Positions 1 through 52,845 of a stretch of 52,845 bases of DNA are shown piece by piece. Made by a program: the position numbers and the translations under genes. The stretch lies in IMG/VR virus record IMGVR_UViG_3300044825_001160, positions 1-52,845 of that record; one strand, 5' to 3'. How positions within the stretch are numbered: the stretch's first letter is position 1; every line of letters starts with the position of its first letter. The notes beneath the pieces were generated by a model, which did not search any database, was not told the origin of the DNA, and saw only the letters and a list, made by a program, of their open reading frames with translations. The DNA comes from a virus (taxonomy: Duplodnaviria; Caudoviricetes).

Positions 1-1
1 A

Positions 2-262
2 GATCCCGTTGACATTGGAGACGTAAGAAGTTGGCTGGGGTGTGTTGGTCCCCTGAATGACAATCGTCTGGCCCGTACCCGACAGGCTGATATTCGTCCC
101 CGCCTGCAGAACGACATTCGTCCCGCTGACCGTACTCGCGCCCAGCACGTTCCCCGACAGCGTGTAGTACTGATTGTGTGCCGAGTTCCAATCACTCGGA
201 CGCACGATGCTCGTGATCGTGCCATCAGGTACGGGGTTGGTGAAGATGTGCGATATGGCCAT
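2..262 (-). CDS. Virion structural / tail-associated protein, partial (runs off window edge)
   Basis: Read manually: ATG at 262, MAISHIFTNPVPDGTITSIVRPSDWNSAHNQYYTLSG..., open to the edge; Thr/Gly/Ser-rich; in the structural operon. Confidence 0.6.
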   Translation of the reverse strand, partial: MAISHIFTNPVPDGTITSIVRPSDWNSAHNQYYTLSGNVLGASTVSGTNVVLQAGTNISLSGTGQTIVIQGTNTPQPTSYVSNVNGI

Positions 263-268
263 GGGGCA

Positions 269-919
269 TTATATCCTTAACCAAGCGGAAGTGCCTGACG
301 GAGGTAGGTAAAACGCGAACGCAACAGTCGCGTAGTTATTCTGAGATCCGCTCCACGTCCACGTTATAGTCTCATCCCCTGCCGTACCGGCGTCAAGAAT
401 GACTGCACTCGCGGAAGAATGTCCGCCTTGAAACAGTGTCTCATTAGCACCCGCAAGGGAACCCGAAGCAGTTACCTCCGGTTCGTCGGAAATCGAGGAA
501 AAGACGGCTGTATTATCTCTAAACGTGGTTAATGTATATGAAGCTAGGTTACCGTTATCACCTTGGGTTCGCACTGCGGGAAGATTATCCAAAATAGGTC
601 TAATACCACCCGTATCTAACTCAAAGAAATCAATCCCGCTATCATTCGCTGGACTGGTTAAAGTTACAGTCATCACAGCAGAAGAAGGTGCTATAGCCCA
701 CCAAGCCCGAATTGAAGAGTTAGACGTTGTAGAATCCTGCACCGCTATAATTTGCGTCCACGTTGTAGACGGAGAAGAAGAAATAGTCGGCGAACCCAAA
801 GTCGAAGACTGAACAAAAACAACCAAAAAATTATTGGCTGTGACAGAACCATCCGTGGTCAACGTAGATGTTGTACCGCCCGTATACGCAGATTTTTTCT
901 GGACAAACGTGAAGGGCAT
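269..919 (-). CDS. Putative accessory virion protein (beta-rich, Ser/Thr-rich)
   Basis: 216-aa ORF abutting its neighbours; composition typical of beta-sandwich virion proteins; ends SAWLRI. Confidence 0.55.
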   Translation of the reverse strand: MPFTFVQKKSAYTGGTTSTLTTDGSVTANNFLVVFVQSSTLGSPTISSSPSTTWTQIIAVQDSTTSNSSIRAWWAIAPSSAVMTVTLTSPANDSGIDFFELDTGGIRPILDNLPAVRTQGDNGNLASYTLTTFRDNTAVFSSISDEPEVTASGSLAGANETLFQGGHSSASAVILDAGTAGDETITWTWSGSQNNYATVAFAFYLPPSGTSAWLRI

Positions 920-1567
920 CTATACCCCCGTCCATCCAATAGGGATGTCGTAATACGGCTCGATTGCTGCAGCAACGACTGCATATGTATTAGCTGCACC
1001 CCGAGTATAGGACACTGTCAGGTTAGTCGCGTTGTAGCTAGTGGCATGAGTCGCGCTACCTGTACTTGTTGGAGCAAGGATAGCGACTTGGTTTGCACCG
1101 GGAGTAAGTGTTGCTGAAGCACCTGAATCAGTAAGACCTATTAGAGCCAAAGAACCCGCATCAGCTATCAACGTATATGAAAGTGTAAGTGCAGAGGTGC
1201 CACCTGCATCGCGGGGACTAGCACAAGGAAGCTGTTTTGCGCCTGAACAAGACAAAACAGAGAGTGCGGCATCAACGCTAGCAACTGCCCATGAAACCGT
1301 ATACGTACCGCTGGTTGAAGGGAGATTCACATCGTTCCATTCAAAAAGCGAAGTACGTATTGTGCTACCTCCAGTCACGGTATCTACCAGTACCCCACTT
1401 ACACCGTTTAAGGTTGGTACGGTTGTCTGTGTCGGGCTTCGCTCTTCGGTAATGAAAACAACAACCTTGCGGTTATTCCCCGCGCCATCCGTGATGACGA
1501 TATCGCACGTAATCGGATTAGTTGTATCCGTTGTTTGGTTAGCTGTTGTGATGTTTGTGATGGGCAT
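920..1567 (-). CDS. Putative accessory virion protein (beta-rich)
   Basis: Likely start ATG 1567 (MPITNITTA) overlaps the TGA of the upstream gene; Thr/Ala-rich; ends IPIGWTGV. Confidence 0.55.
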   Translation of the reverse strand: MPITNITTANQTTDTTNPITCDIVITDGAGNNRKVVVFITEERSPTQTTVPTLNGVSGVLVDTVTGGSTIRTSLFEWNDVNLPSTSGTYTVSWAVASVDAALSVLSCSGAKQLPCASPRDAGGTSALTLSYTLIADAGSLALIGLTDSGASATLTPGANQVAILAPTSTGSATHATSYNATNLTVSYTRGAANTYAVVAAAIEPYYDIPIGWTGV

Positions 1568-2556
1568 CAGAGAAGCCTCAACCACCCTACAGACAAAATA
1601 GACGCGGTATAAAGCGAAGGGCCTATATCCGTCGTTGTCCCGGAGCGGGTATTACCCGCGATGTCTGTTGTAGGGACATTTGCGTCACTAGCGGGGCCGA
1701 TACCAGCACCGATTAATGAACTACCGGCCTTCAGATTAAAATCAAAGTTTGCGTAATCCACAAACTGATCGGCCCATGTCAGGCCGTTAATGTTCCCCGT
1801 GCCCGACTCAACATCATCAGACGCGGAATACGAGACCGTAGAGCTTAGAAAATCGTCCGTGTTTTGAAATGAAACGCAATTTACTGCCGCTGTTGCTGCG
1901 TAGGAAATACCCTGATCTGCGTTATACGCGAGGCAATTATACGCGCGCCTAGTTCCACCTGACGTAGGAAAAGATATCCCGTGTCGATTGCCGCCGGCAC
2001 TGCTTAACTTGATACCTATTGTGTTATTCACAATAGCGGTAGCGGTTGATGCCACACCCATCCGCACCCCGTATCCGGTAGCTGTACCAGATGCGCAACC
2101 AATTCGCGCTATGCACGAATCGACAGTATAGGTAAACGTGCCAGTTGTATTAAATCTAATAGCGTAGGGGCCGCTGGTGTTTGTGCCGTCGTTTTGAACT
2201 TGTAAGTTTTTTAATGTTACTGGACCAATGTTATACGTTACATATAAACCTTCGAGAGCCGCCCCAGCATATTCGATGCGATACTTTGTAGTGTCCCACT
2301 TGGGCCCTGCAACATTTCCCTGTACTGTTATAGATGCGGCAAGCAACGAAGGACTAAATAAAGCCCTTGCCGTGTCGGCGGCAACACCTTGACAATATAT
2401 AGTTATATCGTCCGTTTCAGCTTGAACAGTGGTATTTCCCACTGCATTACCAAGCGTATTAAACCGGTCGCTATTTGCCGGCCACGTTGAAGATGTATGG
2501 ACCGGTGTACCGGGAGTAGCGGTGCCGTTGTCGGTGTCAACAAATATGTATTTCAT
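1567..2556 (-). CDS. Putative parallel beta-helix (pectin-lyase-like) virion protein
   Basis: 329 aa; beta-helix-like N/G/I repeats (LKNLQVQN, IVNNTIG, AYNCLAYN); C-terminal DFNLKAGSSLIGAG...TDIAGNTR...DIGP resembles choice-of-anchor-Q-type tails. Confidence 0.55.
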   Translation of the reverse strand: MKYIFVDTDNGTATPGTPVHTSSTWPANSDRFNTLGNAVGNTTVQAETDDITIYCQGVAADTARALFSPSLLAASITVQGNVAGPKWDTTKYRIEYAGAALEGLYVTYNIGPVTLKNLQVQNDGTNTSGPYAIRFNTTGTFTYTVDSCIARIGCASGTATGYGVRMGVASTATAIVNNTIGIKLSSAGGNRHGISFPTSGGTRRAYNCLAYNADQGISYAATAAVNCVSFQNTDDFLSSTVSYSASDDVESGTGNINGLTWADQFVDYANFDFNLKAGSSLIGAGIGPASDANVPTTDIAGNTRSGTTTDIGPSLYTASILSVGWLRLL

Positions 2557-2576
2557 GGATTACCCAACTGTCCATG

Positions 2577-2603
2577 AAAAAGACGGCCCCGGGGAGGGGC
2601 CGT
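2577..2603 (-). terminator. Intrinsic terminator after the 92-aa gene
   Basis: Minus strand ACGGCCCC-TCCCC-GGGGCCGT followed by CTTTTT. Confidence 0.75.
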
Positions 2604-2619
2604 GAACTACCACCAAGGG

Positions 2620-2898
2620 TCAGCCATAAACAACGGTCGCGGTACAGTTGGTCAGGGTGCCGTGTACGTCCGTGCCGAAAAGGATCCCCTCTCCGGGGAT
2701 AAGCACGTTTGCAATGGTAGCAGCGGCTGGCGTGTCAACCTGTAGGAGGGTAACGCCGGAAGCACCCCCATCCCGAAGTACGACACTACCAGCCGTCGCC
2801 GTGCAAGCGATGACTACGCTTTTGACCCGCACACGAGCACTGACCGCCGTTCCTGTAGCCGACAGATACGCACTTTTGACATCAGTTTGCATCGTCAT
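2620..2898 (-). CDS. Small conserved virion structural protein
   Basis: 92 aa, beta-rich (VVLRDGGASG...IPGEGILF); GGAGA RBS; downstream of the capsid gene. Confidence 0.6.
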   Translation of the reverse strand: MTMQTDVKSAYLSATGTAVSARVRVKSVVIACTATAGSVVLRDGGASGVTLLQVDTPAAATIANVLIPGEGILFGTDVHGTLTNCTATVVYG

Positions 2899-2920
2899 CG
2901 GAACGTCTCCGGATCAGTTA

Positions 2921-3412
2921 TTACGGGCCAGTGAAGCTGGTCGGGTAGATCGAACCATCCGGCTGACGAACGATGTAAGCGATGTTGGCCGTAATAGCGC
3001 CCGTACCGCCACCACCGTTGGACTGCGTAAACGAAATAATCGCGTCCGTAGGACCGACGTTAGCCACCAGATCCGGGCGAACTGAACCCAGAGCGATTGT
3101 AGCTACGCCCGTAGCGCCTGCGGCAGGGGACGAAATTACCGTCGCTCCCGTGATTGCCGTGCCATTCACAAAAAACGTAAACGTCGGGTTAGTGGTCGTA
3201 TACGCCGTAGTGATAATAAGCTGGATGTCCCAGATAGCGGAACCTGCCGGAAGCACTGCAAGCTGTGTCTGGGCAGTAGTATCGGTGTAGGCGATGTTCT
3301 TGAACTGAGCCACCGGGGTAGCCCCCAGATTGCGGATCGTCCCAGCGGTGGTGCCGGTGGTGTTGCGTACCGTGCCAAGCAGCCACGGCCCAAGATGAGT
3401 TGCAAGTCCCAT
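2921..3412 (-). CDS. Virion structural protein (putative head-associated)
   Basis: Likely start ATG 3412 (MGLATHLGPW) with GAGGA RBS; Thr/Gly-rich. Confidence 0.6.
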   Translation of the reverse strand: MGLATHLGPWLLGTVRNTTGTTAGTIRNLGATPVAQFKNIAYTDTTAQTQLAVLPAGSAIWDIQLIITTAYTTTNPTFTFFVNGTAITGATVISSPAAGATGVATIALGSVRPDLVANVGPTDAIISFTQSNGGGGTGAITANIAYIVRQPDGSIYPTSFTGP

Positions 3413-3424
3413 GAAAGAGTCCTC

Positions 3425-3494
3425 ATGCACGAGTCGCTACGTCATCTGTGCATCGTCCCTCTAGGCAGGGCTGACGTAGCTGAAAAAGCCTAGA
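3425..3494 (-). ncRNA. Structured cis-RNA with two pseudoknot-type pairings; candidate Mu-gpT-DE-like motif
   Basis: Complementary pairs 3436-3444/3472-3480 (9 bp), 3457-3460/3467-3470, 3461-3466/3488-3493 and 3425-3430/3448-3453; intergenic, downstream of the capsid gene. Confidence 0.6.
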
Positions 3495-3504
3495 ACCTGT
3501 CCGC

Positions 3505-3533
3505 TATATACCCGTAACCAGCAAAGGCGTCAA
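3505..3533 (-). promoter_or_regulatory. Putative sigma70 promoter
   Basis: TTGACG-N17-TATATA on the minus strand; predicted +1 just upstream of the structured RNA. Confidence 0.5.
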
Positions 3534-4129
3534 GGAGTGGTGGGAAGAAGCAGCTTGTTCGACTTAGCCAAGTTTTCTTCGCGGGTTATAATACGTAAGT
3601 TCCACGGAACGTGCAGACCGCAAACGATGTCAGACCGCAAAGGAACAATGTGATCTACTACGTATTGTTCTCCGGTTATCTTGGTCATTGTTATAGCGGT
3701 TTGATATATCTGGCGGATCTCTGTTTTTTGTCTGCGTGACAGCCACGGCGGTGCGGCTTCCCGATGCCTCCGACGACGAGCTTTCGTATCAGCCCGTATT
3801 TTGACTAAATTATTTTGTTTCCAGTTATTTCTGTACTCACGTAACTGGGCTGCAGGGCGTGTAGTAGCTCTCTGTATTACAGCACTACGATTAGCCGTGT
3901 ACCAAGCGTTTTTACGGTCTTTAACCGTTTCCATACGGTTGTAGGCAAAAAAATAATCACGACGTTTTTCATTATTACTTTGCCATTCGACCTTTAAGCA
4001 CTCAATACAAGCACCTTTCGTTTTTCTGGGGGCTATGTGGCCGTGTTTACATGGGGTTCCCGTGAAGTAATGAGCAGCGCCGATTGCCTTAGCTTCAGCA
4101 CGGGTTTTGGGAAGATCTGCGAAATCCAT
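3530..4129 (-). CDS. Free-standing HNH homing endonuclease
   Basis: C-terminal VDHIVPL...VCGLHVPWNLRIITREENLAKSN HNH motif; N-terminal YFTGTPCKHGH...CIEC Zn module; visibly lower GC than the capsid gene. Confidence 0.85.
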   Translation of the reverse strand: MDFADLPKTRAEAKAIGAAHYFTGTPCKHGHIAPRKTKGACIECLKVEWQSNNEKRRDYFFAYNRMETVKDRKNAWYTANRSAVIQRATTRPAAQLREYRNNWKQNNLVKIRADTKARRRRHREAAPPWLSRRQKTEIRQIYQTAITMTKITGEQYVVDHIVPLRSDIVCGLHVPWNLRIITREENLAKSNKLLLPTTP

Positions 4130-4158
4130 AAAACGCTCCTGTAGACTTAGTTACAGGT

Positions 4159-4187
4159 AACGTATCTGGGCGGAAGTAAGAAGTCAA
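4159..4187 (-). promoter_or_regulatory. Putative sigma70 promoter for the HNH gene
   Basis: TTGACT-N17-TACGTT directly after the capsid terminator; AGGAG RBS precedes the ATG. Confidence 0.5.
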
Positions 4188-4190
4188 GAC

Positions 4191-4219
4191 AAAAAGAAAG
4201 GGGCCCGAAGGCCCCTTTC
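4191..4219 (-). terminator. Intrinsic terminator after the major capsid gene
   Basis: GAAAGGGGCC-TTCG-GGCCCCTTTC-TTTTT; 10-bp stem, cUUCGg tetraloop, U-tract. Confidence 0.9.
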
Positions 4220-4227
4220 AAGTCGCG

Positions 4228-4240
4228 TAAGTGCTTGATT
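4228..4240 (-). promoter_or_regulatory. IHF-consensus site
   Basis: AATCAAGCACTTA matches WATCAA-N4-TTR. Confidence 0.45.
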
Positions 4241-4242
4241 TA

Positions 4243-5154
4243 TCAGGTGGAACCTGACGAACCAAAGACTCCAAGCGGGTCCGACCAGCCAAAGCTGTAA
4301 CGCTCGCGGCTCTTGTAACGGACATTTCCCGTGTCAAAATCACCATCCATTGAGTTTTGCAGCGGGGTACGGACGAAGTGCTTCAGGCCATTCGGTACAT
4401 CCGTCAGGAGGAACCAAGCATTGGTGTCCGTCAGGAAGTGGTTGACCTTGTAGCCTTCCGGGATCGAGCCCATGGCCTTGAGGGCGTTGATGTCGTTGTC
4501 GGTCGTCCCAACACGGAGTTCCGTATCGAGCAGACGCTTGGCAACGAACATCAGTGCCGGGGGCACGACGAGCTTGCGGGGCTTGGCGGCGATAAGCAGG
4601 TTACGCTCATCCGTCCAAGCTGCGATCTGAATGACTGCCGCCTCAAGGGAGGTTTCGTTCAGGTCAGCCTGCGTGGTGAACGTGTTGCTGTTGACGCCGC
4701 CGGAGACGATGGGGTGTGCGGTCGAGAACAGAGCGACACCGTCACCGCCGGGATTGGCGGCGCTGAAGCCGTTGTTCAGGATCGACGCCGCCTTCACCTG
4801 CTTGGTGTACGCCATTGCCCGGGCGAGAGCCTTGGTGTAGCGCTTGCTGAGAGAATCATAGAGGTTGTCCTCTACGGCCTCTTCAGTGATGCTGAAGCCA
4901 AGAGCAATCGTCTCGTGGTTGTAACGGGCGGTCCATGCTTCCTGCGCATTGTCATACGCAATTGCAGAACCTTCCGCCTTGACCGGAGCAGCCGAGAAAC
5001 CCGACAGCTTGGTCTCCTCTTCAAAGGAACGCTCGGAGGTTTCTACTTCGTAGATCTCCTTGTGCTCTTCTCCGTAGGTGTTGTACTCCATGCCGAACAG
5101 AGCGTTCAGGCCGGGGAGCAGTTCTTTCAGTAGTTGTGCGCGTGAAATAGCCAT
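4243..5154 (-). CDS. Major capsid protein (Mu gpT-like family)
   Basis: 303 aa, MAISRAQLLKELLPGLNALFG... to ...RERYSFGWSDPLG, recognised from related phages; strong codon bias; followed by a strong terminator. Confidence 0.9.
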   Translation of the reverse strand: MAISRAQLLKELLPGLNALFGMEYNTYGEEHKEIYEVETSERSFEEETKLSGFSAAPVKAEGSAIAYDNAQEAWTARYNHETIALGFSITEEAVEDNLYDSLSKRYTKALARAMAYTKQVKAASILNNGFSAANPGGDGVALFSTAHPIVSGGVNSNTFTTQADLNETSLEAAVIQIAAWTDERNLLIAAKPRKLVVPPALMFVAKRLLDTELRVGTTDNDINALKAMGSIPEGYKVNHFLTDTNAWFLLTDVPNGLKHFVRTPLQNSMDGDFDTGNVRYKSRERYSFGWSDPLGVFGSSGST

Positions 5155-5168
5155 GTGTCACTGCTCCT

Positions 5169-6020
5169 TTAAGCGGTGGCGCTGCTGTAGTAGCCATGGA
5201 TCAGCAGGTTCACCTTGACCAGAATCTCCGGGTAGACCGTGAAAATAATGGTCGAGGACGCAGGGATGTTAGTACCCGCACCTGCCAACGTGGGCTGAGC
5301 GTTGATCGTAATGGACGTAGCACCCGCCGAAGCAGCCGCAGTTACAAACGAGCCAGTATCAATTACCTGACCATTTGCAGCGAGGTAACCCACGCTCGTA
5401 CCAATCGGAATCGCCGCCGACAGACCCGAGCCCGTCAGAGTGATCGTCGTAGTGGCCGAAGAGCCCGTACCCGTAGCCGCGTATGCCGTATCCTCAACCA
5501 CGCCGACGCAACGAACCGGAAGGATCGTGCTAACCGGAGTAGCCGTGGGAGCCAGTACTGCGTTACGGGAGTTACCCGTCATAGTCTGACCAGCGAGGTC
5601 TACGTTGTTTACCATCGACAGGTTGGTGCCAACCAGTGCTTTCGCGCCGGAAGCAACGACCGTAGTTGCCGAGCAAACAACCGCTTTGAACACCGTATCA
5701 GGGTCATCGCAGACAACAGCCATTGCATCGCCAGCCAGCGTGCCCGAGGGCCAGTACTGCGAGAACTGCTTCTGCTTGGTGGTCGGGTTGGTGAACGAGC
5801 AGCCGAGGAATACCCCGGTTACTTGGTTTACGCCCGTGCCGGTGGATACTGCTGCACGAGTCGCAAAACCGCGAGCGAGTACCACAAAGTCGCCGTAATA
5901 AATGTTGGCGTTGTAGCCGTACTGGATGGGAATCATCCGAGTAGAGCCAGAGAACACCTGCCCGCCGATCAGGTTGATCGGCTTCAGGCCGTAAGGCCCG
6001 TCAAGCGCCGGATAAGCCAT
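5169..6020 (-). CDS. Putative head decoration / minor capsid protein
   Basis: 283 aa directly upstream of the capsid gene; PYGLKPINLIGG...GVFLGCSFTNP...DDPDTVF. Confidence 0.6.
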   Translation of the reverse strand: MAYPALDGPYGLKPINLIGGQVFSGSTRMIPIQYGYNANIYYGDFVVLARGFATRAAVSTGTGVNQVTGVFLGCSFTNPTTKQKQFSQYWPSGTLAGDAMAVVCDDPDTVFKAVVCSATTVVASGAKALVGTNLSMVNNVDLAGQTMTGNSRNAVLAPTATPVSTILPVRCVGVVEDTAYAATGTGSSATTTITLTGSGLSAAIPIGTSVGYLAANGQVIDTGSFVTAAASAGATSITINAQPTLAGAGTNIPASSTIIFTVYPEILVKVNLLIHGYYSSATA

Positions 6021-6032
6021 TTCAGACTCCTA

Positions 6033-6488
6033 TTAAGATCGAGTTCCGCGTCCAAATGACGTTGTGCTGCGTTTCTCGTTAAAGAGCGGCATACGCTCGT
6101 CATTCGTTCGCATGAAGTTGTTGTCCACAGCCTCCATCTGAGATTGTGCTTGGCGAGCGTAGTAATCCGCCCGTTGCTGCAGCATCTCTTCCGGGGCCTT
6201 ACACAACAGCAGTCCACCAATTTCAATGTTGTCCTTGAAACGGGCGTTGCCGTTGGGATCCGAATACATCATCAGTTCAGGTACATCAGAAGCCTTTACA
6301 GGCTCCCATCCTTCCCGCATCTTCGCGGACGCATTTGTTGGGTCAATCTGACCCATCAGGGTGGTCCGAATCCATCTAAACACCCAGCCCGGTTGCGGAT
6401 TCGGGCTTGGAAGTGTCTCCGGGGGAGCCCACGCTCGTTTGCGTTGTTCCCGATTCTCCAGTTCTCGTGCCAGACGACTCTCAGCCAT
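6033..6488 (-). CDS. Conserved head-module protein
   Basis: 151 aa, FRWIR...REGWEPVKA...IGGLLLCK, between the scaffold and decoration genes. Confidence 0.6.
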   Translation of the reverse strand: MAESRLARELENREQRKRAWAPPETLPSPNPQPGWVFRWIRTTLMGQIDPTNASAKMREGWEPVKASDVPELMMYSDPNGNARFKDNIEIGGLLLCKAPEEMLQQRADYYARQAQSQMEAVDNNFMRTNDERMPLFNEKRSTTSFGRGTRS

Positions 6489-7425
6489 TTTGGTTCTCCA
6501 GTTTCATCAATTCTCGTGCATACGCTTCGTTAGTCAGGCCAAGCCTCTTGGCCAGAGCAACTTGCGATGGTGTCAGGCGGACCTGACGCGGCGCGGTACT
6601 CCGCGTAGCTGGAGCAACCACCGTAGTGGCCTGCTTCCGAGAGGAGGTTCTCGACCTCCGCTCTTCTTCATCGTCTTCAAAGCGCTCAGGAAAACGTCTC
6701 CTGATCGTTTCATCAACACGCCGGTAGTAATCGTCGCTGCGCGGATCGACTCCCGAACGGACCAATTTTTCGTGCAAGCCCAGAGCGAGGGCGGTCATTT
6801 CCTCGTCAACACCGAACCATTCGTTCTTTTGTCGCCATGCTTCTGCCTTTTGATCGACAGGCACGCGAGGTGCTGGTGCTTGTTGTGGCGTTTGTACACC
6901 TGATTCCTCTTCTTGTAAAGAGGGAGAAAATAATTGAACTTCTTTCAGCTTCAATTTGGCGTCAGTCAAAGCCTCCTGCGCATTCGCAATAAGCTCTGCA
7001 TCACCCGTCTCGTAAGCCTGCTTCAGTTTCTCTTTGGCAGAGCCAATTTCATTCTGAGCGGAACGAGCGATTTCCTGTGCAAGATATTTCTCGCCAGTAC
7101 CCGCCCGTTTGCGGAGACTTTGATTTTCCTGATAAGCCTGCTCGGCGAAGCGAATAGCCTCTTCCCGTTCCCGGAGCGCCGCCTCTTTGGCCCGACGCTC
7201 GTCATGCCAGACTTTCTTCATCTGGCTGAGACGCTTCTTCACCTTCTCGGAGTATTCCTCCAGATCGTCGCTCTCAAGCTCCTCAACGACATTCTGAGGG
7301 AGAGGTTTGCGACCCCGATCCTCCGGTGGCGTGTCATCCACCAGTTCGACCTCGATATCGCTTTCCTCGATATCGTTCTTCGTCGGATCAACCTCATCAG
7401 GAAACTTAAACTCTTCGTATGCCAT
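6481..7425 (-). CDS. Putative capsid scaffolding protein
   Basis: 314 aa, acidic coiled coil; C-terminal LTPSQVALAKRLGLTNEAYA; located between portal and capsid genes. Confidence 0.7.
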   Translation of the reverse strand: MAYEEFKFPDEVDPTKNDIEESDIEVELVDDTPPEDRGRKPLPQNVVEELESDDLEEYSEKVKKRLSQMKKVWHDERRAKEAALREREEAIRFAEQAYQENQSLRKRAGTGEKYLAQEIARSAQNEIGSAKEKLKQAYETGDAELIANAQEALTDAKLKLKEVQLFSPSLQEEESGVQTPQQAPAPRVPVDQKAEAWRQKNEWFGVDEEMTALALGLHEKLVRSGVDPRSDDYYRRVDETIRRRFPERFEDDEEERRSRTSSRKQATTVVAPATRSTAPRQVRLTPSQVALAKRLGLTNEAYARELMKLENQNG

Positions 7426-7436
7426 GTGTGTGCTCC

Positions 7437-7820
7437 TTATGCGCGGTAAAGCCCGCGTGGGTCGTCAACGACAGCCTCGACGGTGTCGTCATTGATGATG
7501 CGCCACTCCGTCCCGTGAATCTTGACCCGCGTACCGGAGTACGCCCTCACGAGCACAAAGTCACCCACCTTGCACCACGGTCCCGTAGGGAACCGCTCGG
7601 TGTCCTTGTATGCCATGTCGCCCATCTTGGCGACAAATAGCACCAGCGTTGTCTGCTCCTCGACCCGCATGGTCTCGTTGGCCTTGATAAGGCCCGTCTC
7701 GCCGTAGGTCTCCTCGACCTTTGGCACCATGCAGAGCAGGCGATAGCCTTTCGGATCGGGCAATTGCTTTGCCTTCTCCTCGGCCTCCTGCTGCGTCTTC
7801 TCGACGTTTACATCACTCAT
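7437..7820 (-). CDS. GroES-like co-chaperonin
   Basis: LPDPKGYRLL...CKVGDFVLVRAYSGTRVKIHGTEWRIINDDTVEAVV resembles the Cpn10 fold. Confidence 0.8.
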   Translation of the reverse strand: MSDVNVEKTQQEAEEKAKQLPDPKGYRLLCMVPKVEETYGETGLIKANETMRVEEQTTLVLFVAKMGDMAYKDTERFPTGPWCKVGDFVLVRAYSGTRVKIHGTEWRIINDDTVEAVVDDPRGLYRA

Positions 7821-8013
7821 CTGCGCCCTCCTCTAGGCGTTTTGCAAGGTCAGCTATGATCTGCTGTGAAAGAGTGATGCCTTGAATCACCCCGCAGAGT
7901 CTCTGGTACTCTGAAAAATCCTTCACATTCCCGCGAGCAACATGCTCGGTGATGGTGCTGCACTGTTCATCCAACTTGCCGAGCAAGTAGGCGACAGCGG
8001 ATTGTTGGCTCAT
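7813..8013 (-). CDS. Small conserved head-module protein
   Basis: 66 aa, DFSEYQRLCGVIQGI; overlaps the portal stop and the GroES-like start. Confidence 0.6.
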   Translation of the reverse strand: MSQQSAVAYLLGKLDEQCSTITEHVARGNVKDFSEYQRLCGVIQGITLSQQIIADLAKRLEEGADE

Positions 8014-10655
8014 TTACCCTCCTTCTTGGGTTTAGCCTGTGGTTGTTTCTGCTGTGCGGCGCGTTGCCGTTCTTGGGACTGCATCTGCCGAATGCTCTGC
8101 TCGTCCCGCTGCTCCCGGTCCTGTGCCCGGTGCATGTGTTCAATCCCCGTGCGGAAGCCCTCAAGCTCGTGCTTGGACATGTCCAACTCACCGCGCATCT
8201 CAAGCTCTTTCTCGCGAAGCTCCAACTCATCCTGACGTGCTGCCGAGTCGAGGATGTCTTTAGTCTGCTTGCGCTCGGACTCCGCTTCCGCCTGACGCTC
8301 ACGCATCTCCAATTCACGGGCCTTCAGGTCAAGCTCCTGCATCCGCACCTGCTGCTGCATCTGAAGCTCTTGCATCTTCATCTGCTGCTCAAGCTGGACC
8401 TGCTGTGCCTTGAGGTCGGCCAGTTGCTTCTTGATCTGGAGGTCCATCTGCTGCATCTGGATGAGCGGATCCTGCATCTGCTGCTGCGCTTGCTGCATCT
8501 GCATCTCAGCCTGATCCTTCTGCAGAAGCCGCCCTGCGGCTTGCGAGGCAAGCTGCGAAAGCTGTACCTCGATCTCAGGCGGCAAGTGCCCCAACTCCTT
8601 GTCGTCCCCACTGAAGTCGGGCGGGGGCGGGAGGCTTGCGCCGAGTTGTTTCTCCAACTCCTTCCGATACTGGAAGGACACATGCTCCATGATGTGTTCG
8701 CTTGCAGCAGCCATGATGGCTTGTGCGTTGGGGTTCTGCCCGACAACCGCCGCAATCTTCGGATCCTGCATCGCAGCCATGTGGACAGCCAGATGCGCCT
8801 CGTGGTCCTGATAGAGGAACGCCTTGACCGGCTTCTGGCGCATGATCGCCATGTTCTCCGACACGGGGTCGAGTGGCTTCATGTCATCTTCATCCGGGAT
8901 GAGCTTGGCGGCGTTCTTCACCCCCAAGACCTCGATCATCTGCCGGTGGAGCGCCGGGAGGTCGTAGATATCAGGTGCCGTCTGGGCCAACTGCATCACC
9001 GCCTGATACTGCACAACCCGCTGGGCAAGCGTGGAGGAGTTGGGGTCCGAGACCGGGATGACATCGACTTGGTCATAGTCGGACTTCTTGGCCGCCGCAT
9101 CTCCCACGTCCGGCTCGTAGTTGTAACTGTCCGGAGCCGTATCCCGGATGATCGCTGCAAGGAGCTTGAACTCCTGCTTCATCGCGTAGTGGATCCGCGC
9201 CTGCACGGCACTCATCACCTTCAACGCCCGCTCCAGCACGGCGAGCGTGGTGCCCACCGGAGCCTGTGCCGACATATCCGAGATCTTGAGATCGCCCGCC
9301 GCCGCGAACTGCTTGCCCTCAACCACGATGCGGTCCATCAGTGCCGCAAGGGTCTGGCTAGGCTCTTTATAAGGAAGGGGCAGGATGTTGTCCCGGATAG
9401 ACCCCGACGGGAGGTCCACATCACGGAACTCGCCCGGTGCGATGGGCGTGTCATCTCCCTTGATCCGAAGCCCTCGGCTCTTCAACCCCCCGGGGAGGTT
9501 AGACAGCGTGCCCGCATCAACAAGCTGGCGCAGCAGCGACGTGGCTGCCTGCGTATGTCCCCCGATCAGGTGGATCAGGCCGAAGTAGTAGAACCCGAAG
9601 CCGGGGATGTATCCGTAGTGGACGAAGTGCTGTCGGCGGTGCTTGAGTCGGTCGTCGGGGAGCCAGTTGCGTCGGATGGCAAGGACGGTGCCGGTTCCTT
9701 TTTCAATCGTGACGATGTACGGGAGCGCGATGCCGGTCGGGGCACCCTTCTTATCCTTATCCTCATAACCCTCCAAGTCCATATCAACGTGCATTTCAAG
9801 AATCTGGAACCGGTCATCCGAAGATGCCGAGAAGCCTTGGTCCTGTGCCTTCTGCTTCTCTACCTCGTCCAGCACATGCTGCGGCTCGCCAAGGTCCACA
9901 TCACGGTAGAACCCGGCCACCTGAAGCTTGCGTAGCTCGTTCTTTGTCTTCCTCATGCGGTGCGTCACACGCTCCGCCGACTCAAGGCTCGCCGCCCCGT
10001 AGGGCACCACGATGTCCTCAGCACTGATGAACATCGCCGTCTGGCGGTCAAGGGAAGGGTCGAAATAGATCTTCTTGAAGGCGTTACCCGAGAGGGCTAC
10101 CGCGAGCAGCATCCGCTCATGCTCCGGGCGATACTCCTGCATCACCTCGGTCAACTGGTAGTTCATATCCTCTTCGACGCGCTTGGCAGCGGCGAGCTTC
10201 TCCGGGGTCTCCCTGCCAATGATCCGCGTCCTGACCGGCCCGCCTGCGGGGAAGGTCTCCATGATGGTCTCGGACTGGAACTTGATCGCCGACTCCATCA
10301 GGAGCGGATGGAAGACGCCACACGCGCCACTCCACGGCTCGCTTCGCTCCTCATACTTGAGGCCAAGAAGCTTCAACCCCTTCACGTACGTGTCCAGCCA
10401 CTCTTTGCGGCTCTGGAGATCTGCGTCATAATCGCCCAGCAACTCGCCTGAGATCTCCGCAAGGTGGGACTCCGCCATCTCCTCGGCGAGGTTGGCCTCA
10501 AACTCCCCCTCATAGTCTGACTTCTCCATGTGCATGGAGAACCCCGGCATGGAGATACTCATCTCCTCCGGGTCAACCACTTCGATCTCAATTGGCTCTT
10601 CATCCAACGCACCAAGACCCATGGGTGCGCCGTAGAGTGCTTTGTCGATGGCCAT
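8010..10655 (-). CDS. Portal protein (P22-like) with Gln-rich coiled-coil C-terminus
   Basis: 881 aa after terL; PWSGACGVFHPLL, FKKIYFD, GFGFYYFGLIHL, LVDAGTLSNLPGG. Confidence 0.85.
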   Translation of the reverse strand: MAIDKALYGAPMGLGALDEEPIEIEVVDPEEMSISMPGFSMHMEKSDYEGEFEANLAEEMAESHLAEISGELLGDYDADLQSRKEWLDTYVKGLKLLGLKYEERSEPWSGACGVFHPLLMESAIKFQSETIMETFPAGGPVRTRIIGRETPEKLAAAKRVEEDMNYQLTEVMQEYRPEHERMLLAVALSGNAFKKIYFDPSLDRQTAMFISAEDIVVPYGAASLESAERVTHRMRKTKNELRKLQVAGFYRDVDLGEPQHVLDEVEKQKAQDQGFSASSDDRFQILEMHVDMDLEGYEDKDKKGAPTGIALPYIVTIEKGTGTVLAIRRNWLPDDRLKHRRQHFVHYGYIPGFGFYYFGLIHLIGGHTQAATSLLRQLVDAGTLSNLPGGLKSRGLRIKGDDTPIAPGEFRDVDLPSGSIRDNILPLPYKEPSQTLAALMDRIVVEGKQFAAAGDLKISDMSAQAPVGTTLAVLERALKVMSAVQARIHYAMKQEFKLLAAIIRDTAPDSYNYEPDVGDAAAKKSDYDQVDVIPVSDPNSSTLAQRVVQYQAVMQLAQTAPDIYDLPALHRQMIEVLGVKNAAKLIPDEDDMKPLDPVSENMAIMRQKPVKAFLYQDHEAHLAVHMAAMQDPKIAAVVGQNPNAQAIMAAASEHIMEHVSFQYRKELEKQLGASLPPPPDFSGDDKELGHLPPEIEVQLSQLASQAAGRLLQKDQAEMQMQQAQQQMQDPLIQMQQMDLQIKKQLADLKAQQVQLEQQMKMQELQMQQQVRMQELDLKARELEMRERQAEAESERKQTKDILDSAARQDELELREKELEMRGELDMSKHELEGFRTGIEHMHRAQDREQRDEQSIRQMQSQERQRAAQQKQPQAKPKKEGK

Positions 10656-10664
10656 TCAAATCTC

Positions 10665-10928
10665 CTAGCGCCGCTTCAACGTCGCCCTGTTCGTTTCGGG
10701 ATTATAGGTGTATCGCCCAGCAGGTTTGCCACTGTATTTGGCCGCACGGTCTTTGGCTCGCTCGGCGGCTGTCATATTGTCCCGTTTACGTCCTTCGGGG
10801 GTAAGGTTCCCTTTGGCATCGACATGCCCACGTTTTTTCAGGATCTCAAGCGCAGTATCCCTATTCCCCACCTGCGCGGTGAGGCGGTCAATTAACTGCC
10901 CACGACCCATATATTTCTGTGTTGCCAT
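10665..10928 (-). CDS. Hypothetical basic protein
   Basis: 87-aa ORF whose start overlaps the terL stop. Confidence 0.6.
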   Translation of the reverse strand: MATQKYMGRGQLIDRLTAQVGNRDTALEILKKRGHVDAKGNLTPEGRKRDNMTAAERAKDRAAKYSGKPAGRYTYNPETNRATLKRR

Positions 10929-12448
10929 CAGTAATACGCCGCACGGCGAGAGCGTGATGATTTAAAATACTGTATGGGCTCAGGCTCGTCTGACGGCAGC
11001 GTGATAAAGCCCCCCTGACGGAACCGAAGAAGTGCGAGTGTGGTCGCATCGACCAAGTCATCGTTGCGCCCTGCGGGGAAGTCATTACACTCCTCCATTA
11101 CTTCTCTCGCCCATCGACGATCCGGTGCCCACACCATACCCGAACGGAAGAGATCCGTCACGGCATTCACCCGGCTGATCTTGTCCTGCCCCTTACCGGG
11201 GGTAAACTCGCTCATCGGCACGCCCATCCGCCGCATCTCCTGATAGAGCGCCGCCCCGTTGGACTTCTTCTCCACGATAAAGCTGTCCGGCTCCCACTCT
11301 TTATACTCATCCAACACCAACTGCTTCAGGTCCGGGAACTCCATCCGCTCCTTGACCGCATTCAACAGGATGATGTTGTAGGCGTTGGTCTCCTCGTTCA
11401 TAAACACCCCCCACGTCAGGAGGGCGTTGTAGTCGGCACGGTTGTTGGTCTCCTGTGCGGCGTCGAGGGACATGATGATGAACTCGCACTGGGGCGGTCG
11501 GTCCTTCTCCCAGACCTGCCACCACTCCCTCTTTATTAACGCCCCCTCCTCACTGGTCGGCTGCTGCATGTACTGGGCCTGCCAGTACCGGGGGTCCATG
11601 CCCGCCTTCTTTGCCATCAACTCGTCAATCGACCAGAAGTCAGGCCAGAGCGGCTTCTCATTCAGAATGGCAGGGAACTCCACCACCTCCCACTGATCGG
11701 CGTCATCATTCTTCGTCATGTGGTCGATGATCTGCCCCGTGAGGTCCAGCTTGGACCACCGAGTCATCACCACGATGATCGCGCCTCCCGGCATCAGTCG
11801 CTGGATCGGTCCTGATTGGAACCACTCCCATGCGGGGAGGAAGACATCGGGTCTTCCTTGTTTTGCTTCCTGTTCCGAGTGAGGGTCATCAATGATAAAA
11901 AGATCGGCACCGCGACCAGCGAGAGCGCCACCAACACCAATAGCAAAATACTCTCCATTAAAATTAGTCCCCCATCGCGAAGCAGATTTACTGTCTGCCT
12001 GAAGTTCGACTTGAGGAAATATTTCTTTGTAAGCATCGGCACCCACCAGATTTCGCACGCGACGACCGAATGACACCGCCAAATCGGCAGTGTGCGAGGC
12101 CATAATCACCTTCTTTTGCGGGTGATTACCCAAAAACCACGCTGGAGCGAGGTAGGAGATCATTTCTGACTTGCCGTGACGCGGGGCAATGTTGACAATT
12201 ACGCGCTTTTTGCGCCCGTTCGCCACATCTTCAAAGATTTTGGCAAGGCGACGGTGGTGTGGACCGACCTTGTACCCCGGGTAAACGTGCTGGATGAAGT
12301 CGAGAAACGAGGAACGACCTAATTTCTGGTTAACTTGCGTGTGATATTGCTTCAAAAGCTCTGCAACACGCCGTTTTTCCTTGTCTGGCAGCGTAGGAAG
12401 TGCTGTTTTCAGCTTTTGGATGTCTTGTGGCGTTAATTTAAGCTGCAT
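10928..12448 (-). CDS. terL: Terminase large subunit
   Basis: Walker A NIAPRHGKS, Walker B LFIIDDP, VVMTRW, C-terminal nuclease motif NDDLVDA. Confidence 0.95.
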   Translation of the reverse strand: MQLKLTPQDIQKLKTALPTLPDKEKRRVAELLKQYHTQVNQKLGRSSFLDFIQHVYPGYKVGPHHRRLAKIFEDVANGRKKRVIVNIAPRHGKSEMISYLAPAWFLGNHPQKKVIMASHTADLAVSFGRRVRNLVGADAYKEIFPQVELQADSKSASRWGTNFNGEYFAIGVGGALAGRGADLFIIDDPHSEQEAKQGRPDVFLPAWEWFQSGPIQRLMPGGAIIVVMTRWSKLDLTGQIIDHMTKNDDADQWEVVEFPAILNEKPLWPDFWSIDELMAKKAGMDPRYWQAQYMQQPTSEEGALIKREWWQVWEKDRPPQCEFIIMSLDAAQETNNRADYNALLTWGVFMNEETNAYNIILLNAVKERMEFPDLKQLVLDEYKEWEPDSFIVEKKSNGAALYQEMRRMGVPMSEFTPGKGQDKISRVNAVTDLFRSGMVWAPDRRWAREVMEECNDFPAGRNDDLVDATTLALLRFRQGGFITLPSDEPEPIQYFKSSRSRRAAYY

Positions 12449-13013
12449 CTTCGCTATTTTCGTCGTCGGCGTCGATTATTTCCTCGTCATCCGAGCCAAT
12501 TACGCGATATTCGATGTTATCCAGCACCGAGAGAAGCTCTTTTTCGACCTCTTCGATGGGCAGGATCTTGTGCGTGACCTCTGAACGGCGCTTGAAGGCG
12601 TCGATGCCGTCGATTTCACCCAGTTTTGTCAAAGCACTGATGCGATCCCGGGTTGAACTGGAGTGTTCGACCTCGTAGACCAGCTTATTAATGATGTAGA
12701 GCTTGTAGTCCGTAAGCTCGTTGACCAGCATGCAGTTGGTCTGAGCGACCATCCCGGCCAGATACGCCATCGTCTCATTCGGATATTTGCTGAAATCCGG
12801 ACGCATTTTAGGGTCTTTCAGCATCTCCTTGGCGAGTACTGTCGCTTCTTCTTTAGCTTCTTCTGTTGGCACGATGGGGATGCCTGTCAAATCGGACAGG
12901 AGCTTCATCGTCCGCGCTCGCATCGCGACTTCTTCGGCGGGGGTCAGATCGGGCAGGGCTTCTGCCGCTTTAGCAGGGAGAGGAATATCACTATCGATAT
13001 TGGGGATAATCAT
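12438..13013 (-). CDS. terS: Putative terminase small subunit
   Basis: 191 aa, helical, overlaps the terL start; RISALTKLGEIDGIDAF; call is largely positional. Confidence 0.65.
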   Translation of the reverse strand: MIIPNIDSDIPLPAKAAEALPDLTPAEEVAMRARTMKLLSDLTGIPIVPTEEAKEEATVLAKEMLKDPKMRPDFSKYPNETMAYLAGMVAQTNCMLVNELTDYKLYIINKLVYEVEHSSSTRDRISALTKLGEIDGIDAFKRRSEVTHKILPIEEVEKELLSVLDNIEYRVIGSDDEEIIDADDENSEDAA

Positions 13014-13081
13014 TCAGCGTGCGCCTTGGGGCGTTTGTATAACTATATAGCATAAACGGGAGGAGGTAAGGAATCCTACCC

Positions 13082-13194
13082 GGGGGGTGTTTTTAAAAAT
13101 GGGGTGGGGATTTGTGTAGATCTTAGCGTAGCGCCGCGCTCGGGGGGACCCGCTGAGATTTTGGGGGGTGCCCGGGGGGTGGGGCTGCGCTGGG
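13082..13194 (+). other. Strand-asymmetric G-tract cluster between terS and the early genes
   Basis: Seven runs of G4-G6 (e.g. GGGGGGTGCCCGGGGGGTGGGG) in non-coding DNA. Confidence 0.7.
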
Positions 13195-13198
13195 TAGC

Positions 13199-13219
13199 GT
13201 TCTGCCACCCTGTCAGAAT
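13199..13219. promoter_or_regulatory. Palindromic element copy 1 (degenerate)
   Basis: GTTCTGCCA-CCC-TGTCAGAAT preceded by TAGC. Confidence 0.7.
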
Positions 13220-13306
13220 GGTCTAGAGCTTGACTAAACGAACGACGGCGCTCAATCTGCACTTACCGGATGGCATGTCGCCGCCGGCAATAGTGGAGAT
13301 ACAGTC

Positions 13307-14020
13307 ATGACTAAGTCGAAAGTAGCAACGGCCATGGGCATCCGCACGATGCAGGACTGCGCCATCGCGGTAGATACCGCTGCCACGCTGGAAGGCAGCG
13401 CGATCGAGTACCTGAGGACCAAGGGTGTGCTCCCTCGCGGGAACGCGAAGGGTGAGACGGCAGAGGAATACACGTCCTACCTCACGGGCTTCGAGCCCGA
13501 CAAGGGGCTCGCGGACGAATTCCGTTCGCACCTCGGCGTGATCATGGCCACGCGCCGGGATCGCGAGCACGGGGAGCGCCGCTACGCTCGCACAAAGGAC
13601 GGAAAGGTCCGGCGTGCGACAGGCAAGGACAAGGACGAAGCCTGCTTTGTCTTGTCCGCTGTGGCCGCGTTCACGCGTGATCAAGAGACGATCACGGCGC
13701 TCCCCGGCTCGCGTGGTGACCTCACCACGGAGAAGGGTTTGTGGTGGGCCGAGCGTAAGACGGTGCAGGATGGCGTCGCACAGCGCTTCGGACGGCTGAA
13801 GAGTGCGGCGGGTGTCTTCATCGACGCCACGGGCAAGACAACGCGGGGCACTCGCGCATCGAACAAGAGCGTGGGTGAGATCCTCGCCGAGGCGCACGGT
13901 CGCGTAATCAAGCGCTGCCGCAGCGAAGGATGCGCACCATGGGAGGAGGTGCAGAAGGTACTCAAGGATGCCGAGCAGCGCATCGCAGCGCTGGTCGATG
14001 CACGCAAACTGGACGCGTGA
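13307..14020 (+). CDS. Hypothetical early protein
   Basis: 237 aa; GGAGA RBS; followed by a terminator. Confidence 0.75.
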   Translation: MTKSKVATAMGIRTMQDCAIAVDTAATLEGSAIEYLRTKGVLPRGNAKGETAEEYTSYLTGFEPDKGLADEFRSHLGVIMATRRDREHGERRYARTKDGKVRRATGKDKDEACFVLSAVAAFTRDQETITALPGSRGDLTTEKGLWWAERKTVQDGVAQRFGRLKSAAGVFIDATGKTTRGTRASNKSVGEILAEAHGRVIKRCRSEGCAPWEEVQKVLKDAEQRIAALVDARKLDA

Positions 14021-14025
14021 CTGAC

Positions 14026-14055
14026 GGGGCGGGCCGCGAGGCTCGCCCCTTTTTT
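14026..14055 (+). terminator. Intrinsic terminator
   Basis: GGGGCGGGCC-GCGA-GGCTCGCCCC-TTTTTT; GNRA loop. Confidence 0.85.
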
Positions 14056-14072
14056 AACCTAGGAGGACTGAT

Positions 14073-14282
14073 ATGGACGCAAGAACACAAGGGCAGCTAT
14101 ACGGGCTGCTCGTCTCATGGATCAACTACGGGGTAGACAACGGGGCGGACGAAGAGACTGCCGCCATTGCGTACAGGCTGGCAGTGGAACTCCTCCCGGA
14201 TAGGGAGGTGGCCGGACCAGAATTGACGGAAGATGAGCGCCGGTTTTTTGAGATCCTCGCCGAGGAAATGCGGCGCGACTGA
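14073..14282 (+). CDS. Hypothetical early protein (acidic)
   Basis: 69 aa; AGGAGG RBS. Confidence 0.7.
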   Translation: MDARTQGQLYGLLVSWINYGVDNGADEETAAIAYRLAVELLPDREVAGPELTEDERRFFEILAEEMRRD

Positions 14283-14289
14283 TCTCAAC

Positions 14290-14324
14290 GGGGTGGGGGC
14301 CACGCGGCTCCCGCCCCTTTTTTT
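14290..14324 (+). terminator. Intrinsic terminator
   Basis: GGGGTGGGGGCC-ACGC-GGCTCCCGCCCC-TTTTTTT. Confidence 0.85.
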
Positions 14325-14336
14325 GGCCCTTTGAAA

Positions 14337-14515
14337 CCAGTTCCCAGCGCGAGCGCGCTCGCCCGCCACCACGCAGCCCACCGCGTACGCCTTGTCTAGC
14401 CCAGCCCACTAAGTAGCATTCTGACAGCGTGTCAGAACGGTGCCCATGATGCCAGTTCCTAGCGCGAGCGCGCCCAGCGTGGCCGCTAAATAGTGTTCTG
14501 ACAGCGTGTCAGAAC
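14337..14515 (+). repeat. Two composite units: a 22-bp GC-rich repeat followed by palindrome copies 2 and 3
   Basis: CCAGTTCC(C/T)AGCGCGAGCGCGC at 14337-14358 and 14452-14473; (A/G)TTCTGACA-GCG-TGTCAGAAC at 14418-14438 and 14495-14515. Confidence 0.85.
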
Positions 14516-14702
14516 GAGATGGTTTAGAATATCGAGATTTTAGCTGGTCAGCTCATTTAGTACGGTTAATCGCGTAAGTTTAACCTGTTCCGGACGCATT
14601 ACCTGACAAACAGGTGCGAGAAGTCGGTATGACCGTACTAATTTAGATTTTGGTTAAAAAACGATCAATTTAGCAAAAACGTGGTACTTTTTGGCAAAAA
14701 TC

Positions 14703-15209
14703 CTGTTCCATTAGTAAAGCGCCGTTCCAGAAAATTAAGTGTACTTATGGAACAGGATTAAACTTAACTGTACTCTGCAAGTCGCTAAGTTATTGATTTT
14801 CACTTTGTTTCGGGGGTCAACTTTACTAATGAAAAGTGCCGCTTATACTATTTTCGAGTTTTGTTCCGTTGTTCCAGCGTTTTTAGAGGGGGGGAACCCC
14901 CGCGCATTTTCGCGAGGTCTTGGAACAAGACTGTACAAATGGCAGCAAGTGTGCAGGGGTCGTCCCCTCTCCAAAATCGCTGGAACAACGGAACAAAACA
15001 AAAAAATAAATATAACTTTATATCTTATATATATAGTTACATTTTTCTACTCTAACAAAATCAATCACTTACAAGCCCCCTCATTTTTTCATTAACCCAG
15101 TTAGAGACAAACCCTGTTCCATAAGTCCAACTATTTTTCTGGAACGGCCGGAACGGCTGGAACAGCCCTTTACTAATTACCCTTAGTTTTCAATAAAATC
15201 AAACACTTA
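14703..15209. other. Putative replication origin: nested inverted repeats, GTTCC/GGAAC motifs, IHF sites and an AT-rich tract
   Basis: Perfect 22-bp IR 14858-14879/14978-14999; 14-bp IRs 14743-14756/15113-15126 and 14721-14734/15135-15148; IHF consensus at 14786-14798(-), 15059-15071(+) and 15197-15209(+); AT tract 15000-15045. Confidence 0.55.
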
Positions 15210-15266
15210 CCTCTCCCCTGCCCAAATCCCTGCCCAAATCCCCCTAAATTCTCATTTTTTCGTTGT

Positions 15267-15381
15267 CTATCTTTCGTACCTAACCTCTTGCAATAAGTAC
15301 AGTATTGTGAGACAATACGAAACATGGGGAAGCACCTAGTTACCGCTTCTCCTAGATAGCGTTCTGACACGGTGTCAGAAC
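15267..15381 (+). promoter_or_regulatory. Early promoter with upstream box, leader hairpin and palindrome copy 4
   Basis: CTATCTTTCGTA (15267-15278), N9, TTGCAA-N17-GACAAT (15288-15316, with TG extension), hairpin 15326-15352, GTTCTGACAC-G-GTGTCAGAAC 15361-15381. Confidence 0.7.
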
Positions 15382-15410
15382 GGAGTAATCATTCAGTAGG
15401 AGATACAGTC

Positions 15411-16121
15411 ATGCGATACCTCGCAATCGGCAACAACGCCAAGACCGTGAAGTCAGACCAAGGCGGCGAGTACCTCACCGCGATCATGTACCTCGCCCCC
15501 GCCGACACGGTGCCGGGCATCAATCTCTGCCCGATGGCAGAACTTGCCCAGTGCAAGGCTCCCTGCCTGTTCTCCGCAGGACGCGGCGCGTTCGCATCCG
15601 TTCAGGATGCCCGGGTTGCCAAGACGATTGAATTCCGCGACGACCGCGAGGCGTTCATGCTTCAGCTTGTGGCAGACATCCGCACGGCACGGCGCAAGGC
15701 AAACAGGCTCGGGGTCAAGTTGGCCGTGCGCTTGAATGGCACGTCGGACATTGCATGGGAGAACGTGATGTTCTGGTACGGGGACCGCTACCTGAACCTG
15801 ATGGAGCTTTTCCCTGATGTGCAATTCTACGACTACACCAAGCTCCCGGGCAGGAAAGTCCCTGCCAACTACCATCTGACCGTGAGCTACTCGGGCGCGA
15901 ACGCAGCCTATGCGAAGAAGACAAGCAAGACCCCGCACAACATCGCTGTGGTCTTCTCGGGCGCGCTCCCTGCCACCTACCTTGGCAGGCCTGTGATCAA
16001 TGGGGACAAGGACGACTTGCGCTTCCTCGACCCGGCAGGCGTGGTCGTCGGCCTCACAGCCAAGGGCAAGGCAAAGAAGGACACCTCGGGCTTCGTCATT
16101 CGTCTGCAGGAGGTTGCGTGA
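15411..16121 (+). CDS. GP88-like protein with a three-Cys cluster
   Basis: Start 15411 after AGGAGA; NLCPMAELAQCKAPCL, VRLNGTSDI, QFYDYTK, GDKDDLRFLD. Confidence 0.6.
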   Translation: MRYLAIGNNAKTVKSDQGGEYLTAIMYLAPADTVPGINLCPMAELAQCKAPCLFSAGRGAFASVQDARVAKTIEFRDDREAFMLQLVADIRTARRKANRLGVKLAVRLNGTSDIAWENVMFWYGDRYLNLMELFPDVQFYDYTKLPGRKVPANYHLTVSYSGANAAYAKKTSKTPHNIAVVFSGALPATYLGRPVINGDKDDLRFLDPAGVVVGLTAKGKAKKDTSGFVIRLQEVA

Positions 16122-16300
16122 TGAGCATGTCAGAGATCATCCAGAGCTATTACAAGCGTGGTTTCCGCCTCATCCACGAGGCCGAGCATGCGTACGAGGA
16201 CGGGCATGGTGTGGAGGTAGTGCTCCAGCGTCTTGGCACGCTGGTGTGCATTCGCGAGCCCCTGCAGGGTTACATCATCGTCGAGGAGGACTACGCGTGA
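16118..16300 (+). CDS. Hypothetical protein
   Basis: 60 aa, overlaps the previous stop; GGAGG upstream. Confidence 0.55.
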   Translation: MMSMSEIIQSYYKRGFRLIHEAEHAYEDGHGVEVVLQRLGTLVCIREPLQGYIIVEEDYA

Positions 16301-16382
16301 GCAGGACATATCACAACCGGAAGGACAACAAAAAGCGGCGTGCGCTCACGCGCAAGCTGCGCAACCGCAAGGAGAAAGTGTA

Positions 16383-16556
16383 ATGGACGCTAAATCTGAT
16401 GGTTTGGTGTGGTTCGTCAAAGGCGCAGAGGAAGAGGGGTGCTTTACCACAAAAACAGGGGCAGAGGCTTTCGCCCGCATGATGTTTCAAGACGAAGACC
16501 CAAGCACTCGCTATGCCCGCATCTACTACCGCAATCTTTGGAAATTGGAAGCATGA
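16383..16556 (+). CDS. Hypothetical protein
   Basis: Start MDAKSDG after AGGAG. Confidence 0.55.
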   Translation: MDAKSDGLVWFVKGAEEEGCFTTKTGAEAFARMMFQDEDPSTRYARIYYRNLWKLEA

Positions 16557-16900
16557 GCAAGCACGGGGAACAGGACATGAGCTACAGAGACGTGAACTAC
16601 AACAAGATCGGCCTTGCACACAACCCGGAGCCGCCCGATCCCGGGCCGAGCGAGGAGGAGCGGATCGAGTACAAGTACAGCCAGATCCGGGACAGCGAGT
16701 GGCACATCGACCGGTGCTTTGAGGGTGATGAGAAGCTGGTAGCCCATCTTGCGCGCTTGCTCGCTCACTACCGTGAGCACCCGGGGGGAGACCTGCGCCC
16801 CATCGTGGACGCATTGAACGAGTGGCTGGACAGTGAACTGTGGGAGTACGCCAAGATCATCGTGTCTGAGCGTAACAAGCGTGGCGACTATGACTTCTAA
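16553..16900 (+). CDS. Hypothetical protein
   Basis: ATGA overlap start (MSKHGEQ); a downstream Met is an alternative start. Confidence 0.6.
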   Translation: MSKHGEQDMSYRDVNYNKIGLAHNPEPPDPGPSEEERIEYKYSQIRDSEWHIDRCFEGDEKLVAHLARLLAHYREHPGGDLRPIVDALNEWLDSELWEYAKIIVSERNKRGDYDF

Positions 16901-16910
16901 GGAGATTGAT

Positions 16911-17129
16911 ATGAGCGACTACAACACGACCAAGCACGCGAGCCGCTGCACCTACCTGCAGGACGGGGTCTACCCGCACTGCGACTGTGGCGTGCGTGAC
17001 CGGGGCATTGAGATGTTCGCCAAGGCGATGGGCGGGATCTCCATCGAGCAGGCAGAAGAGATGCTCTCGACCATCGACAGCGTGATGGGCAGGCTGTTCA
17101 CCGGCAGGGACAAAGAGGAGGAGGTGTGA
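16911..17129 (+). CDS. Hypothetical protein with Cys/His motif
   Basis: AAGGAG RBS; HASRC...HCDCG. Confidence 0.6.
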   Translation: MSDYNTTKHASRCTYLQDGVYPHCDCGVRDRGIEMFAKAMGGISIEQAEEMLSTIDSVMGRLFTGRDKEEEV

Positions 17130-17332
17130 TGGAGATGAACGCATTCGCTGTCATTTGTATCGCTGTGGGTGGGTTCTTCGTTATCGACGGGGCGCGGGCG
17201 CTACTACTGGCGAGGGGGAGGCGGCGCATCACCGACCTGTCCTTCCGTAGCCCCGACCCTGCCTGTATGCGCCTTGGCGAACGGATGGAGCGGCAGGCGG
17301 ACTACGTGCGCCGAGTCGAGCGGCAGGGGTGA
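17126..17332 (+). CDS. Small putative membrane protein
   Basis: 68 aa; N-terminal hydrophobic stretch; GGAGG RBS. Confidence 0.55.
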   Translation: MMEMNAFAVICIAVGGFFVIDGARALLLARGRRRITDLSFRSPDPACMRLGERMERQADYVRRVERQG

Positions 17333-17349
17333 GCGGGCTAGCTCGCTAG

Positions 17350-17462
17350 CTATCTTTCGTAAACAAATACTGGACATACGAGAGACGATGGCCTACAATG
17401 GGAACCATGGCAGTTCGGTCTGGACTGCCAGTTGAGATAGCGTTCTGACACCGTGTCAGAAC
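17350..17462 (+). promoter_or_regulatory. Early promoter with upstream box, leader hairpin and palindrome copy 5
   Basis: CTATCTTTCGTA (17350-17361), N9, TGGACA-N17-TACAAT (17371-17399), hairpin 17408-17430, GTTCTGACAC-C-GTGTCAGAAC 17442-17462. Confidence 0.75.
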
Positions 17463-17507
17463 GAGTGAGATCAAGTAACCAAGTTACACCACAAGTTGGA
17501 GATGATC

Positions 17508-18440
17508 ATGGACACAGCAATGACGTTGACTGCACCGGAACACATCACCTCGCTTCGCAGCGCGGCCATACTGGTGTGCGCCAAGGTGACCTCGACCACG
17601 GGGTCCAAGACTGACCGGGGCGAGGGGCTCGACCTCGCTGCCCGCCGGGGCGCGGAGAGCAACACCGTGGACGTGGTGAAGAAGCTTTTCGCCCGCTGCA
17701 CTGAGCACCGTGAGTTGCAGAACGTGCGCCAGACCGTGAACAACGGCATGAAGCGGTTCACGTTCGACTGGGCCGGGGACTGGCGCATGCTGCCCATGTC
17801 CCGCTATGCGGAGTTCATGGAGTGGTGGACTGAGGTGGTCAACCTGCACACGCTGCGCAAGCAGGCGTTCATCGAGGCGTACCCCTCCATCCGGGCAGAC
17901 GCAGCGTTCAGCTTGGGCGATCTGTTTGAGGAGGCGGACTTCCCCCCGGTGGAGCATGTGGCTGCCAAGTTCACGATCAACCTGTACAAGCAGGACGTGC
18001 CGACCGGGGACTTCCGCAATCAGATCGCTGAGGACTTGGCAGATGATCTGCACAAGCACTACGTGATCCAGACCCGGGAGTTGGTGCAGTCCATCGTGGA
18101 CGAGCAGATGGCGCAGTTCGTCTCGGTCATGCAGTCCATCGTGCACTGCTGCGGGTACGACACCAAGGAGAACAAGCAGGGCGAGACAGTCATCGTGCGC
18201 CGTCGCCTGCACGAGGGGACACTGCAGCGTGCGTTGGAGATGTGCGAGACCTTCCGGCGGTTCAACCCGGCAGGGTCCAGCGAGTTGGAGGCTGTGCGCG
18301 GTGAGTTGGAGCAGGTGCTGCGCTCGGTGGACAACATCGACACGCTGCGTGAGTCGGAGACCTTGCGCGCTCGGGTGAGCGGCGAGGTGGGTAGCATCCT
18401 CAGCAAGTTCAAGCTCGGTGGCTTGGGGGAGGGGGAGTAA
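17508..18440 (+). CDS. Helical protein of the AAA/vWA module (DUF3150-like)
   Basis: Start after TTGGAG; FIEAYP...LGDLFEEADFPPVEHVAAKF; adjacent to the AAA ATPase. Confidence 0.55.
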   Translation: MDTAMTLTAPEHITSLRSAAILVCAKVTSTTGSKTDRGEGLDLAARRGAESNTVDVVKKLFARCTEHRELQNVRQTVNNGMKRFTFDWAGDWRMLPMSRYAEFMEWWTEVVNLHTLRKQAFIEAYPSIRADAAFSLGDLFEEADFPPVEHVAAKFTINLYKQDVPTGDFRNQIAEDLADDLHKHYVIQTRELVQSIVDEQMAQFVSVMQSIVHCCGYDTKENKQGETVIVRRRLHEGTLQRALEMCETFRRFNPAGSSELEAVRGELEQVLRSVDNIDTLRESETLRARVSGEVGSILSKFKLGGLGEGE

Positions 18441-18518
18441 CAGAAGGGGGTAACAGGGAATCAAACAGCAATTCATATTTCAGTTATCACAGTTACATCA
18501 CAGTAGAGGACTACACAC

Positions 18519-19613
18519 ATGACGACCAACAACTTCGCGACCAACATTGCCCCGCTCACCATCAGCGAGTGTGCGCGGCTGATCCGTACCGTGGGCGAGC
18601 ATGTCACGGTGTACATCGAGAGCGAGCCGGGCTGCGGCAAGTCCAGCATCCTCAAGGTCTTGGCCGAGCAGATGGGTGACGCCTACGAGTACGTCTACCT
18701 CGACTGCCCGACGCTGGGCGATGGCGACCTCGGGATGAACATCCCCAACCGGGAGACGGGGCAGTTGGAGTTCTTCGTCTCCAGCCTGCTGAAGCTCGAC
18801 GCGGGCAAGCCCGTGGTCATCATGGCGGACGAGGTGGCCAAGATGAGCAACCTGCTCAAGGTCATCATCACGCGTCTGTTCCTTGAGCGTGCCATCGGTG
18901 ATCGCGTCCTGCCTGCCGGGAGCATTGTCTTCGCTACGTCCAACCACGGGTCGGACGGCGTGGGCGATACGCTGCAGGCGCACATCGGCAACCGCATCAT
19001 GCGTGTTGAGATGGCCAAGCCAGATCACAAGTCATGGTGTGCATGGGCCGGTGAGCATGGCGTGAGCGCGCTCACCCGTGCGTGGGTGACGATGAAGCCC
19101 AAGGCACTGCACAGCTACCGCCACATCACGGCGGAGGAGTTGCGCGACAACGAGTTCATCTTCAACCCCAGCCGCCCGGTGACTACGTTCGTCTCGCCGC
19201 GCTCGCTGGAGAAGGCGGACGTGGTGGTGCGCAACCGTGACATCCTCGGTGACACGGTGACCAAGACGGCGCTCGCGGGTGTCGTCGGTGCTGCAGCAGC
19301 CGAGAGCATGGCGATGTTCTTCAAGCTGGAGAAGGACCTGCTCCCCATCTCGGCGATCCTGCGTGACCCGGAGGGCATTACGCTTCCCACGCAGGTGGGT
19401 GCGTTGCTCATGACGCTGTTCAACGCAGTCGACGAGTTGGAGACGCAGGACCAACTGGTCAAGTTCATGCGCTTCACGGCGCGGCTCGACAGTGAGGAGT
19501 TCCGGGCGGTGTTCTTCACCATGCTCTGCGAGTCCAAGCGTACGGCGCGCATGGCCATGCAGAACGCTGAGGTGAAGGCGTGGTACTTGGCCAACCACAA
19601 GCTGGTCTCGTGA
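18519..19613 (+). CDS. MoxR-like AAA+ ATPase
   Basis: Walker A EPGCGKSS, Walker B VIMADE, sensor FATSN, Arg finger NR, SPRS. Confidence 0.85.
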   Translation: MTTNNFATNIAPLTISECARLIRTVGEHVTVYIESEPGCGKSSILKVLAEQMGDAYEYVYLDCPTLGDGDLGMNIPNRETGQLEFFVSSLLKLDAGKPVVIMADEVAKMSNLLKVIITRLFLERAIGDRVLPAGSIVFATSNHGSDGVGDTLQAHIGNRIMRVEMAKPDHKSWCAWAGEHGVSALTRAWVTMKPKALHSYRHITAEELRDNEFIFNPSRPVTTFVSPRSLEKADVVVRNRDILGDTVTKTALAGVVGAAAAESMAMFFKLEKDLLPISAILRDPEGITLPTQVGALLMTLFNAVDELETQDQLVKFMRFTARLDSEEFRAVFFTMLCESKRTARMAMQNAEVKAWYLANHKLVS

Positions 19614-19623
19614 GGAGTCAGCC

Positions 19624-19863
19624 ATGGACAAGACCAAGACAGTACTTGTGGAGCGGTTTCCGAGGTGGCCAAAAAGCACGAGGAGGATAGTACTTGTAGA
19701 GATCAAGCAGACGTACGGGGTAGAGCGCATCTACCCCCGCAATGCGACGGCGGAACATTTCACAAGTTTAACTGGACAGAAAACGCTGAGCCGGGATACG
19801 CTCCGGATCGTGCGTGAGTTGGGCTTTGAAGTGCAGTTAGTTAAACAAGTCATGGAGTTTTGA
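19624..19863 (+). CDS. Hypothetical protein
   Basis: 79 aa; GAGGAG RBS. Confidence 0.65.
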   Translation: MDKTKTVLVERFPRWPKSTRRIVLVEIKQTYGVERIYPRNATAEHFTSLTGQKTLSRDTLRIVRELGFEVQLVKQVMEF

Positions 19864-19865
19864 TC

Positions 19866-21098
19866 ATGAGCGCAGCCATCGACATCAAGGCGCAAGCCGA
19901 GCTTCGCATCAAGCGGGCACACATCCGCCTGATGCGTCATGAACTGACCTACTACTACAGCGGTGTCATGCTGCTGGGTAACACGGTTGTGGACATGACC
20001 ACGCCCACGGCATGCACTGACGGGCTCAACGTGTGGTTCGGTGCAGACTTCATCATGTCACTGTCTGAGGCAGAGGTGGCCGGTGTTGTGCTGCACGAGC
20101 ACCTCCACAAGTTCCTGAAGCACCTGCCCCGCCACCGTGACCTGATGAAGGAGAACGGACGGCTGGCCAATGCAGCCATGGACTACGTGGACAACAGCAT
20201 CATCAAGGGGATCGAGCGTGCGACCAACGGCACACTGCTGGCGCTCCCTGCGTGCGGGCTGTATGACGAGACGTTCGACAACTGGTCGGTGCGTGAGATC
20301 TACAACTTCTTGAACAAGTGTGAGCAGCAGCCCCAAACGGGTGATGACGACAACAGCAGCGACAGCGTCAAGGACGGCAACGGCAAGTCATACCGTGTCT
20401 CCACGCAGGACGAGCATGACGTGGACGCAGTCGATGGGATGGACGCTGACCAGATCGAGGAGTTGGGTCAGCAGATCGACGACGCCATCCAGCAGTCAGC
20501 CCTGCTCGCCGGGTTGACGGGTGCCAAGCTGCCGCGTGCGATCACTGAGCTTCTGCAGCCAGAGGTTGACTGGGTTGCTGAGTTGCGTGAGTTCATGCAG
20601 TCCCATATCAAGGGCAGCAGCGAGCACACATGGCGCAAGTTCAACCGCCGCCGCATCGTGGACGATCTGTATCGCCCGGGTACATACACCGAGCGGATGG
20701 GCCGTGTGCTTGTCGCCATCGACACGTCGGGCTCGATCAGCAACCAGCAGTTGGCGCGGTTCGGCGGGGAACTGGCATCAATCTGCGAGCAGTGCCGCCC
20801 GGACGAGATGCAGGTGTTGTGGTGGGATACGCAGGTGCATGGTATGCAGCAGTTCGATGAGTCGAGCTACGCCAACATCCGCACCATGCTGAAGCCCATG
20901 GGGTTCGGTGGTACTCGGGTCGGTTGTGTCAGTGACTACATCAAGTCCAACAACATCGACGCCGACTGCCTTGTGGTGTTCACAGATGGCTATGTCGAGT
21001 CACCGGTCGCGTGGGACATCACGCTGCCGACATTGTGGGTTGTGGTGGGCAACGAGTCATTCGTTCCGCCGCGTGGCGTCAAAGTGAAGTTCAAGTAA
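19866..21098 (+). CDS. Metallopeptidase-vWA protein (DUF2201-like)
   Basis: TACTDG, HEHLH (HExxH), acidic linker, MIDAS DTSGS, GGT, VFTDG. Confidence 0.85.
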   Translation: MSAAIDIKAQAELRIKRAHIRLMRHELTYYYSGVMLLGNTVVDMTTPTACTDGLNVWFGADFIMSLSEAEVAGVVLHEHLHKFLKHLPRHRDLMKENGRLANAAMDYVDNSIIKGIERATNGTLLALPACGLYDETFDNWSVREIYNFLNKCEQQPQTGDDDNSSDSVKDGNGKSYRVSTQDEHDVDAVDGMDADQIEELGQQIDDAIQQSALLAGLTGAKLPRAITELLQPEVDWVAELREFMQSHIKGSSEHTWRKFNRRRIVDDLYRPGTYTERMGRVLVAIDTSGSISNQQLARFGGELASICEQCRPDEMQVLWWDTQVHGMQQFDESSYANIRTMLKPMGFGGTRVGCVSDYIKSNNIDADCLVVFTDGYVESPVAWDITLPTLWVVVGNESFVPPRGVKVKFK

Positions 21099-21115
21099 TC
21101 AGTGAGGATACAGTG

Positions 21116-22168
21116 ATGAACGATGCAATGTTTACTGCAGACGTGCCCGAAAGCACTCGGCTCAACCTGATGACCAGCCCGATATGGCGGGCGACACTGG
21201 GGGTTTACCAAGCCGTCAAGAATGTCTGTGCTATCTGTGACTTCTTCTGCAGCGATACGACCACGATTCTGGGTGTGACGTTCTGTACGCGCAAGGACCA
21301 CGCAGTGGTCGGGCGTCTGACGATGAGGTCATCCTTGACCGCCGCATGGCATGACCCGGTTTACGAATTGGAAAGCACGACTTCCCACTACGCTGGCGTG
21401 GGACGCAACATACCGAATATGCAGATGCACGCTGAAAGCAAAAAGGCGTCTTACATCATCCGCGCAGCGACCAAGACTACTTCGCGGCGCAGTTCGTTCT
21501 TGTCAGCAGCAAAAGGAGCGGAAGAGTACCGTGGTATAGACGCTGCTGTTCGGAACATGGTGGCGACGTTCGCCACTAACAACACGGCAGTTCCAATACC
21601 TGAAATGATGACGCCGGACGATATCTATCCGTTGCTTCCGGTTATCTTCGACGGTAAGCCGATTGTCACGCTGCCCCCTGCGCTGGTTAATAAACTGGAG
21701 AAGTATCGGGACTACCACAACAGCAGACAGAACAAACGTCAGATGATGAATGAGACGGCGGACCAGATGTTTTCGGGTGAGAAGTGGGTTATCACTTATC
21801 TTCCAGATCGGTATCTTGTGGGCGCAGTGGACACCGCCGCCATGGCAGATTATCGCCGTGCATACACGGCATGGCGTATCGACGACAATAAGCGCCGGCC
21901 ATCCGGATTAGAGCTGACTACGACAGTGCCGTTTCGTTTCTATCGTAAGTTAGAAGATATGGAGCCGGCACTGTACGATAGCTTGATGGCTTCACTGACC
22001 ATGACACGAGCGTACATCCGCGCACAGGATCCTGCAGTGAAGTTATCGGAGAAGAACGATCTGTTGTTTGAAAAGGATGACCAATACAGAGTGTTCCCGG
22101 AAGTGGGCGCTGTGTTGTGGTCGCCCAGTGCTGTTTCTCAAGCCTACTTTTACATGGTGTCGAAATGA
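21116..22168 (+). CDS. Hypothetical protein
   Basis: Start MNDAMF after GAGGA; about 350 aa; no motif recognised. Confidence 0.65.
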   Translation: MNDAMFTADVPESTRLNLMTSPIWRATLGVYQAVKNVCAICDFFCSDTTTILGVTFCTRKDHAVVGRLTMRSSLTAAWHDPVYELESTTSHYAGVGRNIPNMQMHAESKKASYIIRAATKTTSRRSSFLSAAKGAEEYRGIDAAVRNMVATFATNNTAVPIPEMMTPDDIYPLLPVIFDGKPIVTLPPALVNKLEKYRDYHNSRQNKRQMMNETADQMFSGEKWVITYLPDRYLVGAVDTAAMADYRRAYTAWRIDDNKRRPSGLELTTTVPFRFYRKLEDMEPALYDSLMASLTMTRAYIRAQDPAVKLSEKNDLLFEKDDQYRVFPEVGAVLWSPSAVSQAYFYMVSK

Positions 22169-22461
22169 CTGCGGAAGCAAAGGTTAAGAAGCGGGTGAAG
22201 GAAGTTCTCAACGCACTCGGAGCGTACTACGCCATGCCTGCCACGGGTGGGTATGGTTCCTCCGGAGTGCCGGACTTCCTTGTCTGCTACAAAGGAAGAT
22301 TCATCGGAATCGAATGCAAGGCGGGTAAGGGTAAGACCACCGCCTTGCAGGAGAAGAACCTGCGCCTGATACAGGAGGCAGGAGGCGAAGCGTTCGTAGT
22401 GAACGAAGACAATGTAACCACACTGAAGTCCATCATGGAGAGTTTGTATGAGCAAGAGTAA
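22165..22461 (+). CDS. VRR-NUC domain nuclease (putative Holliday junction resolvase)
   Basis: MTAEAKVK...GVPDFLVCYKGRFIGIECKAGKG...ALQ. Confidence 0.85.
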   Translation: MTAEAKVKKRVKEVLNALGAYYAMPATGGYGSSGVPDFLVCYKGRFIGIECKAGKGKTTALQEKNLRLIQEAGGEAFVVNEDNVTTLKSIMESLYEQE

Positions 22462-22843
22462 AACGACAAAGACCAGCAAGATCCAGTCGATGCTGAGTCG
22501 CGGGATGAAGCCCCGGGCGATTGCCGAGAAGCTGGGTATCCCAGTATCCAGCGTGTATCAAGTGAGCTACCGCATGAAGAACGGCACGCCGAAGCCCAAG
22601 GCCAAGCCGAAGGCCAAGCCTGAGCCGGTTGTAGTTGAGGTAGAGAAAGTACAAGAGGTAGACATGGTCAACCATCCCCCGCATTACACGGTCGGCGGAA
22701 TTGAGACCATCGACTTCATCGAGGCGAAGGGTCTTGGGTATCTGCTTGGCAACGTGGTCAAGTACGTGTCTCGCGCAGCCCACAAGGGTGGCGTCGAGGA
22801 TCTCAAGAAGGCCAAGTGGTATCTGGAGCGGGCAATCGGATGA
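22448..22843 (+). CDS. DUF3310 (T7 gp1.7-like) protein with N-terminal HTH-like segment
   Basis: DMVNHPPHYT..GIETID...GNVVKYVSRA..K...EDLKKAKWYL; N-terminal RAIAEKLGIPVSSVY. Confidence 0.8.
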   Translation: MSKSKTTKTSKIQSMLSRGMKPRAIAEKLGIPVSSVYQVSYRMKNGTPKPKAKPKAKPEPVVVEVEKVQEVDMVNHPPHYTVGGIETIDFIEAKGLGYLLGNVVKYVSRAAHKGGVEDLKKAKWYLERAIG

Positions 22844-23055
22844 TCGAGACACTGCTCTGGGTAATCATTGGGGGTGGCGGCGCGCTACTGACTAATTGGT
22901 TATTGGGTTGCGCCATCTGCTCGGCCATCGACAAAAAAGAGGAACTGTTGCAGTGGGTACTCTCGTGCCCCCTGCCTTTCTTCGCACACTTCTTTGTACC
23001 GAGTGTATGGCCTCTTGTATTACTTTTCTGGCTGATCAATAGGAGAACGGTATGA
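22840..23055 (+). CDS. Small membrane protein
   Basis: Two hydrophobic segments; ATGA overlap. Confidence 0.55.
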   Translation: MIETLLWVIIGGGGALLTNWLLGCAICSAIDKKEELLQWVLSCPLPFFAHFFVPSVWPLVLLFWLINRRTV

Positions 23056-23315
23056 ACACAACGACTGGACCGACGCCCATGCAGATCCGCGTGGGTAAAC
23101 TGGAAGCACGGGTAGACGTGCTTGAGAGGCAGATTGTTGAAGTGAAGCGTGCCACGCTGGGGGATATCTATGACGAGCCCCCGACTGTGAAGCACGCCTA
23201 CGCACTCAAGGAGATCTGCCGCGTAGGTAGGCAGTTGGCAGAGGCGACCAAGACTACGCAGCCCAATCTGTCTGGCGAACTACTCAATTGGCTTGATGCG
23301 ATTGGCGCTAAGTAA
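23052..23315 (+). CDS. Hypothetical protein
   Basis: 87 aa; AGGAG RBS. Confidence 0.6.
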   Translation: MNTTTGPTPMQIRVGKLEARVDVLERQIVEVKRATLGDIYDEPPTVKHAYALKEICRVGRQLAEATKTTQPNLSGELLNWLDAIGAK

Positions 23316-23569
23316 TGGCCAAGGTGGCACTCGACCGTGCATGTACGGTGTGCGGTGGCAAGGTCTGGTATGTGTATCCAGAAAAGCGCAGTGCGTCACG
23401 GTGCGTAGCTTGCGCTCACGAGTATGCCAACATCAGTCACGCTCATCGAAGAGCACTGGTCAAGAAGATTGCAGAGTACGAAGAAGTTCTGGAGATAATC
23501 GCCAGCCCGGCGCGTGACCGGGCGGCGGTTCAACAGTTGGCTATCAAAGTATTGGAGAAGTTCAGATGA
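23315..23569 (+). CDS. Zn-finger-like protein
   Basis: CTVC...CVAC. Confidence 0.55.
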   Translation: MAKVALDRACTVCGGKVWYVYPEKRSASRCVACAHEYANISHAHRRALVKKIAEYEEVLEIIASPARDRAAVQQLAIKVLEKFR

Positions 23570-23727
23570 AGGACATGATCGAACACATCGCAGATCGCCT
23601 CGTAAGCGATCACGTGGCGTTGATGGAAGAAAACAAACGACTGCGCGACGCCTTGGAAGAACGAAAACTCGATTACAACCTGCTAGCGGAACAATATCGC
23701 GAGTTGTTGAAGAATGAAAACACATAA
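23566..23727 (+). CDS. Small coiled-coil protein (53 aa, below ORF-track cutoff)
   Basis: MKDMIEHIADRLVSDHVALMEENKRLRDALEE...; GGAG RBS; ATGA overlap. Confidence 0.55.
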   Translation: MKDMIEHIADRLVSDHVALMEENKRLRDALEERKLDYNLLAEQYRELLKNENT

Positions 23728-23938
23728 ACAGTTTGATAAACTTGCTGAGCAATGCTATGTAAAAACAGGAAGTGTTCAAACGGATCATTTTGACTATGTA
23801 AAGTTCGCCGAGTTGATTGTTCGGGAATGTGCCAAAGTATCCGAACGCACAGGAGCATTAAACGAAGCGGATTTTGAAGGTGAGATGATCGCCGATGCTA
23901 TTAAAGAACATTTCGGAGTTGATAATGGAATTCTATAA
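23714..23938 (+). CDS. Small phage protein (FAELIVRECA...IKEHFGV type)
   Basis: 74 aa; motif pattern common in phage small-ORF clusters. Confidence 0.6.
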   Translation: MKTHKQFDKLAEQCYVKTGSVQTDHFDYVKFAELIVRECAKVSERTGALNEADFEGEMIADAIKEHFGVDNGIL

Positions 23939-24004
23939 GCGAATGCGAGTGCCTCTTCCCACTTGTGAGAAAGAATTTGTCTGGACTGTAAAGAGGATTA
24001 GTGT

Positions 24005-24235
24005 ATGAACGAACGAATTCAAAAACTTGCCGAACAGGCTAATATTACAATTAGAGGACACTATGATGAAACAGGATCAACTCCGCTAGAGTTGGAAAAG
24101 TTCGCCGCGCTTGTTGCCGCAGCCGAGCGCGAGGCGTGTGCGGGAATTGCCGAACTGGTAGCCGTTGAGATTGACGATACCAACGGCACCGCAACTTACA
24201 TCGCCAAAGCCATCCGCGCATGGGGTGACACATGA
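24005..24235 (+). CDS. Small phage protein (AEREACA type), copy A
   Basis: 76 aa; GAGGA RBS. Confidence 0.65.
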   Translation: MNERIQKLAEQANITIRGHYDETGSTPLELEKFAALVAAAEREACAGIAELVAVEIDDTNGTATYIAKAIRAWGDT

Positions 24236-24464
24236 ACGAAGAGTTTGACAAGTGGTGGGACAGTCCAGAAATCAGACACTCAACAAACCCATACAAAGCT
24301 GATACGGCGGTGTATTGGTCATACGAAGCGTGGATGTGGAGCGCAAAAGCCGAGCGCGAGGCGTGTGCGCGAATCGCCGAACTGGTAGCGCGGGAGATTG
24401 ACGACACCAACGGCACTGCAACTTACATTGCCGCCGCCATCCGCGCACGAGGTGACGCATGAAC
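24121..24464 (+). repeat. 117-bp imperfect direct repeat
   Basis: 24121-24237 vs 24348-24464; about 15 mismatches by manual count. Confidence 0.9.
24232..24462 (+). CDS. Small phage protein (AEREACA type), copy B
   Basis: 76 aa; C-terminal half nearly the same as copy A. Confidence 0.65.
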   Translation: MNEEFDKWWDSPEIRHSTNPYKADTAVYWSYEAWMWSAKAEREACARIAELVAREIDDTNGTATYIAAAIRARGDA

Positions 24465-24632
24465 ATTCCTCGCGACGAATACGAGATGGAACAAGAAGAG
24501 ATAGCGAAGGTGTTAGGCGTCCATCGCACACGAGTACAACATCTAGAGAAGAACGCACTAAGAAAGCTACGCAAGCTTTTTGAGGAGCGCGGTATTAAAT
24601 GGAACGACCTGACAACGGAAACACCGCCATGA
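24459..24632 (+). CDS. Stand-alone sigma70 region-4-like HTH protein (57 aa, absent from ORF track)
   Basis: MNIPRDEYEMEQEEIAKVLGVHRTRVQHLEKNALRKLRKLF... matches the region 4.2 pattern; GAGGT RBS; ATGA overlaps at both ends. Confidence 0.75.
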   Translation: MNIPRDEYEMEQEEIAKVLGVHRTRVQHLEKNALRKLRKLFEERGIKWNDLTTETPP

Positions 24633-24868
24633 TTGGCGTTAAACAAGAGGGCAAACCTTGTATCCGTTGCGGCTGCACGCTCCGTTACATCAAGGACAAA
24701 GGATGCGTGCAGTGCAGGCAGACAAAGTCGATGTACAGGCAGCGGTCTTACAGAGACGAAACGAAGAACCTTAAAGCTCTGCTTAGTGAAGCTCTGCTGT
24801 GTATTAAGTGGGACGAAGAGCCTGAGCTTGTTGGCAAGATCCGTACAGTTGTAGAGAGTGAATCATGA
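24629..24868 (+). CDS. Zn-finger-like protein
   Basis: Start MIGVKQ; GKPCIRCG...GCVQC. Confidence 0.55.
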   Translation: MIGVKQEGKPCIRCGCTLRYIKDKGCVQCRQTKSMYRQRSYRDETKNLKALLSEALLCIKWDEEPELVGKIRTVVESES

Positions 24869-24972
24869 GTGATCTCGCGGGGTACTTCATGGGCGTGGCA
24901 GCGGGCGGATTCATCACACTGCTGATGTGTATCATTTTTAGCTTGGAGAACAATGACGATGCCAACGAGTGA
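24865..24972 (+). CDS. 35-aa single-TM peptide
   Basis: MSDLAGYFMGVAAGGFITLLMCIIFSLENNDDANE; ATGA overlap. Confidence 0.4.
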   Translation: MSDLAGYFMGVAAGGFITLLMCIIFSLENNDDANE

Positions 24973-25141
24973 GAAGGGGATGGTGTTGTGCAAAGGTGAT
25001 GACTGCCCCCTGCAGCGCCGTTGCTATCGGGCGAATGCGGAAGAGCAGGAGGGAGATATCTGGTTCCCGCACGGTGCGCCGTACGATCACGAGGAAGGTG
25101 TCTGCGTCCACTTCCTTCCGCTTACGAGTATGGGTTGGTAA
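24953..25141 (+). CDS. Small Cys-rich protein
   Basis: LCKGDDCPLQRRCYR...CVHF. Confidence 0.55.
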   Translation: MTMPTSEKGMVLCKGDDCPLQRRCYRANAEEQEGDIWFPHGAPYDHEEGVCVHFLPLTSMGW

Positions 25142-26994
25142 TGATGTTAGTCACGATTGACTTTGAGACCTTCTATTCCAAGGAAGTCTCGCTTACGAAA
25201 ATGACAACTGAGGAGTACATCAACCACCCGCAGTTCCATGTCATTGGCATGGGCATCAAGTACAACAACGAACCAACCCGGTGGGTCACGGGCGAGAGTG
25301 AGATCAACAAAGAACTAGTGTCAGTCAATTGGCAAGAAGCGGCGCTGCTTTGCCACAACACAATGTTCGATGGAGCCATTTTGGCGTGGCGCTTTGGGGT
25401 ACGGCCAGCGATGTACCTCGATACGCTTTGCATGGCGCGTGCGCTACACGGCGTGAATGTAGGTGGCTCGCTCGCTTCCCTTGTCCAGCGTTACGGGATC
25501 GGCGAGAAGGGCACAGAAGTAGTCAACGCGATGGGCAAACGCTACGAGGACTTCAGCCCGGAGGAGCTAGCCCGCTACGGCCAGTACTGTGTGAACGACG
25601 TGGACCTTACGTTTGCTCTGCTGGAGAAGCTGGGGCACGGGTTCCCGGAGGATGAGGCGTCTCTGATTGACATGACGATCCGTATGTTTACGGCTCCCGT
25701 GTTCTATCTGAACGAGGGGTTACTTATCCATAAGTTAGAAGAGTTGCGGGAACAGAAGCAGCATCTGCTTGGCGAACTGATGGGTGAGCTTGGCTGTCCG
25801 GATGAAGAGAGCGTACGTAAGAAGCTCTCCAGTAACCCGCAGTTCGCTGAGATCCTGCGTGAGCGTGGCGTGCTGATACCGATGAAGACCAGCCCAGCAA
25901 CGGGCAAGGAGACGTACGCTTTTGCCAAGAACGACGAGGGCTTTATCGCACTGACTGAACATGAAGACCCCATCGTGCAGCAACTGTGCGCGGTGCGTCT
26001 GGGTACTAAATCGACGCTGGAGGAGTCACGCATCGAGCGGTTCTTGCAGGTGGCGGCACGTAACGGTGGGCTATTGCCTGTCCCGCTGAAGTATTACGGC
26101 GCGCACACAGGACGCTGGAGCGGATCGGAGGGGGTCAACTTCCAGAACCTGCCGAGCCGGGACAAGAACAAGAAGGCGCTCAAGAACGCCGTGATCCCAC
26201 CGCTGGGGCACAAGGTGATCAACTGCGACTCTTCGCAGATCGAAGCGCGTGTACTGGCGTGGCTGGCGGGACAGGAAGATGTGGTACAGCAGTTCCGGGA
26301 TAAGCGAGACGTGTACTCGGAGTTCGCCAGTAAGGTGTACAGCCGCACGATTACGAAGGCAAACCCGACCGAGCGGTTCGTCGGCAAGACCTGCGTTCTC
26401 GGCCTCGGCTATGGCACTGGGGCGAAGAAGCTACGCCACACATTGGCAACGACGCCCCCGGGCGCTTACTTGCCAGAGGAAGAGTGCAAGCGGATCGTGG
26501 ACCTGTACCGGTACACCAACGACAAGATCGTCGCTCTGTGGCGCGCTTGCGATCAGGCGATCCGAGACATGCTGGCTGGGGGGTTCAAGCCATATTATCT
26601 GGACGCACACAAGCTGATCCTGATTGAGCCGCAAGGGATCAGGTTGCCGAATGGGTTGTACATCCGTTACCCGAACCTCCGGACAACCGATGACAGTCGG
26701 ACGATCTACGACTCCCGCAAGGGACCGGTGAATATCTGGGGTGGTGCGATGGTGGAGAACATCGTACAGGCACTGGCCCGGATCGTGGTGGGGCAGCAGA
26801 TGCTGTGGATCGGTCGCCACTACCGTGTGGTGCTGACCGTGCATGACGCTGCAGTGGTTGTTGTTAAAGACAGTGAGTTGAGCGATGCGATGGAGTACGT
26901 CACACTCTGCATGTCCACGCCACCTGCGTGGGCACCGGGCCTCCCAGTCGCTTGTGAGGCGAAGTCAGGCTCTACGTACGGGGAGTGTGGATGA
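25141..26994 (+). CDS. polA: DNA polymerase, family A, with 3'-5' exonuclease domain
   Basis: ExoI IDFET, ExoII HNTMFD, ExoIII YCVND; HTGRWSG, NFQNLP, motif A DSSQIEARV, motif B RFVGKTCVLGLGYG, motif C VHDA. Confidence 0.95.
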   Translation: MMLVTIDFETFYSKEVSLTKMTTEEYINHPQFHVIGMGIKYNNEPTRWVTGESEINKELVSVNWQEAALLCHNTMFDGAILAWRFGVRPAMYLDTLCMARALHGVNVGGSLASLVQRYGIGEKGTEVVNAMGKRYEDFSPEELARYGQYCVNDVDLTFALLEKLGHGFPEDEASLIDMTIRMFTAPVFYLNEGLLIHKLEELREQKQHLLGELMGELGCPDEESVRKKLSSNPQFAEILRERGVLIPMKTSPATGKETYAFAKNDEGFIALTEHEDPIVQQLCAVRLGTKSTLEESRIERFLQVAARNGGLLPVPLKYYGAHTGRWSGSEGVNFQNLPSRDKNKKALKNAVIPPLGHKVINCDSSQIEARVLAWLAGQEDVVQQFRDKRDVYSEFASKVYSRTITKANPTERFVGKTCVLGLGYGTGAKKLRHTLATTPPGAYLPEEECKRIVDLYRYTNDKIVALWRACDQAIRDMLAGGFKPYYLDAHKLILIEPQGIRLPNGLYIRYPNLRTTDDSRTIYDSRKGPVNIWGGAMVENIVQALARIVVGQQMLWIGRHYRVVLTVHDAAVVVVKDSELSDAMEYVTLCMSTPPAWAPGLPVACEAKSGSTYGECG

Positions 26995-27641
26995 TCAAGT
27001 GGTCCTTCAGTGGGTTGAAAGATTTCATTAATTGCCCGAGGCAATACCATGAAATCAAAGTTCTTCAACGCTTTGCCAAGAAGGCCACGCAGCAGATGCT
27101 GTATGGCACTGAGGTACACAAGGCGCTGGAGGATTACGCGCGGGATGGCAAGGAGCTACCGGCCTTCTACGCGAAGTATCAGCCCATGTTGGACTCACTC
27201 CTTGCGATCCCGGGTACGCGCTATCCGGAACACAAGATGGCGCTGACGGAGGACAAGGAACCGTGCGCGTTCGATGCAGAGAACTACTGGGTGAGGGGTA
27301 TAGTCGATCTGCTTATTGTGGACGGGGATCATGCATTCATTGTCGATTACAAGACAGGCAGCAACAAATACCCCGACCCGAAGCAGCTAAAGCTGATGGC
27401 TCTCATGACCTTCGCACACTTCCCGCAGGTCACCCGGATCAAGGCGGGACTGCTGTTCGTTGCACACAACAGCTTCACGACTGAGGAATACACACGAGAC
27501 CACATCAATTCGATGTGGAACATATTTGCCGCTGATCTGATGCGGCTGAAGGTGGCGATGGAGACTGGGGCTTGGTCCCCCAACCCGACGCCGTTATGTG
27601 GATGGTGCCCTGTGGCAACCTGTGAATTTCATAAGGGGTGA
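26991..27641 (+). CDS. PD-(D/E)XK nuclease (RecB/Cas4-like exonuclease)
   Basis: WSFS...CP, GTEVH, RGIVDLLI, VDYKTG, QLKL, C-terminal LCGWCP...C. Confidence 0.9.
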   Translation: MIKWSFSGLKDFINCPRQYHEIKVLQRFAKKATQQMLYGTEVHKALEDYARDGKELPAFYAKYQPMLDSLLAIPGTRYPEHKMALTEDKEPCAFDAENYWVRGIVDLLIVDGDHAFIVDYKTGSNKYPDPKQLKLMALMTFAHFPQVTRIKAGLLFVAHNSFTTEEYTRDHINSMWNIFAADLMRLKVAMETGAWSPNPTPLCGWCPVATCEFHKG

Positions 27642-27644
27642 CAT

Positions 27645-27899
27645 ATGCCATACGTCAATAAGCCCAGACCTTACAAGCACGAGTACAAGAAGCAGAAGGC
27701 TCGCGGTGAACACGAGAACCGCATGGAGCGGCAGCGCGCTCGCAGGAAGCTGGACAAGGACGGTATTGATCGGAAGGGCAAGGACGTTGCTCACGTCAAG
27801 GCGCTGTCCAAAGGTGGCAGCAACTCAGATGGTGTGCGGCTGGAGTCGCCGAGCAAGAACCGTTCGTTCCGCCGGAAGAAGGACGGCTCCATGGCGTGA
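27645..27899 (+). CDS. Small basic HNH-like protein
   Basis: KDVAHVKALSKGGSN...SPSKNRS. Confidence 0.6.
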   Translation: MPYVNKPRPYKHEYKKQKARGEHENRMERQRARRKLDKDGIDRKGKDVAHVKALSKGGSNSDGVRLESPSKNRSFRRKKDGSMA

Positions 27900-27948
27900 A
27901 AGTAGTAGATCTTATTTAGTTTCATTTGGTTTTGTATAAAGGTGGAAA

Positions 27949-29535
27949 ATGAAAGTTATAGAAGACACAGCAATCGAGTTGCGCCTTCCGCAACCAATAG
28001 CCGATGCAGTCCTGCGCAGGATTGAGAAGTCCGAGAAGCTGCGTCAGTACGGGACGAAGTCCGATGTCCTCGTTTACTGGGGACACAACGAGATCCAGAC
28101 GCTGACTCGTCTGCTGGATGCGTACCAGCCAGATCCGTCCCTGCCCGATACGCCTTCGCCGATCTTTCGGGATTACAATTGGCCCGGTATCTATTCGCCA
28201 ATGGGCCATCAAAAGGATACGGCATCTTTCCTGAGCGTGCGGCCCCGTGCGTTCTGTTTCAACGAGGCAGGTACAGGCAAGACTTCTGCTGCTATCTGGG
28301 CGGCGGACTACCTGATGACCAAGAAGATGATCAAGCGCGTGCTGATCATCTGTCCGCTGTCCATCATGTACTCGGCGTGGCAGGCGGATATCTTCAAGAC
28401 AGCCATGCACCGGACGACGGGCGTTGCGCACGGGTCAGCAGACAGGCGGGCAAAGATCATCCAAGGAGATTACGAGTTCGTCATCATTAACTTCGATGGC
28501 GTAGCGGTTGTCCGGGACGAAATCGCAGCCGCCCAGTTTGACTTGATCATCGTGGACGAGGCTAACGCTTACAAGACAGCAACGACGAAACGATGGAAGA
28601 CGCTGGCCAAGCTGATCACGCCGCAGACATGGCTGTGGATGATGACTGGCACGCCTGCATCGCAGTCGCCTGTGGATGCATTTGGTCTCGCCCGTCTGAT
28701 CTCTCCCGAGCGCGTGCCGAAGTTTGTCACGGCGTGGCGCGACAAGGTCATGACGCAGGCATCCCGGTTCAAGTGGGTGCCGAAGTCCAACGCCAAGGAA
28801 GAAGTATTCAAGGTACTTCAGCCAGCCATACGCTTCAGTAAATCGGAATGCCTTGATCTGCCCGAGGTGACATATCAGACACGCGATGTGCCGCTCAGTC
28901 CGCAGGTGGCGCGGTACTACAAACTCCTGAAGTCGCAGCTACTGATCGAGGCAGCAGGCGAACAGATCTCAGCAGTCAATGCAGCAGCGTCGATGAGTAA
29001 GCTGTTGCAGATCTCAGGTGGTGCAGTCTACACAGACAAGAAAGATGTTGTGGAGTTCGATGTTGGTCCGCGTCTCGGTGCATTGAAAGAAGTGCTTGAT
29101 GAGACGCTTCAGAAGGTTGTAGTATTCGTACCGTTTATTCATACTATTGAAGTCGTCCAACGGTTTCTCAATTCGGAGGGTATCAGTAGCGAAATCATCA
29201 TGGGTTCAGTACATGCAAGGGAACGTGCGGAGATCATCAACAAGTTCCAGACTCAAGAAGATCCCCGCGTGTTGTTGGTTCAACCACAGTCAGCATCACA
29301 TGGAGTTACGTTAACAGCAGCAGATACAGTTGTGTTTTGGTCGCCAGTGCTTTCAGTAGAGACGTACATGCAGTGTATAGCCCGAATAGATCGGGTCGGT
29401 CAGAAGAACAAGATGACAGTGGTTCATCTACAAGGTTCGGATGCAGAGCGCAAAGTGTACGCAATGCTGCAAGGCAAAGTTGATAGTCATCTCAAGTTAG
29501 TCGATCTGTACAAACAGGAGTTGAACGATGAGTAA
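27949..29535 (+). CDS. SNF2-family (SF2) helicase
   Basis: EAGTGKT, IICPLS, IIVDEA, MTGTP, HGVTLTAA, QCIARIDRVGQ. Confidence 0.93.
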   Translation: MKVIEDTAIELRLPQPIADAVLRRIEKSEKLRQYGTKSDVLVYWGHNEIQTLTRLLDAYQPDPSLPDTPSPIFRDYNWPGIYSPMGHQKDTASFLSVRPRAFCFNEAGTGKTSAAIWAADYLMTKKMIKRVLIICPLSIMYSAWQADIFKTAMHRTTGVAHGSADRRAKIIQGDYEFVIINFDGVAVVRDEIAAAQFDLIIVDEANAYKTATTKRWKTLAKLITPQTWLWMMTGTPASQSPVDAFGLARLISPERVPKFVTAWRDKVMTQASRFKWVPKSNAKEEVFKVLQPAIRFSKSECLDLPEVTYQTRDVPLSPQVARYYKLLKSQLLIEAAGEQISAVNAAASMSKLLQISGGAVYTDKKDVVEFDVGPRLGALKEVLDETLQKVVVFVPFIHTIEVVQRFLNSEGISSEIIMGSVHARERAEIINKFQTQEDPRVLLVQPQSASHGVTLTAADTVVFWSPVLSVETYMQCIARIDRVGQKNKMTVVHLQGSDAERKVYAMLQGKVDSHLKLVDLYKQELNDE

Positions 29536-29929
29536 CATAGATGTAGAGGGTTTGGTGAGTGCGTATCTGGCCATCCGCTCGGCTCGTGAAAAGCTGTTGC
29601 GGGAGTACGAATCAGAAGACGCAGTTCTCAAGCGGGAGTTGAGCGCGCTGGAATCCGTCATGCTCAACGTGTGCAACGATGTTAACGCTGACAGCATCAA
29701 GACCCAGTACGGGACTGTCATGCGCAAACTCAACGAGCGGTTCTACTGCAACGATTGGGACAACTTCCGTAGCTTTATTCTGGAGCACGGCGCTGTCGAG
29801 TTGCTGGAGCGGCGGATTCATCAGGGGAATTTCAAAGAGTTCATGTCATCTCATGACGGCGAGGGCCTACCTCCCGGTGTGAACGTCATGCGCGAGTTCG
29901 GTATCACTGTCCGTAAGTCTTCCAAGTAA
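29528..29929 (+). CDS. Conserved replication-module protein
   Basis: YLAIR...SIKTQYGTV...DWDNF...LLERRI...LPPGVN. Confidence 0.65.
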   Translation: MSNIDVEGLVSAYLAIRSAREKLLREYESEDAVLKRELSALESVMLNVCNDVNADSIKTQYGTVMRKLNERFYCNDWDNFRSFILEHGAVELLERRIHQGNFKEFMSSHDGEGLPPGVNVMREFGITVRKSSK

Positions 29930-29940
29930 GGAGCATTGCT

Positions 29941-30837
29941 ATGAGCCAAGATATCATCACTCAGATCCAGAACAGTCTCGCACAGGTCCAACAGGGGCTG
30001 GACGAAGACACGCTTGCCGTCGCGGGTAACACTGGCAGCGTCAAGCGCATCTCCATCAAGGGCGGCGTCTTCCGCAAGATGGCGGGTGGCAAGGAGGTCG
30101 GCAAGGTGGAGGACCGCCACCTGAACGTCATCTTCGTCAAGATGGCGCACGACCCCAGCCGCACGTACTACTCGCAGTCCTACCGCGAGGGCGAGAAGAT
30201 CTCCCCTGCCTGCTGGTCGAGCAACAGCAAGACCCCGGACCCGGAGGTGAAGTCGCCGCAGGCGGCGTCTTGCGACAAGTGCCCGCACTCGGTGAAGGGT
30301 AGCGGACAGGGCGGCACGGGCTCTGCCTGCCGTCTGTCTTGGCGTACGGCTGTTGTCCTGCCCAACGATGTGGGCGGCGATGTCATGCAGCTTGTTCTGC
30401 CTGCCACGTCCTGCTTTGGGAAGGAAGACACCGGTCGCTGGCCGTTCCGTCCCTACATCCAGATGCTGGCTAGCAACAACATCTCGGCAGGGCGCGTTGT
30501 GACCCGCATGCAGTTCGATACGAACTCGCCTGTACCGAAGTTGATCTTCTCCCCCGCCGCTGCTGTCAGCCCGGACGATATCGCTGATATCCAACGGCAG
30601 GCCAAGAGCCCGCAGGCGGAGAACTGCGTCAAGATGAATGTCTATCAGGCAGACGAAGCAGGCGCACCGCGCAAAGCGGCGGCAGTTGAGGAGCCCGAGG
30701 CACCGCCCGCCCACGTTGATAGCGACGTAGAGGAAGTGGTCGAGGAGCCGACACTTCGCAAGGCGGAGCGTAACGCGGCACCACAAGATGCGTCGGCGGA
30801 TGTCCCCGACATCATCAAGAAGTGGTCGAAGAAGTAA
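29941..30837 (+). CDS. Putative ssDNA-binding / annealing protein
   Basis: RISIKGGVFR, RTYY, PACWS, CDKCP, ACR; acidic tail ending in W; strong codon bias; position in the replication module. Confidence 0.55.
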   Translation: MSQDIITQIQNSLAQVQQGLDEDTLAVAGNTGSVKRISIKGGVFRKMAGGKEVGKVEDRHLNVIFVKMAHDPSRTYYSQSYREGEKISPACWSSNSKTPDPEVKSPQAASCDKCPHSVKGSGQGGTGSACRLSWRTAVVLPNDVGGDVMQLVLPATSCFGKEDTGRWPFRPYIQMLASNNISAGRVVTRMQFDTNSPVPKLIFSPAAAVSPDDIADIQRQAKSPQAENCVKMNVYQADEAGAPRKAAAVEEPEAPPAHVDSDVEEVVEEPTLRKAERNAAPQDASADVPDIIKKWSKK

Positions 30838-30849
30838 GGGGTAGCCGCC

Positions 30850-31161
30850 ATGCCACGTCCGTATGGGGACAAACTACTGCGTAGCCTCCAGACAGCCGAG
30901 GAAGAAACCCTTGGTATCGAACTTGGTCGGGTGTGCGTGGCGGCGAATATACCTGCTGCCTACGTAGCGATTGCGCTGGAAGCCTCGCGAATGACGGTCT
31001 ACTCTTGGTTCCGTGGACAAGACATCCGCCGGAATCGACGCAAGATCGTCAGGACTCTTGTGGAACTCATGAAGCAAGACTTGGAGACCGGCATACTGCC
31101 CGCCAAGGATTACAACGCGGCGCGGCAATATATCGAGAGCCTAGCGGGAGTCAAAATCTAG
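30850..31161 (+). CDS. Putative HTH DNA-binding protein
   Basis: AYVAIALEASRMTVYSWFRG resembles a Cro/XRE-type HTH. Confidence 0.6.
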   Translation: MPRPYGDKLLRSLQTAEEETLGIELGRVCVAANIPAAYVAIALEASRMTVYSWFRGQDIRRNRRKIVRTLVELMKQDLETGILPAKDYNAARQYIESLAGVKI

Positions 31162-31180
31162 CGAATCAACCCGATCAATC

Positions 31181-31205
31181 GGCGGGGCCACGCCCCGCCT
31201 TTTTT
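31181..31205 (+). terminator. Intrinsic terminator immediately upstream of the primase gene
   Basis: GGCGGGGC-CAC-GCCCCGCC-TTTTTT. Confidence 0.8.
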
Positions 31206-31218
31206 ATCTCTGCGGTCC

Positions 31219-34053
31219 ATGAGAAAAGAATTTTATCAGAAAGTATTGCCAGCGCAGGGCGTCTATTGCGCCACCGGCATAGCAAACGGACGAGTCGCAA
31301 ACCGTTTTGCCGATACGCTAGAAGACCTCTTAGAGATAGTAGAGAGATTAGAACAGGATCAACTCAATGTATTCGTAGCCTTCAGTACGTTCCGAGACTC
31401 CAACAGAAAGGCTGACAACGCGGTCTTCACCCGATGCTTTGTCATAGACCTTGATGTGGGAACGGGGCCGAAGAAGTACGCGAGTAAGAACGAGGCGATT
31501 CTGGATCTCTTCCAATTCGTAGAGGGGCAGGGGCTGCCGCCTCCCGTGCTGATTGATTCAGGCACAGGGGTCCATGCCTATTGGCCCTTTGCGGAGGACG
31601 TGCCATCCGAGCGGTGGGTGCGCTGCGCTGAGCAGTTCAAGGCGTTCTGCCAACGGCATATCCGTATCGATCCTGCAGTGACGGCAGACCGGGCACGCAT
31701 CATGCGCGTACCGGGATCGTTGAACTACAAGACCGATCCACCCTCACCATCGAAGTTTCTGACAGACGAGTTCTGGCAGTATGACTTTGAACTGTTCCAA
31801 CAGTTTTTGGATGAGGTAGAGCCCAGTCAGGCATCCCACGTACTGGCAGGGGTGGTGCGTGGGTTGGACGAAGACACTGAAAGCGTTGCCAAGGTAGATC
31901 CGAATTTCGAGACGGTGTTTGCCATCATCGCCCAGAAGAGTCTGGACGACGAAGGTGGATGTGCGCAGATCAAATATATCTTGGAGAACGCAGCGACTTT
32001 ACCCGAGCCGTTGTGGCGCTCCGGTCTTTCCCTTGCCCGGGCATGTGTGGACTGGGAAGAAGCGATCCACGTCATGTCTGCCCCGTATCCAAACTACAGC
32101 CCAGAGGACACCCTCCGGAAGGCCAATGGAACAGTCAACAAAGACGGCAAATGCATGCCGCACAGTTGCGTTGTCCTCGACAACGAGAACCCCGGAATCT
32201 GTCACACCTGCCCCTACTGGGGAAAGATCACCAACCCCCTCGTCCTTGGGCGACAACTCAAAGCGCCAGAGAGGTCCACGGAGGTCGCAGTTCGGGAGAA
32301 CGAGGGTTCCGAAAAGGTTCCGGTCTACACCACCTACCCAACAGAACTAGAGCCATTTCGCCGGGGGGCGAACGGTGGGGTGTGGTATACGCCGCCGCCC
32401 AAGCGAGACAAAGACGGCGTCCTTGTTCCCCAGAAACCTATGCAGTTGTGGAAGCACGACATCTATCCCATCAAGCGGATGTATGGGGTACACGATGGGG
32501 AATGCCTGATGATGCGGCACATCATGCCGCATGATGACATCCGCGACTTCTTGTTGCCGATGGCGTCTGTCTATTCAGCAGACAAGTTCAAAGAGATCTT
32601 CACCCGGTATGGGGTGTTCTTTGATCCTGAATCCACACAGCTTATGGCGAAGTACGTCATCAAGTGGGGAGAGTACATGGTGAATCAGCAGGGGGCAGAA
32701 CAGACCCGCACACAGATGGGCTGGACTGCGGATGGACACGGGTTCGTCATAGGGAATACGGAGATCCAGCGTACCGGGAAGACCGCACGCACTGCCGCAT
32801 CACCACTTGTCCAAAGTATAGCCAAGCTGCTCCGCCCAGTAGGGGATTACGAGAAGTGGAAGGCAGCGGCAAGCCGTCTGAACGAGCCGTATTTCGAGAT
32901 GCATGCCTTTGCGCTGTTGTGTGGGTTCGGCTCTCCCCTCATGCCCTTCACATCTACCAAGGGCGTCAGCGTCTGCTACACGGGGGGATCAGGTAATGCC
33001 AAGACGGGTGCGCTGTATGCCGCGCTCAGTCTGTTTGGCGACCCTGTAGATCTCAGTCTGGCAGGGGGCAAGGAGAGTGCCACCGACAACGCCCTTGTGC
33101 AGTGGTACATGGGCCTGAAGAACATCATGATGGGGCTGGACGAGGCGTCGAATCGCAAGCCAGAGGAAGTATCGAACCTTATCTACAAGGTCTCGCAGGG
33201 CAAGGCCAAGCTCCGTATGCAGGCGTCAGTCAACGCCGTGCGGGAGATTGACCTCACCGCTGCCCTCATTACGTTCCTCACATCGAACCAACCTCTGATC
33301 GACAAGCTCACGCTGTTCAAAGGCAGCCCGGACGGGGAGCTAGCACGTCTGGTCGAGTTCATGATTGAACGGCCAAAGCCTTTGGTGGACAACGCTTCGC
33401 TTGGTAAAGAGATCTTTGACACCTTCCGGTTGAACTACGGGCATGCTGGTCCTGAGTACATCAAGCATCTGTTCGCTGTGGGTGACGACTACATAAGCGA
33501 CTTGATTAAGAAATGGGCTAACAGATTTAACAACTCGTTTGGCCTTGACACGACGTACCGATTCTACGAAAGCCTTGTGTCTGTTGCCTTTGCTGGCGGC
33601 GAGCTTGCAGCAGAGGCAGGGATCATCGACTTCGATCTCAACCGGATCTACGCCCATGTGATAGCTGGGATGATTGCAATCCGGGATGGTTCAGTCCGGA
33701 TCAACAAGGCGGACTATGAGACCGTGCTGGGTGAGTTCCAGAACCTGCATCAGAACAACACGCTGATCATTGACGATGGCCGTGTGCTACGTGAACCACG
33801 CGGGCCACTTGTAGCTAGGATGGAGATAGATACACGCATGTATTACGCATCCAAGCGTGAGATGCGAGCGTTCCTGTCAGAGGCACAGTACAGCGAGGCG
33901 GAGTTTACAAAGTACATGGAAGCACGCGGCGTCCTGACTTTTACCGGGAAGCAACGTCTTACTAAAGGCTGGTCCGGTATGAGCACCAACGCCCCGATAG
34001 CTGTCTATGGGTTCAAGAACGCTATACCGGAAGATTTCTTCAATGGAAGTTGA
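31219..34053 (+). CDS. Primase (AEP/RepB-like) fused to a DUF927-type helicase-like domain
   Basis: IDLDVG, DSGTGVHAYW, RIMRVPGSLN, Cys cluster C...CHTC, QMGW, GGSGNAKT, LDE, NYGHAG. Confidence 0.85.
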   Translation: MRKEFYQKVLPAQGVYCATGIANGRVANRFADTLEDLLEIVERLEQDQLNVFVAFSTFRDSNRKADNAVFTRCFVIDLDVGTGPKKYASKNEAILDLFQFVEGQGLPPPVLIDSGTGVHAYWPFAEDVPSERWVRCAEQFKAFCQRHIRIDPAVTADRARIMRVPGSLNYKTDPPSPSKFLTDEFWQYDFELFQQFLDEVEPSQASHVLAGVVRGLDEDTESVAKVDPNFETVFAIIAQKSLDDEGGCAQIKYILENAATLPEPLWRSGLSLARACVDWEEAIHVMSAPYPNYSPEDTLRKANGTVNKDGKCMPHSCVVLDNENPGICHTCPYWGKITNPLVLGRQLKAPERSTEVAVRENEGSEKVPVYTTYPTELEPFRRGANGGVWYTPPPKRDKDGVLVPQKPMQLWKHDIYPIKRMYGVHDGECLMMRHIMPHDDIRDFLLPMASVYSADKFKEIFTRYGVFFDPESTQLMAKYVIKWGEYMVNQQGAEQTRTQMGWTADGHGFVIGNTEIQRTGKTARTAASPLVQSIAKLLRPVGDYEKWKAAASRLNEPYFEMHAFALLCGFGSPLMPFTSTKGVSVCYTGGSGNAKTGALYAALSLFGDPVDLSLAGGKESATDNALVQWYMGLKNIMMGLDEASNRKPEEVSNLIYKVSQGKAKLRMQASVNAVREIDLTAALITFLTSNQPLIDKLTLFKGSPDGELARLVEFMIERPKPLVDNASLGKEIFDTFRLNYGHAGPEYIKHLFAVGDDYISDLIKKWANRFNNSFGLDTTYRFYESLVSVAFAGGELAAEAGIIDFDLNRIYAHVIAGMIAIRDGSVRINKADYETVLGEFQNLHQNNTLIIDDGRVLREPRGPLVARMEIDTRMYYASKREMRAFLSEAQYSEAEFTKYMEARGVLTFTGKQRLTKGWSGMSTNAPIAVYGFKNAIPEDFFNGS

Positions 34054-34252
34054 AGTCGTTGATAACGAGCCCGTATGGGGATTCCCGTTTGAGTGGATGA
34101 GCATAGGGGACAGCTTCTTCATCCCGACGCTGAAGCCGGAAGAGATGCTCTATGTCATAGATACCCGGGCCAAAGACGCCAAGGTCAAGATCAAGGCATT
34201 CATCACCCACAATGATGGGTGCCTTGGCGTCCGGGCATGGCGCGTGGCTTAG
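34043..34252 (+). CDS. Small conserved protein (possibly DNA-binding)
   Basis: FPFEWMSIGDSFFIP...GVRAWRV; last gene of the plus-strand block. Confidence 0.6.
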   Translation: MEVEVVDNEPVWGFPFEWMSIGDSFFIPTLKPEEMLYVIDTRAKDAKVKIKAFITHNDGCLGVRAWRVA

Positions 34253-37200
34253 GGCTCGATACCCAACTCTTTCATGCTATCAACGGATGTCTTCATGATG
34301 GCATTGCGCTCTTGCCTGAGATAGCGCATGTCAGGCGCTTTCTCTTTGGGTGACAGACTCTTGTCTGCCTGAAGCGCACGCATCTCAGCCTGTATGTCTC
34401 GCAGATCACTGCCCGCAATCTGATCGAATATTTCTACGGCAAGTTCTGCATCCGGATTGCGCCGGGTGTACAGGTCATAAGCATCGAAGTTGTTTTGATT
34501 CTTAAAGGCATTCAAGATCGCACGGTGCTTGTCGATTTTCTTTTTGACATCGTAGTACTCACGCGGATCAACTTCGATCCGCTTGCCAATGAACATGTCC
34601 AGAGCAATCAGATCTTTCTTCGCATCGAAGTCTTTGCGTCCGGTCATGGTCAGGCCGAGCCCGTGGAGTTCATGCGCCATCTTGCCAATAGCATCGCCGT
34701 AGCTACTAACAAAGAAGTTTATGTTCTCAGGGCTCATTTTGTTGGGATCAACGGGCACGCCGATTTCGTTCCCAAACTCCACTACCGCCTGCGCTATCTC
34801 ATGGTAAAGCTCAGGCGTGAAGTCGCCGCCGGTATACGCCGCGCCGTACTTGTTCTCTTTGCTGATGTTGATCTCTCTGCCAAGCGCGTCCAGTCCCATC
34901 ATGAATTCCAGAACCGGGCGACCGACAGAAGGCATGGCAGTGGATAGGACAAATTCTCCGGGGTGTTCCAACGGGGAATAGCGCGGAACGGGAAGAGGCA
35001 GGAACGAATCAAGCCCGATAGGTATCGCGTTCTTTATCACATCAAGCAAAGAGTTTTGCCCTGTCAGAAGCGCCCCAAGTTGCGCACCGAGCGCGCCGAA
35101 AGCACCGATACCGAATCCCCACGGGATCTGAAGGAAGTCGTTCCGCTCCCCTGCAAACTTGACCGGCAGACGAAGGTTACGCACCCACATCGCCATGTCA
35201 TCGTTCTTGACTATATTGCGTCCTTCTTCGTCCTGCCCTGCCATCGACAGAGCTATTAAATACGACGCCACACCCACGCCGGTCAGAAAACCCATCATGA
35301 TCTTGGCGTTCTTCGCACGCCGTGCATGGTCAGCGAGGAAGGCTTGGCGTCCAGCTTCAGCTTGAGGGCTATCACCCTGCAGGGAAGGAGGCAGGAGTGG
35401 CAACAGATTCTCTGGCCGTTGGAATGCCGGAAGCAGTGCGTCAACTGCGCGAACGGCAGATGTCACTGAAGGACGCAGGAAGATGAAGACTGAGCCAAGC
35501 TGCCGACCGAACCGCCCCACCTGCTCGTAGTTGAATAGGTTCTTGGTGTAGGCCACCGCTTCTTGCTTGAGCGCGCTGCGTACTGCGGGGTCATTCAGGT
35601 TCTGCCCGTCATCCCGCGCTCGCGCCATCAGTTCATCGCGCACAACAGCGTACGCTGCAGCACGGCTGGTGAACTCAAACATGTCAGCCCATGTGCTGAA
35701 GACCTCATCTATCTTCATCTTTGCGCGGCCCAGTTTGCCCGCGCCAATCTGCTCCATCTGCGTCTCGATCTGCCCAGCAATGCTCAAGCTGTTGCTATAG
35801 GCACTGCGTCCACCCATCGAGATAAATTCGTAGATATCATTAACAAACGGGTTCTTAGCCGCCATGCTTTTGATCTTGGCGGTGTCTCCCTTGTGATAGT
35901 AATAAGCTACCTTGCCAGCACGAGCGAGACCCAGCGTGGCGACCTTGGCACTGATATTGGCGATAAACCTTGCAGCGGTCTTGGGGCCTAGCTCTGCCCC
36001 CATGTTCCATGCGTTCGTCAGGAAGTCTCGGACGAAGTTACCCGGGTGGAATCCAAGGTTATAGAACGTATGCTGCCGCCCGATGAATTGGGTAATGCTG
36101 TTCATCGCACGGAATCCCCAGTGCAAATCACTGGACAGACCGCGAATGGACTCCACGATACCGGGGTTCTTGATCTCCAGTATTTGCACGCTGCCGTCTG
36201 GCAGGTATGTAACGAGCTTGTTCCGCTTATCAAGAAGCTCTTTCTCGATCTTCTCGCGATCCGCAAACGGAATCGGCTTGTGTGGTTTGCCTGTGAGGTG
36301 CCCTTGTTTTATCTGGTTCTTAATTGCGTCAGTGATACCAACACGCGATGCGCGCCCCGCTGCCAGATGGGCATCGAGCATCAACTGATAGATCGGGTTT
36401 TCCGTCGAGGTTCTGCGACCAAGCGCCTTCATAGGCAACTGGGTAAAGGCTGATCCGAGCGGCTCTACGTTGGACAACTCGTACTTGAGATCCTGCGAAC
36501 CAACTTTGGTGCCGGATTTGATCATGCCTTTGTACGGTACATAGTTCTTGTACCCGTAGAACCACCGAACGCCATCGACCGCAGGGTTCCAGTAGTTCGC
36601 TTTGCGGTCCAGTTCAATAACAACTTCGTTTAGTTCTTCAATAGCTTTGAAGTATGCGTTGAGTTCTGCTTGATGCGGACTGTTCTTGATCGAATCCAAA
36701 ACGGTAGCAACTTCTCCCGCCTTAAACCCGCCCACCACGTCATAGGCCGGATGGTTCTGATCCAGATACTCAGGTCCGGACTTGGCTTTAACAGTAGGGC
36801 TGTCGCCACCTTCTTTGGCGTAGCGGGAGACAAGCGTCCGTAGCTGTTTCTGAAGACTCTCTGCCGTCGCTTTGTCTGGGCTGGAGTTCTTTGCCTGCAT
36901 GATTGCTTCACGGTAGGTAGCAGGGGTCATCGTCTGCGTGCCTACACGGAGCTTGGTCTGATTATCCAGCGGGACATTCTCAAGGAACTTCTGATAGCGC
37001 CGCTCCTGTTCATGGCGCGCTACGCTCATCGTGCCAAGGAGATCAGTCGCTTCATCGACAGAAAGGTTGTCTGCTTTGGAGAAAGCGGCGACAGCATTAC
37101 TGAGTTTGCGAACAGCCGGCTCGACTAGTTCTTTTACAAACTCATCTGCTTTGGTTGACGAGGTCGTCAACAAGTCATAGATGGCATTCGCATCAGGCCC

Positions 37201-40200
37201 ACTGAGCTTTAGTTTCCCGGCGCGACGTAGATTCTCATCGTGCCTTAGCAGGGGGCGAGCGTAGTTTTGGAAATCGCGGACAGTCTCCTCCCAACCTGTG
37301 TTGGTAAAGATCCGCCTGATGTGTTCGACAAACGCCGTCTTCTCACGCATCTGTTTGTACGGACGCGCATTGTCTGCCGCGATTTCTTCTACCGAACGCA
37401 TTCTGGCAGGGGGTGCCTGTATCCGACTGGGCTGTGCTTTCCGGCGTGCAGCAAGTGGATCAACGTCCATCCCGGCTTTGGGTACGGTCAGGATCTTGTC
37501 GGTAAGCTCAATCGTCTGCAGCAGGACATTGTCCAGACTACCTGCCGACATAACCCGTGTAGATAGCGGGCGTTGTGTTTGCGCGTACTTGTCCAGACCG
37601 AACATCCGCGCCACGGCCAACGTGAATGCCGACCATGCAGTGCGCGCTCTGGCAAAGAAGACCTCTGAGAGTGCAGGGATACGGACTTCAGCAAGACGCG
37701 CTTGGAACGCCGCGTCCGTCATCGCATAGGAAACAAACTCGTATATGTTCTCGTATACCTTCGGGTAGTCTTTGCCGATCTGATTCTTTGTTGCATCAAA
37801 GATCTTGTACAGAACCCCTGCTGCTTCACCTTGTTCTTGAGTGACTTGCCGTCCTGCCGCGTAATCGCGCAGTACCCGTACTGTAGCAGCGTGAACCATC
37901 TCATGCAGGATGGTTGTATCGGTCAAACCTTCTTCGGTGAAATAGAACGTGTTGGATCGCGGGTTGTACTCCGCTACCTTACCTTCCTTCTTGAGGCGCT
38001 CGATAACCGCCTGATGCGGCCCCTTGGCGGTTCCTTCAACGTGGATGCCTGCACCACCGAACGCTCTTTTACCCCACGTTACTGGAACCTGCTCTCCTTT
38101 CTTACCAGCCGAAAGGGGCTGGCCGAGCGATATCATCCGGCCACGAGTGCGCTCTATCGTGCTGCCTTTTGGCAGCGGCACCATCCGCTCATACTTGGGC
38201 TTGAACTTCTTTAAGAGTTTGGTTGCGTCTTCGCCAAGTTCTGACTTCTTGAGATCGAAGTCCGCATTAATACGGTCCTCTACTTCCCGCATCAATCTGG
38301 CGTAGTCGCTATTACCTCTCCGAATTCCGAGTTCTCGGGCAGCGCGGGCCTGTTCTTTTTTAATTATTTTAGAGCGGTCATCACGGCGTTCCACGACATT
38401 AAACAGGCGATCCGCCAGCCAGCGCAGGGGGGACATCTGACCCTGTATGACGCCGGTCATGCCGGTGCGCGCACCGCGAGTTTCTCCTCCCGCCTCTGTG
38501 GTCAGGACATAGAGCGCCCTACCAAGGTCTCCTTTACGCAGGGCATCCACGGCTCCTTCAGAGCGCGCAGGGGGAGCAGGAGGTTCTTCGGTTATGTCGA
38601 GCGCACGCGGGCCTTCAGCAGGGCGCGGCTGCACGGTGCTTTCAATCATCATGGTGCCGCTTGGCGGCTTGGCACCGGGGATTTCTTCCTGTGGAACAGG
38701 CGCTGCCTGCGCTCTTGGGCGGAGGTCGCCTTGGCCTTCAAACTGATACGGTACGTTTTCTTTGACTATCGGGGCTTCAGCTACGGGGGCCTCAACTGCA
38801 GGGACTTCAGCTAGTGCAACGTCTTTGACTACCGGGGCTTCAGCTACGGGGGCCTCAACCGCAGGGACTTCAGCTAGTGCAACGTCGCCTCTTCCTTCTG
38901 CAGGCACACCACCAGCAACGCCTTCGCCAATTCCTCCCATTCCGGTATCGATAGCTCCCGCAGTTCCGGCTCCAGCTTCTGCGCCGGGTTCGACAGGAAC
39001 AGCCACGCCTTTTCTACGAGTTCCCTTTCCACGTTTCTTCTCCGTAACGGGTACTTGTTCTGGAAGCTCGATGGGCGCGAGTTGGTAACCCTGTCCGGGT
39101 TTTACAGGCTTGATGATGTCGCCACGCTCAACAAGCTGGCGATGAATATCTCTTGCTTCTGTCAGTGTCCCGCCAAGGATATTTTTTATCCCCACAGGGT
39201 TAGGCGCTATGGTGCCTTCGCGGAGTTTTGCAAGCGCTTGATCAAGAAGGTTTACTTGGGGCGGTCCCTCAACCGCCTCAGCTACTTCTGCTACCTCAGC
39301 TACCTCAGCTACTTCAGGCGCAGCTTTTTCTTCTGCCTGTTCAACCGGTACATCTTCAGTAATCTCACCAAGGAGATCACCAAACGCAGGGCGAGCGGCT
39401 TCGGGTTGCGCTTCAGCGGCAGGGGCTTCGGCGGCGGGGGCCTCTTCTGTCGCCGGGGCAGCAGGTTCTGCGGCTGGGGTTTCTGCGGCTGCGACTTCTG
39501 TGGTTGTGGGCTGGGTGAGTTCAAATTTACGTCCCCTCTTCGCAATATCTCCACGCTCAACTAGCATCCCGTGGATGTTCTTCGCTTCATCCAGCGAAAG
39601 ATTCAGATCCTTGAGAGCCTTCTGGATACCGATGGGCGTCGGAGATTTGTTCTCTGTACGTAAGGCATTGAGGGCGTTATCCAGCAGGGCAGTGCGTTCA
39701 TCCAGCGTCCTGCGCGCACCTTGACGGTCTGAGATACCACCTACAACACCAACAGGAGACATCAACGCAGCCGCATATGCGGCATGGACATATTCGCCTA
39801 GTGCTTCATCACTGAACAATTCTTGGCCGGCTTGCGCCCGGGTAAGTAACTGCTGAGTAACTTCTGTCGGTACTTCAATAGCTGCAGTTAACGCCGTGCC
39901 CTTGCCTGCAGCCGCCAAAAGGCGTTGGCGAGCGAGCTTCTCCAACGCAGCGCGCTCTGCTTTACTCCCGGTCTCCAGTACCTGACCGAACTGTTTGCCA
40001 AGCAGCTTTCCAACCAGAACCTTACCGAAAGGAACGGCTGCAGCAGCAACATCCAACCCGGACTGTGCCGTAGCGGCGGCAAGTGCACGACCTTCTTGAA
40101 TATCAACCGGCTTGCCTTCCGCCTGCTGTACCGCTGCCTGCTGCTCGATGTTGCTGCCGTACTGGCTTGGGAGGATGGACAGCACACTGCCCGCTACTGC

Positions 40201-40668
40201 GCCGATTGGTACAGACAAACCACCTGTGAACGGAGCAAGGGCACCGCCCAGTTTTGCTCCCCCGGCAGCGCCCAATGCCATGGTGCCGAGAGCAGCGCCC
40301 GTCTCCGCAATAGCGGTTGGGATCTGAGAAACGACTTCTTTGCCTGCACCGAGCAGACCGGATTCTTCGTAGGCGCGGCGTACCGCCTCAAGATCCGTAC
40401 CCGGAGCATACTGTTCTTGGATGGCTTTCTGCCGCTCCAGTCCTTCTGCCGCTGCCTCTTCTGAAGAACCGAGTAAAGACTTCGCCGCTGTCAGCGAACT
40501 TGATGCCAGTGACTTAGCGCCACTGACGGCGGAGGACAGGATGCCGGATTCTTGGAAGTCTTCAGGCTTGGCTATGCCCGATTTAATCGCCTTATCGCGA
40601 ACAGCCTCTTTACTGGTTCCTTCGGGAACCCCAGTAATCAACCTGCCATTCGGAAGAAGTACATCCAT
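34249..40668 (-). CDS. Giant internal virion / ejection protein with zincin metallopeptidase motif (polyvalent-protein-like)
   Basis: 2139 aa; ILHEMVHAA (37891-37905) plus downstream YEFVSYA; hydrophobic Gly/Ala segments; C-terminal region resembling LPD38-type domains (LQIPWGFG, DALGREI). Confidence 0.7.
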   Translation of the reverse strand: MDVLLPNGRLITGVPEGTSKEAVRDKAIKSGIAKPEDFQESGILSSAVSGAKSLASSSLTAAKSLLGSSEEAAAEGLERQKAIQEQYAPGTDLEAVRRAYEESGLLGAGKEVVSQIPTAIAETGAALGTMALGAAGGAKLGGALAPFTGGLSVPIGAVAGSVLSILPSQYGSNIEQQAAVQQAEGKPVDIQEGRALAAATAQSGLDVAAAAVPFGKVLVGKLLGKQFGQVLETGSKAERAALEKLARQRLLAAAGKGTALTAAIEVPTEVTQQLLTRAQAGQELFSDEALGEYVHAAYAAALMSPVGVVGGISDRQGARRTLDERTALLDNALNALRTENKSPTPIGIQKALKDLNLSLDEAKNIHGMLVERGDIAKRGRKFELTQPTTTEVAAAETPAAEPAAPATEEAPAAEAPAAEAQPEAARPAFGDLLGEITEDVPVEQAEEKAAPEVAEVAEVAEVAEAVEGPPQVNLLDQALAKLREGTIAPNPVGIKNILGGTLTEARDIHRQLVERGDIIKPVKPGQGYQLAPIELPEQVPVTEKKRGKGTRRKGVAVPVEPGAEAGAGTAGAIDTGMGGIGEGVAGGVPAEGRGDVALAEVPAVEAPVAEAPVVKDVALAEVPAVEAPVAEAPIVKENVPYQFEGQGDLRPRAQAAPVPQEEIPGAKPPSGTMMIESTVQPRPAEGPRALDITEEPPAPPARSEGAVDALRKGDLGRALYVLTTEAGGETRGARTGMTGVIQGQMSPLRWLADRLFNVVERRDDRSKIIKKEQARAARELGIRRGNSDYARLMREVEDRINADFDLKKSELGEDATKLLKKFKPKYERMVPLPKGSTIERTRGRMISLGQPLSAGKKGEQVPVTWGKRAFGGAGIHVEGTAKGPHQAVIERLKKEGKVAEYNPRSNTFYFTEEGLTDTTILHEMVHAATVRVLRDYAAGRQVTQEQGEAAGVLYKIFDATKNQIGKDYPKVYENIYEFVSYAMTDAAFQARLAEVRIPALSEVFFARARTAWSAFTLAVARMFGLDKYAQTQRPLSTRVMSAGSLDNVLLQTIELTDKILTVPKAGMDVDPLAARRKAQPSRIQAPPARMRSVEEIAADNARPYKQMREKTAFVEHIRRIFTNTGWEETVRDFQNYARPLLRHDENLRRAGKLKLSGPDANAIYDLLTTSSTKADEFVKELVEPAVRKLSNAVAAFSKADNLSVDEATDLLGTMSVARHEQERRYQKFLENVPLDNQTKLRVGTQTMTPATYREAIMQAKNSSPDKATAESLQKQLRTLVSRYAKEGGDSPTVKAKSGPEYLDQNHPAYDVVGGFKAGEVATVLDSIKNSPHQAELNAYFKAIEELNEVVIELDRKANYWNPAVDGVRWFYGYKNYVPYKGMIKSGTKVGSQDLKYELSNVEPLGSAFTQLPMKALGRRTSTENPIYQLMLDAHLAAGRASRVGITDAIKNQIKQGHLTGKPHKPIPFADREKIEKELLDKRNKLVTYLPDGSVQILEIKNPGIVESIRGLSSDLHWGFRAMNSITQFIGRQHTFYNLGFHPGNFVRDFLTNAWNMGAELGPKTAARFIANISAKVATLGLARAGKVAYYYHKGDTAKIKSMAAKNPFVNDIYEFISMGGRSAYSNSLSIAGQIETQMEQIGAGKLGRAKMKIDEVFSTWADMFEFTSRAAAYAVVRDELMARARDDGQNLNDPAVRSALKQEAVAYTKNLFNYEQVGRFGRQLGSVFIFLRPSVTSAVRAVDALLPAFQRPENLLPLLPPSLQGDSPQAEAGRQAFLADHARRAKNAKIMMGFLTGVGVASYLIALSMAGQDEEGRNIVKNDDMAMWVRNLRLPVKFAGERNDFLQIPWGFGIGAFGALGAQLGALLTGQNSLLDVIKNAIPIGLDSFLPLPVPRYSPLEHPGEFVLSTAMPSVGRPVLEFMMGLDALGREINISKENKYGAAYTGGDFTPELYHEIAQAVVEFGNEIGVPVDPNKMSPENINFFVSSYGDAIGKMAHELHGLGLTMTGRKDFDAKKDLIALDMFIGKRIEVDPREYYDVKKKIDKHRAILNAFKNQNNFDAYDLYTRRNPDAELAVEIFDQIAGSDLRDIQAEMRALQADKSLSPKEKAPDMRYLRQERNAIMKTSVDSMKELGIEP
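38761..38886 (-). repeat. 63-bp in-frame tandem duplication
   Basis: 38761-38823 and 38824-38886, 2 mismatches; encodes DVALAEVPAVEAPVAEAP(V/I)VK. Confidence 0.9.
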
Positions 40669-42269
40669 TACATGCTATCCCATCTTACTGGTGCCGAATC
40701 AGTAGATGATGTTGGCTGTGCTCCCACCTGCCCCATAAGCAGTTCATACGGCACGCCAAAAACCTTGGCAACGCGTTGTATTTCTTGTTGTGCTTCAGGA
40801 ACGCCCTCCGCAGCTTTCTTTAAAGTTATCCGCGTGCGAGGGTCCAACAGATAGTCAGCAATTGCTTTTGCTGTACGTTGATCAATATTCGCCATACCGG
40901 TCTGGTAACCAGCTTGACTCTCACGAACATATTGAGCGGCTTCTTTGATACTAGCGAGTTTCGCTTCCGCCGCTGCGCGTTCTTTAGTTCCCGGTCTAGT
41001 ATTATTAACTTCTTCAAGCGCATCCGTATGTGCGCGATTAAGCCTTTCTAATTCAGTCGTAGGTGGGCGCATCCCAGTAGCACGCTGTCCAGCTATGGCC
41101 ATACGGGATTGGATTTCTTTTTCTTTCATAGCGAGATCCGCCCCCGCACCCATTAGGGCGTCGAGTCCTTTTTCGCTATCTCTGATACGTGCCATGTCAT
41201 CTGCATAAGCAGCCAGACCTTCCGCATCGCCACGCGCTTTGGCTTCTTCCATCGCCTGCGCCAAAGCAAACTTCCGTTCTTCCATCGCTTCGCGTGCAGC
41301 CAATGCGCGATCTTCAAGGTCACCTTTGGTCTGCGCATAGCCCGCCAGACCTTCGGCAAGGGAACCAAGGAACGTAGCACCGGGCTGTGAAGCCGCCTGT
41401 GCCATCTTGAATCCCGCCGCCGCTTTGCCAAGTTTTGTTTTCTTGGCAAGCTCTTCTTCTAGCTTCGACCCACGTCCTTCAATGGCGGCAGCGCGGTCTT
41501 TCAACGCCTGCCCATAACCGCTCTTTTCGCGTCTGGCTTGAGCTTCGGCCATGTATTCTTCGCGAGTCTTTTTCTTACCTTCCAGTTCTTTTTCAAGGTC
41601 CGCCCTACGCCGAGCAAGAAACGCTGAAAAATCCGGATTAGATAGATCTACTTCACTTGAAAAACCTTCTGCGCCAGCCCCGCCAAGTATGTCCGCCAAA
41701 GACATTTCAGGAGCAGGCTCTTCTTCGCCCGGAACACGTACACCATAGGCATCGTAATCAGGCTCTACTTCCTGCATGTACGGGTTATTCAGGCCACCCT
41801 CTTGGAACGCCACGATGCCACCTGCAGCCATACCGGGTGCGCCGGGAGGCGGACCTTCCAGTGCAGGGGCGGGGAGCGTAGCCAGTCCTGCATTCATCAT
41901 TGCAGGCGGCGGGGGTGGCGGCATCGCACCGGGCGGAGGAGCGCCGGGAGGCATAGCACCGGGTGGAGGCATACCGGGAGGCATAGCACCTTGCGGCGGC
42001 ATCTGCTGGGGCATGGGTTGGCCAGTGATGGCGGAGCGGATCTTCGTCTGAAGATCATTCATCACATTGCCCGGAGGCGGGCCTTGCATAAAACCGGACT
42101 TCGTTATCCGGTCAGCCATTTGTTTGATAGCCAGTGCATCGCCAAACGGCATCAGTCCTGACTGAGCGGCGCGTGTAGCCGCCATAGCTACCTGATCAGG
42201 TGGCATCCCCTTGACAGAGCCTAGCCACGCCCGGGACTTCTCGCCAAGAAGAGGGTTTGAATCAAACAT
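40668..42269 (-). CDS. Putative internal virion / ejection protein
   Basis: 533 aa; Pro/Met-rich linker, MAAGGIVAFQEGG, long coiled coil. Confidence 0.6.
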   Translation of the reverse strand: MFDSNPLLGEKSRAWLGSVKGMPPDQVAMAATRAAQSGLMPFGDALAIKQMADRITKSGFMQGPPPGNVMNDLQTKIRSAITGQPMPQQMPPQGAMPPGMPPPGAMPPGAPPPGAMPPPPPPAMMNAGLATLPAPALEGPPPGAPGMAAGGIVAFQEGGLNNPYMQEVEPDYDAYGVRVPGEEEPAPEMSLADILGGAGAEGFSSEVDLSNPDFSAFLARRRADLEKELEGKKKTREEYMAEAQARREKSGYGQALKDRAAAIEGRGSKLEEELAKKTKLGKAAAGFKMAQAASQPGATFLGSLAEGLAGYAQTKGDLEDRALAAREAMEERKFALAQAMEEAKARGDAEGLAAYADDMARIRDSEKGLDALMGAGADLAMKEKEIQSRMAIAGQRATGMRPPTTELERLNRAHTDALEEVNNTRPGTKERAAAEAKLASIKEAAQYVRESQAGYQTGMANIDQRTAKAIADYLLDPRTRITLKKAAEGVPEAQQEIQRVAKVFGVPYELLMGQVGAQPTSSTDSAPVRWDSM

Positions 42270-42281
42270 AATGCCTCACCT

Positions 42282-43325
42282 TTAGCCCATCAGGCTGCCG
42301 ATACCGTAGCCAAGCCCCGCCAGTTGACCCATCGTACTAGGACTGCCGCCATACGTTGAAGAGACCGACTGATACGTCGGTACACCGCGCAGAATGTCAG
42401 ACATGAAGGCAAGCTGCTGGTACGGGTACTGCTGCGCCTGCATAAAGTTCTTGTACTGGGCGTCGTAAGCTCTCTGCTCCGGAGTCTGGAACTGCTGACC
42501 AGCTTGGAGCAGTGCTCGGTTGAGCTCCATCTGCTGCTGGAACTGCTGACTGCCCAGTTGACCAAGCTGTTGCGCGGCCTGAAGCTGCGCTTGCAGACCC
42601 TGAAGCCCGAGGTTGGCACCAAACTGGCGGCTCTGTTCCCCAAGCTGACGGGCTTGCATCCGCATCTCGCCTGTACGCATCTGGGCTTGTTGGTTCGCCA
42701 GATCCGCCTGCAACCGCGCTTGGCGTTGCGCCTCAAACATTTGCTGCGCATTCTGGAACCCGCCCTGATACCCACGGGCACGGATATCTGCAAGCTGGTC
42801 ACGCAGCGCACGGTTCTTCTCTGCCTGAAGCAACGCTTGGCGTGAACCGCCCAGACCGCCGACCTGCGTCGTAACGGACGCTAGCTGAGGAAGACTGTTG
42901 GCATAATCTTCAATGGCACCGAGCCGTTCACGCTTCATCACCTCTTCAAGATAGGGTGACATATACCGTTCAACCCGCTCTTGGTTGTAGCTGAGCGGAG
43001 AAACTTCATCAGGGGCCGCGAACTGATACCGCGCCGCTTCGTAATCATCTATGTTCCGCGCACCCAGTGCAGCAAGACCTGTCATCCCCGTCGCTTGTGT
43101 AAGCGCAGCGGGGGTCTGCATCTGATAGAGATTTTGGTACGCCTGTTCCTGAAGCGGGTTATAACCCGCGACTTGTTGCCCGGTGTAGGCTTGGTAGGGG
43201 TTGTACTGAGAAAGAGCCTGTGCCTGTCCCATCAACCGGGAGGCATAGGGCATCAATGCTTCTGGGATACTGTTCTGGTTAACGGTTGTCGTTGTAGGCC
43301 CGCTTTTTCCGCCGCCGCCGCTCAT
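42282..43325 (-). CDS. Putative DNA-transfer / ejection protein (Gln-rich)
   Basis: 347 aa; MSGGGGKSG start, YMSPY, GGSRQ, YPYQQLAFMSDILRG, hydrophobic Gly-rich C-terminus. Confidence 0.6.
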   Translation of the reverse strand: MSGGGGKSGPTTTTVNQNSIPEALMPYASRLMGQAQALSQYNPYQAYTGQQVAGYNPLQEQAYQNLYQMQTPAALTQATGMTGLAALGARNIDDYEAARYQFAAPDEVSPLSYNQERVERYMSPYLEEVMKRERLGAIEDYANSLPQLASVTTQVGGLGGSRQALLQAEKNRALRDQLADIRARGYQGGFQNAQQMFEAQRQARLQADLANQQAQMRTGEMRMQARQLGEQSRQFGANLGLQGLQAQLQAAQQLGQLGSQQFQQQMELNRALLQAGQQFQTPEQRAYDAQYKNFMQAQQYPYQQLAFMSDILRGVPTYQSVSSTYGGSPSTMGQLAGLGYGIGSLMG

Positions 43326-43762
43326 GTAGACACCTCGTCAAGGTATTTCTCGTAAATCACCGTCTGGATATTGCAGCCGTGTTTTTCTGCGTGGCGTTTC
43401 CAGCCGGGGCGTCCAAAGAACTCAATTCCAGAACAGCCCGTGTCCCTTGCAAACCGTTCAAAGACTTTAAAGACCTCATCTCCCGCTTTCTCCAGTACGC
43501 TGAAATCGCCTGCGCAGTACTGAAGAACAAGCATCTTGCAACGCGGATACTCTTTTACTTCTGTGATGACATACCCGTCAGGGTTGTTCGCGTCTTCCCA
43601 CACCATCCACAGATTCATCTGCCCGGAGTACAAGAACGCAATGATGTCATCTACATTTGCCCTCCCTCGCGTCCACATCTCGGAGACTTCAAGATGCCGA
43701 GCGAGAGAGGGGAGAACTCTGTAATAGTAACCGTACGGAACTAATGAAACTGTTTTTGCCAT
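43322..43762 (-). CDS. GNAT-fold-like virion assembly protein
   Basis: 146 aa; FARDTGCSGIEFFGRPGWKR; position before the ejection proteins as in other podoviruses. Confidence 0.55.
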   Translation of the reverse strand: MAKTVSLVPYGYYYRVLPSLARHLEVSEMWTRGRANVDDIIAFLYSGQMNLWMVWEDANNPDGYVITEVKEYPRCKMLVLQYCAGDFSVLEKAGDEVFKVFERFARDTGCSGIEFFGRPGWKRHAEKHGCNIQTVIYEKYLDEVST

Positions 43763-44182
43763 TTATATACCGTAACGACGGGGAAGGGGGAGCGATGCAA
43801 TCCCCGCTGCTTGCGGAGCACTCGCAGGATACCCTACCGGACCACCGTTCATATAGCCAACCGTCCCGCCGCCAGCAAGGGAAGAGCCATTAACAAACCC
43901 GTAGGGGTTTTGCCCCATGTAGGTCGGCATGGGAGCGTACGGGTCCATCTGGTTCATACCCATGTTGTACGGGCTTTGACCGAACCCACCTTCCGGAATG
44001 TAGCCGCCCGCTGCCATACCAACAGGGCTTTGCGGCGTACCGGGGGGAGCCGGTGGGATAAAACGCGGAGGCATTTGCGCACCGCCAAACATACCACCGC
44101 CCCCACGCATCATAGGGGGAATCACCTGCTCACGCCGGCTTGATACGGGGCGGTTCCCAGCTACAGCACCTCTGCTCATCAC
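43763..44182 (-). CDS. Low-complexity Gly/Pro/Met protein with AxGG motifs
   Basis: 139 aa; GGAG RBS; MAAGG, YMNGG, AGIASL. Confidence 0.55.
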   Translation of the reverse strand: MMSRGAVAGNRPVSSRREQVIPPMMRGGGGMFGGAQMPPRFIPPAPPGTPQSPVGMAAGGYIPEGGFGQSPYNMGMNQMDPYAPMPTYMGQNPYGFVNGSSLAGGGTVGYMNGGPVGYPASAPQAAGIASLPLPRRYGI

Positions 44183-44189
44183 TTAGCTC

Positions 44190-46787
44190 CTATGCGAGAT
44201 ATTTGTTGGGGTTGATTTGAGGGGCCTGACTCTGCCTCCCCGTCCGAGCTTGGCGAACTTTATCCATCATTGAATAAAGCCGTTGGGCACCTGCATTCGT
44301 TGAGCCGTTACCAAGGTGGGAGACCACATCAGCAGGGACAACGAATTCACCGTCTGCCAGCGCAGCGCGTTGCATCTGCGGGCCTTGGATAACCGCTGGG
44401 ATAGAGTCTGACATCCCGTCGCCGGGGCCATTCAGCAGTTTGCCGCCAGCAGCATACGTACGTAGGGAACCGATACCGCCTCCCTGAGCATAGGAACGGA
44501 TCGAGCCGCCTGCGTAATTACTTTTTGAAGTGTTTTGCCACGCCTTATAAAGCGCTGCTTGTTCTGGCGTTAGTTTAAGATCTTTTTCTGTTCGCTTATC
44601 AGCCTTCCAAGCAATTCTTTGTTTTGATGTAGGCCCACCAAGACTATCCCAAAATGCTTTCCAAGCCGTTTCTCTGGCGGAGGGTTGCGCACCGCCGCCA
44701 CCGCCGCCACCGCCTCCTCCGCCGGAACCACCACCGCCTCCTCCGCCGGAACCACCACCGCCTCCTCCGCCGGAACCGCCTCCGCCACCGCCCCCGCCGG
44801 AACCGCCTCCGCCACCGCCCCCGCCGGAACCGCCTCCGCCACCGCCCCCGCCGGAACCGCCACCGCCCCCGCCGGAACCACCGGCTCCCGTGTCTGCCCC
44901 GATATTTATACCGGGAAACATCGCTCTAAGCATCGCGACGAATTCAGGGCCATATCCACCGTAAGCCCCTTCCGGTAGATCGACAAATTTCCCGCCCTTC
45001 GGCATCCATGCCATGTTGCCAGTCAGAGGATTGAAGTAGTAACTCCCTCCCTCATCCAAATCTTTGTATGCGTCTTTGGTAACACGAGTTATACGCTCTC
45101 TCGCGCTTTCTTCCCGTGGGGGCTCGAATGGTGTGGCCAGCCTACGATTAACATCCGCCATGTAATTCATGAGCGGTGCAGCGGTACGCGGCGCAGGTGC
45201 GCTTACAGCCGGGTTAAGCATCTGCTGATAATATTGACGCAGTGTGCGAGGCGCAGTTGAAGCCTCGCCTTGGTATACGTCCCGCGCAGCTTCAAACCGC
45301 TGCGGATCAAGCGCCGGATAATTAGCAAGAAGCCAACGGTTCTTGTCGCCTATACTAAATTCATCCCAACCAGTCGGAAGTCTCAGCCCTTCTGTGTTAG
45401 CTCGTAGCCAACGGAACGCTTCGTTAGGACCGGCAGCTTCAATTTGAGTGTAAAAGTTAGAAGGGGGTGTTGCGACAATACCCGAAAAGTCTTGCTCTGC
45501 ACGCCCTCCACCACTGCCACTGCCCGAACTAGACCCTGTTCCACTACGGTATACGTCCCGCGCAGCTTCAAACCGCTGCGGATCAAGCGCCGGATAATTA
45601 GCAAGAAGCCAACGGTTCTTGTCGCCTATACTAAATTCATCCCAACCAGTCGGAAGTCTCAGCCCTTCTGTGTTAGAGCGGAGCCACCGCCATGCTTCGG
45701 AAGGACCGGCGGTTTCAATCTGACTATAGAAGTTAGTGGGAAGCGCCGCTGGCTGTACAGCCGTATTAGCCGTATTAGCCGTATTAGCCGTATTAGCCGT
45801 ATTAGCCGTATTAGCCGTATTAGCCGTATTAGCCGTATTAGCCGTATTAGCCGTATTAGCCGTAAGGGGGTTATACCCAGTCAGGGTCGAAAGTCCAAAA
45901 TTAGGAACATCCCCAATCGCTGCTTGGATTTGCGCTAACTGTTCGGGGGTATAATTAAAAGGCGCAGTGGAAGTAGAGGTAGAACCGCCATCAGCGAAAC
46001 GACGCACATGACCACCAGAAGCAGCATACTGCGTCTCATCTTCCATGCCGGGATAGGGGGATACATATTCTCCCTCGTTCCACCCCTGCCCTTCAAAGAC
46101 GCCGCTTTCCGGATTGTATGTGCCGGGACGCCACAGAGGCTGACCGCCTTTACCGACGTAGAACTTCGATCCACCCGACGTTCCTTTGGGCACGTCATAC
46201 TCAGGAGGCTGCATCATGTCTGCAATGGTCGGAGCCGCCGCTGCAGCCAGACCAAGTTTCCCAAGCGGCATGGCTTGGGTAAATGCTTTGAGGCCACCCT
46301 CTTTAACAAGGTTAGCAGCGCCTTGCTTCATGGCTTCGCCAGTTATGGCGGGTTTAGCCCCTGCTTCCGTAGCAGCAGATAGAAACGCTTCTCCACCTAC
46401 ACCCGGCGAAAGACTTGTGAGCGCCGACGCAATACCCGATCCACCAAACCCACCCAACGCGCCAAGGCCCGCCCGCATCAGAAGAGACTGATCCTTATCA
46501 CCCGTCAGCGCACCGGTAGCCGCCCCTGCCACAGTCGGGAGGAGCCAAGGGAGCGACATGCCCGCAGTAAATGGAGCAAGGGCAAGGCCAACAACCGTAG
46601 GCAGAAGGCTTTTCAAAAACCCTGCTTCTGCAAGGCCGGTCTCCGGGTTGATCGTCAGGGAGCCACCGTGCGCCATGGCAAGAGCTTGCAGCCCCTGAAC
46701 TTCGCCGGGAGTCATGTGGACCAGAACAGAGTCTTCGCCCCGACCGAGAGAGGCTAGACCTTGGGCGGTTTGGCGAGCGTCTTTCAT
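44190..46787 (-). CDS. Putative internal virion protein with repeats
   Basis: 865 aa; N-terminal GRGEDSVLVHM...TINPETGLAEA; C-terminal GPGDGMSDSIPA...LADGEFVVPADVVSHLGNGS. Confidence 0.65.
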   Translation of the reverse strand: MKDARQTAQGLASLGRGEDSVLVHMTPGEVQGLQALAMAHGGSLTINPETGLAEAGFLKSLLPTVVGLALAPFTAGMSLPWLLPTVAGAATGALTGDKDQSLLMRAGLGALGGFGGSGIASALTSLSPGVGGEAFLSAATEAGAKPAITGEAMKQGAANLVKEGGLKAFTQAMPLGKLGLAAAAAPTIADMMQPPEYDVPKGTSGGSKFYVGKGGQPLWRPGTYNPESGVFEGQGWNEGEYVSPYPGMEDETQYAASGGHVRRFADGGSTSTSTAPFNYTPEQLAQIQAAIGDVPNFGLSTLTGYNPLTANTANTANTANTANTANTANTANTANTANTANTAVQPAALPTNFYSQIETAGPSEAWRWLRSNTEGLRLPTGWDEFSIGDKNRWLLANYPALDPQRFEAARDVYRSGTGSSSGSGSGGGRAEQDFSGIVATPPSNFYTQIEAAGPNEAFRWLRANTEGLRLPTGWDEFSIGDKNRWLLANYPALDPQRFEAARDVYQGEASTAPRTLRQYYQQMLNPAVSAPAPRTAAPLMNYMADVNRRLATPFEPPREESARERITRVTKDAYKDLDEGGSYYFNPLTGNMAWMPKGGKFVDLPEGAYGGYGPEFVAMLRAMFPGINIGADTGAGGSGGGGGGSGGGGGGGGSGGGGGGGGSGGGGGGGGSGGGGGGGSGGGGGGGSGGGGGGGGGGGAQPSARETAWKAFWDSLGGPTSKQRIAWKADKRTEKDLKLTPEQAALYKAWQNTSKSNYAGGSIRSYAQGGGIGSLRTYAAGGKLLNGPGDGMSDSIPAVIQGPQMQRAALADGEFVVPADVVSHLGNGSTNAGAQRLYSMMDKVRQARTGRQSQAPQINPNKYLA
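44690..44885 (-). repeat. Gly/Ser low-complexity repeat (SGGGGGG)n
   Basis: 21-24-bp units containing CCGCCGGAACC. Confidence 0.9.
45272..45736 (-). repeat. Internal domain duplication with a 129-bp identical core
   Basis: 45272-45400 identical to 45548-45676; adjacent ~60 bp diverged. Confidence 0.9.
45759..45864 (-). repeat. Perfect 9-bp tandem repeat (AGCCGTATT)x11 plus partial, encoding (TAN)n
   Basis: Direct reading of the sequence. Confidence 0.95.
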
Positions 46788-46836
46788 GTGACCCCTCTCA
46801 AATTGCTACGCCAGATATTAACACGGCACAGTCTGG

Positions 46837-48096
46837 CTACACAGTCAAGTTATAGAACGTCAATGCACCAATGCAGGTATTGCTCGCCCCTGACAGAGTC
46901 CTTGCCGCAAGAGTGTAGGTATCGCTCACCCCCGCCAGAGACACGCCCAGTTGGAGATCAAGGTTGTAACCCGTAGGTGCTGACAGAGTACTTTGGGCTT
47001 GGTTGCTAGCCGTAGCATAGGCACTCTGTACGATACTGTCTGCGGTCGGGGTGATGGAGTTAGCCGACGCCCCGGTGTCCACGTCCACCTGCCCGCTACA
47101 AAGGGTTGAGCCCCATGTCGCCCCAGTCAGGGTGGCGTTCCGGACCAAGACAATCTCGTAGTTTGCCGACCCGATAGGTAGGAACTGGAAGGTATACGGA
47201 ACGACTACCGCACCCAAATAACTAGAATTCAAACGTATTGAGACGATAGGGTAAAAAGTGGCTGCCAAAGTTAACGTAACAGCCGACGTAGGCCGGGCAA
47301 CAAAAGGCTGGGAGGACTGTTCATAGCCCCCTTCCGAGATCACCGTGGAGCAAATCTGCTGCAGGGTCGCCGCCGAGGCCGTGGTTCCCGTGGTAAAGAT
47401 CTCGTTACGCAGAGGCAGGATCGCCGTCTGCATATAGACCACAGTGCCGACGTTGGCGTTATAGAACTCATGCGCGGTATAGAAGGTTCCATTTATAACG
47501 AAACCACATTTGACTACCCCGACGCCCAGCCATTCGATGTTAAAGAACAGGATCTGCGTCTTGGTCAGGTCAAGCGTGATCCCGCTGGGGCCTGTTCCGT
47601 TGAATTGATCGACGTTCCATTGGGCCTGCGTGGCAAACCGGGCATTGCTCACCGTGCCGCCCGTGTACGTACGAATGACAAACGAAATCGTCGTCCCGGA
47701 CTGCTCCAGATAGATCCCGTTATTGTCATTGAACAAGCCAACGCGCTGCGTCAGGTTGGTCTGCGGCGCTGCCATGGAGAACGTCTGCAGCGTCAGGAAT
47801 GATTTTCCCGGCTGATACATGAAGGACCGATAGCTCTGCGTCCTTGCCGTCGATCCCGAGCTTGTAGTGACTGCTAGCGCCAAGGCGCTCTGGTTAGTAA
47901 CGAAAGTAACCGTGCCACCCGTTGCCGTAGACGTATCATAGGCAGAGTCTTTGGCGAACCGGTTCTGGCTGTCAAAGAGCGTGTAGGGCTGCGAGATCCG
48001 CAGACGCCCAAACGAGTCGAGCGTGTTACCGCCAAACGCCGTGTAGACAGGGCGGCTAGGAGACGCGCCAGCGGCGGGGTACTGGGTAATACTCAT
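46837..48096 (-). CDS. Virion structural protein (beta-rich)
   Basis: 419 aa; DSFGRLRISQPYTLFDS, YQPGKS, EWLGVG, CSTVISEGG. Confidence 0.65.
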   Translation of the reverse strand: MSITQYPAAGASPSRPVYTAFGGNTLDSFGRLRISQPYTLFDSQNRFAKDSAYDTSTATGGTVTFVTNQSALALAVTTSSGSTARTQSYRSFMYQPGKSFLTLQTFSMAAPQTNLTQRVGLFNDNNGIYLEQSGTTISFVIRTYTGGTVSNARFATQAQWNVDQFNGTGPSGITLDLTKTQILFFNIEWLGVGVVKCGFVINGTFYTAHEFYNANVGTVVYMQTAILPLRNEIFTTGTTASAATLQQICSTVISEGGYEQSSQPFVARPTSAVTLTLAATFYPIVSIRLNSSYLGAVVVPYTFQFLPIGSANYEIVLVRNATLTGATWGSTLCSGQVDVDTGASANSITPTADSIVQSAYATASNQAQSTLSAPTGYNLDLQLGVSLAGVSDTYTLAARTLSGASNTCIGALTFYNLTV

Positions 48097-48431
48097 GTCG
48101 CTTCACCGCCCGAGATCGTCACCGTACAACCCGCTGCGGTTGCTTTTAACTGGATCGTGCCAGCTTCATCCAGAATTTGTGTACCGCACCACTGCACTGT
48201 GCTATAGCCGGGGACCGGCGTGTTGTACATGATGGCGTTTGTCGTACCGGGAGTCTCCCCTGCAATCACCAGAGAGACATAGACGTTGATCACGTTAGCC
48301 GTGGTGTTGCAGATATCAAACTCTTTGACATAGGCCCGAGTGTTCGCAGGCACTGTGTAAAAGATCTTGTACCCGGTGGTGATCGCCCCCTGCCCAAGCA
48401 GGTCTCCGACGATGTTCTGATACGCCATCAC
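48093..48431 (-). CDS. Small tail-associated protein
   Basis: 112 aa; YTVPANT...ICNT...TISGGE. Confidence 0.6.
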   Translation of the reverse strand: MMAYQNIVGDLLGQGAITTGYKIFYTVPANTRAYVKEFDICNTTANVINVYVSLVIAGETPGTTNAIMYNTPVPGYSTVQWCGTQILDEAGTIQLKATAAGCTVTISGGEAT

Positions 48432-48622
48432 ATCTCTCCGGAGTTCAGCCAGACCATGACATTTAAATTATTAACTGCCTTGATCAACTCGCTGTTGGTG
48501 TTGTCCAACTGAACGAAGTACAGACGAAGCTGGTTGGCAAACTTCTCCTGCTGCGCAACGTCGTACTGACGCGGCGCAAGGTTCAGGTTAGGTGCTTTAG
48601 GCGGCAGGATCGAAGGCATCAA
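48428..48622 (-). CDS. Small tail-associated protein
   Basis: 64 aa; PNLNLAPRQYD...LRLYF. Confidence 0.6.
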   Translation of the reverse strand: MMPSILPPKAPNLNLAPRQYDVAQQEKFANQLRLYFVQLDNTNSELIKAVNNLNVMVWLNSGEM

Positions 48623-50946
48623 GACCTCCTACCGTCAGGGCGGATATCAAACCGCATCGAGCCAAGCTGCCACGTTGTCCCCAGCGTATCGCTATCAATC
48701 CGGAACGACATTTGCCGCCCACGCACCCGGGTGTAGATCTGCGTGGTGTATTGCTCAATAGGGTACGTATTGGGCGGCACAGGTGGCTTCACGGTGTTGG
48801 TCACCGTGGGCTCATCAACAGGCGTGGTGTATGCGCTGCCGGGGCCGACACGCGGGTTCAGGGTCATCGTGATCTGCGGATACTCCGCAGTGGACTCACC
48901 AAACGTCACATCCGGCACCATCCGCCAGACAAACGCAAAGTTGTGACCGTCAGTGATATCGAAGTCCGATGTCTGTATGTAGGAGACGATGGGCACTGCA
49001 TTTGAAGTTCCAAGCAAGAAGTCATCCACGCCATATTCATGAATAACGACTTGGTTAGGAATCGTATAGTTCACAGGCGAATACGCGACGTGTGTCGCTG
49101 CCGTTGTGCTCTGGACGCCCCGGGTGCACCCCGTCAAGTTGTAGCCATCGTTCCCGGTGTAACTGATCTTCTCCGAATCAATCTGCACCACACCGCTTGC
49201 CGGATAAGACAGGCCGTTGACCAGCGGGATAGTGGTCTGCACCGCTGTGATGTCACTTGGCAGGAACGAATTCTGAACGGCAAACACCGCCAGCGGGTAC
49301 TGTTTGAGCGATGTGGAAAGCCACGAGGTCCGGTACATCGTCCCGTAGTACCAGATGTTCTCCAGATAGTTATAGATGATGTAGCTGTCGTTGATGAGGC
49401 TACCGCTTGACGGATAGAACCACCAGATCTCGTTGTATGCAGGGTTGCTCCCGCAGGAGACTTGGAATGCCTGTGCCTTGTTCAGGTTCTGGAAAACGTA
49501 GTTCCTGAGCGAGCAAGGGATGGTCTGCACCTGACCAGAGTACATATAAAATTTATCGACGCCCATCCAGTAGGTGACGTTGTTCACCGTGATGGCGGCG
49601 TTCGGCGACATGATGGACAGGTTGTCCATCAGCAACTGGAAGCTGAATACAAACGGCGCACCGATGTACTGCATGGAGTACAGCGCCGAGTCTGACCAGA
49701 TCAGGATCTCCTGCCGGGTACTGCGTGCGCAGACAAGATACGACCCGTTAGCCAGAATTTGTTCGCCTGATTGGTTACTTGTCTCTGGAACCCACTCTGC
49801 CGGGTTGCTCTGATCCGACCAGCGGACAAGCATGGGGTTGAATGCCGTGGTGAAGTTCTGCGGGTTATAAGCGTTGGAGCCAATTGCAATGATGAACTGG
49901 TTGATGTCAGAAGACAGGATCTGATACGTCTGGTTAGGCACAAAGCGCCCGGAGTAGCTGAAGGTATACACCCCCGAAGAGCTACCGGTCGTTGGCGTAG
50001 AGATCGGCACGTTGACGCCGCCCCCATACGATGCCGTGACATATGTCCCCGCCGCGATACCCACACCCGTTACGATAGCGCCCCGGTTGATCCCCAGCGG
50101 ATCACTAACAACAATCGTGCTGTCACCGGAGTTAAACGTCGCAGTCTTGGTCGTTTTTGTCAAAGACTCAGCATACGACTGCAACGTCACAGCACGGGCA
50201 AAGGTAGTGGTATCCTTGTCCCACCAATAGATATCCCCCGCACGCGGGGCGAACAGAAGATTCTCACCGAAGTTACACTGGCTCCAGAGCTTCAACTGCA
50301 AACCGGTCGTTGCAAGGCCAACTGACTCGCCCCACCCGCCGTTACTCCATGGACCAACACCCCAACCAGCACCTACGGTAGTAAACGTCGCCGCACCTGC
50401 GTTGACTTGGAATGCGATAGTTAGTGCCGTGGCGTTGGAGCCTGTTGCAGATGCAGTGGTAGCCGCCGAAATAGTGATGGTGTTACCGGTAGGAGTCTCA
50501 ACGATCTCGTAAGTGCCAGAAATCGTCACCCCGTTGAACGAGAGTGACCCCGTAAACGTCACCCATGTACCGGGAGAGGCACCGTGTCCTGTGGCAGTGA
50601 CCGTGACTTTCTTGCTGCCGTTTACCGTGGCGAACAGTGTGGCAGAGGTGGGGGCGTCGGTACGGAGCGGGGTGATGTCCCGATAGATCCCGTTGAACTC
50701 GACGTAATACTTCTCGGTGGTACCGACAGCAAGGAGGTTTTCGTCGTCGTTCGTCGCCCACGCAAAGAGCGAACGCGCCATGCCATAAAAGGTGTTGCCT
50801 GTGGAGTAGTTTCCCCAGCCGCCTAGCTGCTCCGGGTAGCCTGAACGGAACCGGACTTTGTCGCAGGCGATGTAGCCACCTTCGTTTGCGTAGTTGGTGT
50901 TCTCTTTATTGATACCCGGCTTGAACTCGATCTTCGTTAGCGGCAT
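48619..50946 (-). CDS. Tail nozzle / packaged-DNA stabilisation protein (beta-propeller, P22 gp10-like)
   Basis: 775 aa; MPLTKIEFKPGINKE...DKVRFRSG, VRWSDQ, YWMG, EIWWFYPS, RVRGRQ...DIRPDGRR. Confidence 0.7.
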   Translation of the reverse strand: MPLTKIEFKPGINKENTNYANEGGYIACDKVRFRSGYPEQLGGWGNYSTGNTFYGMARSLFAWATNDDENLLAVGTTEKYYVEFNGIYRDITPLRTDAPTSATLFATVNGSKKVTVTATGHGASPGTWVTFTGSLSFNGVTISGTYEIVETPTGNTITISAATTASATGSNATALTIAFQVNAGAATFTTVGAGWGVGPWSNGGWGESVGLATTGLQLKLWSQCNFGENLLFAPRAGDIYWWDKDTTTFARAVTLQSYAESLTKTTKTATFNSGDSTIVVSDPLGINRGAIVTGVGIAAGTYVTASYGGGVNVPISTPTTGSSSGVYTFSYSGRFVPNQTYQILSSDINQFIIAIGSNAYNPQNFTTAFNPMLVRWSDQSNPAEWVPETSNQSGEQILANGSYLVCARSTRQEILIWSDSALYSMQYIGAPFVFSFQLLMDNLSIMSPNAAITVNNVTYWMGVDKFYMYSGQVQTIPCSLRNYVFQNLNKAQAFQVSCGSNPAYNEIWWFYPSSGSLINDSYIIYNYLENIWYYGTMYRTSWLSTSLKQYPLAVFAVQNSFLPSDITAVQTTIPLVNGLSYPASGVVQIDSEKISYTGNDGYNLTGCTRGVQSTTAATHVAYSPVNYTIPNQVVIHEYGVDDFLLGTSNAVPIVSYIQTSDFDITDGHNFAFVWRMVPDVTFGESTAEYPQITMTLNPRVGPGSAYTTPVDEPTVTNTVKPPVPPNTYPIEQYTTQIYTRVRGRQMSFRIDSDTLGTTWQLGSMRFDIRPDGRRS

Positions 50947-50963
50947 GGAATGCCCCGCTGATC

Positions 50964-51302
50964 CTAAACGCGCCGCTCAAAGTGCGGTACATCTTTAAAT
51001 GATTTCCAAAACATGCCTGCGCTGTTTTTGGGATTCAGCGATTCCCAGAACTGTCCTACCGGAGTAAGGAGAGCGATGTCGTAGCAGAGCTTACCATCTT
51101 TGAAGAAGTTGAGGTCGATAGCGCACCGCTTGAGGTGGTTGCTGTTCATGGTCTTGGATCGACCTGTCTTCAGGTAGATCTCCTGCTGTTCCGTCGTACG
51201 GTACAGTTCGCCGCCCGTGACAACGAACCCAAGCTCAGTCGCTTTCTGGATCAGCTTGCACATATCCAACAGGAATTCAGCCTGCTCCGGGACGAGGCTC
51301 AC
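50964..51302 (-). CDS. Endolysin, peptidase M15 family
   Basis: R-T-x-x-x-Q, SNHLKRCAIDL, DVPHFE zinc-peptidase motifs. Confidence 0.85.
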   Translation of the reverse strand: MSLVPEQAEFLLDMCKLIQKATELGFVVTGGELYRTTEQQEIYLKTGRSKTMNSNHLKRCAIDLNFFKDGKLCYDIALLTPVGQFWESLNPKNSAGMFWKSFKDVPHFERRV

Positions 51303-51838
51303 TTGATTGCCTCCTTGAGTGCGTCGGTCTTCTCTTTGCTGCTGGAGCTTGAGCCGAAATAGTAAGACGCCACCTGCGTCGAGACGGCAGACAGTACGCC
51401 CAGCACGTAGATCAGGATGTCCTTCCGGGAAGGCTCAACCGGCGTGTTATCGAACATCACCATGCTGAACAGCCCCATCGTGATCCCGATGATTGCAAGG
51501 GCTAGGATTGGTGTGATGACCTTATTCAGCAGGGGTGCATTCTCTGCCGTCGCGATCTCAATTTCGCGCTTACGGGCATTGCCCGTGTCCTTCAGGCTGA
51601 GTTCATACTTCGCCAGATCGAGCTTGTTGTCTTCCAGTTTGATCCGGAGCAGTTCTTCCTCATGCTCCATCTGCGCCATCTGAAGCCGCGTGAGATCTTC
51701 TGATGTCATTTCCGGCGTCAGCTTTACGTCGAACTTCTTCTCGACGTAGTCCTTGCCCTTCGCCATCACGGCGTTGGCAATCAGCCCCAGACCATTAGTC
51801 AGAAGCTGCGAGACGATGGGAGCAAGTGGGAGCGCCAT
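51299..51838 (-). CDS. Putative holin
   Basis: Coiled coil, ARKRE, two TM segments, YYFGSSSSSKEK; adjacent to the endolysin. Confidence 0.65.
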   Translation of the reverse strand: MALPLAPIVSQLLTNGLGLIANAVMAKGKDYVEKKFDVKLTPEMTSEDLTRLQMAQMEHEEELLRIKLEDNKLDLAKYELSLKDTGNARKREIEIATAENAPLLNKVITPILALAIIGITMGLFSMVMFDNTPVEPSRKDILIYVLGVLSAVSTQVASYYFGSSSSSKEKTDALKEAIK

Positions 51839-51841
51839 GGG

Positions 51842-52243
51842 TTAACCTATCAAAGCATCAAGCCGGTCTTGCGTAAGAACATTCGCTTGTACAAGGTACG
51901 CTGCGTTTGTCCGTGTAGCTTCATCATTAAAGTCTACGCCATTACGCGCCTTAGCAAGCTCGTACCACATTTCCAACAACGGATCAGTCTTCATCGTCGC
52001 GAGGAAGTTCAACGCTTCGTCACGAGTTAGGGCTTCGATGAAGGTAGCTACGGTATAGCTACTATACAAAGGCGCGGGAGGAGGTGGAGGAGGTGGTGGC
52101 TCACTAAATGTTGTGCCGTCATACAACCATCCAGCGGAAACTAAAGTTCCAGTTACATCTATAGTGTTTGGAATTTGATTAATTTCACTCGTAACAATAA
52201 CGCGAGAAACAACACCATTTTCAACTATCGCTGCTCTATACAT
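51842..52243 (-). CDS. Putative tail-fibre-associated / assembly protein
   Basis: Start MYRAAIVENGVV; GWLYDGTTFSEPPPP; follows the Gly-rich fibre gene. Confidence 0.55.
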   Translation of the reverse strand: MYRAAIVENGVVSRVIVTSEINQIPNTIDVTGTLVSAGWLYDGTTFSEPPPPPPPPAPLYSSYTVATFIEALTRDEALNFLATMKTDPLLEMWYELAKARNGVDFNDEATRTNAAYLVQANVLTQDRLDALIG

Positions 52244-52247
52244 ATTA

Positions 52248-52844
52248 CTACTCCCACCATTGAATAATCGCAATTCCATCGGCACCGTTACCTCCGTTGA
52301 AATTGCGAGTCTGCCCAGCGCCAACCGATCCGCCAGTCATACCGCCACCGCATCCAGTGTTCGCCACTGCATTTCCACCGTTAGCCCCGACGTTAAATGC
52401 TCCTGAACCGTCAAGGCCAGAAGCACCTCCCCCAGTACCGAATCCTTTAAGTCCCATCCCCGGTAATAACCCGCCTCCGTGCACAGTTAATGCATTTATT
52501 CCTACAACTTGTGCTATCACATCGGCATTTGAGGGGGAAGTAGAAGCATAGAAAAAAGCGGATCCAGTAGAAGGAAACCCATTTCCGCTGCCATATCTAG
52601 CAGAAACGCTAACTCCCGTAATCCCCGGAGCGTTTGAAGGACTACCGCCATGACCGCCTGTAGCAGTCAGTGTAGCGCCACCAGTTAATGTAGTAGCTGA
52701 ACCAGCGGAGCCGGGAACATTACCACTAGCAAATTGCCCCCCTGCCCCACCCCCACCAATCGTTACAGTGACATCCCCAGTAACAGGTATCCAACGCTCA
52801 ATAACCTGTCCACCTCCTCCACCACATGAAGCGTAACCAACAGT
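52248..52844 (-). CDS. Gly-rich tail fibre protein, partial (5' end outside the window)
   Basis: Frame is open to the window edge; GGGGG...VTVTIGGGGAGG...GGNGADGIAIIQW. Confidence 0.7.
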   Translation of the reverse strand, partial: TVGYASCGGGGGQVIERWIPVTGDVTVTIGGGGAGGQFASGNVPGSAGSATTLTGGATLTATGGHGGSPSNAPGITGVSVSARYGSGNGFPSTGSAFFYASTSPSNADVIAQVVGINALTVHGGGLLPGMGLKGFGTGGGASGLDGSGAFNVGANGGNAVANTGCGGGMTGGSVGAGQTRNFNGGNGADGIAIIQWWE

Positions 52845-52845
52845 A

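Follow-up and report, generated by a model that had tools for sequence, protein, structure and literature searches.

The leader of phage T4 gene 32 contains a pseudoknot that serves as an autogenous translational operator for a product needed in stoichiometric amounts, pseudoknots also occur in the operators of the ribosomal proteins S15 and S4, and in the SAM-II and preQ1-II riboswitches an H-type pseudoknot sequesters the Shine-Dalgarno (SD) sequence. Published accounts describe translational repression of gene 32 (PMC535899), a pseudoknot in the feedback control of ribosomal protein L20 (PMC1888825) and SAM/SAH riboswitches in which the knot has its 3′ strand over, or in touch with, the SD site. 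By genomic position, a further relative is the Rfam motif Mu-gpT-DE (RF03012), which is so far without an assigned function. One paper counts it as one of five families for which the Rfam structure is not the same as that in ZWD, in a set for which CaCoFold adds covarying pairs. The main text of Weinberg et al. (2017) contains neither 'gpT' nor 'capsid'; its supplement, the probable place of the motif description, lay outside our literature search and may already draw a pseudoknot for Mu-gpT-DE. Within that search, no paper was found that describes the leader reported here, and a query on pseudoknots, SD sites and translational repression in bacteriophages returned no paper with the term 'decoration protein'.

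The RNA considered here lies on the minus strand of the Caudoviricetes record IMGVR_UViG_3300044825_001160 of IMG/VR, of which the whole stretch of 52,845 nt was analysed (hereafter the window), and precedes a gene predicted to encode a capsid cement (decoration) protein. Like the T4 gene 32 leader, it would be a 5′ pseudoknot ahead of a phage gene with a stoichiometrically required product, but the two have no relation in sequence or architecture and the T4 regulator is a nucleic-acid-binding protein; we know of no RNA-binding activity of cement or capsid proteins. With the ribosomal-protein operators it shares a pseudoknot at or near the ribosome-binding site and the possibility of feedback on proteins that assemble into a large particle; those operators, however, belong to cellular genes, and their regulators bind mimics of rRNA. 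Gene 32 and the ribosomal-protein operators are nonetheless precedents for feedback by an assembly protein. The SD-sequestering riboswitches have the same topology as the window RNA but differ from it otherwise, as it has no Rfam match, few conserved unpaired bases and a structural gene downstream. Our data indicate that Mu-gpT-DE and the window RNA are both leaders of cement genes, with folds that engage the ribosome-binding site; the new points are that an orphan motif gains a likely role, that the fold has a second pseudoknot, and that two folds are exchanged at the same gene.

The double pseudoknot in the window and its relatives

A reading of the window made from its sequence only had claimed four interlocking pairings behind a promoter and ahead of an ATG, and every pairing element that it quoted is present on the minus strand between 3493 and 3425. 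The parts of the leader and the gene that follows it are:

3505–3533, minus strand: promoter-like element, read from the sequence, with −35 hexamer TTGACG (3533–3528), a 17-nt spacer and −10 hexamer TATATA (3510–3505)
3493–3488, minus strand: strand A, CUAGGC, the 5′ strand of the first pseudoknot, whose partner is the loop of hairpin H
3480–3472, minus strand: strand B, GCUACGUCA, the 5′ strand of the 9-bp enclosing stem
3470–3457, minus strand: hairpin H, consisting of CCCU (3470–3467), the loop GCCUAG (3466–3461), which is A′, and AGGG (3460–3457)
3456–3454, minus strand: junction ACG between hairpin H and strand C
3453–3448, minus strand: strand C, AUGCAC, the pseudoknot strand whose partner is C′
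3447–3445, minus strand: junction AGA between C and B′
3444–3436, minus strand: strand B′, UGACGUAGC, the 3′ strand of the enclosing stem, followed by GACUC before C′
3430–3425, minus strand: strand C′, GUGCAU, directly 5′ of the SD sequence GAGGA (3424–3420)
3412–3410, minus strand: start codon ATG, which opens the downstream cement ORF
2921–3412, minus strand: cement/decoration protein gene (163 aa, from sequence matches), the candidate regulated gene

The pairing of strand A can be extended to UUCUAGGC from 3495. Judged from the window sequence alone, these pairings are not above chance: the nested fold of the element has z = 0.19 against shuffles, single-sequence folding being uninformative for pseudoknots, and shuffled partners match the observed length of C:C′ in 6% of trials and that of A:A′ in 3%. 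It is comparison with relatives that places the pairings on solid ground. At 3439–3444, within B′, contigs of two sequencing runs (X7 and X9) lack one base at 3439 and have an additional G behind 3444; they are too short to reveal a matching change in strand B.

Relatives were collected by a cement-protein search of viral contigs, which gave 43 loci, and a covariance model of the leader (R1) was built on 29 unique leaders. R1 matches 44 of the 46 first sources, with one match per source that ends at the ATG, and finds a single match in the whole window; the two first sources without a match are Planktothrix phage Pag-Yong1 and a locus with a weak protein match. A metagenome scan with the cement alignment confirmed at least 595 stretches. 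Of the 80 loci kept from it, R1 matches 72, every match ending at the ATG. The eight R1-negative loci comprise five on incomplete contigs and three of a variant leader class. In loci anchored on the capsid gene (capsid genes 85–90% identical), the leader was found in 68 of 80, always directly 5′ of the next gene.

The sequence-only reading had named covariation as one check on its pairings, and covariation is found in the stems and, in the form of many sequence versions, in the knot helices. The alignment used for the stems holds 88 leaders in 86 distinct rows, and in it stems B and H together are paired in 98.8% of cells versus 65.8% in shuffles, with compensatory (both-side) changes at 12 of 12 pairs. 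Stem B by itself is paired in 99.1% of cells and shows both-side changes at nine of nine pairs, and all three modelled pairs of hairpin H covary. The covariation score of B and H is 0.857 versus 0.212 in shuffles, a value reached by none of 500 shuffles, and in a control with the partner slid by 1–3 columns, 24–39% of cells were paired. As G-U pairs occur on the minus (sense) strand, the signal is that of an RNA of the sense strand.

The knot helices slide by 1–2 columns between classes in a second covariance model (R2, comprising A:A′ and C:C′), and C:C′ and A:A′ were therefore scored per sequence, by helix finding with permutation controls, rather than by column. All 88 leaders contain a contiguous C:C′ helix of at least 5 bp (5 bp in 8, 6 bp in 60, 7 bp in 18 and 8 bp in 2), which occurs in 28 sequence versions, for example AUGCAC/GUGCAU, AUAUAC/GUAUAU, CAUAGAA/UUCUAUG, UAGUAG/CUACUA and GCACAC/GUGUGC. 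A:A′ reaches at least 5 bp in 81 of the 88 leaders and 4 bp in three, in 27 versions such as CUAGG/CCUAG, CUGGG/CCCAG, CCGAG/CUCGG, CCGGA/UCCGG and CCAAG/CUUGG. When partners were permuted among unique leaders, a control that like the shuffles ignores shared ancestry, the observed sum was 425 versus 336 ± 7 for C:C′ and 433 versus 356 ± 8 for A:A′, and none of 5000 permutations reached the observed value in either case. A simple cross-control of C against the downstream regions of other sequences overlaps the own values (own mean 6.2 versus 4.8), because many C versions share a CAUGC core. The junction bases A, C, G and A are kept in 79, 82, 82 and 86 of the 86 distinct rows, respectively.

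A:A′ is absent in four of the 88 leaders, and the unique leaders that lack it number five (L017, L022, L032, L034 and L079). Four leaders without it stand directly behind a terminator and have jointly lost A and shortened the loop of H; B, H and C:C′ are retained. In three other leaders, about 110 nt upstream of the cement ATG (L042, L043 and L044), an extra hairpin stands between B′ and the SD and holds C′ (CUGCAA) in its loop, where the C:C′ contact is a loop-strand interaction.

In 66 of the 88 leaders (for example L100, L006, L011, L020 and L083; the window is excepted), A can also form a local hairpin, P0, with the 4–5 bases just 5′ of B. P0 excludes A:A′, and all three strands change jointly between classes, as in a two-state switch; the alternative between P0 and A:A′ would suit a switch. 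One form that such a switch could take is a riboswitch, in which a small molecule at the junction (A, AC, GA) would stabilise the knot and thereby switch translation. The nearly invariant junction bases and the alternative pairing speak for this, as does the layout, since several small riboswitches, such as SAM/SAH, place an H-type pseudoknot next to or on the SD. We nevertheless regard a riboswitch as quite improbable, as only about five unpaired bases are conserved, the gene product is a virion structural protein with no metabolic link, and no Rfam riboswitch model matches at E-values up to 10.

Upstream of the pairings, the TTGACG-N17-TATATA promoter of the sequence-only reading is present in sequence and spacing and receives 9.5 in our own scoring, but the promoter scan of the window did not call the pair, because TATATA is without a T at position 6. 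Across the relatives, the best −35/−10 match ends 17–25 nt before stem B in 75 of 87 leaders (mode 21), and scores of at least 9 occur in 37 of the 87 compared with 8% of shuffles. With the transcript start placed by the promoter-like element, strand A would lie about 2–6 nt from it. A role at the 5′ end is not universal, given the leaders without A:A′ and four further leaders (L039 and L042–L044) in which A:A′ is kept but which lie behind a terminator without a promoter-like element.

A position directly behind a promoter-like element, heading a long same-strand run of structural genes, would also be expected of a put-like RNA, that is, a promoter-proximal structure that modifies RNA polymerase to read through the terminators of the late operon. 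This is very improbable here, as RNAs of this kind can lie anywhere relative to a ribosome-binding site, whereas the 3′ strand of the present RNA tracks the SD or the AUG in all classes, and some loci carry the RNA directly behind a terminator and have no promoter.

The cement gene and the insertion site upstream

The 163-aa product of the downstream gene shares 38% identity with the protein annotated as cement in phage DSL-LC04 (E = 3e-8) and 36% over 73 aa with the product of the gene behind Mu-gpT-DE. A profile built from 17 homologs gives a nearly full-length match to PDB 7eel chain H, 'Cement (decoration) proteins' (E = 5e-4). From these matches, the gene appears to encode a capsid cement/decoration protein. 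A tblastn search of the cement protein against cultured phages gave nothing at 1e-3; DSL-LC04 was reached via capsid DNA and Roseobacter phage CRP-901 via its Mu-gpT-DE locus. In the capsid-anchored loci (L318–L397) the capsid genes are 85–90% identical, yet the gene behind the leader is very diverse and keeps only its N-terminal arm, either M-x-x-[ST]-T-F-x-G-P or M-G-L-A-T-H-L-G-P-W, with one group starting MALSTTQSIWRSGGGD; in these loci the leader travels together with the N-terminal arm of the cement-position gene.

Upstream of the leader, the window contains the following features:

4243–5154, minus strand: major capsid protein gene, Mu gpT-like (PF25209, 1.3e-15; PF10124, 6.9e-10; PHROG 371)
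4186–4219, minus strand: intrinsic terminator-like hairpin behind the capsid gene, from the terminator scan (hairpin at 4219–4196)
3530–4129, minus strand: HNH-type homing endonuclease-like gene (199 aa, from PHROG matches), not part of the RNA

The terminator and the HNH gene that the sequence-only reading had placed between element and capsid gene are thus both in place, and HNH-free relatives exist. The Rfam search also gave terminator-type chance matches in the region of the terminator-like hairpin. The 199-aa ORF matches PHROG 1035 (endonuclease VII, 9e-17) and PHROG 26577, has a weak match to Pfam HNH_4 (E = 0.042) and a C-terminal DH...N...N motif in its translation, and shows no relative of solved structure at E-values up to 1; its stop codon, TGA at 3532–3530, falls inside the −35 hexamer. 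The HNH-like gene is absent from most relatives, its family being present at the site in 7 of 122 loci (55–99% identity) in phages with differing leader versions. Four capsid-anchored loci hold, directly behind the terminator, an ORF with the same N-terminal sequence as the window HNH, and among the other inserts at the site are one clear PF01844 HNH and ORFs with a weak GIY-YIG resemblance. The HNH gene is missing from public contigs that span the site, one joining 3485 to 4242 with 122 other letters and another joining 3512 to 4236, and a third contig, from the same run as the latter, keeps the gene. The interval 3530–4235, from the capsid terminator to the cement promoter and leader, is a recurrent hot spot for insertions of homing-endonuclease-like genes. 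The insertion site is also seen in L009, L013, L019, L033, L038, L051, L059, L079, L093 and L100, and further in L103, L106, L111, L119, L332, L368, L377, L380, L384 and L388, where its genes include small Zn-ribbon/HNH-like ORFs on either strand.

Such insertions separate the RNA from the capsid gene and leave it at the cement gene. From the end of the capsid gene to the cement ATG there are 111–250 nt in 71 of the 98 loci that hold the capsid C-terminus and 341–1826 nt in the other 27, and in these the leader still stands at the cement ATG. In one locus (L024, 695–2689) a single capsid gene is followed by three cement paralogs in tandem. No leader stands between the terminator and the first of them, stop-start coupling joins the second to the first, and the double-pseudoknot leader occurs only at the third, at a distance of about 1.5 kb from the capsid gene. 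The RNA ends at the downstream ATG in every locus examined, across insertions and in the locus with three paralogs, which agrees with the 5′ leader proposed by the sequence-only reading; the comparison of loci supports the view that the RNA belongs to the cement gene rather than to the capsid gene.

The same loci bear on two other readings. A 3′ element of the capsid gene, or an independent small RNA, would be consistent with a place downstream of a Mu-gpT-like capsid gene, as the 'DE' in the Rfam name suggests. We find this scarcely credible, as a terminator and, in the 27 loci above, an insert intervene, the cement ATG is never left, the RNA precedes the third paralog in L024, and no terminator comes after the RNA. 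The independent small RNA, which had been offered as an alternative to the leader, is unlikely because C′ runs directly into the ribosome-binding site and ATG, the terminator scan finding no terminator-like site between 3425 and 3412. A self-cleaving ribozyme or a processing site that parts the capsid and cement transcripts would account for a compact double pseudoknot with few invariant junction bases between two highly expressed genes; it is highly improbable, since no Rfam ribozyme family matches at E-values up to 10 and most loci have their own promoter, so that processing is not needed. HDV-like, pistol and twister ribozymes were also considered, and the strand order A-B-H-A′-H′-C-B′-C′, by our own comparison, fits none of them.

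Relation to Mu-gpT-DE

The sequence-only reading had named Mu-gpT-DE as a possible match and had suggested a search of the Rfam models. No Rfam model matches the element: with Rfam 15 (all models, including riboswitches and ribozymes) only terminator-like chance matches appeared elsewhere, and RF03012 itself, for which the Rfam gathering cut-off is 49 bits, has no match at the element at E-values up to 10, only a 9.8-bit chance match at 16895 over the whole record, none in 20 relatives at the gathering threshold and none in 10 variant loci at E-values up to 10. As a positive control, 10 of 10 true Mu-gpT-DE loci score 50.9–75.5 bits with RF03012. The suggested link is accordingly wrong as a model match and right in that the two are sister motifs in the same niche.

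The RF03012 consensus, seen via the weak chance match, ends in AGGAGAUuaACAUG, and a pattern taken from it recovers true Mu-gpT-DE members in viral contigs, whose consensus CCCUGACAGcc...ggCUGACAcUAGCCAcGACAGGAGAUuaACAUG comprises an outer stem CCUG/CAGG and an inner hairpin. With AGGAG and AUG at the end of its Rfam consensus, Mu-gpT-DE is a leader too; the sequence-only reading was right to favour a leader, and its contrast between a leader and a capsid 3′ element dissolves. The gene behind Mu-gpT-DE starts MGTTTFSGPIRAGNIRNTTGTT, is about 155 aa long and is homologous to the cement proteins of DSL-LC04 and of the window, that is, it belongs to the same protein family as the window cement protein (36–38% identity, E = 1e-6 to 3e-8). 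In cultured Roseobacter phage CRP-901, the gene order is capsid, terminator, Mu-gpT-DE and cement.

Both RNAs occupy the same niche, behind a Mu-gpT-like capsid gene and terminator, just behind a −10-like element and ending at the cement ATG; in the window the capsid gene is 750 nt away owing to the HNH insertion. By eye they also share a layout, consisting of a stem, A (or G), a hairpin closed by C-G, AC, the knot strand, N-GA, the stem, a linker and the knot partner, and the junction bases of the Mu-gpT-DE layout are the nearly invariant ones of the window family. Mu-gpT-DE differs in its length of 53 positions, in a 4-bp outer stem with its 3′ strand in the SD, in a 5–7 bp hairpin with a short loop, in the place of the knot partner (start codon and codon 2), and in having no A:A′. 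In the window RNA, by contrast, the stem measures 9 bp and stands upstream of the SD, the hairpin has 3–4 bp and a loop paired to the 5′ end, and the knot partner borders directly on the SD. The outer stem of Mu-gpT-DE contributes its 3′ strand, CAGG, to the SD AGGAG, whereas B′ in the window (3444–3436) lies 11 nt upstream of the SD, which only C′ abuts. The Mu-gpT-DE loop strand is complementary to UGG plus codon 2, with CCC accompanying GGU in 42 of 42 unique leaders and GCC accompanying GCU or GCG in 19 of 19; as one pair in two states, this loop/codon-2 covariation counts as modest evidence.

Neither R1 nor RF03012 finds the other family. Both kinds of leader do, however, occur before closely similar genes. 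Among 80 loci whose cement gene is 63–100% identical to that of a Mu-gpT-DE-linked locus (L133), 12 carry a window-type leader, with R1 scores of 35–40 bits, outside the training set, and with cement genes 80–88% identical. Within this set, RF03012 matches 10 of 12 R1-negative loci and none of 8 R1-positive loci. The window-type RNA and Mu-gpT-DE thus stand as mutually exclusive alternatives at the head of the same gene. The window RNA is best described as a longer, doubly knotted structural variant of the Mu-gpT-DE kind of element, and is not a member of RF03012 by model. Two folds swapped before very similar genes offer a clean case of modular exchange of cis-regulatory RNA in phages. Weak R1 matches also occur at a second place in two Mu-gpT-DE-bearing contigs (L137, 10196–10279, minus strand, 19.2 bits, E = 0.18; L138, 1627–1710, minus strand, 16.5 bits, E = 1), ending ...CUUGUGCAGAAAGGA, and could reflect chance or a remote copy ahead of some other gene.

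Contact with the ribosome-binding site

In the 88 leaders, C′ overlaps the SD-like tract in 56, abuts it in 13, is 1–3 nt off in 14 and lies further away in 5, so that it overlaps, abuts or comes within 3 nt of the tract in 83. A variant leader class upstream of the cement ATG (L053–L055, L058, L061, L103, L116, L119, L121 and L328), for which R1 scores are weak or none, has (U)CCUCA as strand C and the SD itself, UGAGG(A), as C′. The three classes can thus be described as covering AUG and SD (Mu-gpT-DE), covering the SD (the variant class) and abutting the SD (the window class). In the window, C′ ends one base before GAGGA, which is unpaired, so that a block at this site would have to act sterically or through stacking; the fold might even assist in presenting the SD site.

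The comparative analysis shows the cement leader to be an H-type pseudoknot in which stem B encloses hairpin H and strand C, with C paired to C′ just 5′ of the SD site, and in which a second pseudoknot links A, at the putative 5′ end of the transcript, to the H loop. It likewise shows a constant place of the RNA between a promoter-like element and the ATG, and in the sister classes a direct pairing with the SD or the start codon. We propose that the folded RNA would sit against or on the ribosome-binding site and gate the access of the 30S subunit, and this gating would set or regulate the amount of cement protein relative to capsid protein; burial of the 5′ end, as a second role, should protect the mRNA. 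Control of the initiation of cement translation, with 5′-end burial as a second role, is in our judgement the probable function of the leader, and is favoured because contact with the ribosome-binding site is common to the three classes.

The second of these roles might also be the main one. 5′-terminal stems protect bacterial mRNAs, strand A lies within a few bases of the start placed by the promoter-like element, and the first bases of Mu-gpT-DE, CCUG, are also in a stem just behind a −10-like element, all of which would suit a knot that hides the 5′ end of the cement mRNA from 5′-end-dependent decay and has no real role in translation. We consider such a stabiliser unlikely, as it leaves unexplained the tracking of the SD by C′ within 3 nt in 83 of 88 leaders, the identity of C′ with the SD in the variant class and the Mu-gpT-DE loop strand that follows codon 2, and as the leaders without A:A′ keep B, H and C:C′.

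Under initiation control, we infer the transcript start, an effect on translation, its direction and the existence of a trigger. The most likely trigger would be an assembly protein of the phage that represses by feedback; a ligand is possible, as is the absence of any trigger. Feedback by an assembly protein is attractive, given that a 1:1 ratio of cement to capsid protein can be required; with equal copies of both needed, a constitutive repressor looks paradoxical. For phage GP4, 540 copies each of cement and capsid protein are reported. A more specific version would be an operator that senses assembly, in which free cement or capsid protein would bind the knot, with the N-terminal arm as the putative binding part, and shut off cement translation until capsids can take up the protein; Mu-gpT-DE and the double pseudoknot would then be interchangeable folds through which factors of one kind meet a common A / AC / GA junction. 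The arm M-x-x-T-T-F-x-G-P, or its H-L-G-P-W form, is kept even where the rest of the cement protein is swapped. We offer this version tentatively and think it rather unlikely; if true, it would provide a function for an orphan Rfam motif and, as far as we know, the first described RNA-level feedback loop for a virion decoration protein.

The function of these leaders is directly testable in cultured phages, with CRP-901 representing the Mu-gpT-DE type and DSL-LC04 the window type. In addition, the size of the family (at least 595 confirmed cement loci in one metagenome scan) provides a natural series in which the scaffold slides from the start codon to the SD to a position abutting the SD, useful for how pseudoknots tune initiation. 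Planktothrix phage Pag-Yong1 (L001), one of the first sources without an R1 match, has a different, GC-rich structure in its capsid-to-minor-capsid gap (3855–3958, minus strand), in which ACCGUCUCC is complementary to the SD region GGAGACGG in this single sequence, by eye, and which may be a third, unrelated way to engage the same ribosome-binding site.

Follow-up and report, generated by a model that had tools for sequence, protein, structure and literature searches.

Lineage-specific palindromes in the early region of a freshwater phage are putative docking sites for a phage regulator of early genes

An uncultivated freshwater phage contains five copies of a 21-base palindrome in its early region, and most of its close relatives carry, in theirs, a palindrome of a different sequence. 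These lineage-specific repeats are most likely docking sites, as yet putative, for a phage regulator of early genes. Based on sequence comparison, the explanation that we consider best is that the palindromes are cis-acting sites on double-stranded DNA for a phage-encoded factor of two-fold symmetry, presumably a dimer, whose specificity has diversified by lineage; we place its probability slightly below one half, at about 0.45.

The window analysed here is the entire virus record (52,845 nucleotides; CheckV completeness 83%). Scanning this 52.8-kb record for GTTCTGACA-N3-TGTCAGAAC with up to three mismatches returned exactly five matches, at the positions where the earlier note had described palindromes, all of them inside 4.3 kb of the early region and none elsewhere in the record. 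The chance expectation for the pattern is 0.01, none of 100 shuffles gave five matches and a control pattern read backwards had no match in the window. The 9-nt half-site occurs seven times (0.34 expected), every time within a palindrome, so the window holds no isolated half-sites. The copies at 14495, 15361 and 17442 are free of mismatches, whereas those at 14418 and 13199 have one and two, respectively; C13205, which breaks the left arm of copy 1, is replaced by the consensus A in all covering contigs from four of four other metagenome runs. As that note had also stated, the arms are conserved and the central triplet varies (CCC, GCG, GCG, CGG and CCG in copies 1–5, four different triplets in five copies), TAG(C/T) stands directly to the left of every copy, and copies 4 and 5 agree at 28 of 29 positions over the stretch AGATAGCGTTCTGACAC[G/C]GTGTCAGAACG. 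In copies 3–5, the dyad lengthens to 10-bp arms (C...G). The features of this region are as follows.

13199..13219, no strand: palindrome copy 1, GTTCTGcCA-CCC-TGTCAGAAt; a TTGACT hexamer lies 11 nt downstream and the first early gene 88 nt on
13307..14020, plus strand: the first of the early genes (encodes 237 aa), from a hypervariable family, and rejected as palindrome binder
14026..14049, plus strand: intrinsic terminator after the first early gene, -22.7 kcal/mol
14290..14317, plus strand: intrinsic terminator after the second early gene, -26.6 kcal/mol
14332..15170, no strand: AT-rich non-coding region, candidate replication origin; its GGAAC(A)/GTTCC iterons, about 15 in number, show nested inverted symmetry
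14418..14438, no strand: palindrome copy 2, one mismatch, family D1; forms a tandem pair with copy 3 at a distance of 77 bp
14495..14515, no strand: palindrome copy 3, without mismatch; second member of the pair, on the left margin of the AT-rich iteron region
15288..15316, plus strand: weaker sigma70-like promoter TTGCAA-17-(TGa)GACAAT, read by eye; copy 4 lies 44 nt downstream
15361..15381, no strand: palindrome copy 4, perfect, with 10-bp arms at 15360-15382; in the GP88 operon leader, 30 nt before ATG 15412
17371..17399, plus strand: sigma70-like promoter TGGACA-17-TACAAT, 10/12, consensus match only; copy 5 lies 42 nt downstream
17442..17462, no strand: palindrome copy 5, without mismatch; 46 nt ahead of ATG 17509, in the DUF3150-AAA-DUF2201 operon leader
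17508..21098, plus strand: genes for a DUF3150-like protein (310 aa), an AAA ATPase (364 aa) and a DUF2201 metallopeptidase/VWA protein (412 aa)

The description of all five copies as intergenic holds if GP88 starts at ATG 15412, which has AGGAG 9 nt upstream, and not at GTG 15372. The -10 boxes lie where they had been reported: TACAAT, whose last base is 17399, precedes copy 5 by 42 nt, and GACAAT, whose last base is 15316, precedes copy 4 by 44 nt. Of these two promoters, that of copy 5 alone passes the promoter scan of the window, which overall was not enriched (4 found versus 2.4 expected); the copy-4 promoter, at 8/12 plus a TGn extension, falls below the threshold. Fifteen representative early regions contain 15 strong sigma70-like early promoters, and in 13 of these a palindrome begins 24–78 nt downstream of the -10 box; 2000 random placements gave 1.08 on average and 7 at most. 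Every promoter in this analysis is a consensus match only. Besides following early promoters, palindromes separate early cistrons and are interspersed with the iterons of the AT-rich, origin-like region. In the window, copies 2 and 3 follow both intrinsic terminators and are interleaved with the left-hand iterons of the candidate origin (repeat families I1, I2, I8, I10 and D2), with copy 4 to its right, and the same arrangement of iterons and palindromes is present in the phages L005 and L006. Copies 2 and 3 belong to a considerable fraction of copies at whose positions a function in an mRNA leader would make no sense. A crude ORF-based binning of the relatives' copies, with bins that are unreliable, left 67 of 159 copies without an ORF start within 120 nt and put 14 inside long ORFs.

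For 24 relatives (terminase 80–87% identical in amino acids), the early side is represented by 3.5 kb or more. Among them, 18 have a palindrome of their own in 3–15 copies; 17 contain at least three perfect copies, and one more was added once mismatches were allowed. At least 12 palindrome sequence types occur among the terminase relatives, with arms that are near-invariant inside one genome but different between genomes and with a variable centre of 0–4 nt. All eight copies of the palindrome of G006 (95% complete) lie within 9.1 kb of 60 kb, the control pattern giving no match, and confinement to the early region is also seen in G002, G003 and G004. Palindromes are present at equivalent positions in these phages: orthologous sites, for example that before the DUF3150 gene, bear the resident type of each genome, and the DUF3150-AAA-DUF2201 module co-occurs with palindromes across relatives. 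The variation is concerted, as exemplified by CGTATTA..TAATACG and CGTATCA..TGATACG, two types that are one mirrored base pair apart in all copies. Two types have no spacer and their centre is usually self-complementary (CTAG in five of seven copies in L006, AATT in four of seven in L151), and some related types keep a CTGACA half-site while the spacing shifts from 1 to 3–4 bp.

The element carries no signature of RNA structure. Median RNA folding energies range from -2.6 to -13.2 kcal/mol between types, compared with -22.7 and -26.6 kcal/mol for the terminators in the window. Among 137 copies from 17 loci, 90 are perfect dyads, and the 61 non-Watson-Crick positions comprise 14 sense-strand G·U, 14 A·C and 33 others; the degenerate copies thus show no excess of G·U over A·C. 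None of the consensus arms of the types contains a G·U (G·T) position, and the element matched no Rfam family. Regular RNA stems are rarely read in a sequence-specific way. Because hairpin stability varies, some types lack a spacer, the consensus arms contain no G·U and degenerate copies have no G·U bias, symmetric recognition on double-stranded DNA is favoured over an RNA or DNA hairpin. Of the three functions that the earlier note had put forward, an operator for a dimeric phage regulator is the one favoured by the comparative evidence, namely strict arms, a free centre, concerted change by lineage, independence from hairpin stability and the absence of a G·U signal; both proteins that it had named as candidate regulators are disfavoured.

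The strongest competitor, possible but clearly less probable, is a cis element acting in RNA, in which the hairpin would be a processing site, a 5' or 3' stabiliser, a translational operator or a nut-like loading site, read by a lineage-specific RNA-binding protein or endoribonuclease. The copies do stand in transcribed positions, following 13 of 15 early promoters, and many abut a Shine-Dalgarno (SD) sequence. The window copies fold as 9–10 bp hairpins of -8 to -13 kcal/mol, and in the predicted RNA fold of the copy-4 leader a 10-bp hairpin is nested within an anti-SD/SD pairing. In L009, a distant phage, GAG loops serve as SD sequences when an ATG is 1–3 nt away; this double use, and the position of copies in transcribed leaders by SD sequences, make a role at the RNA level possible. 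Two copies in L078 begin at +1 of sigma54 promoters, and the palindromes of L156 and L181 divide 150–250-nt non-coding units in the manner of processing signals. Some types have oriented flanks: (CTA..)TAGY on the left of all five window copies and a left-hand 'AG' common to the copies of the CGTATTA type, which means that the element is not fully symmetric. Against an RNA element, loops vary inside a genome while perfect stems keep their sequence, stability is not conserved and some types have centres of 0–2 nt; the equal numbers of G·U and A·C, consensus arms without G·U, the place of copies 2 and 3 behind two strong terminators and the Rfam result also speak against it. An antitermination hairpin, as proposed earlier, is possible given the location of copies in leaders. 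The loops, however, are unconserved, many copies separate cistrons or sit in the origin region, and the folds of some types are weak.

If the palindromes are double-stranded DNA sites, they would mark the immediate-early part of the genome, at about +35 to +55 after early host-type promoters, between cistrons and among origin iterons. We hypothesise that they most likely act negatively and in cis. A factor, once made or delivered with the DNA, would occupy the sites, and occupied sites would block or insulate transcription of the early units, as roadblock or operator; occupancy may also couple to origin firing. Repression by a bound dimer that the phage itself encodes is the form we would predict. 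Several observations count against an operator. It requires a binding protein and none was found; a centre near +45 is unusual for a repressor and would need roadblock action; by our arithmetic, the spacings of neighbouring copies show no helical phasing; a CTGACA half-site kept under altered spacing is awkward for a rigid dimer; the oriented left flanks make the element less than fully symmetric; and 6 of the 24 close terminase relatives showed no such repeat.

The palindromes may also double as borders for the swapping of early gene cassettes, because the sites and their adjacent leaders are the only conserved sequence between exchangeable early genes. L166 and L151 have palindromes on both sides of the first gene, and identity between the two phages drops from ~100% to ~50% over its length, ATG to stop codon. 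In three of four metagenome runs (X5, X7 and X13), contigs diverge from the GP88 ORF of the window and all rejoin at its stop at 16121; in X7 and X13, divergence begins right after the ATG (15414). L006 has two additional genes, each with its own palindrome, and comparison with G001 and G002 shows the window to be a mosaic. These exchanges between conserved intergenic elements, together with the published precedent of T4-type PeSLs (PMC2839356, PMC4122927), suggest a second alternative, that the palindromes are PeSL-like borders homogenised by recombination or gene conversion with no dedicated binder and with modular early-gene exchange as their main consequence. We consider this unlikely: recombination alone leaves unexplained the dyad symmetry, the different yet internally uniform palindromes at orthologous sites and the mirrored one-base-pair change in every copy, and the observed breakpoints are at ORF ends, not within palindromes. 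A border role is compatible with sites for a dimeric factor as a by-product.

A palindrome-binding protein was not found among the phage candidates compared. The product of 13307-14020 was rejected because the window and G001 share the palindrome, yet their proteins show no similarity, and because L166 and L151 share palindromes and ~100% identical flanks around an ORF that is only 50% identical. The helix-turn-helix (HTH) protein encoded at 30850-31161 has a recognition helix that is nearly unchanged across phages with unrelated palindromes, and palindrome type is likewise not tracked by the recognition helix of P0002, an HTH protein, or by that of the HTH-DUF3310 protein. A 57-aa Sigma70_r4-like protein was absent from all eight relatives searched (G001–G005 by sequence, G006–G008 by Pfam family), including two palindrome-bearing ones that are 92–95% complete.

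The third function in the earlier note, an N4-type promoter in which extruded DNA hairpins are used by a virion-delivered phage RNA polymerase, found no support and is very improbable. A 3-nt loop on a short stem does resemble N4 early promoters, copies lie from a few to 46 nt before start codons, and a 2139-aa protein is encoded among the structural genes. However, that protein has LPD38 as its only Pfam domain, matched no PHROG and no PDB sequence and, by eye, contains HExxH but nothing of the DxDGD type. Searches for a virion or T7-type RNA polymerase gave weak negatives throughout; PF00940 had no match in the window or in two 92–95% complete relatives in a search run without positive control. 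Sigma70-like promoters lie upstream of copies, loop bases are unconserved, and weak or spacer-less types could not extrude. Least probable of all is a host transcription-factor site or captured host repeat, suggested by sigma54 promoters in the early region of L078 and NtrC-like GCACC-N5-GGTGC clusters in L026 and L032 (all distant GP88-bearing phages), since close relatives, presumably with similar hosts, bear at least 12 unrelated palindromes, and scans of 185,579 species' genomes and of metagenomes for the exact motif returned only 31 matches in scattered taxa and 20 matches, respectively, with never more than one copy on a contig.

Several phage systems combine some of these properties. 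Promoters of T7-group phages and lambdoid boxB-N pairs occur in multiple copies that are uniform per phage but differ from one relative to the next, and each co-evolves with a single protein of the phage. T7-type promoters lack symmetry and depend on a phage RNA polymerase, of which none was found here, and boxB is recognised via a conserved loop, whereas the palindrome loops vary. The conserved inverted repeats (CIRs) of Streptomyces phage phiC31, multiple ~17-bp dyads that serve as operators for the c repressor, are likewise multi-copy dyads of an early region, but phiC31 is temperate and the binder is known.

The closest described forms are the dyad repeats of Cluster O mycobacteriophages, L5 stoperators and T4-type PeSLs. 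The Cluster O repeat, 5'-TGTTCGGNNNCCGAACA, is a 17-bp dyad with 7-bp inverted arms invariant among copies and a variable 3-bp centre, and its function and binder are given as unknown (PMC4351075). It shares with the palindromes invariant arms, a variable centre, many copies and a location mostly between ORFs or near gene 5' ends, but is present in at least 34 copies genome-wide in Mycobacterium siphoviruses, with one sequence in all five genomes (PMC4351075); the freshwater, podovirus-like phages studied here have 3–15 copies in the early region only, of a sequence that differs between close relatives. Cluster A stoperators (L5 gp71 type; PMC6550527, PMC9283540) are also numerous short sites between genes, mostly outside promoters, with a consensus that varies by sublineage and co-evolves with the binder, and the elongation block proposed for them is the action that we would expect of the palindromes. 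They are, however, 13-bp asymmetric sites for a monomeric immunity repressor of temperate phages, 20–30 per genome, genome-wide and oriented with transcription (PMC6550527, PMC9283540), whereas the palindromes are dyads of the early region only and no integrase or repressor was found. T4-type PeSLs similarly lie on either side of small, variable early genes, whose modular shuffling they mediate, but their stem-loop is a GC-rich (GGGG..CCCC) terminator ahead of a promoter (PMC2839356; PMC4122927); the present dyad lies 24–78 nt after the promoter, is often too weak for termination, lacks a GC-rich stem and has a lineage-specific sequence. Cluster K start-associated sequences (SAS) and their extended form (ESAS), repeats tied to the translation starts of a gene subset and of unknown function in the account of PMC3203893, combine a 13-bp asymmetric motif containing a Shine-Dalgarno sequence with, in ESAS, imperfect inverted repeats (17 bp arms, 4–13 bp spacers), whereas here the dyad is the sole conserved element and is found away from genes too.

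The five palindromes proposed in the earlier note start where it had placed them, at positions 13199, 14418, 14495, 15361 and 17442, and carry 2, 1, 0, 0 and 0 mismatches, respectively, against an expectation of 0.01 copies. No further copy and no isolated half-site was identified elsewhere in the window, and thus the five sites occupy 4.3 kb of 52.8 kb. The central triplets agree with those listed previously, TAG(C/T) stands immediately to the left of all five copies, and 28 of 29 positions agree between copies 4 and 5. The -10 boxes assigned to these two copies were likewise confirmed: -10-like hexamers end 44 nt (copy 4) and 42 nt (copy 5) upstream, of which only the copy-5 promoter scored above the scan threshold, and a sigma70-like promoter scan of the window showed no overall enrichment. 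The copies are arranged as follows.

Palindromes of the window and their surroundings
13199 (copy 1): 11 nt upstream of a TTGACT hexamer; precedes the first early gene (13307–14020, 237 aa)
14418 and 14495 (copies 2 and 3): after the two terminators, 77 bp apart; a CCAGTTCC repeat precedes each
15361 (copy 4): after an AT-rich stretch and a promoter-like site; leads into the GP88 operon
17442 (copy 5): after a weak terminator and a second promoter; leads into the DUF3150 gene

A strong intrinsic terminator follows both the first early gene and a 69-codon ORF. The palindrome is not a host transcription-factor site or repeat, an outcome that the earlier note had named as refuting its reading: across the genomes of 185,579 species the exact motif occurred only in single copy (31 matches, spread over scattered taxa), and the metagenome collection yielded 20 single-copy matches and no contig with more than one copy.

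The window is the full IMG/VR virus record (52,845 bp), with an estimated completeness of 83% (CheckV), and is composed of the following gene blocks.

Gene blocks of the window
13.3–34 kb, + strand, early genes: GP88-family protein, DUF3150-like protein, AAA ATPase, DUF2201 metallopeptidase/VWA protein
13.3–34 kb, + strand, replication genes: family A DNA polymerase, PD-(D/E)XK exonuclease, helicase, DUF927 primase-helicase
Both sides of the + strand block, - strand, packaging and virion genes: terminase, portal, head proteins, ejection protein, 2139-aa LPD38-domain protein

The named phages closest by large terminase were Phage DSL-LC04, phage 023Pt_psg01 and Pelagibacter phages HTVC027P/023P (47–53% identity). 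The nearest of these, DSL-LC04 (53%), has a different gene layout beside the terminase, and megablast of the window against named phages gave no match. The sequencing runs containing window DNA were mostly freshwater metagenomes. Comparison with two related contigs, G001 and G002, showed that the window is a mosaic: its DUF3150/ATPase/DUF2201 genes are nearer to G001 (35/53/49%) than to G002 (29/31/36%), and its terminase, GP88 and DNA polymerase are nearer to G002. No tyrosine integrase (PF00589) was identified in the window or in four relatives, two of them 92–95% complete, and phages of this family are apparently virulent. The 2139-aa protein (34249–40668, - strand), located among the structural genes, contains an HExxH motif as well as the LPD38 domain and is 33% identical to its G002 counterpart; it gave no PHROG, PDB or RNA polymerase Pfam match and is probably an injected polyvalent protein.

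Across viral, genome and metagenome collections, the exact palindrome was found in only one other phage, L005 (contig G001), in which an exact-motif scan of IMG/VR identified three exact copies and one degenerate copy, and in which the dyad is longer (ATGTTCTGACA-N3-TGTCAGAACAT). Its layout corresponds to that of the window, with the first early gene and its terminator, a tandem pair, an AT-rich region in which a perfect DnaA box accompanies TAGAACA iterons, and then a copy 21 nt before a GP88-like gene. The layout is also shared by L006 and L007 (GP88 80% and 76% identical, terminase 85%), which carry another palindrome, TTTCTGAC-(C/T)TAG-GTCAGAAA, in 7–8 copies, one ahead of each early gene. 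More distant GP88-bearing phages contain TTATAAC-N3-GTTATAA (10 copies) or (T/A)TTAACCAAGTTGGTTAAA (6 copies), each set within 3.4–4.2 kb of a 22-kb contig, except for one single-mismatch copy of TTATAAC-N3-GTTATAA ~4.9 kb beyond its cluster. Among the best 80 terminase relatives (80–87% identical), 24 reach at least 3.5 kb into the early side; 17 of these have their own palindrome in at least three perfect copies, an eighteenth qualifies once mismatches are allowed, and six contain none. These relatives represent at least 12 palindrome types.

Palindrome types, named by left arm and centre
Types 1–4: GTTCTGACA-N3; TTTCTGAC-YTAG; TCCTGACA-N; TCTGACA-N
Types 5–8: CGTATTA-NN; CGTATCA-NN; CGTTAGG-N3; TCCTATCG..
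Types 9–12: TTCCGGAAT-N; CCTTACA-N3; CATAACAA-N; TTTCATC-N4

Arm length ranges from 7 to 11 bp over the types. All eight copies of contig G006 (95% complete) lie inside 9.1 kb of 60 kb, and the site before the DUF3150 gene, like other orthologous positions, carries the type of the resident genome. Based on this survey, the element is uniform inside a genome, differs between close relatives and is bound to the early region. It is a genuine feature, of conserved kind but varying sequence, which no annotated function explains. In L140, a relative without palindromes, a 9-bp unit (GCGGGTCAG) is repeated in tandem ~13 times (reverse complement, 5586–5700).

The AT-rich stretch of the window (14332–15170) is a likely replication origin. 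This 0.8-kb region is devoid of credible ORFs and contains ~15 GGAAC(A)/GTTCC iterons, arranged in nested inverted repeats whose arms measure 45 and 39 nt. Relatives keep the iteron TGGAAC irrespective of palindrome type (L006, L156, L186, L202), with TAGAACA in L005. A perfect DnaA box is present in the AT-rich region of both L005 and L006; DnaA boxes are not enriched in the window and none lies in its AT-rich region. The putative origin is perhaps used by the 944-aa DUF927 primase-helicase; the alpha protein of phage P4 reportedly binds similar TGTTCACC iterons.

We favour, at a probability of about 0.45, the reading that a symmetric factor recognises the palindromes on double-stranded DNA, over an RNA element. 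What is conserved is the dyad rather than a stable hairpin: the predicted hairpin energies of the types range from -2.6 to -13.2 kcal/mol, compared with -23 and -27 for the true terminators of the window, and the centre measures 0–4 nt. Both types that lack a spacer have a centre that is mostly self-complementary (CTAG in 5 of 7 copies, AATT in 4 of 7), as two-fold DNA symmetry, and not a loop, would predict. Perfect dyads account for 90 of 137 copies at 17 loci; of the 61 non-Watson-Crick positions among all 137, 14 are G·U on the sense strand, another 14 are A·C and 33 are of other kinds, and the equal numbers of G·U and A·C indicate no preference for changes that preserve pairing. A G·T position is absent from every type consensus. 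Copies 2 and 3 lie behind two terminators and among the origin iterons, and a sizeable share of 159 copies lies away from ORF starts according to a crude classification with unreliable bins.

An RNA element, which we regard as less likely, draws on the placement of the copies. By position they clearly fall in predicted transcribed leaders: the palindrome follows the -10 box by 24–78 nt in 13 of 15 strong sigma70-like promoters from 15 representative early regions, whereas 2000 trials of random placement gave 1.08 such pairs on average and never more than 7. A Shine-Dalgarno sequence adjoins many copies, and in L009 GAG loops act as Shine-Dalgarno sequences. As RNA, the leaders of copies 4 and 5 are each predicted to form a separate 5' hairpin ahead of the palindrome hairpin. 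Also, the oriented flank of some types and the different half-site spacing of related types speak against a pure DNA reading. However, the stems are conserved in sequence and the loops are variable, whereas hairpin-binding proteins such as N on boxB need the reverse, a conserved loop. The lambdoid nut site, in which N recognises the conserved boxB loop with boxA nearby, is not matched: loops differ among copies, the left flank CTArrTAGY is only loosely boxA-like, and Rfam at gathering thresholds gave no match on the window, L156, L181 or L006. The third proposal of the earlier note, a DNA hairpin analogous to N4 promoters, is very unlikely. N4 promoters require a virion RNA polymerase, and no T7-type RNA polymerase (PF00940) was found in the window or two 92–95% complete relatives (a weak negative, the search having had no positive control). 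The window palindrome has a 9–10 bp stem and a 3-nt loop of varying bases (0–4 nt centres in other types); N4 promoters have a 5–7 bp stem and a 3-nt loop, the bases of both being conserved.

The palindrome sites coincide with borders of gene exchange. The loci L166 and L151 are ~100% identical except for the first early gene, which differs from ATG to stop (50% amino acid identity) and is bracketed by palindromes. The family of this gene is hypervariable, its members being joined only by a web of weak similarities (24–38%). Homologues occupy the equivalent position in L124–L203, and the gene looks more like a player in an arms race, possibly in anti-defence, than like a palindrome binder. At the GP88 ORF (15414–16121), contigs from three of four metagenome runs (X5, X7 and X13) depart from the window and all rejoin it at the stop codon; those of X7 and X13 also leave right after the GP88 ATG. 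This suggests that co-occurring variants carry a different gene in place of GP88. Where contigs break at the palindromes themselves, this is the usual behaviour of assemblies at repeats and was not taken as evidence. A 28-codon Arg/Lys-rich ORF (16297–16383) lies between early genes of the window, with a GTG start overlapping the preceding stop, and recalls arginine-rich RNA-binding peptides; among related contigs, a second small basic ORF was found in G003 only.

Returning to recognition on DNA, the most likely reading of the palindromes is an operator or roadblock system that is specific to each lineage and controls immediate-early genes. Their position, at ~+45, between cistrons and in the origin region, would not fit a classical promoter-occluding operator and, by analogy, would fit a roadblock or insulator, an action shown for stoperators (PMC6550527). 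The spacings of neighbouring palindromes show no helical phasing, and we therefore make no claim of DNA looping. In evolutionary behaviour the system is nearest to stoperators and to T7-group promoters. Stoperators are also nearest in proposed action, and in both systems the site consensus co-varies with lineage. However, the stoperators of L5 are asymmetric 13-bp sites oriented with transcription, whereas here the sites are dyads of which only the flanks, in only some types, are oriented. Stoperators number 20–30 sites genome-wide and belong to temperate phages with a site-binding immunity repressor, in contrast to sites confined to the early region of phages in which neither a PF00589 integrase (window and four relatives) nor a repressor was identified. 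Nearest in form is the 17-bp Cluster O repeat TGTTCGG-N3-CCGAACA, which occurs in 34 copies and whose arms are invariant, whose 3-bp centre varies and whose function is unknown (PMC4351075). Invariant short arms, the variable 3-bp centre and many copies near gene starts are common to both; this likeness is one of form and not of homology. The PeSLs of T4-type phages are nearest in shuffling role and likewise flank variable small early genes and mark exchange borders (PMC2839356). The PeSL stem-loop is, however, a GC-rich terminator upstream of a sigma70-like early promoter, whereas the dyads follow the promoter (13 of 15), have predicted energies of only -2.6 to -13 kcal/mol and lack a T-run. 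The palindrome system is thus a member of none of these groups, namely stoperators, PeSLs, N4 promoters, Cluster O repeats and T7-group promoters. A search in general terms found no earlier description of the repeat in these phages, although other wording may have been used.

No binding factor or repressor was identified among the candidates examined. Both proteins nominated in the earlier note were rejected: variation in the product of the first early gene does not track the palindrome, and the HTH protein P0002 (30850–31161) keeps its recognition helix across palindrome types. Indeed, the two HTH families common to the relatives both keep their recognition helices in this way. The HTH_23+DUF3310 protein (22448–22843) was also rejected, its helix being nearer to that of G002, with a different palindrome, than to that of G001, with the same one. 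A 57-aa stand-alone Sigma70_r4 HTH protein (24459–24632; Pfam 1.5e-8) is absent from eight relatives (G001–G005 and G006–G008) and was rejected on that ground, and GP88 is 50–80% identical across phages with unrelated palindromes, the G001 version being without a match in the window. A 68-aa CxxC family does not follow palindrome type, and no small protein family common to all types was found.

The only correlate of the palindromes was the DUF3150/AAA/DUF2201 module (17508–21098 in the window), found in 12 of the 12 palindrome-bearing loci whose early side spans at least 5 kb and reaches its usual position, and in none of four palindrome-less loci; as these four may be one clade, the correlation is a lead and not a result. 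The module was unseen in two further palindrome-bearing loci (L172 and L186), where coverage may end before it. Its similarity follows palindrome type in the comparison of the window, G001 and G002. An AlphaFold model of the DUF3150-like protein (pLDDT 76, pTM 0.45) matched no PDB fold at E <= 0.001, an atlas search returned DUF3150 only, and a literature search on DUF3150 yielded nothing relevant. PDB sequence searches with the GP88, 310-aa, 237-aa and 2139-aa proteins gave no match. A further conjecture, which we consider improbable, is that of a private and fast-diversifying address code, in which a phage factor would evolve together with its palindrome, giving each lineage control of only its own immediate-early cassettes and origin. 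Such a code would act as a self/non-self system in co-infection, and the factor could be part of the DUF3150/AAA/DUF2201 module or act together with it. The code would resemble heteroimmunity or T7 RNA polymerase-promoter specificity, with the difference that the dyads lie downstream of host-type promoters.

How most uncultivated environmental phages are regulated is unknown, and here one motif in one contig reveals a family-wide pattern, in which close relatives tag their immediate-early genes with different palindromes, set a fixed distance after host-type promoters and also surrounding the origin. Should a cognate factor exist, the types would represent a natural series of at least a dozen orthogonal site/factor pairs, of use as synthetic biology parts and informative on early timing, insulation and the avoidance of cross-talk during co-infection in virulent phages. 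The sites show where early anti-host genes swap between phages and offer a simple means of locating, by sequence, the early region and candidate origin of phage contigs from metagenomes.

The early regions of the relatives contained several additional elements. L156 (reverse complement, 8360–8950) and L181 (reverse complement, 10560–11480) carry 3–4 tandem non-coding units of 150–250 nt downstream of an early promoter; the units are GC-rich, have short motifs in common and are separated by the palindrome. They gave no tRNA or Rfam match, a tRNA search of five sources being likewise empty, and may be phage small RNAs. The window early region contains no sigma54 promoters. Clusters of GCACCA-N3-TGGTGC, with 5–6 copies 32–63 bp apart, lie upstream of GP88 in L026 (5359–5568) and L032 (2843–3074), and clusters occur also in L025 and L029. 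We take this motif to be the NtrC-type consensus GCACC-N5-GGTGC, and the clusters may be a phage enhancer using a host nitrogen regulator. In the AT-rich GP88-bearing phage L078 (IMGVR_UViG_3300029319_000576), positions 3542–5150 of the early region carry five sense-strand sigma54 promoters of consensus sequence (TGGCAYG-N4-TTGCW), two of which place the phage's own palindrome near +1; an early region driven by sigma54 is unusual for a phage.
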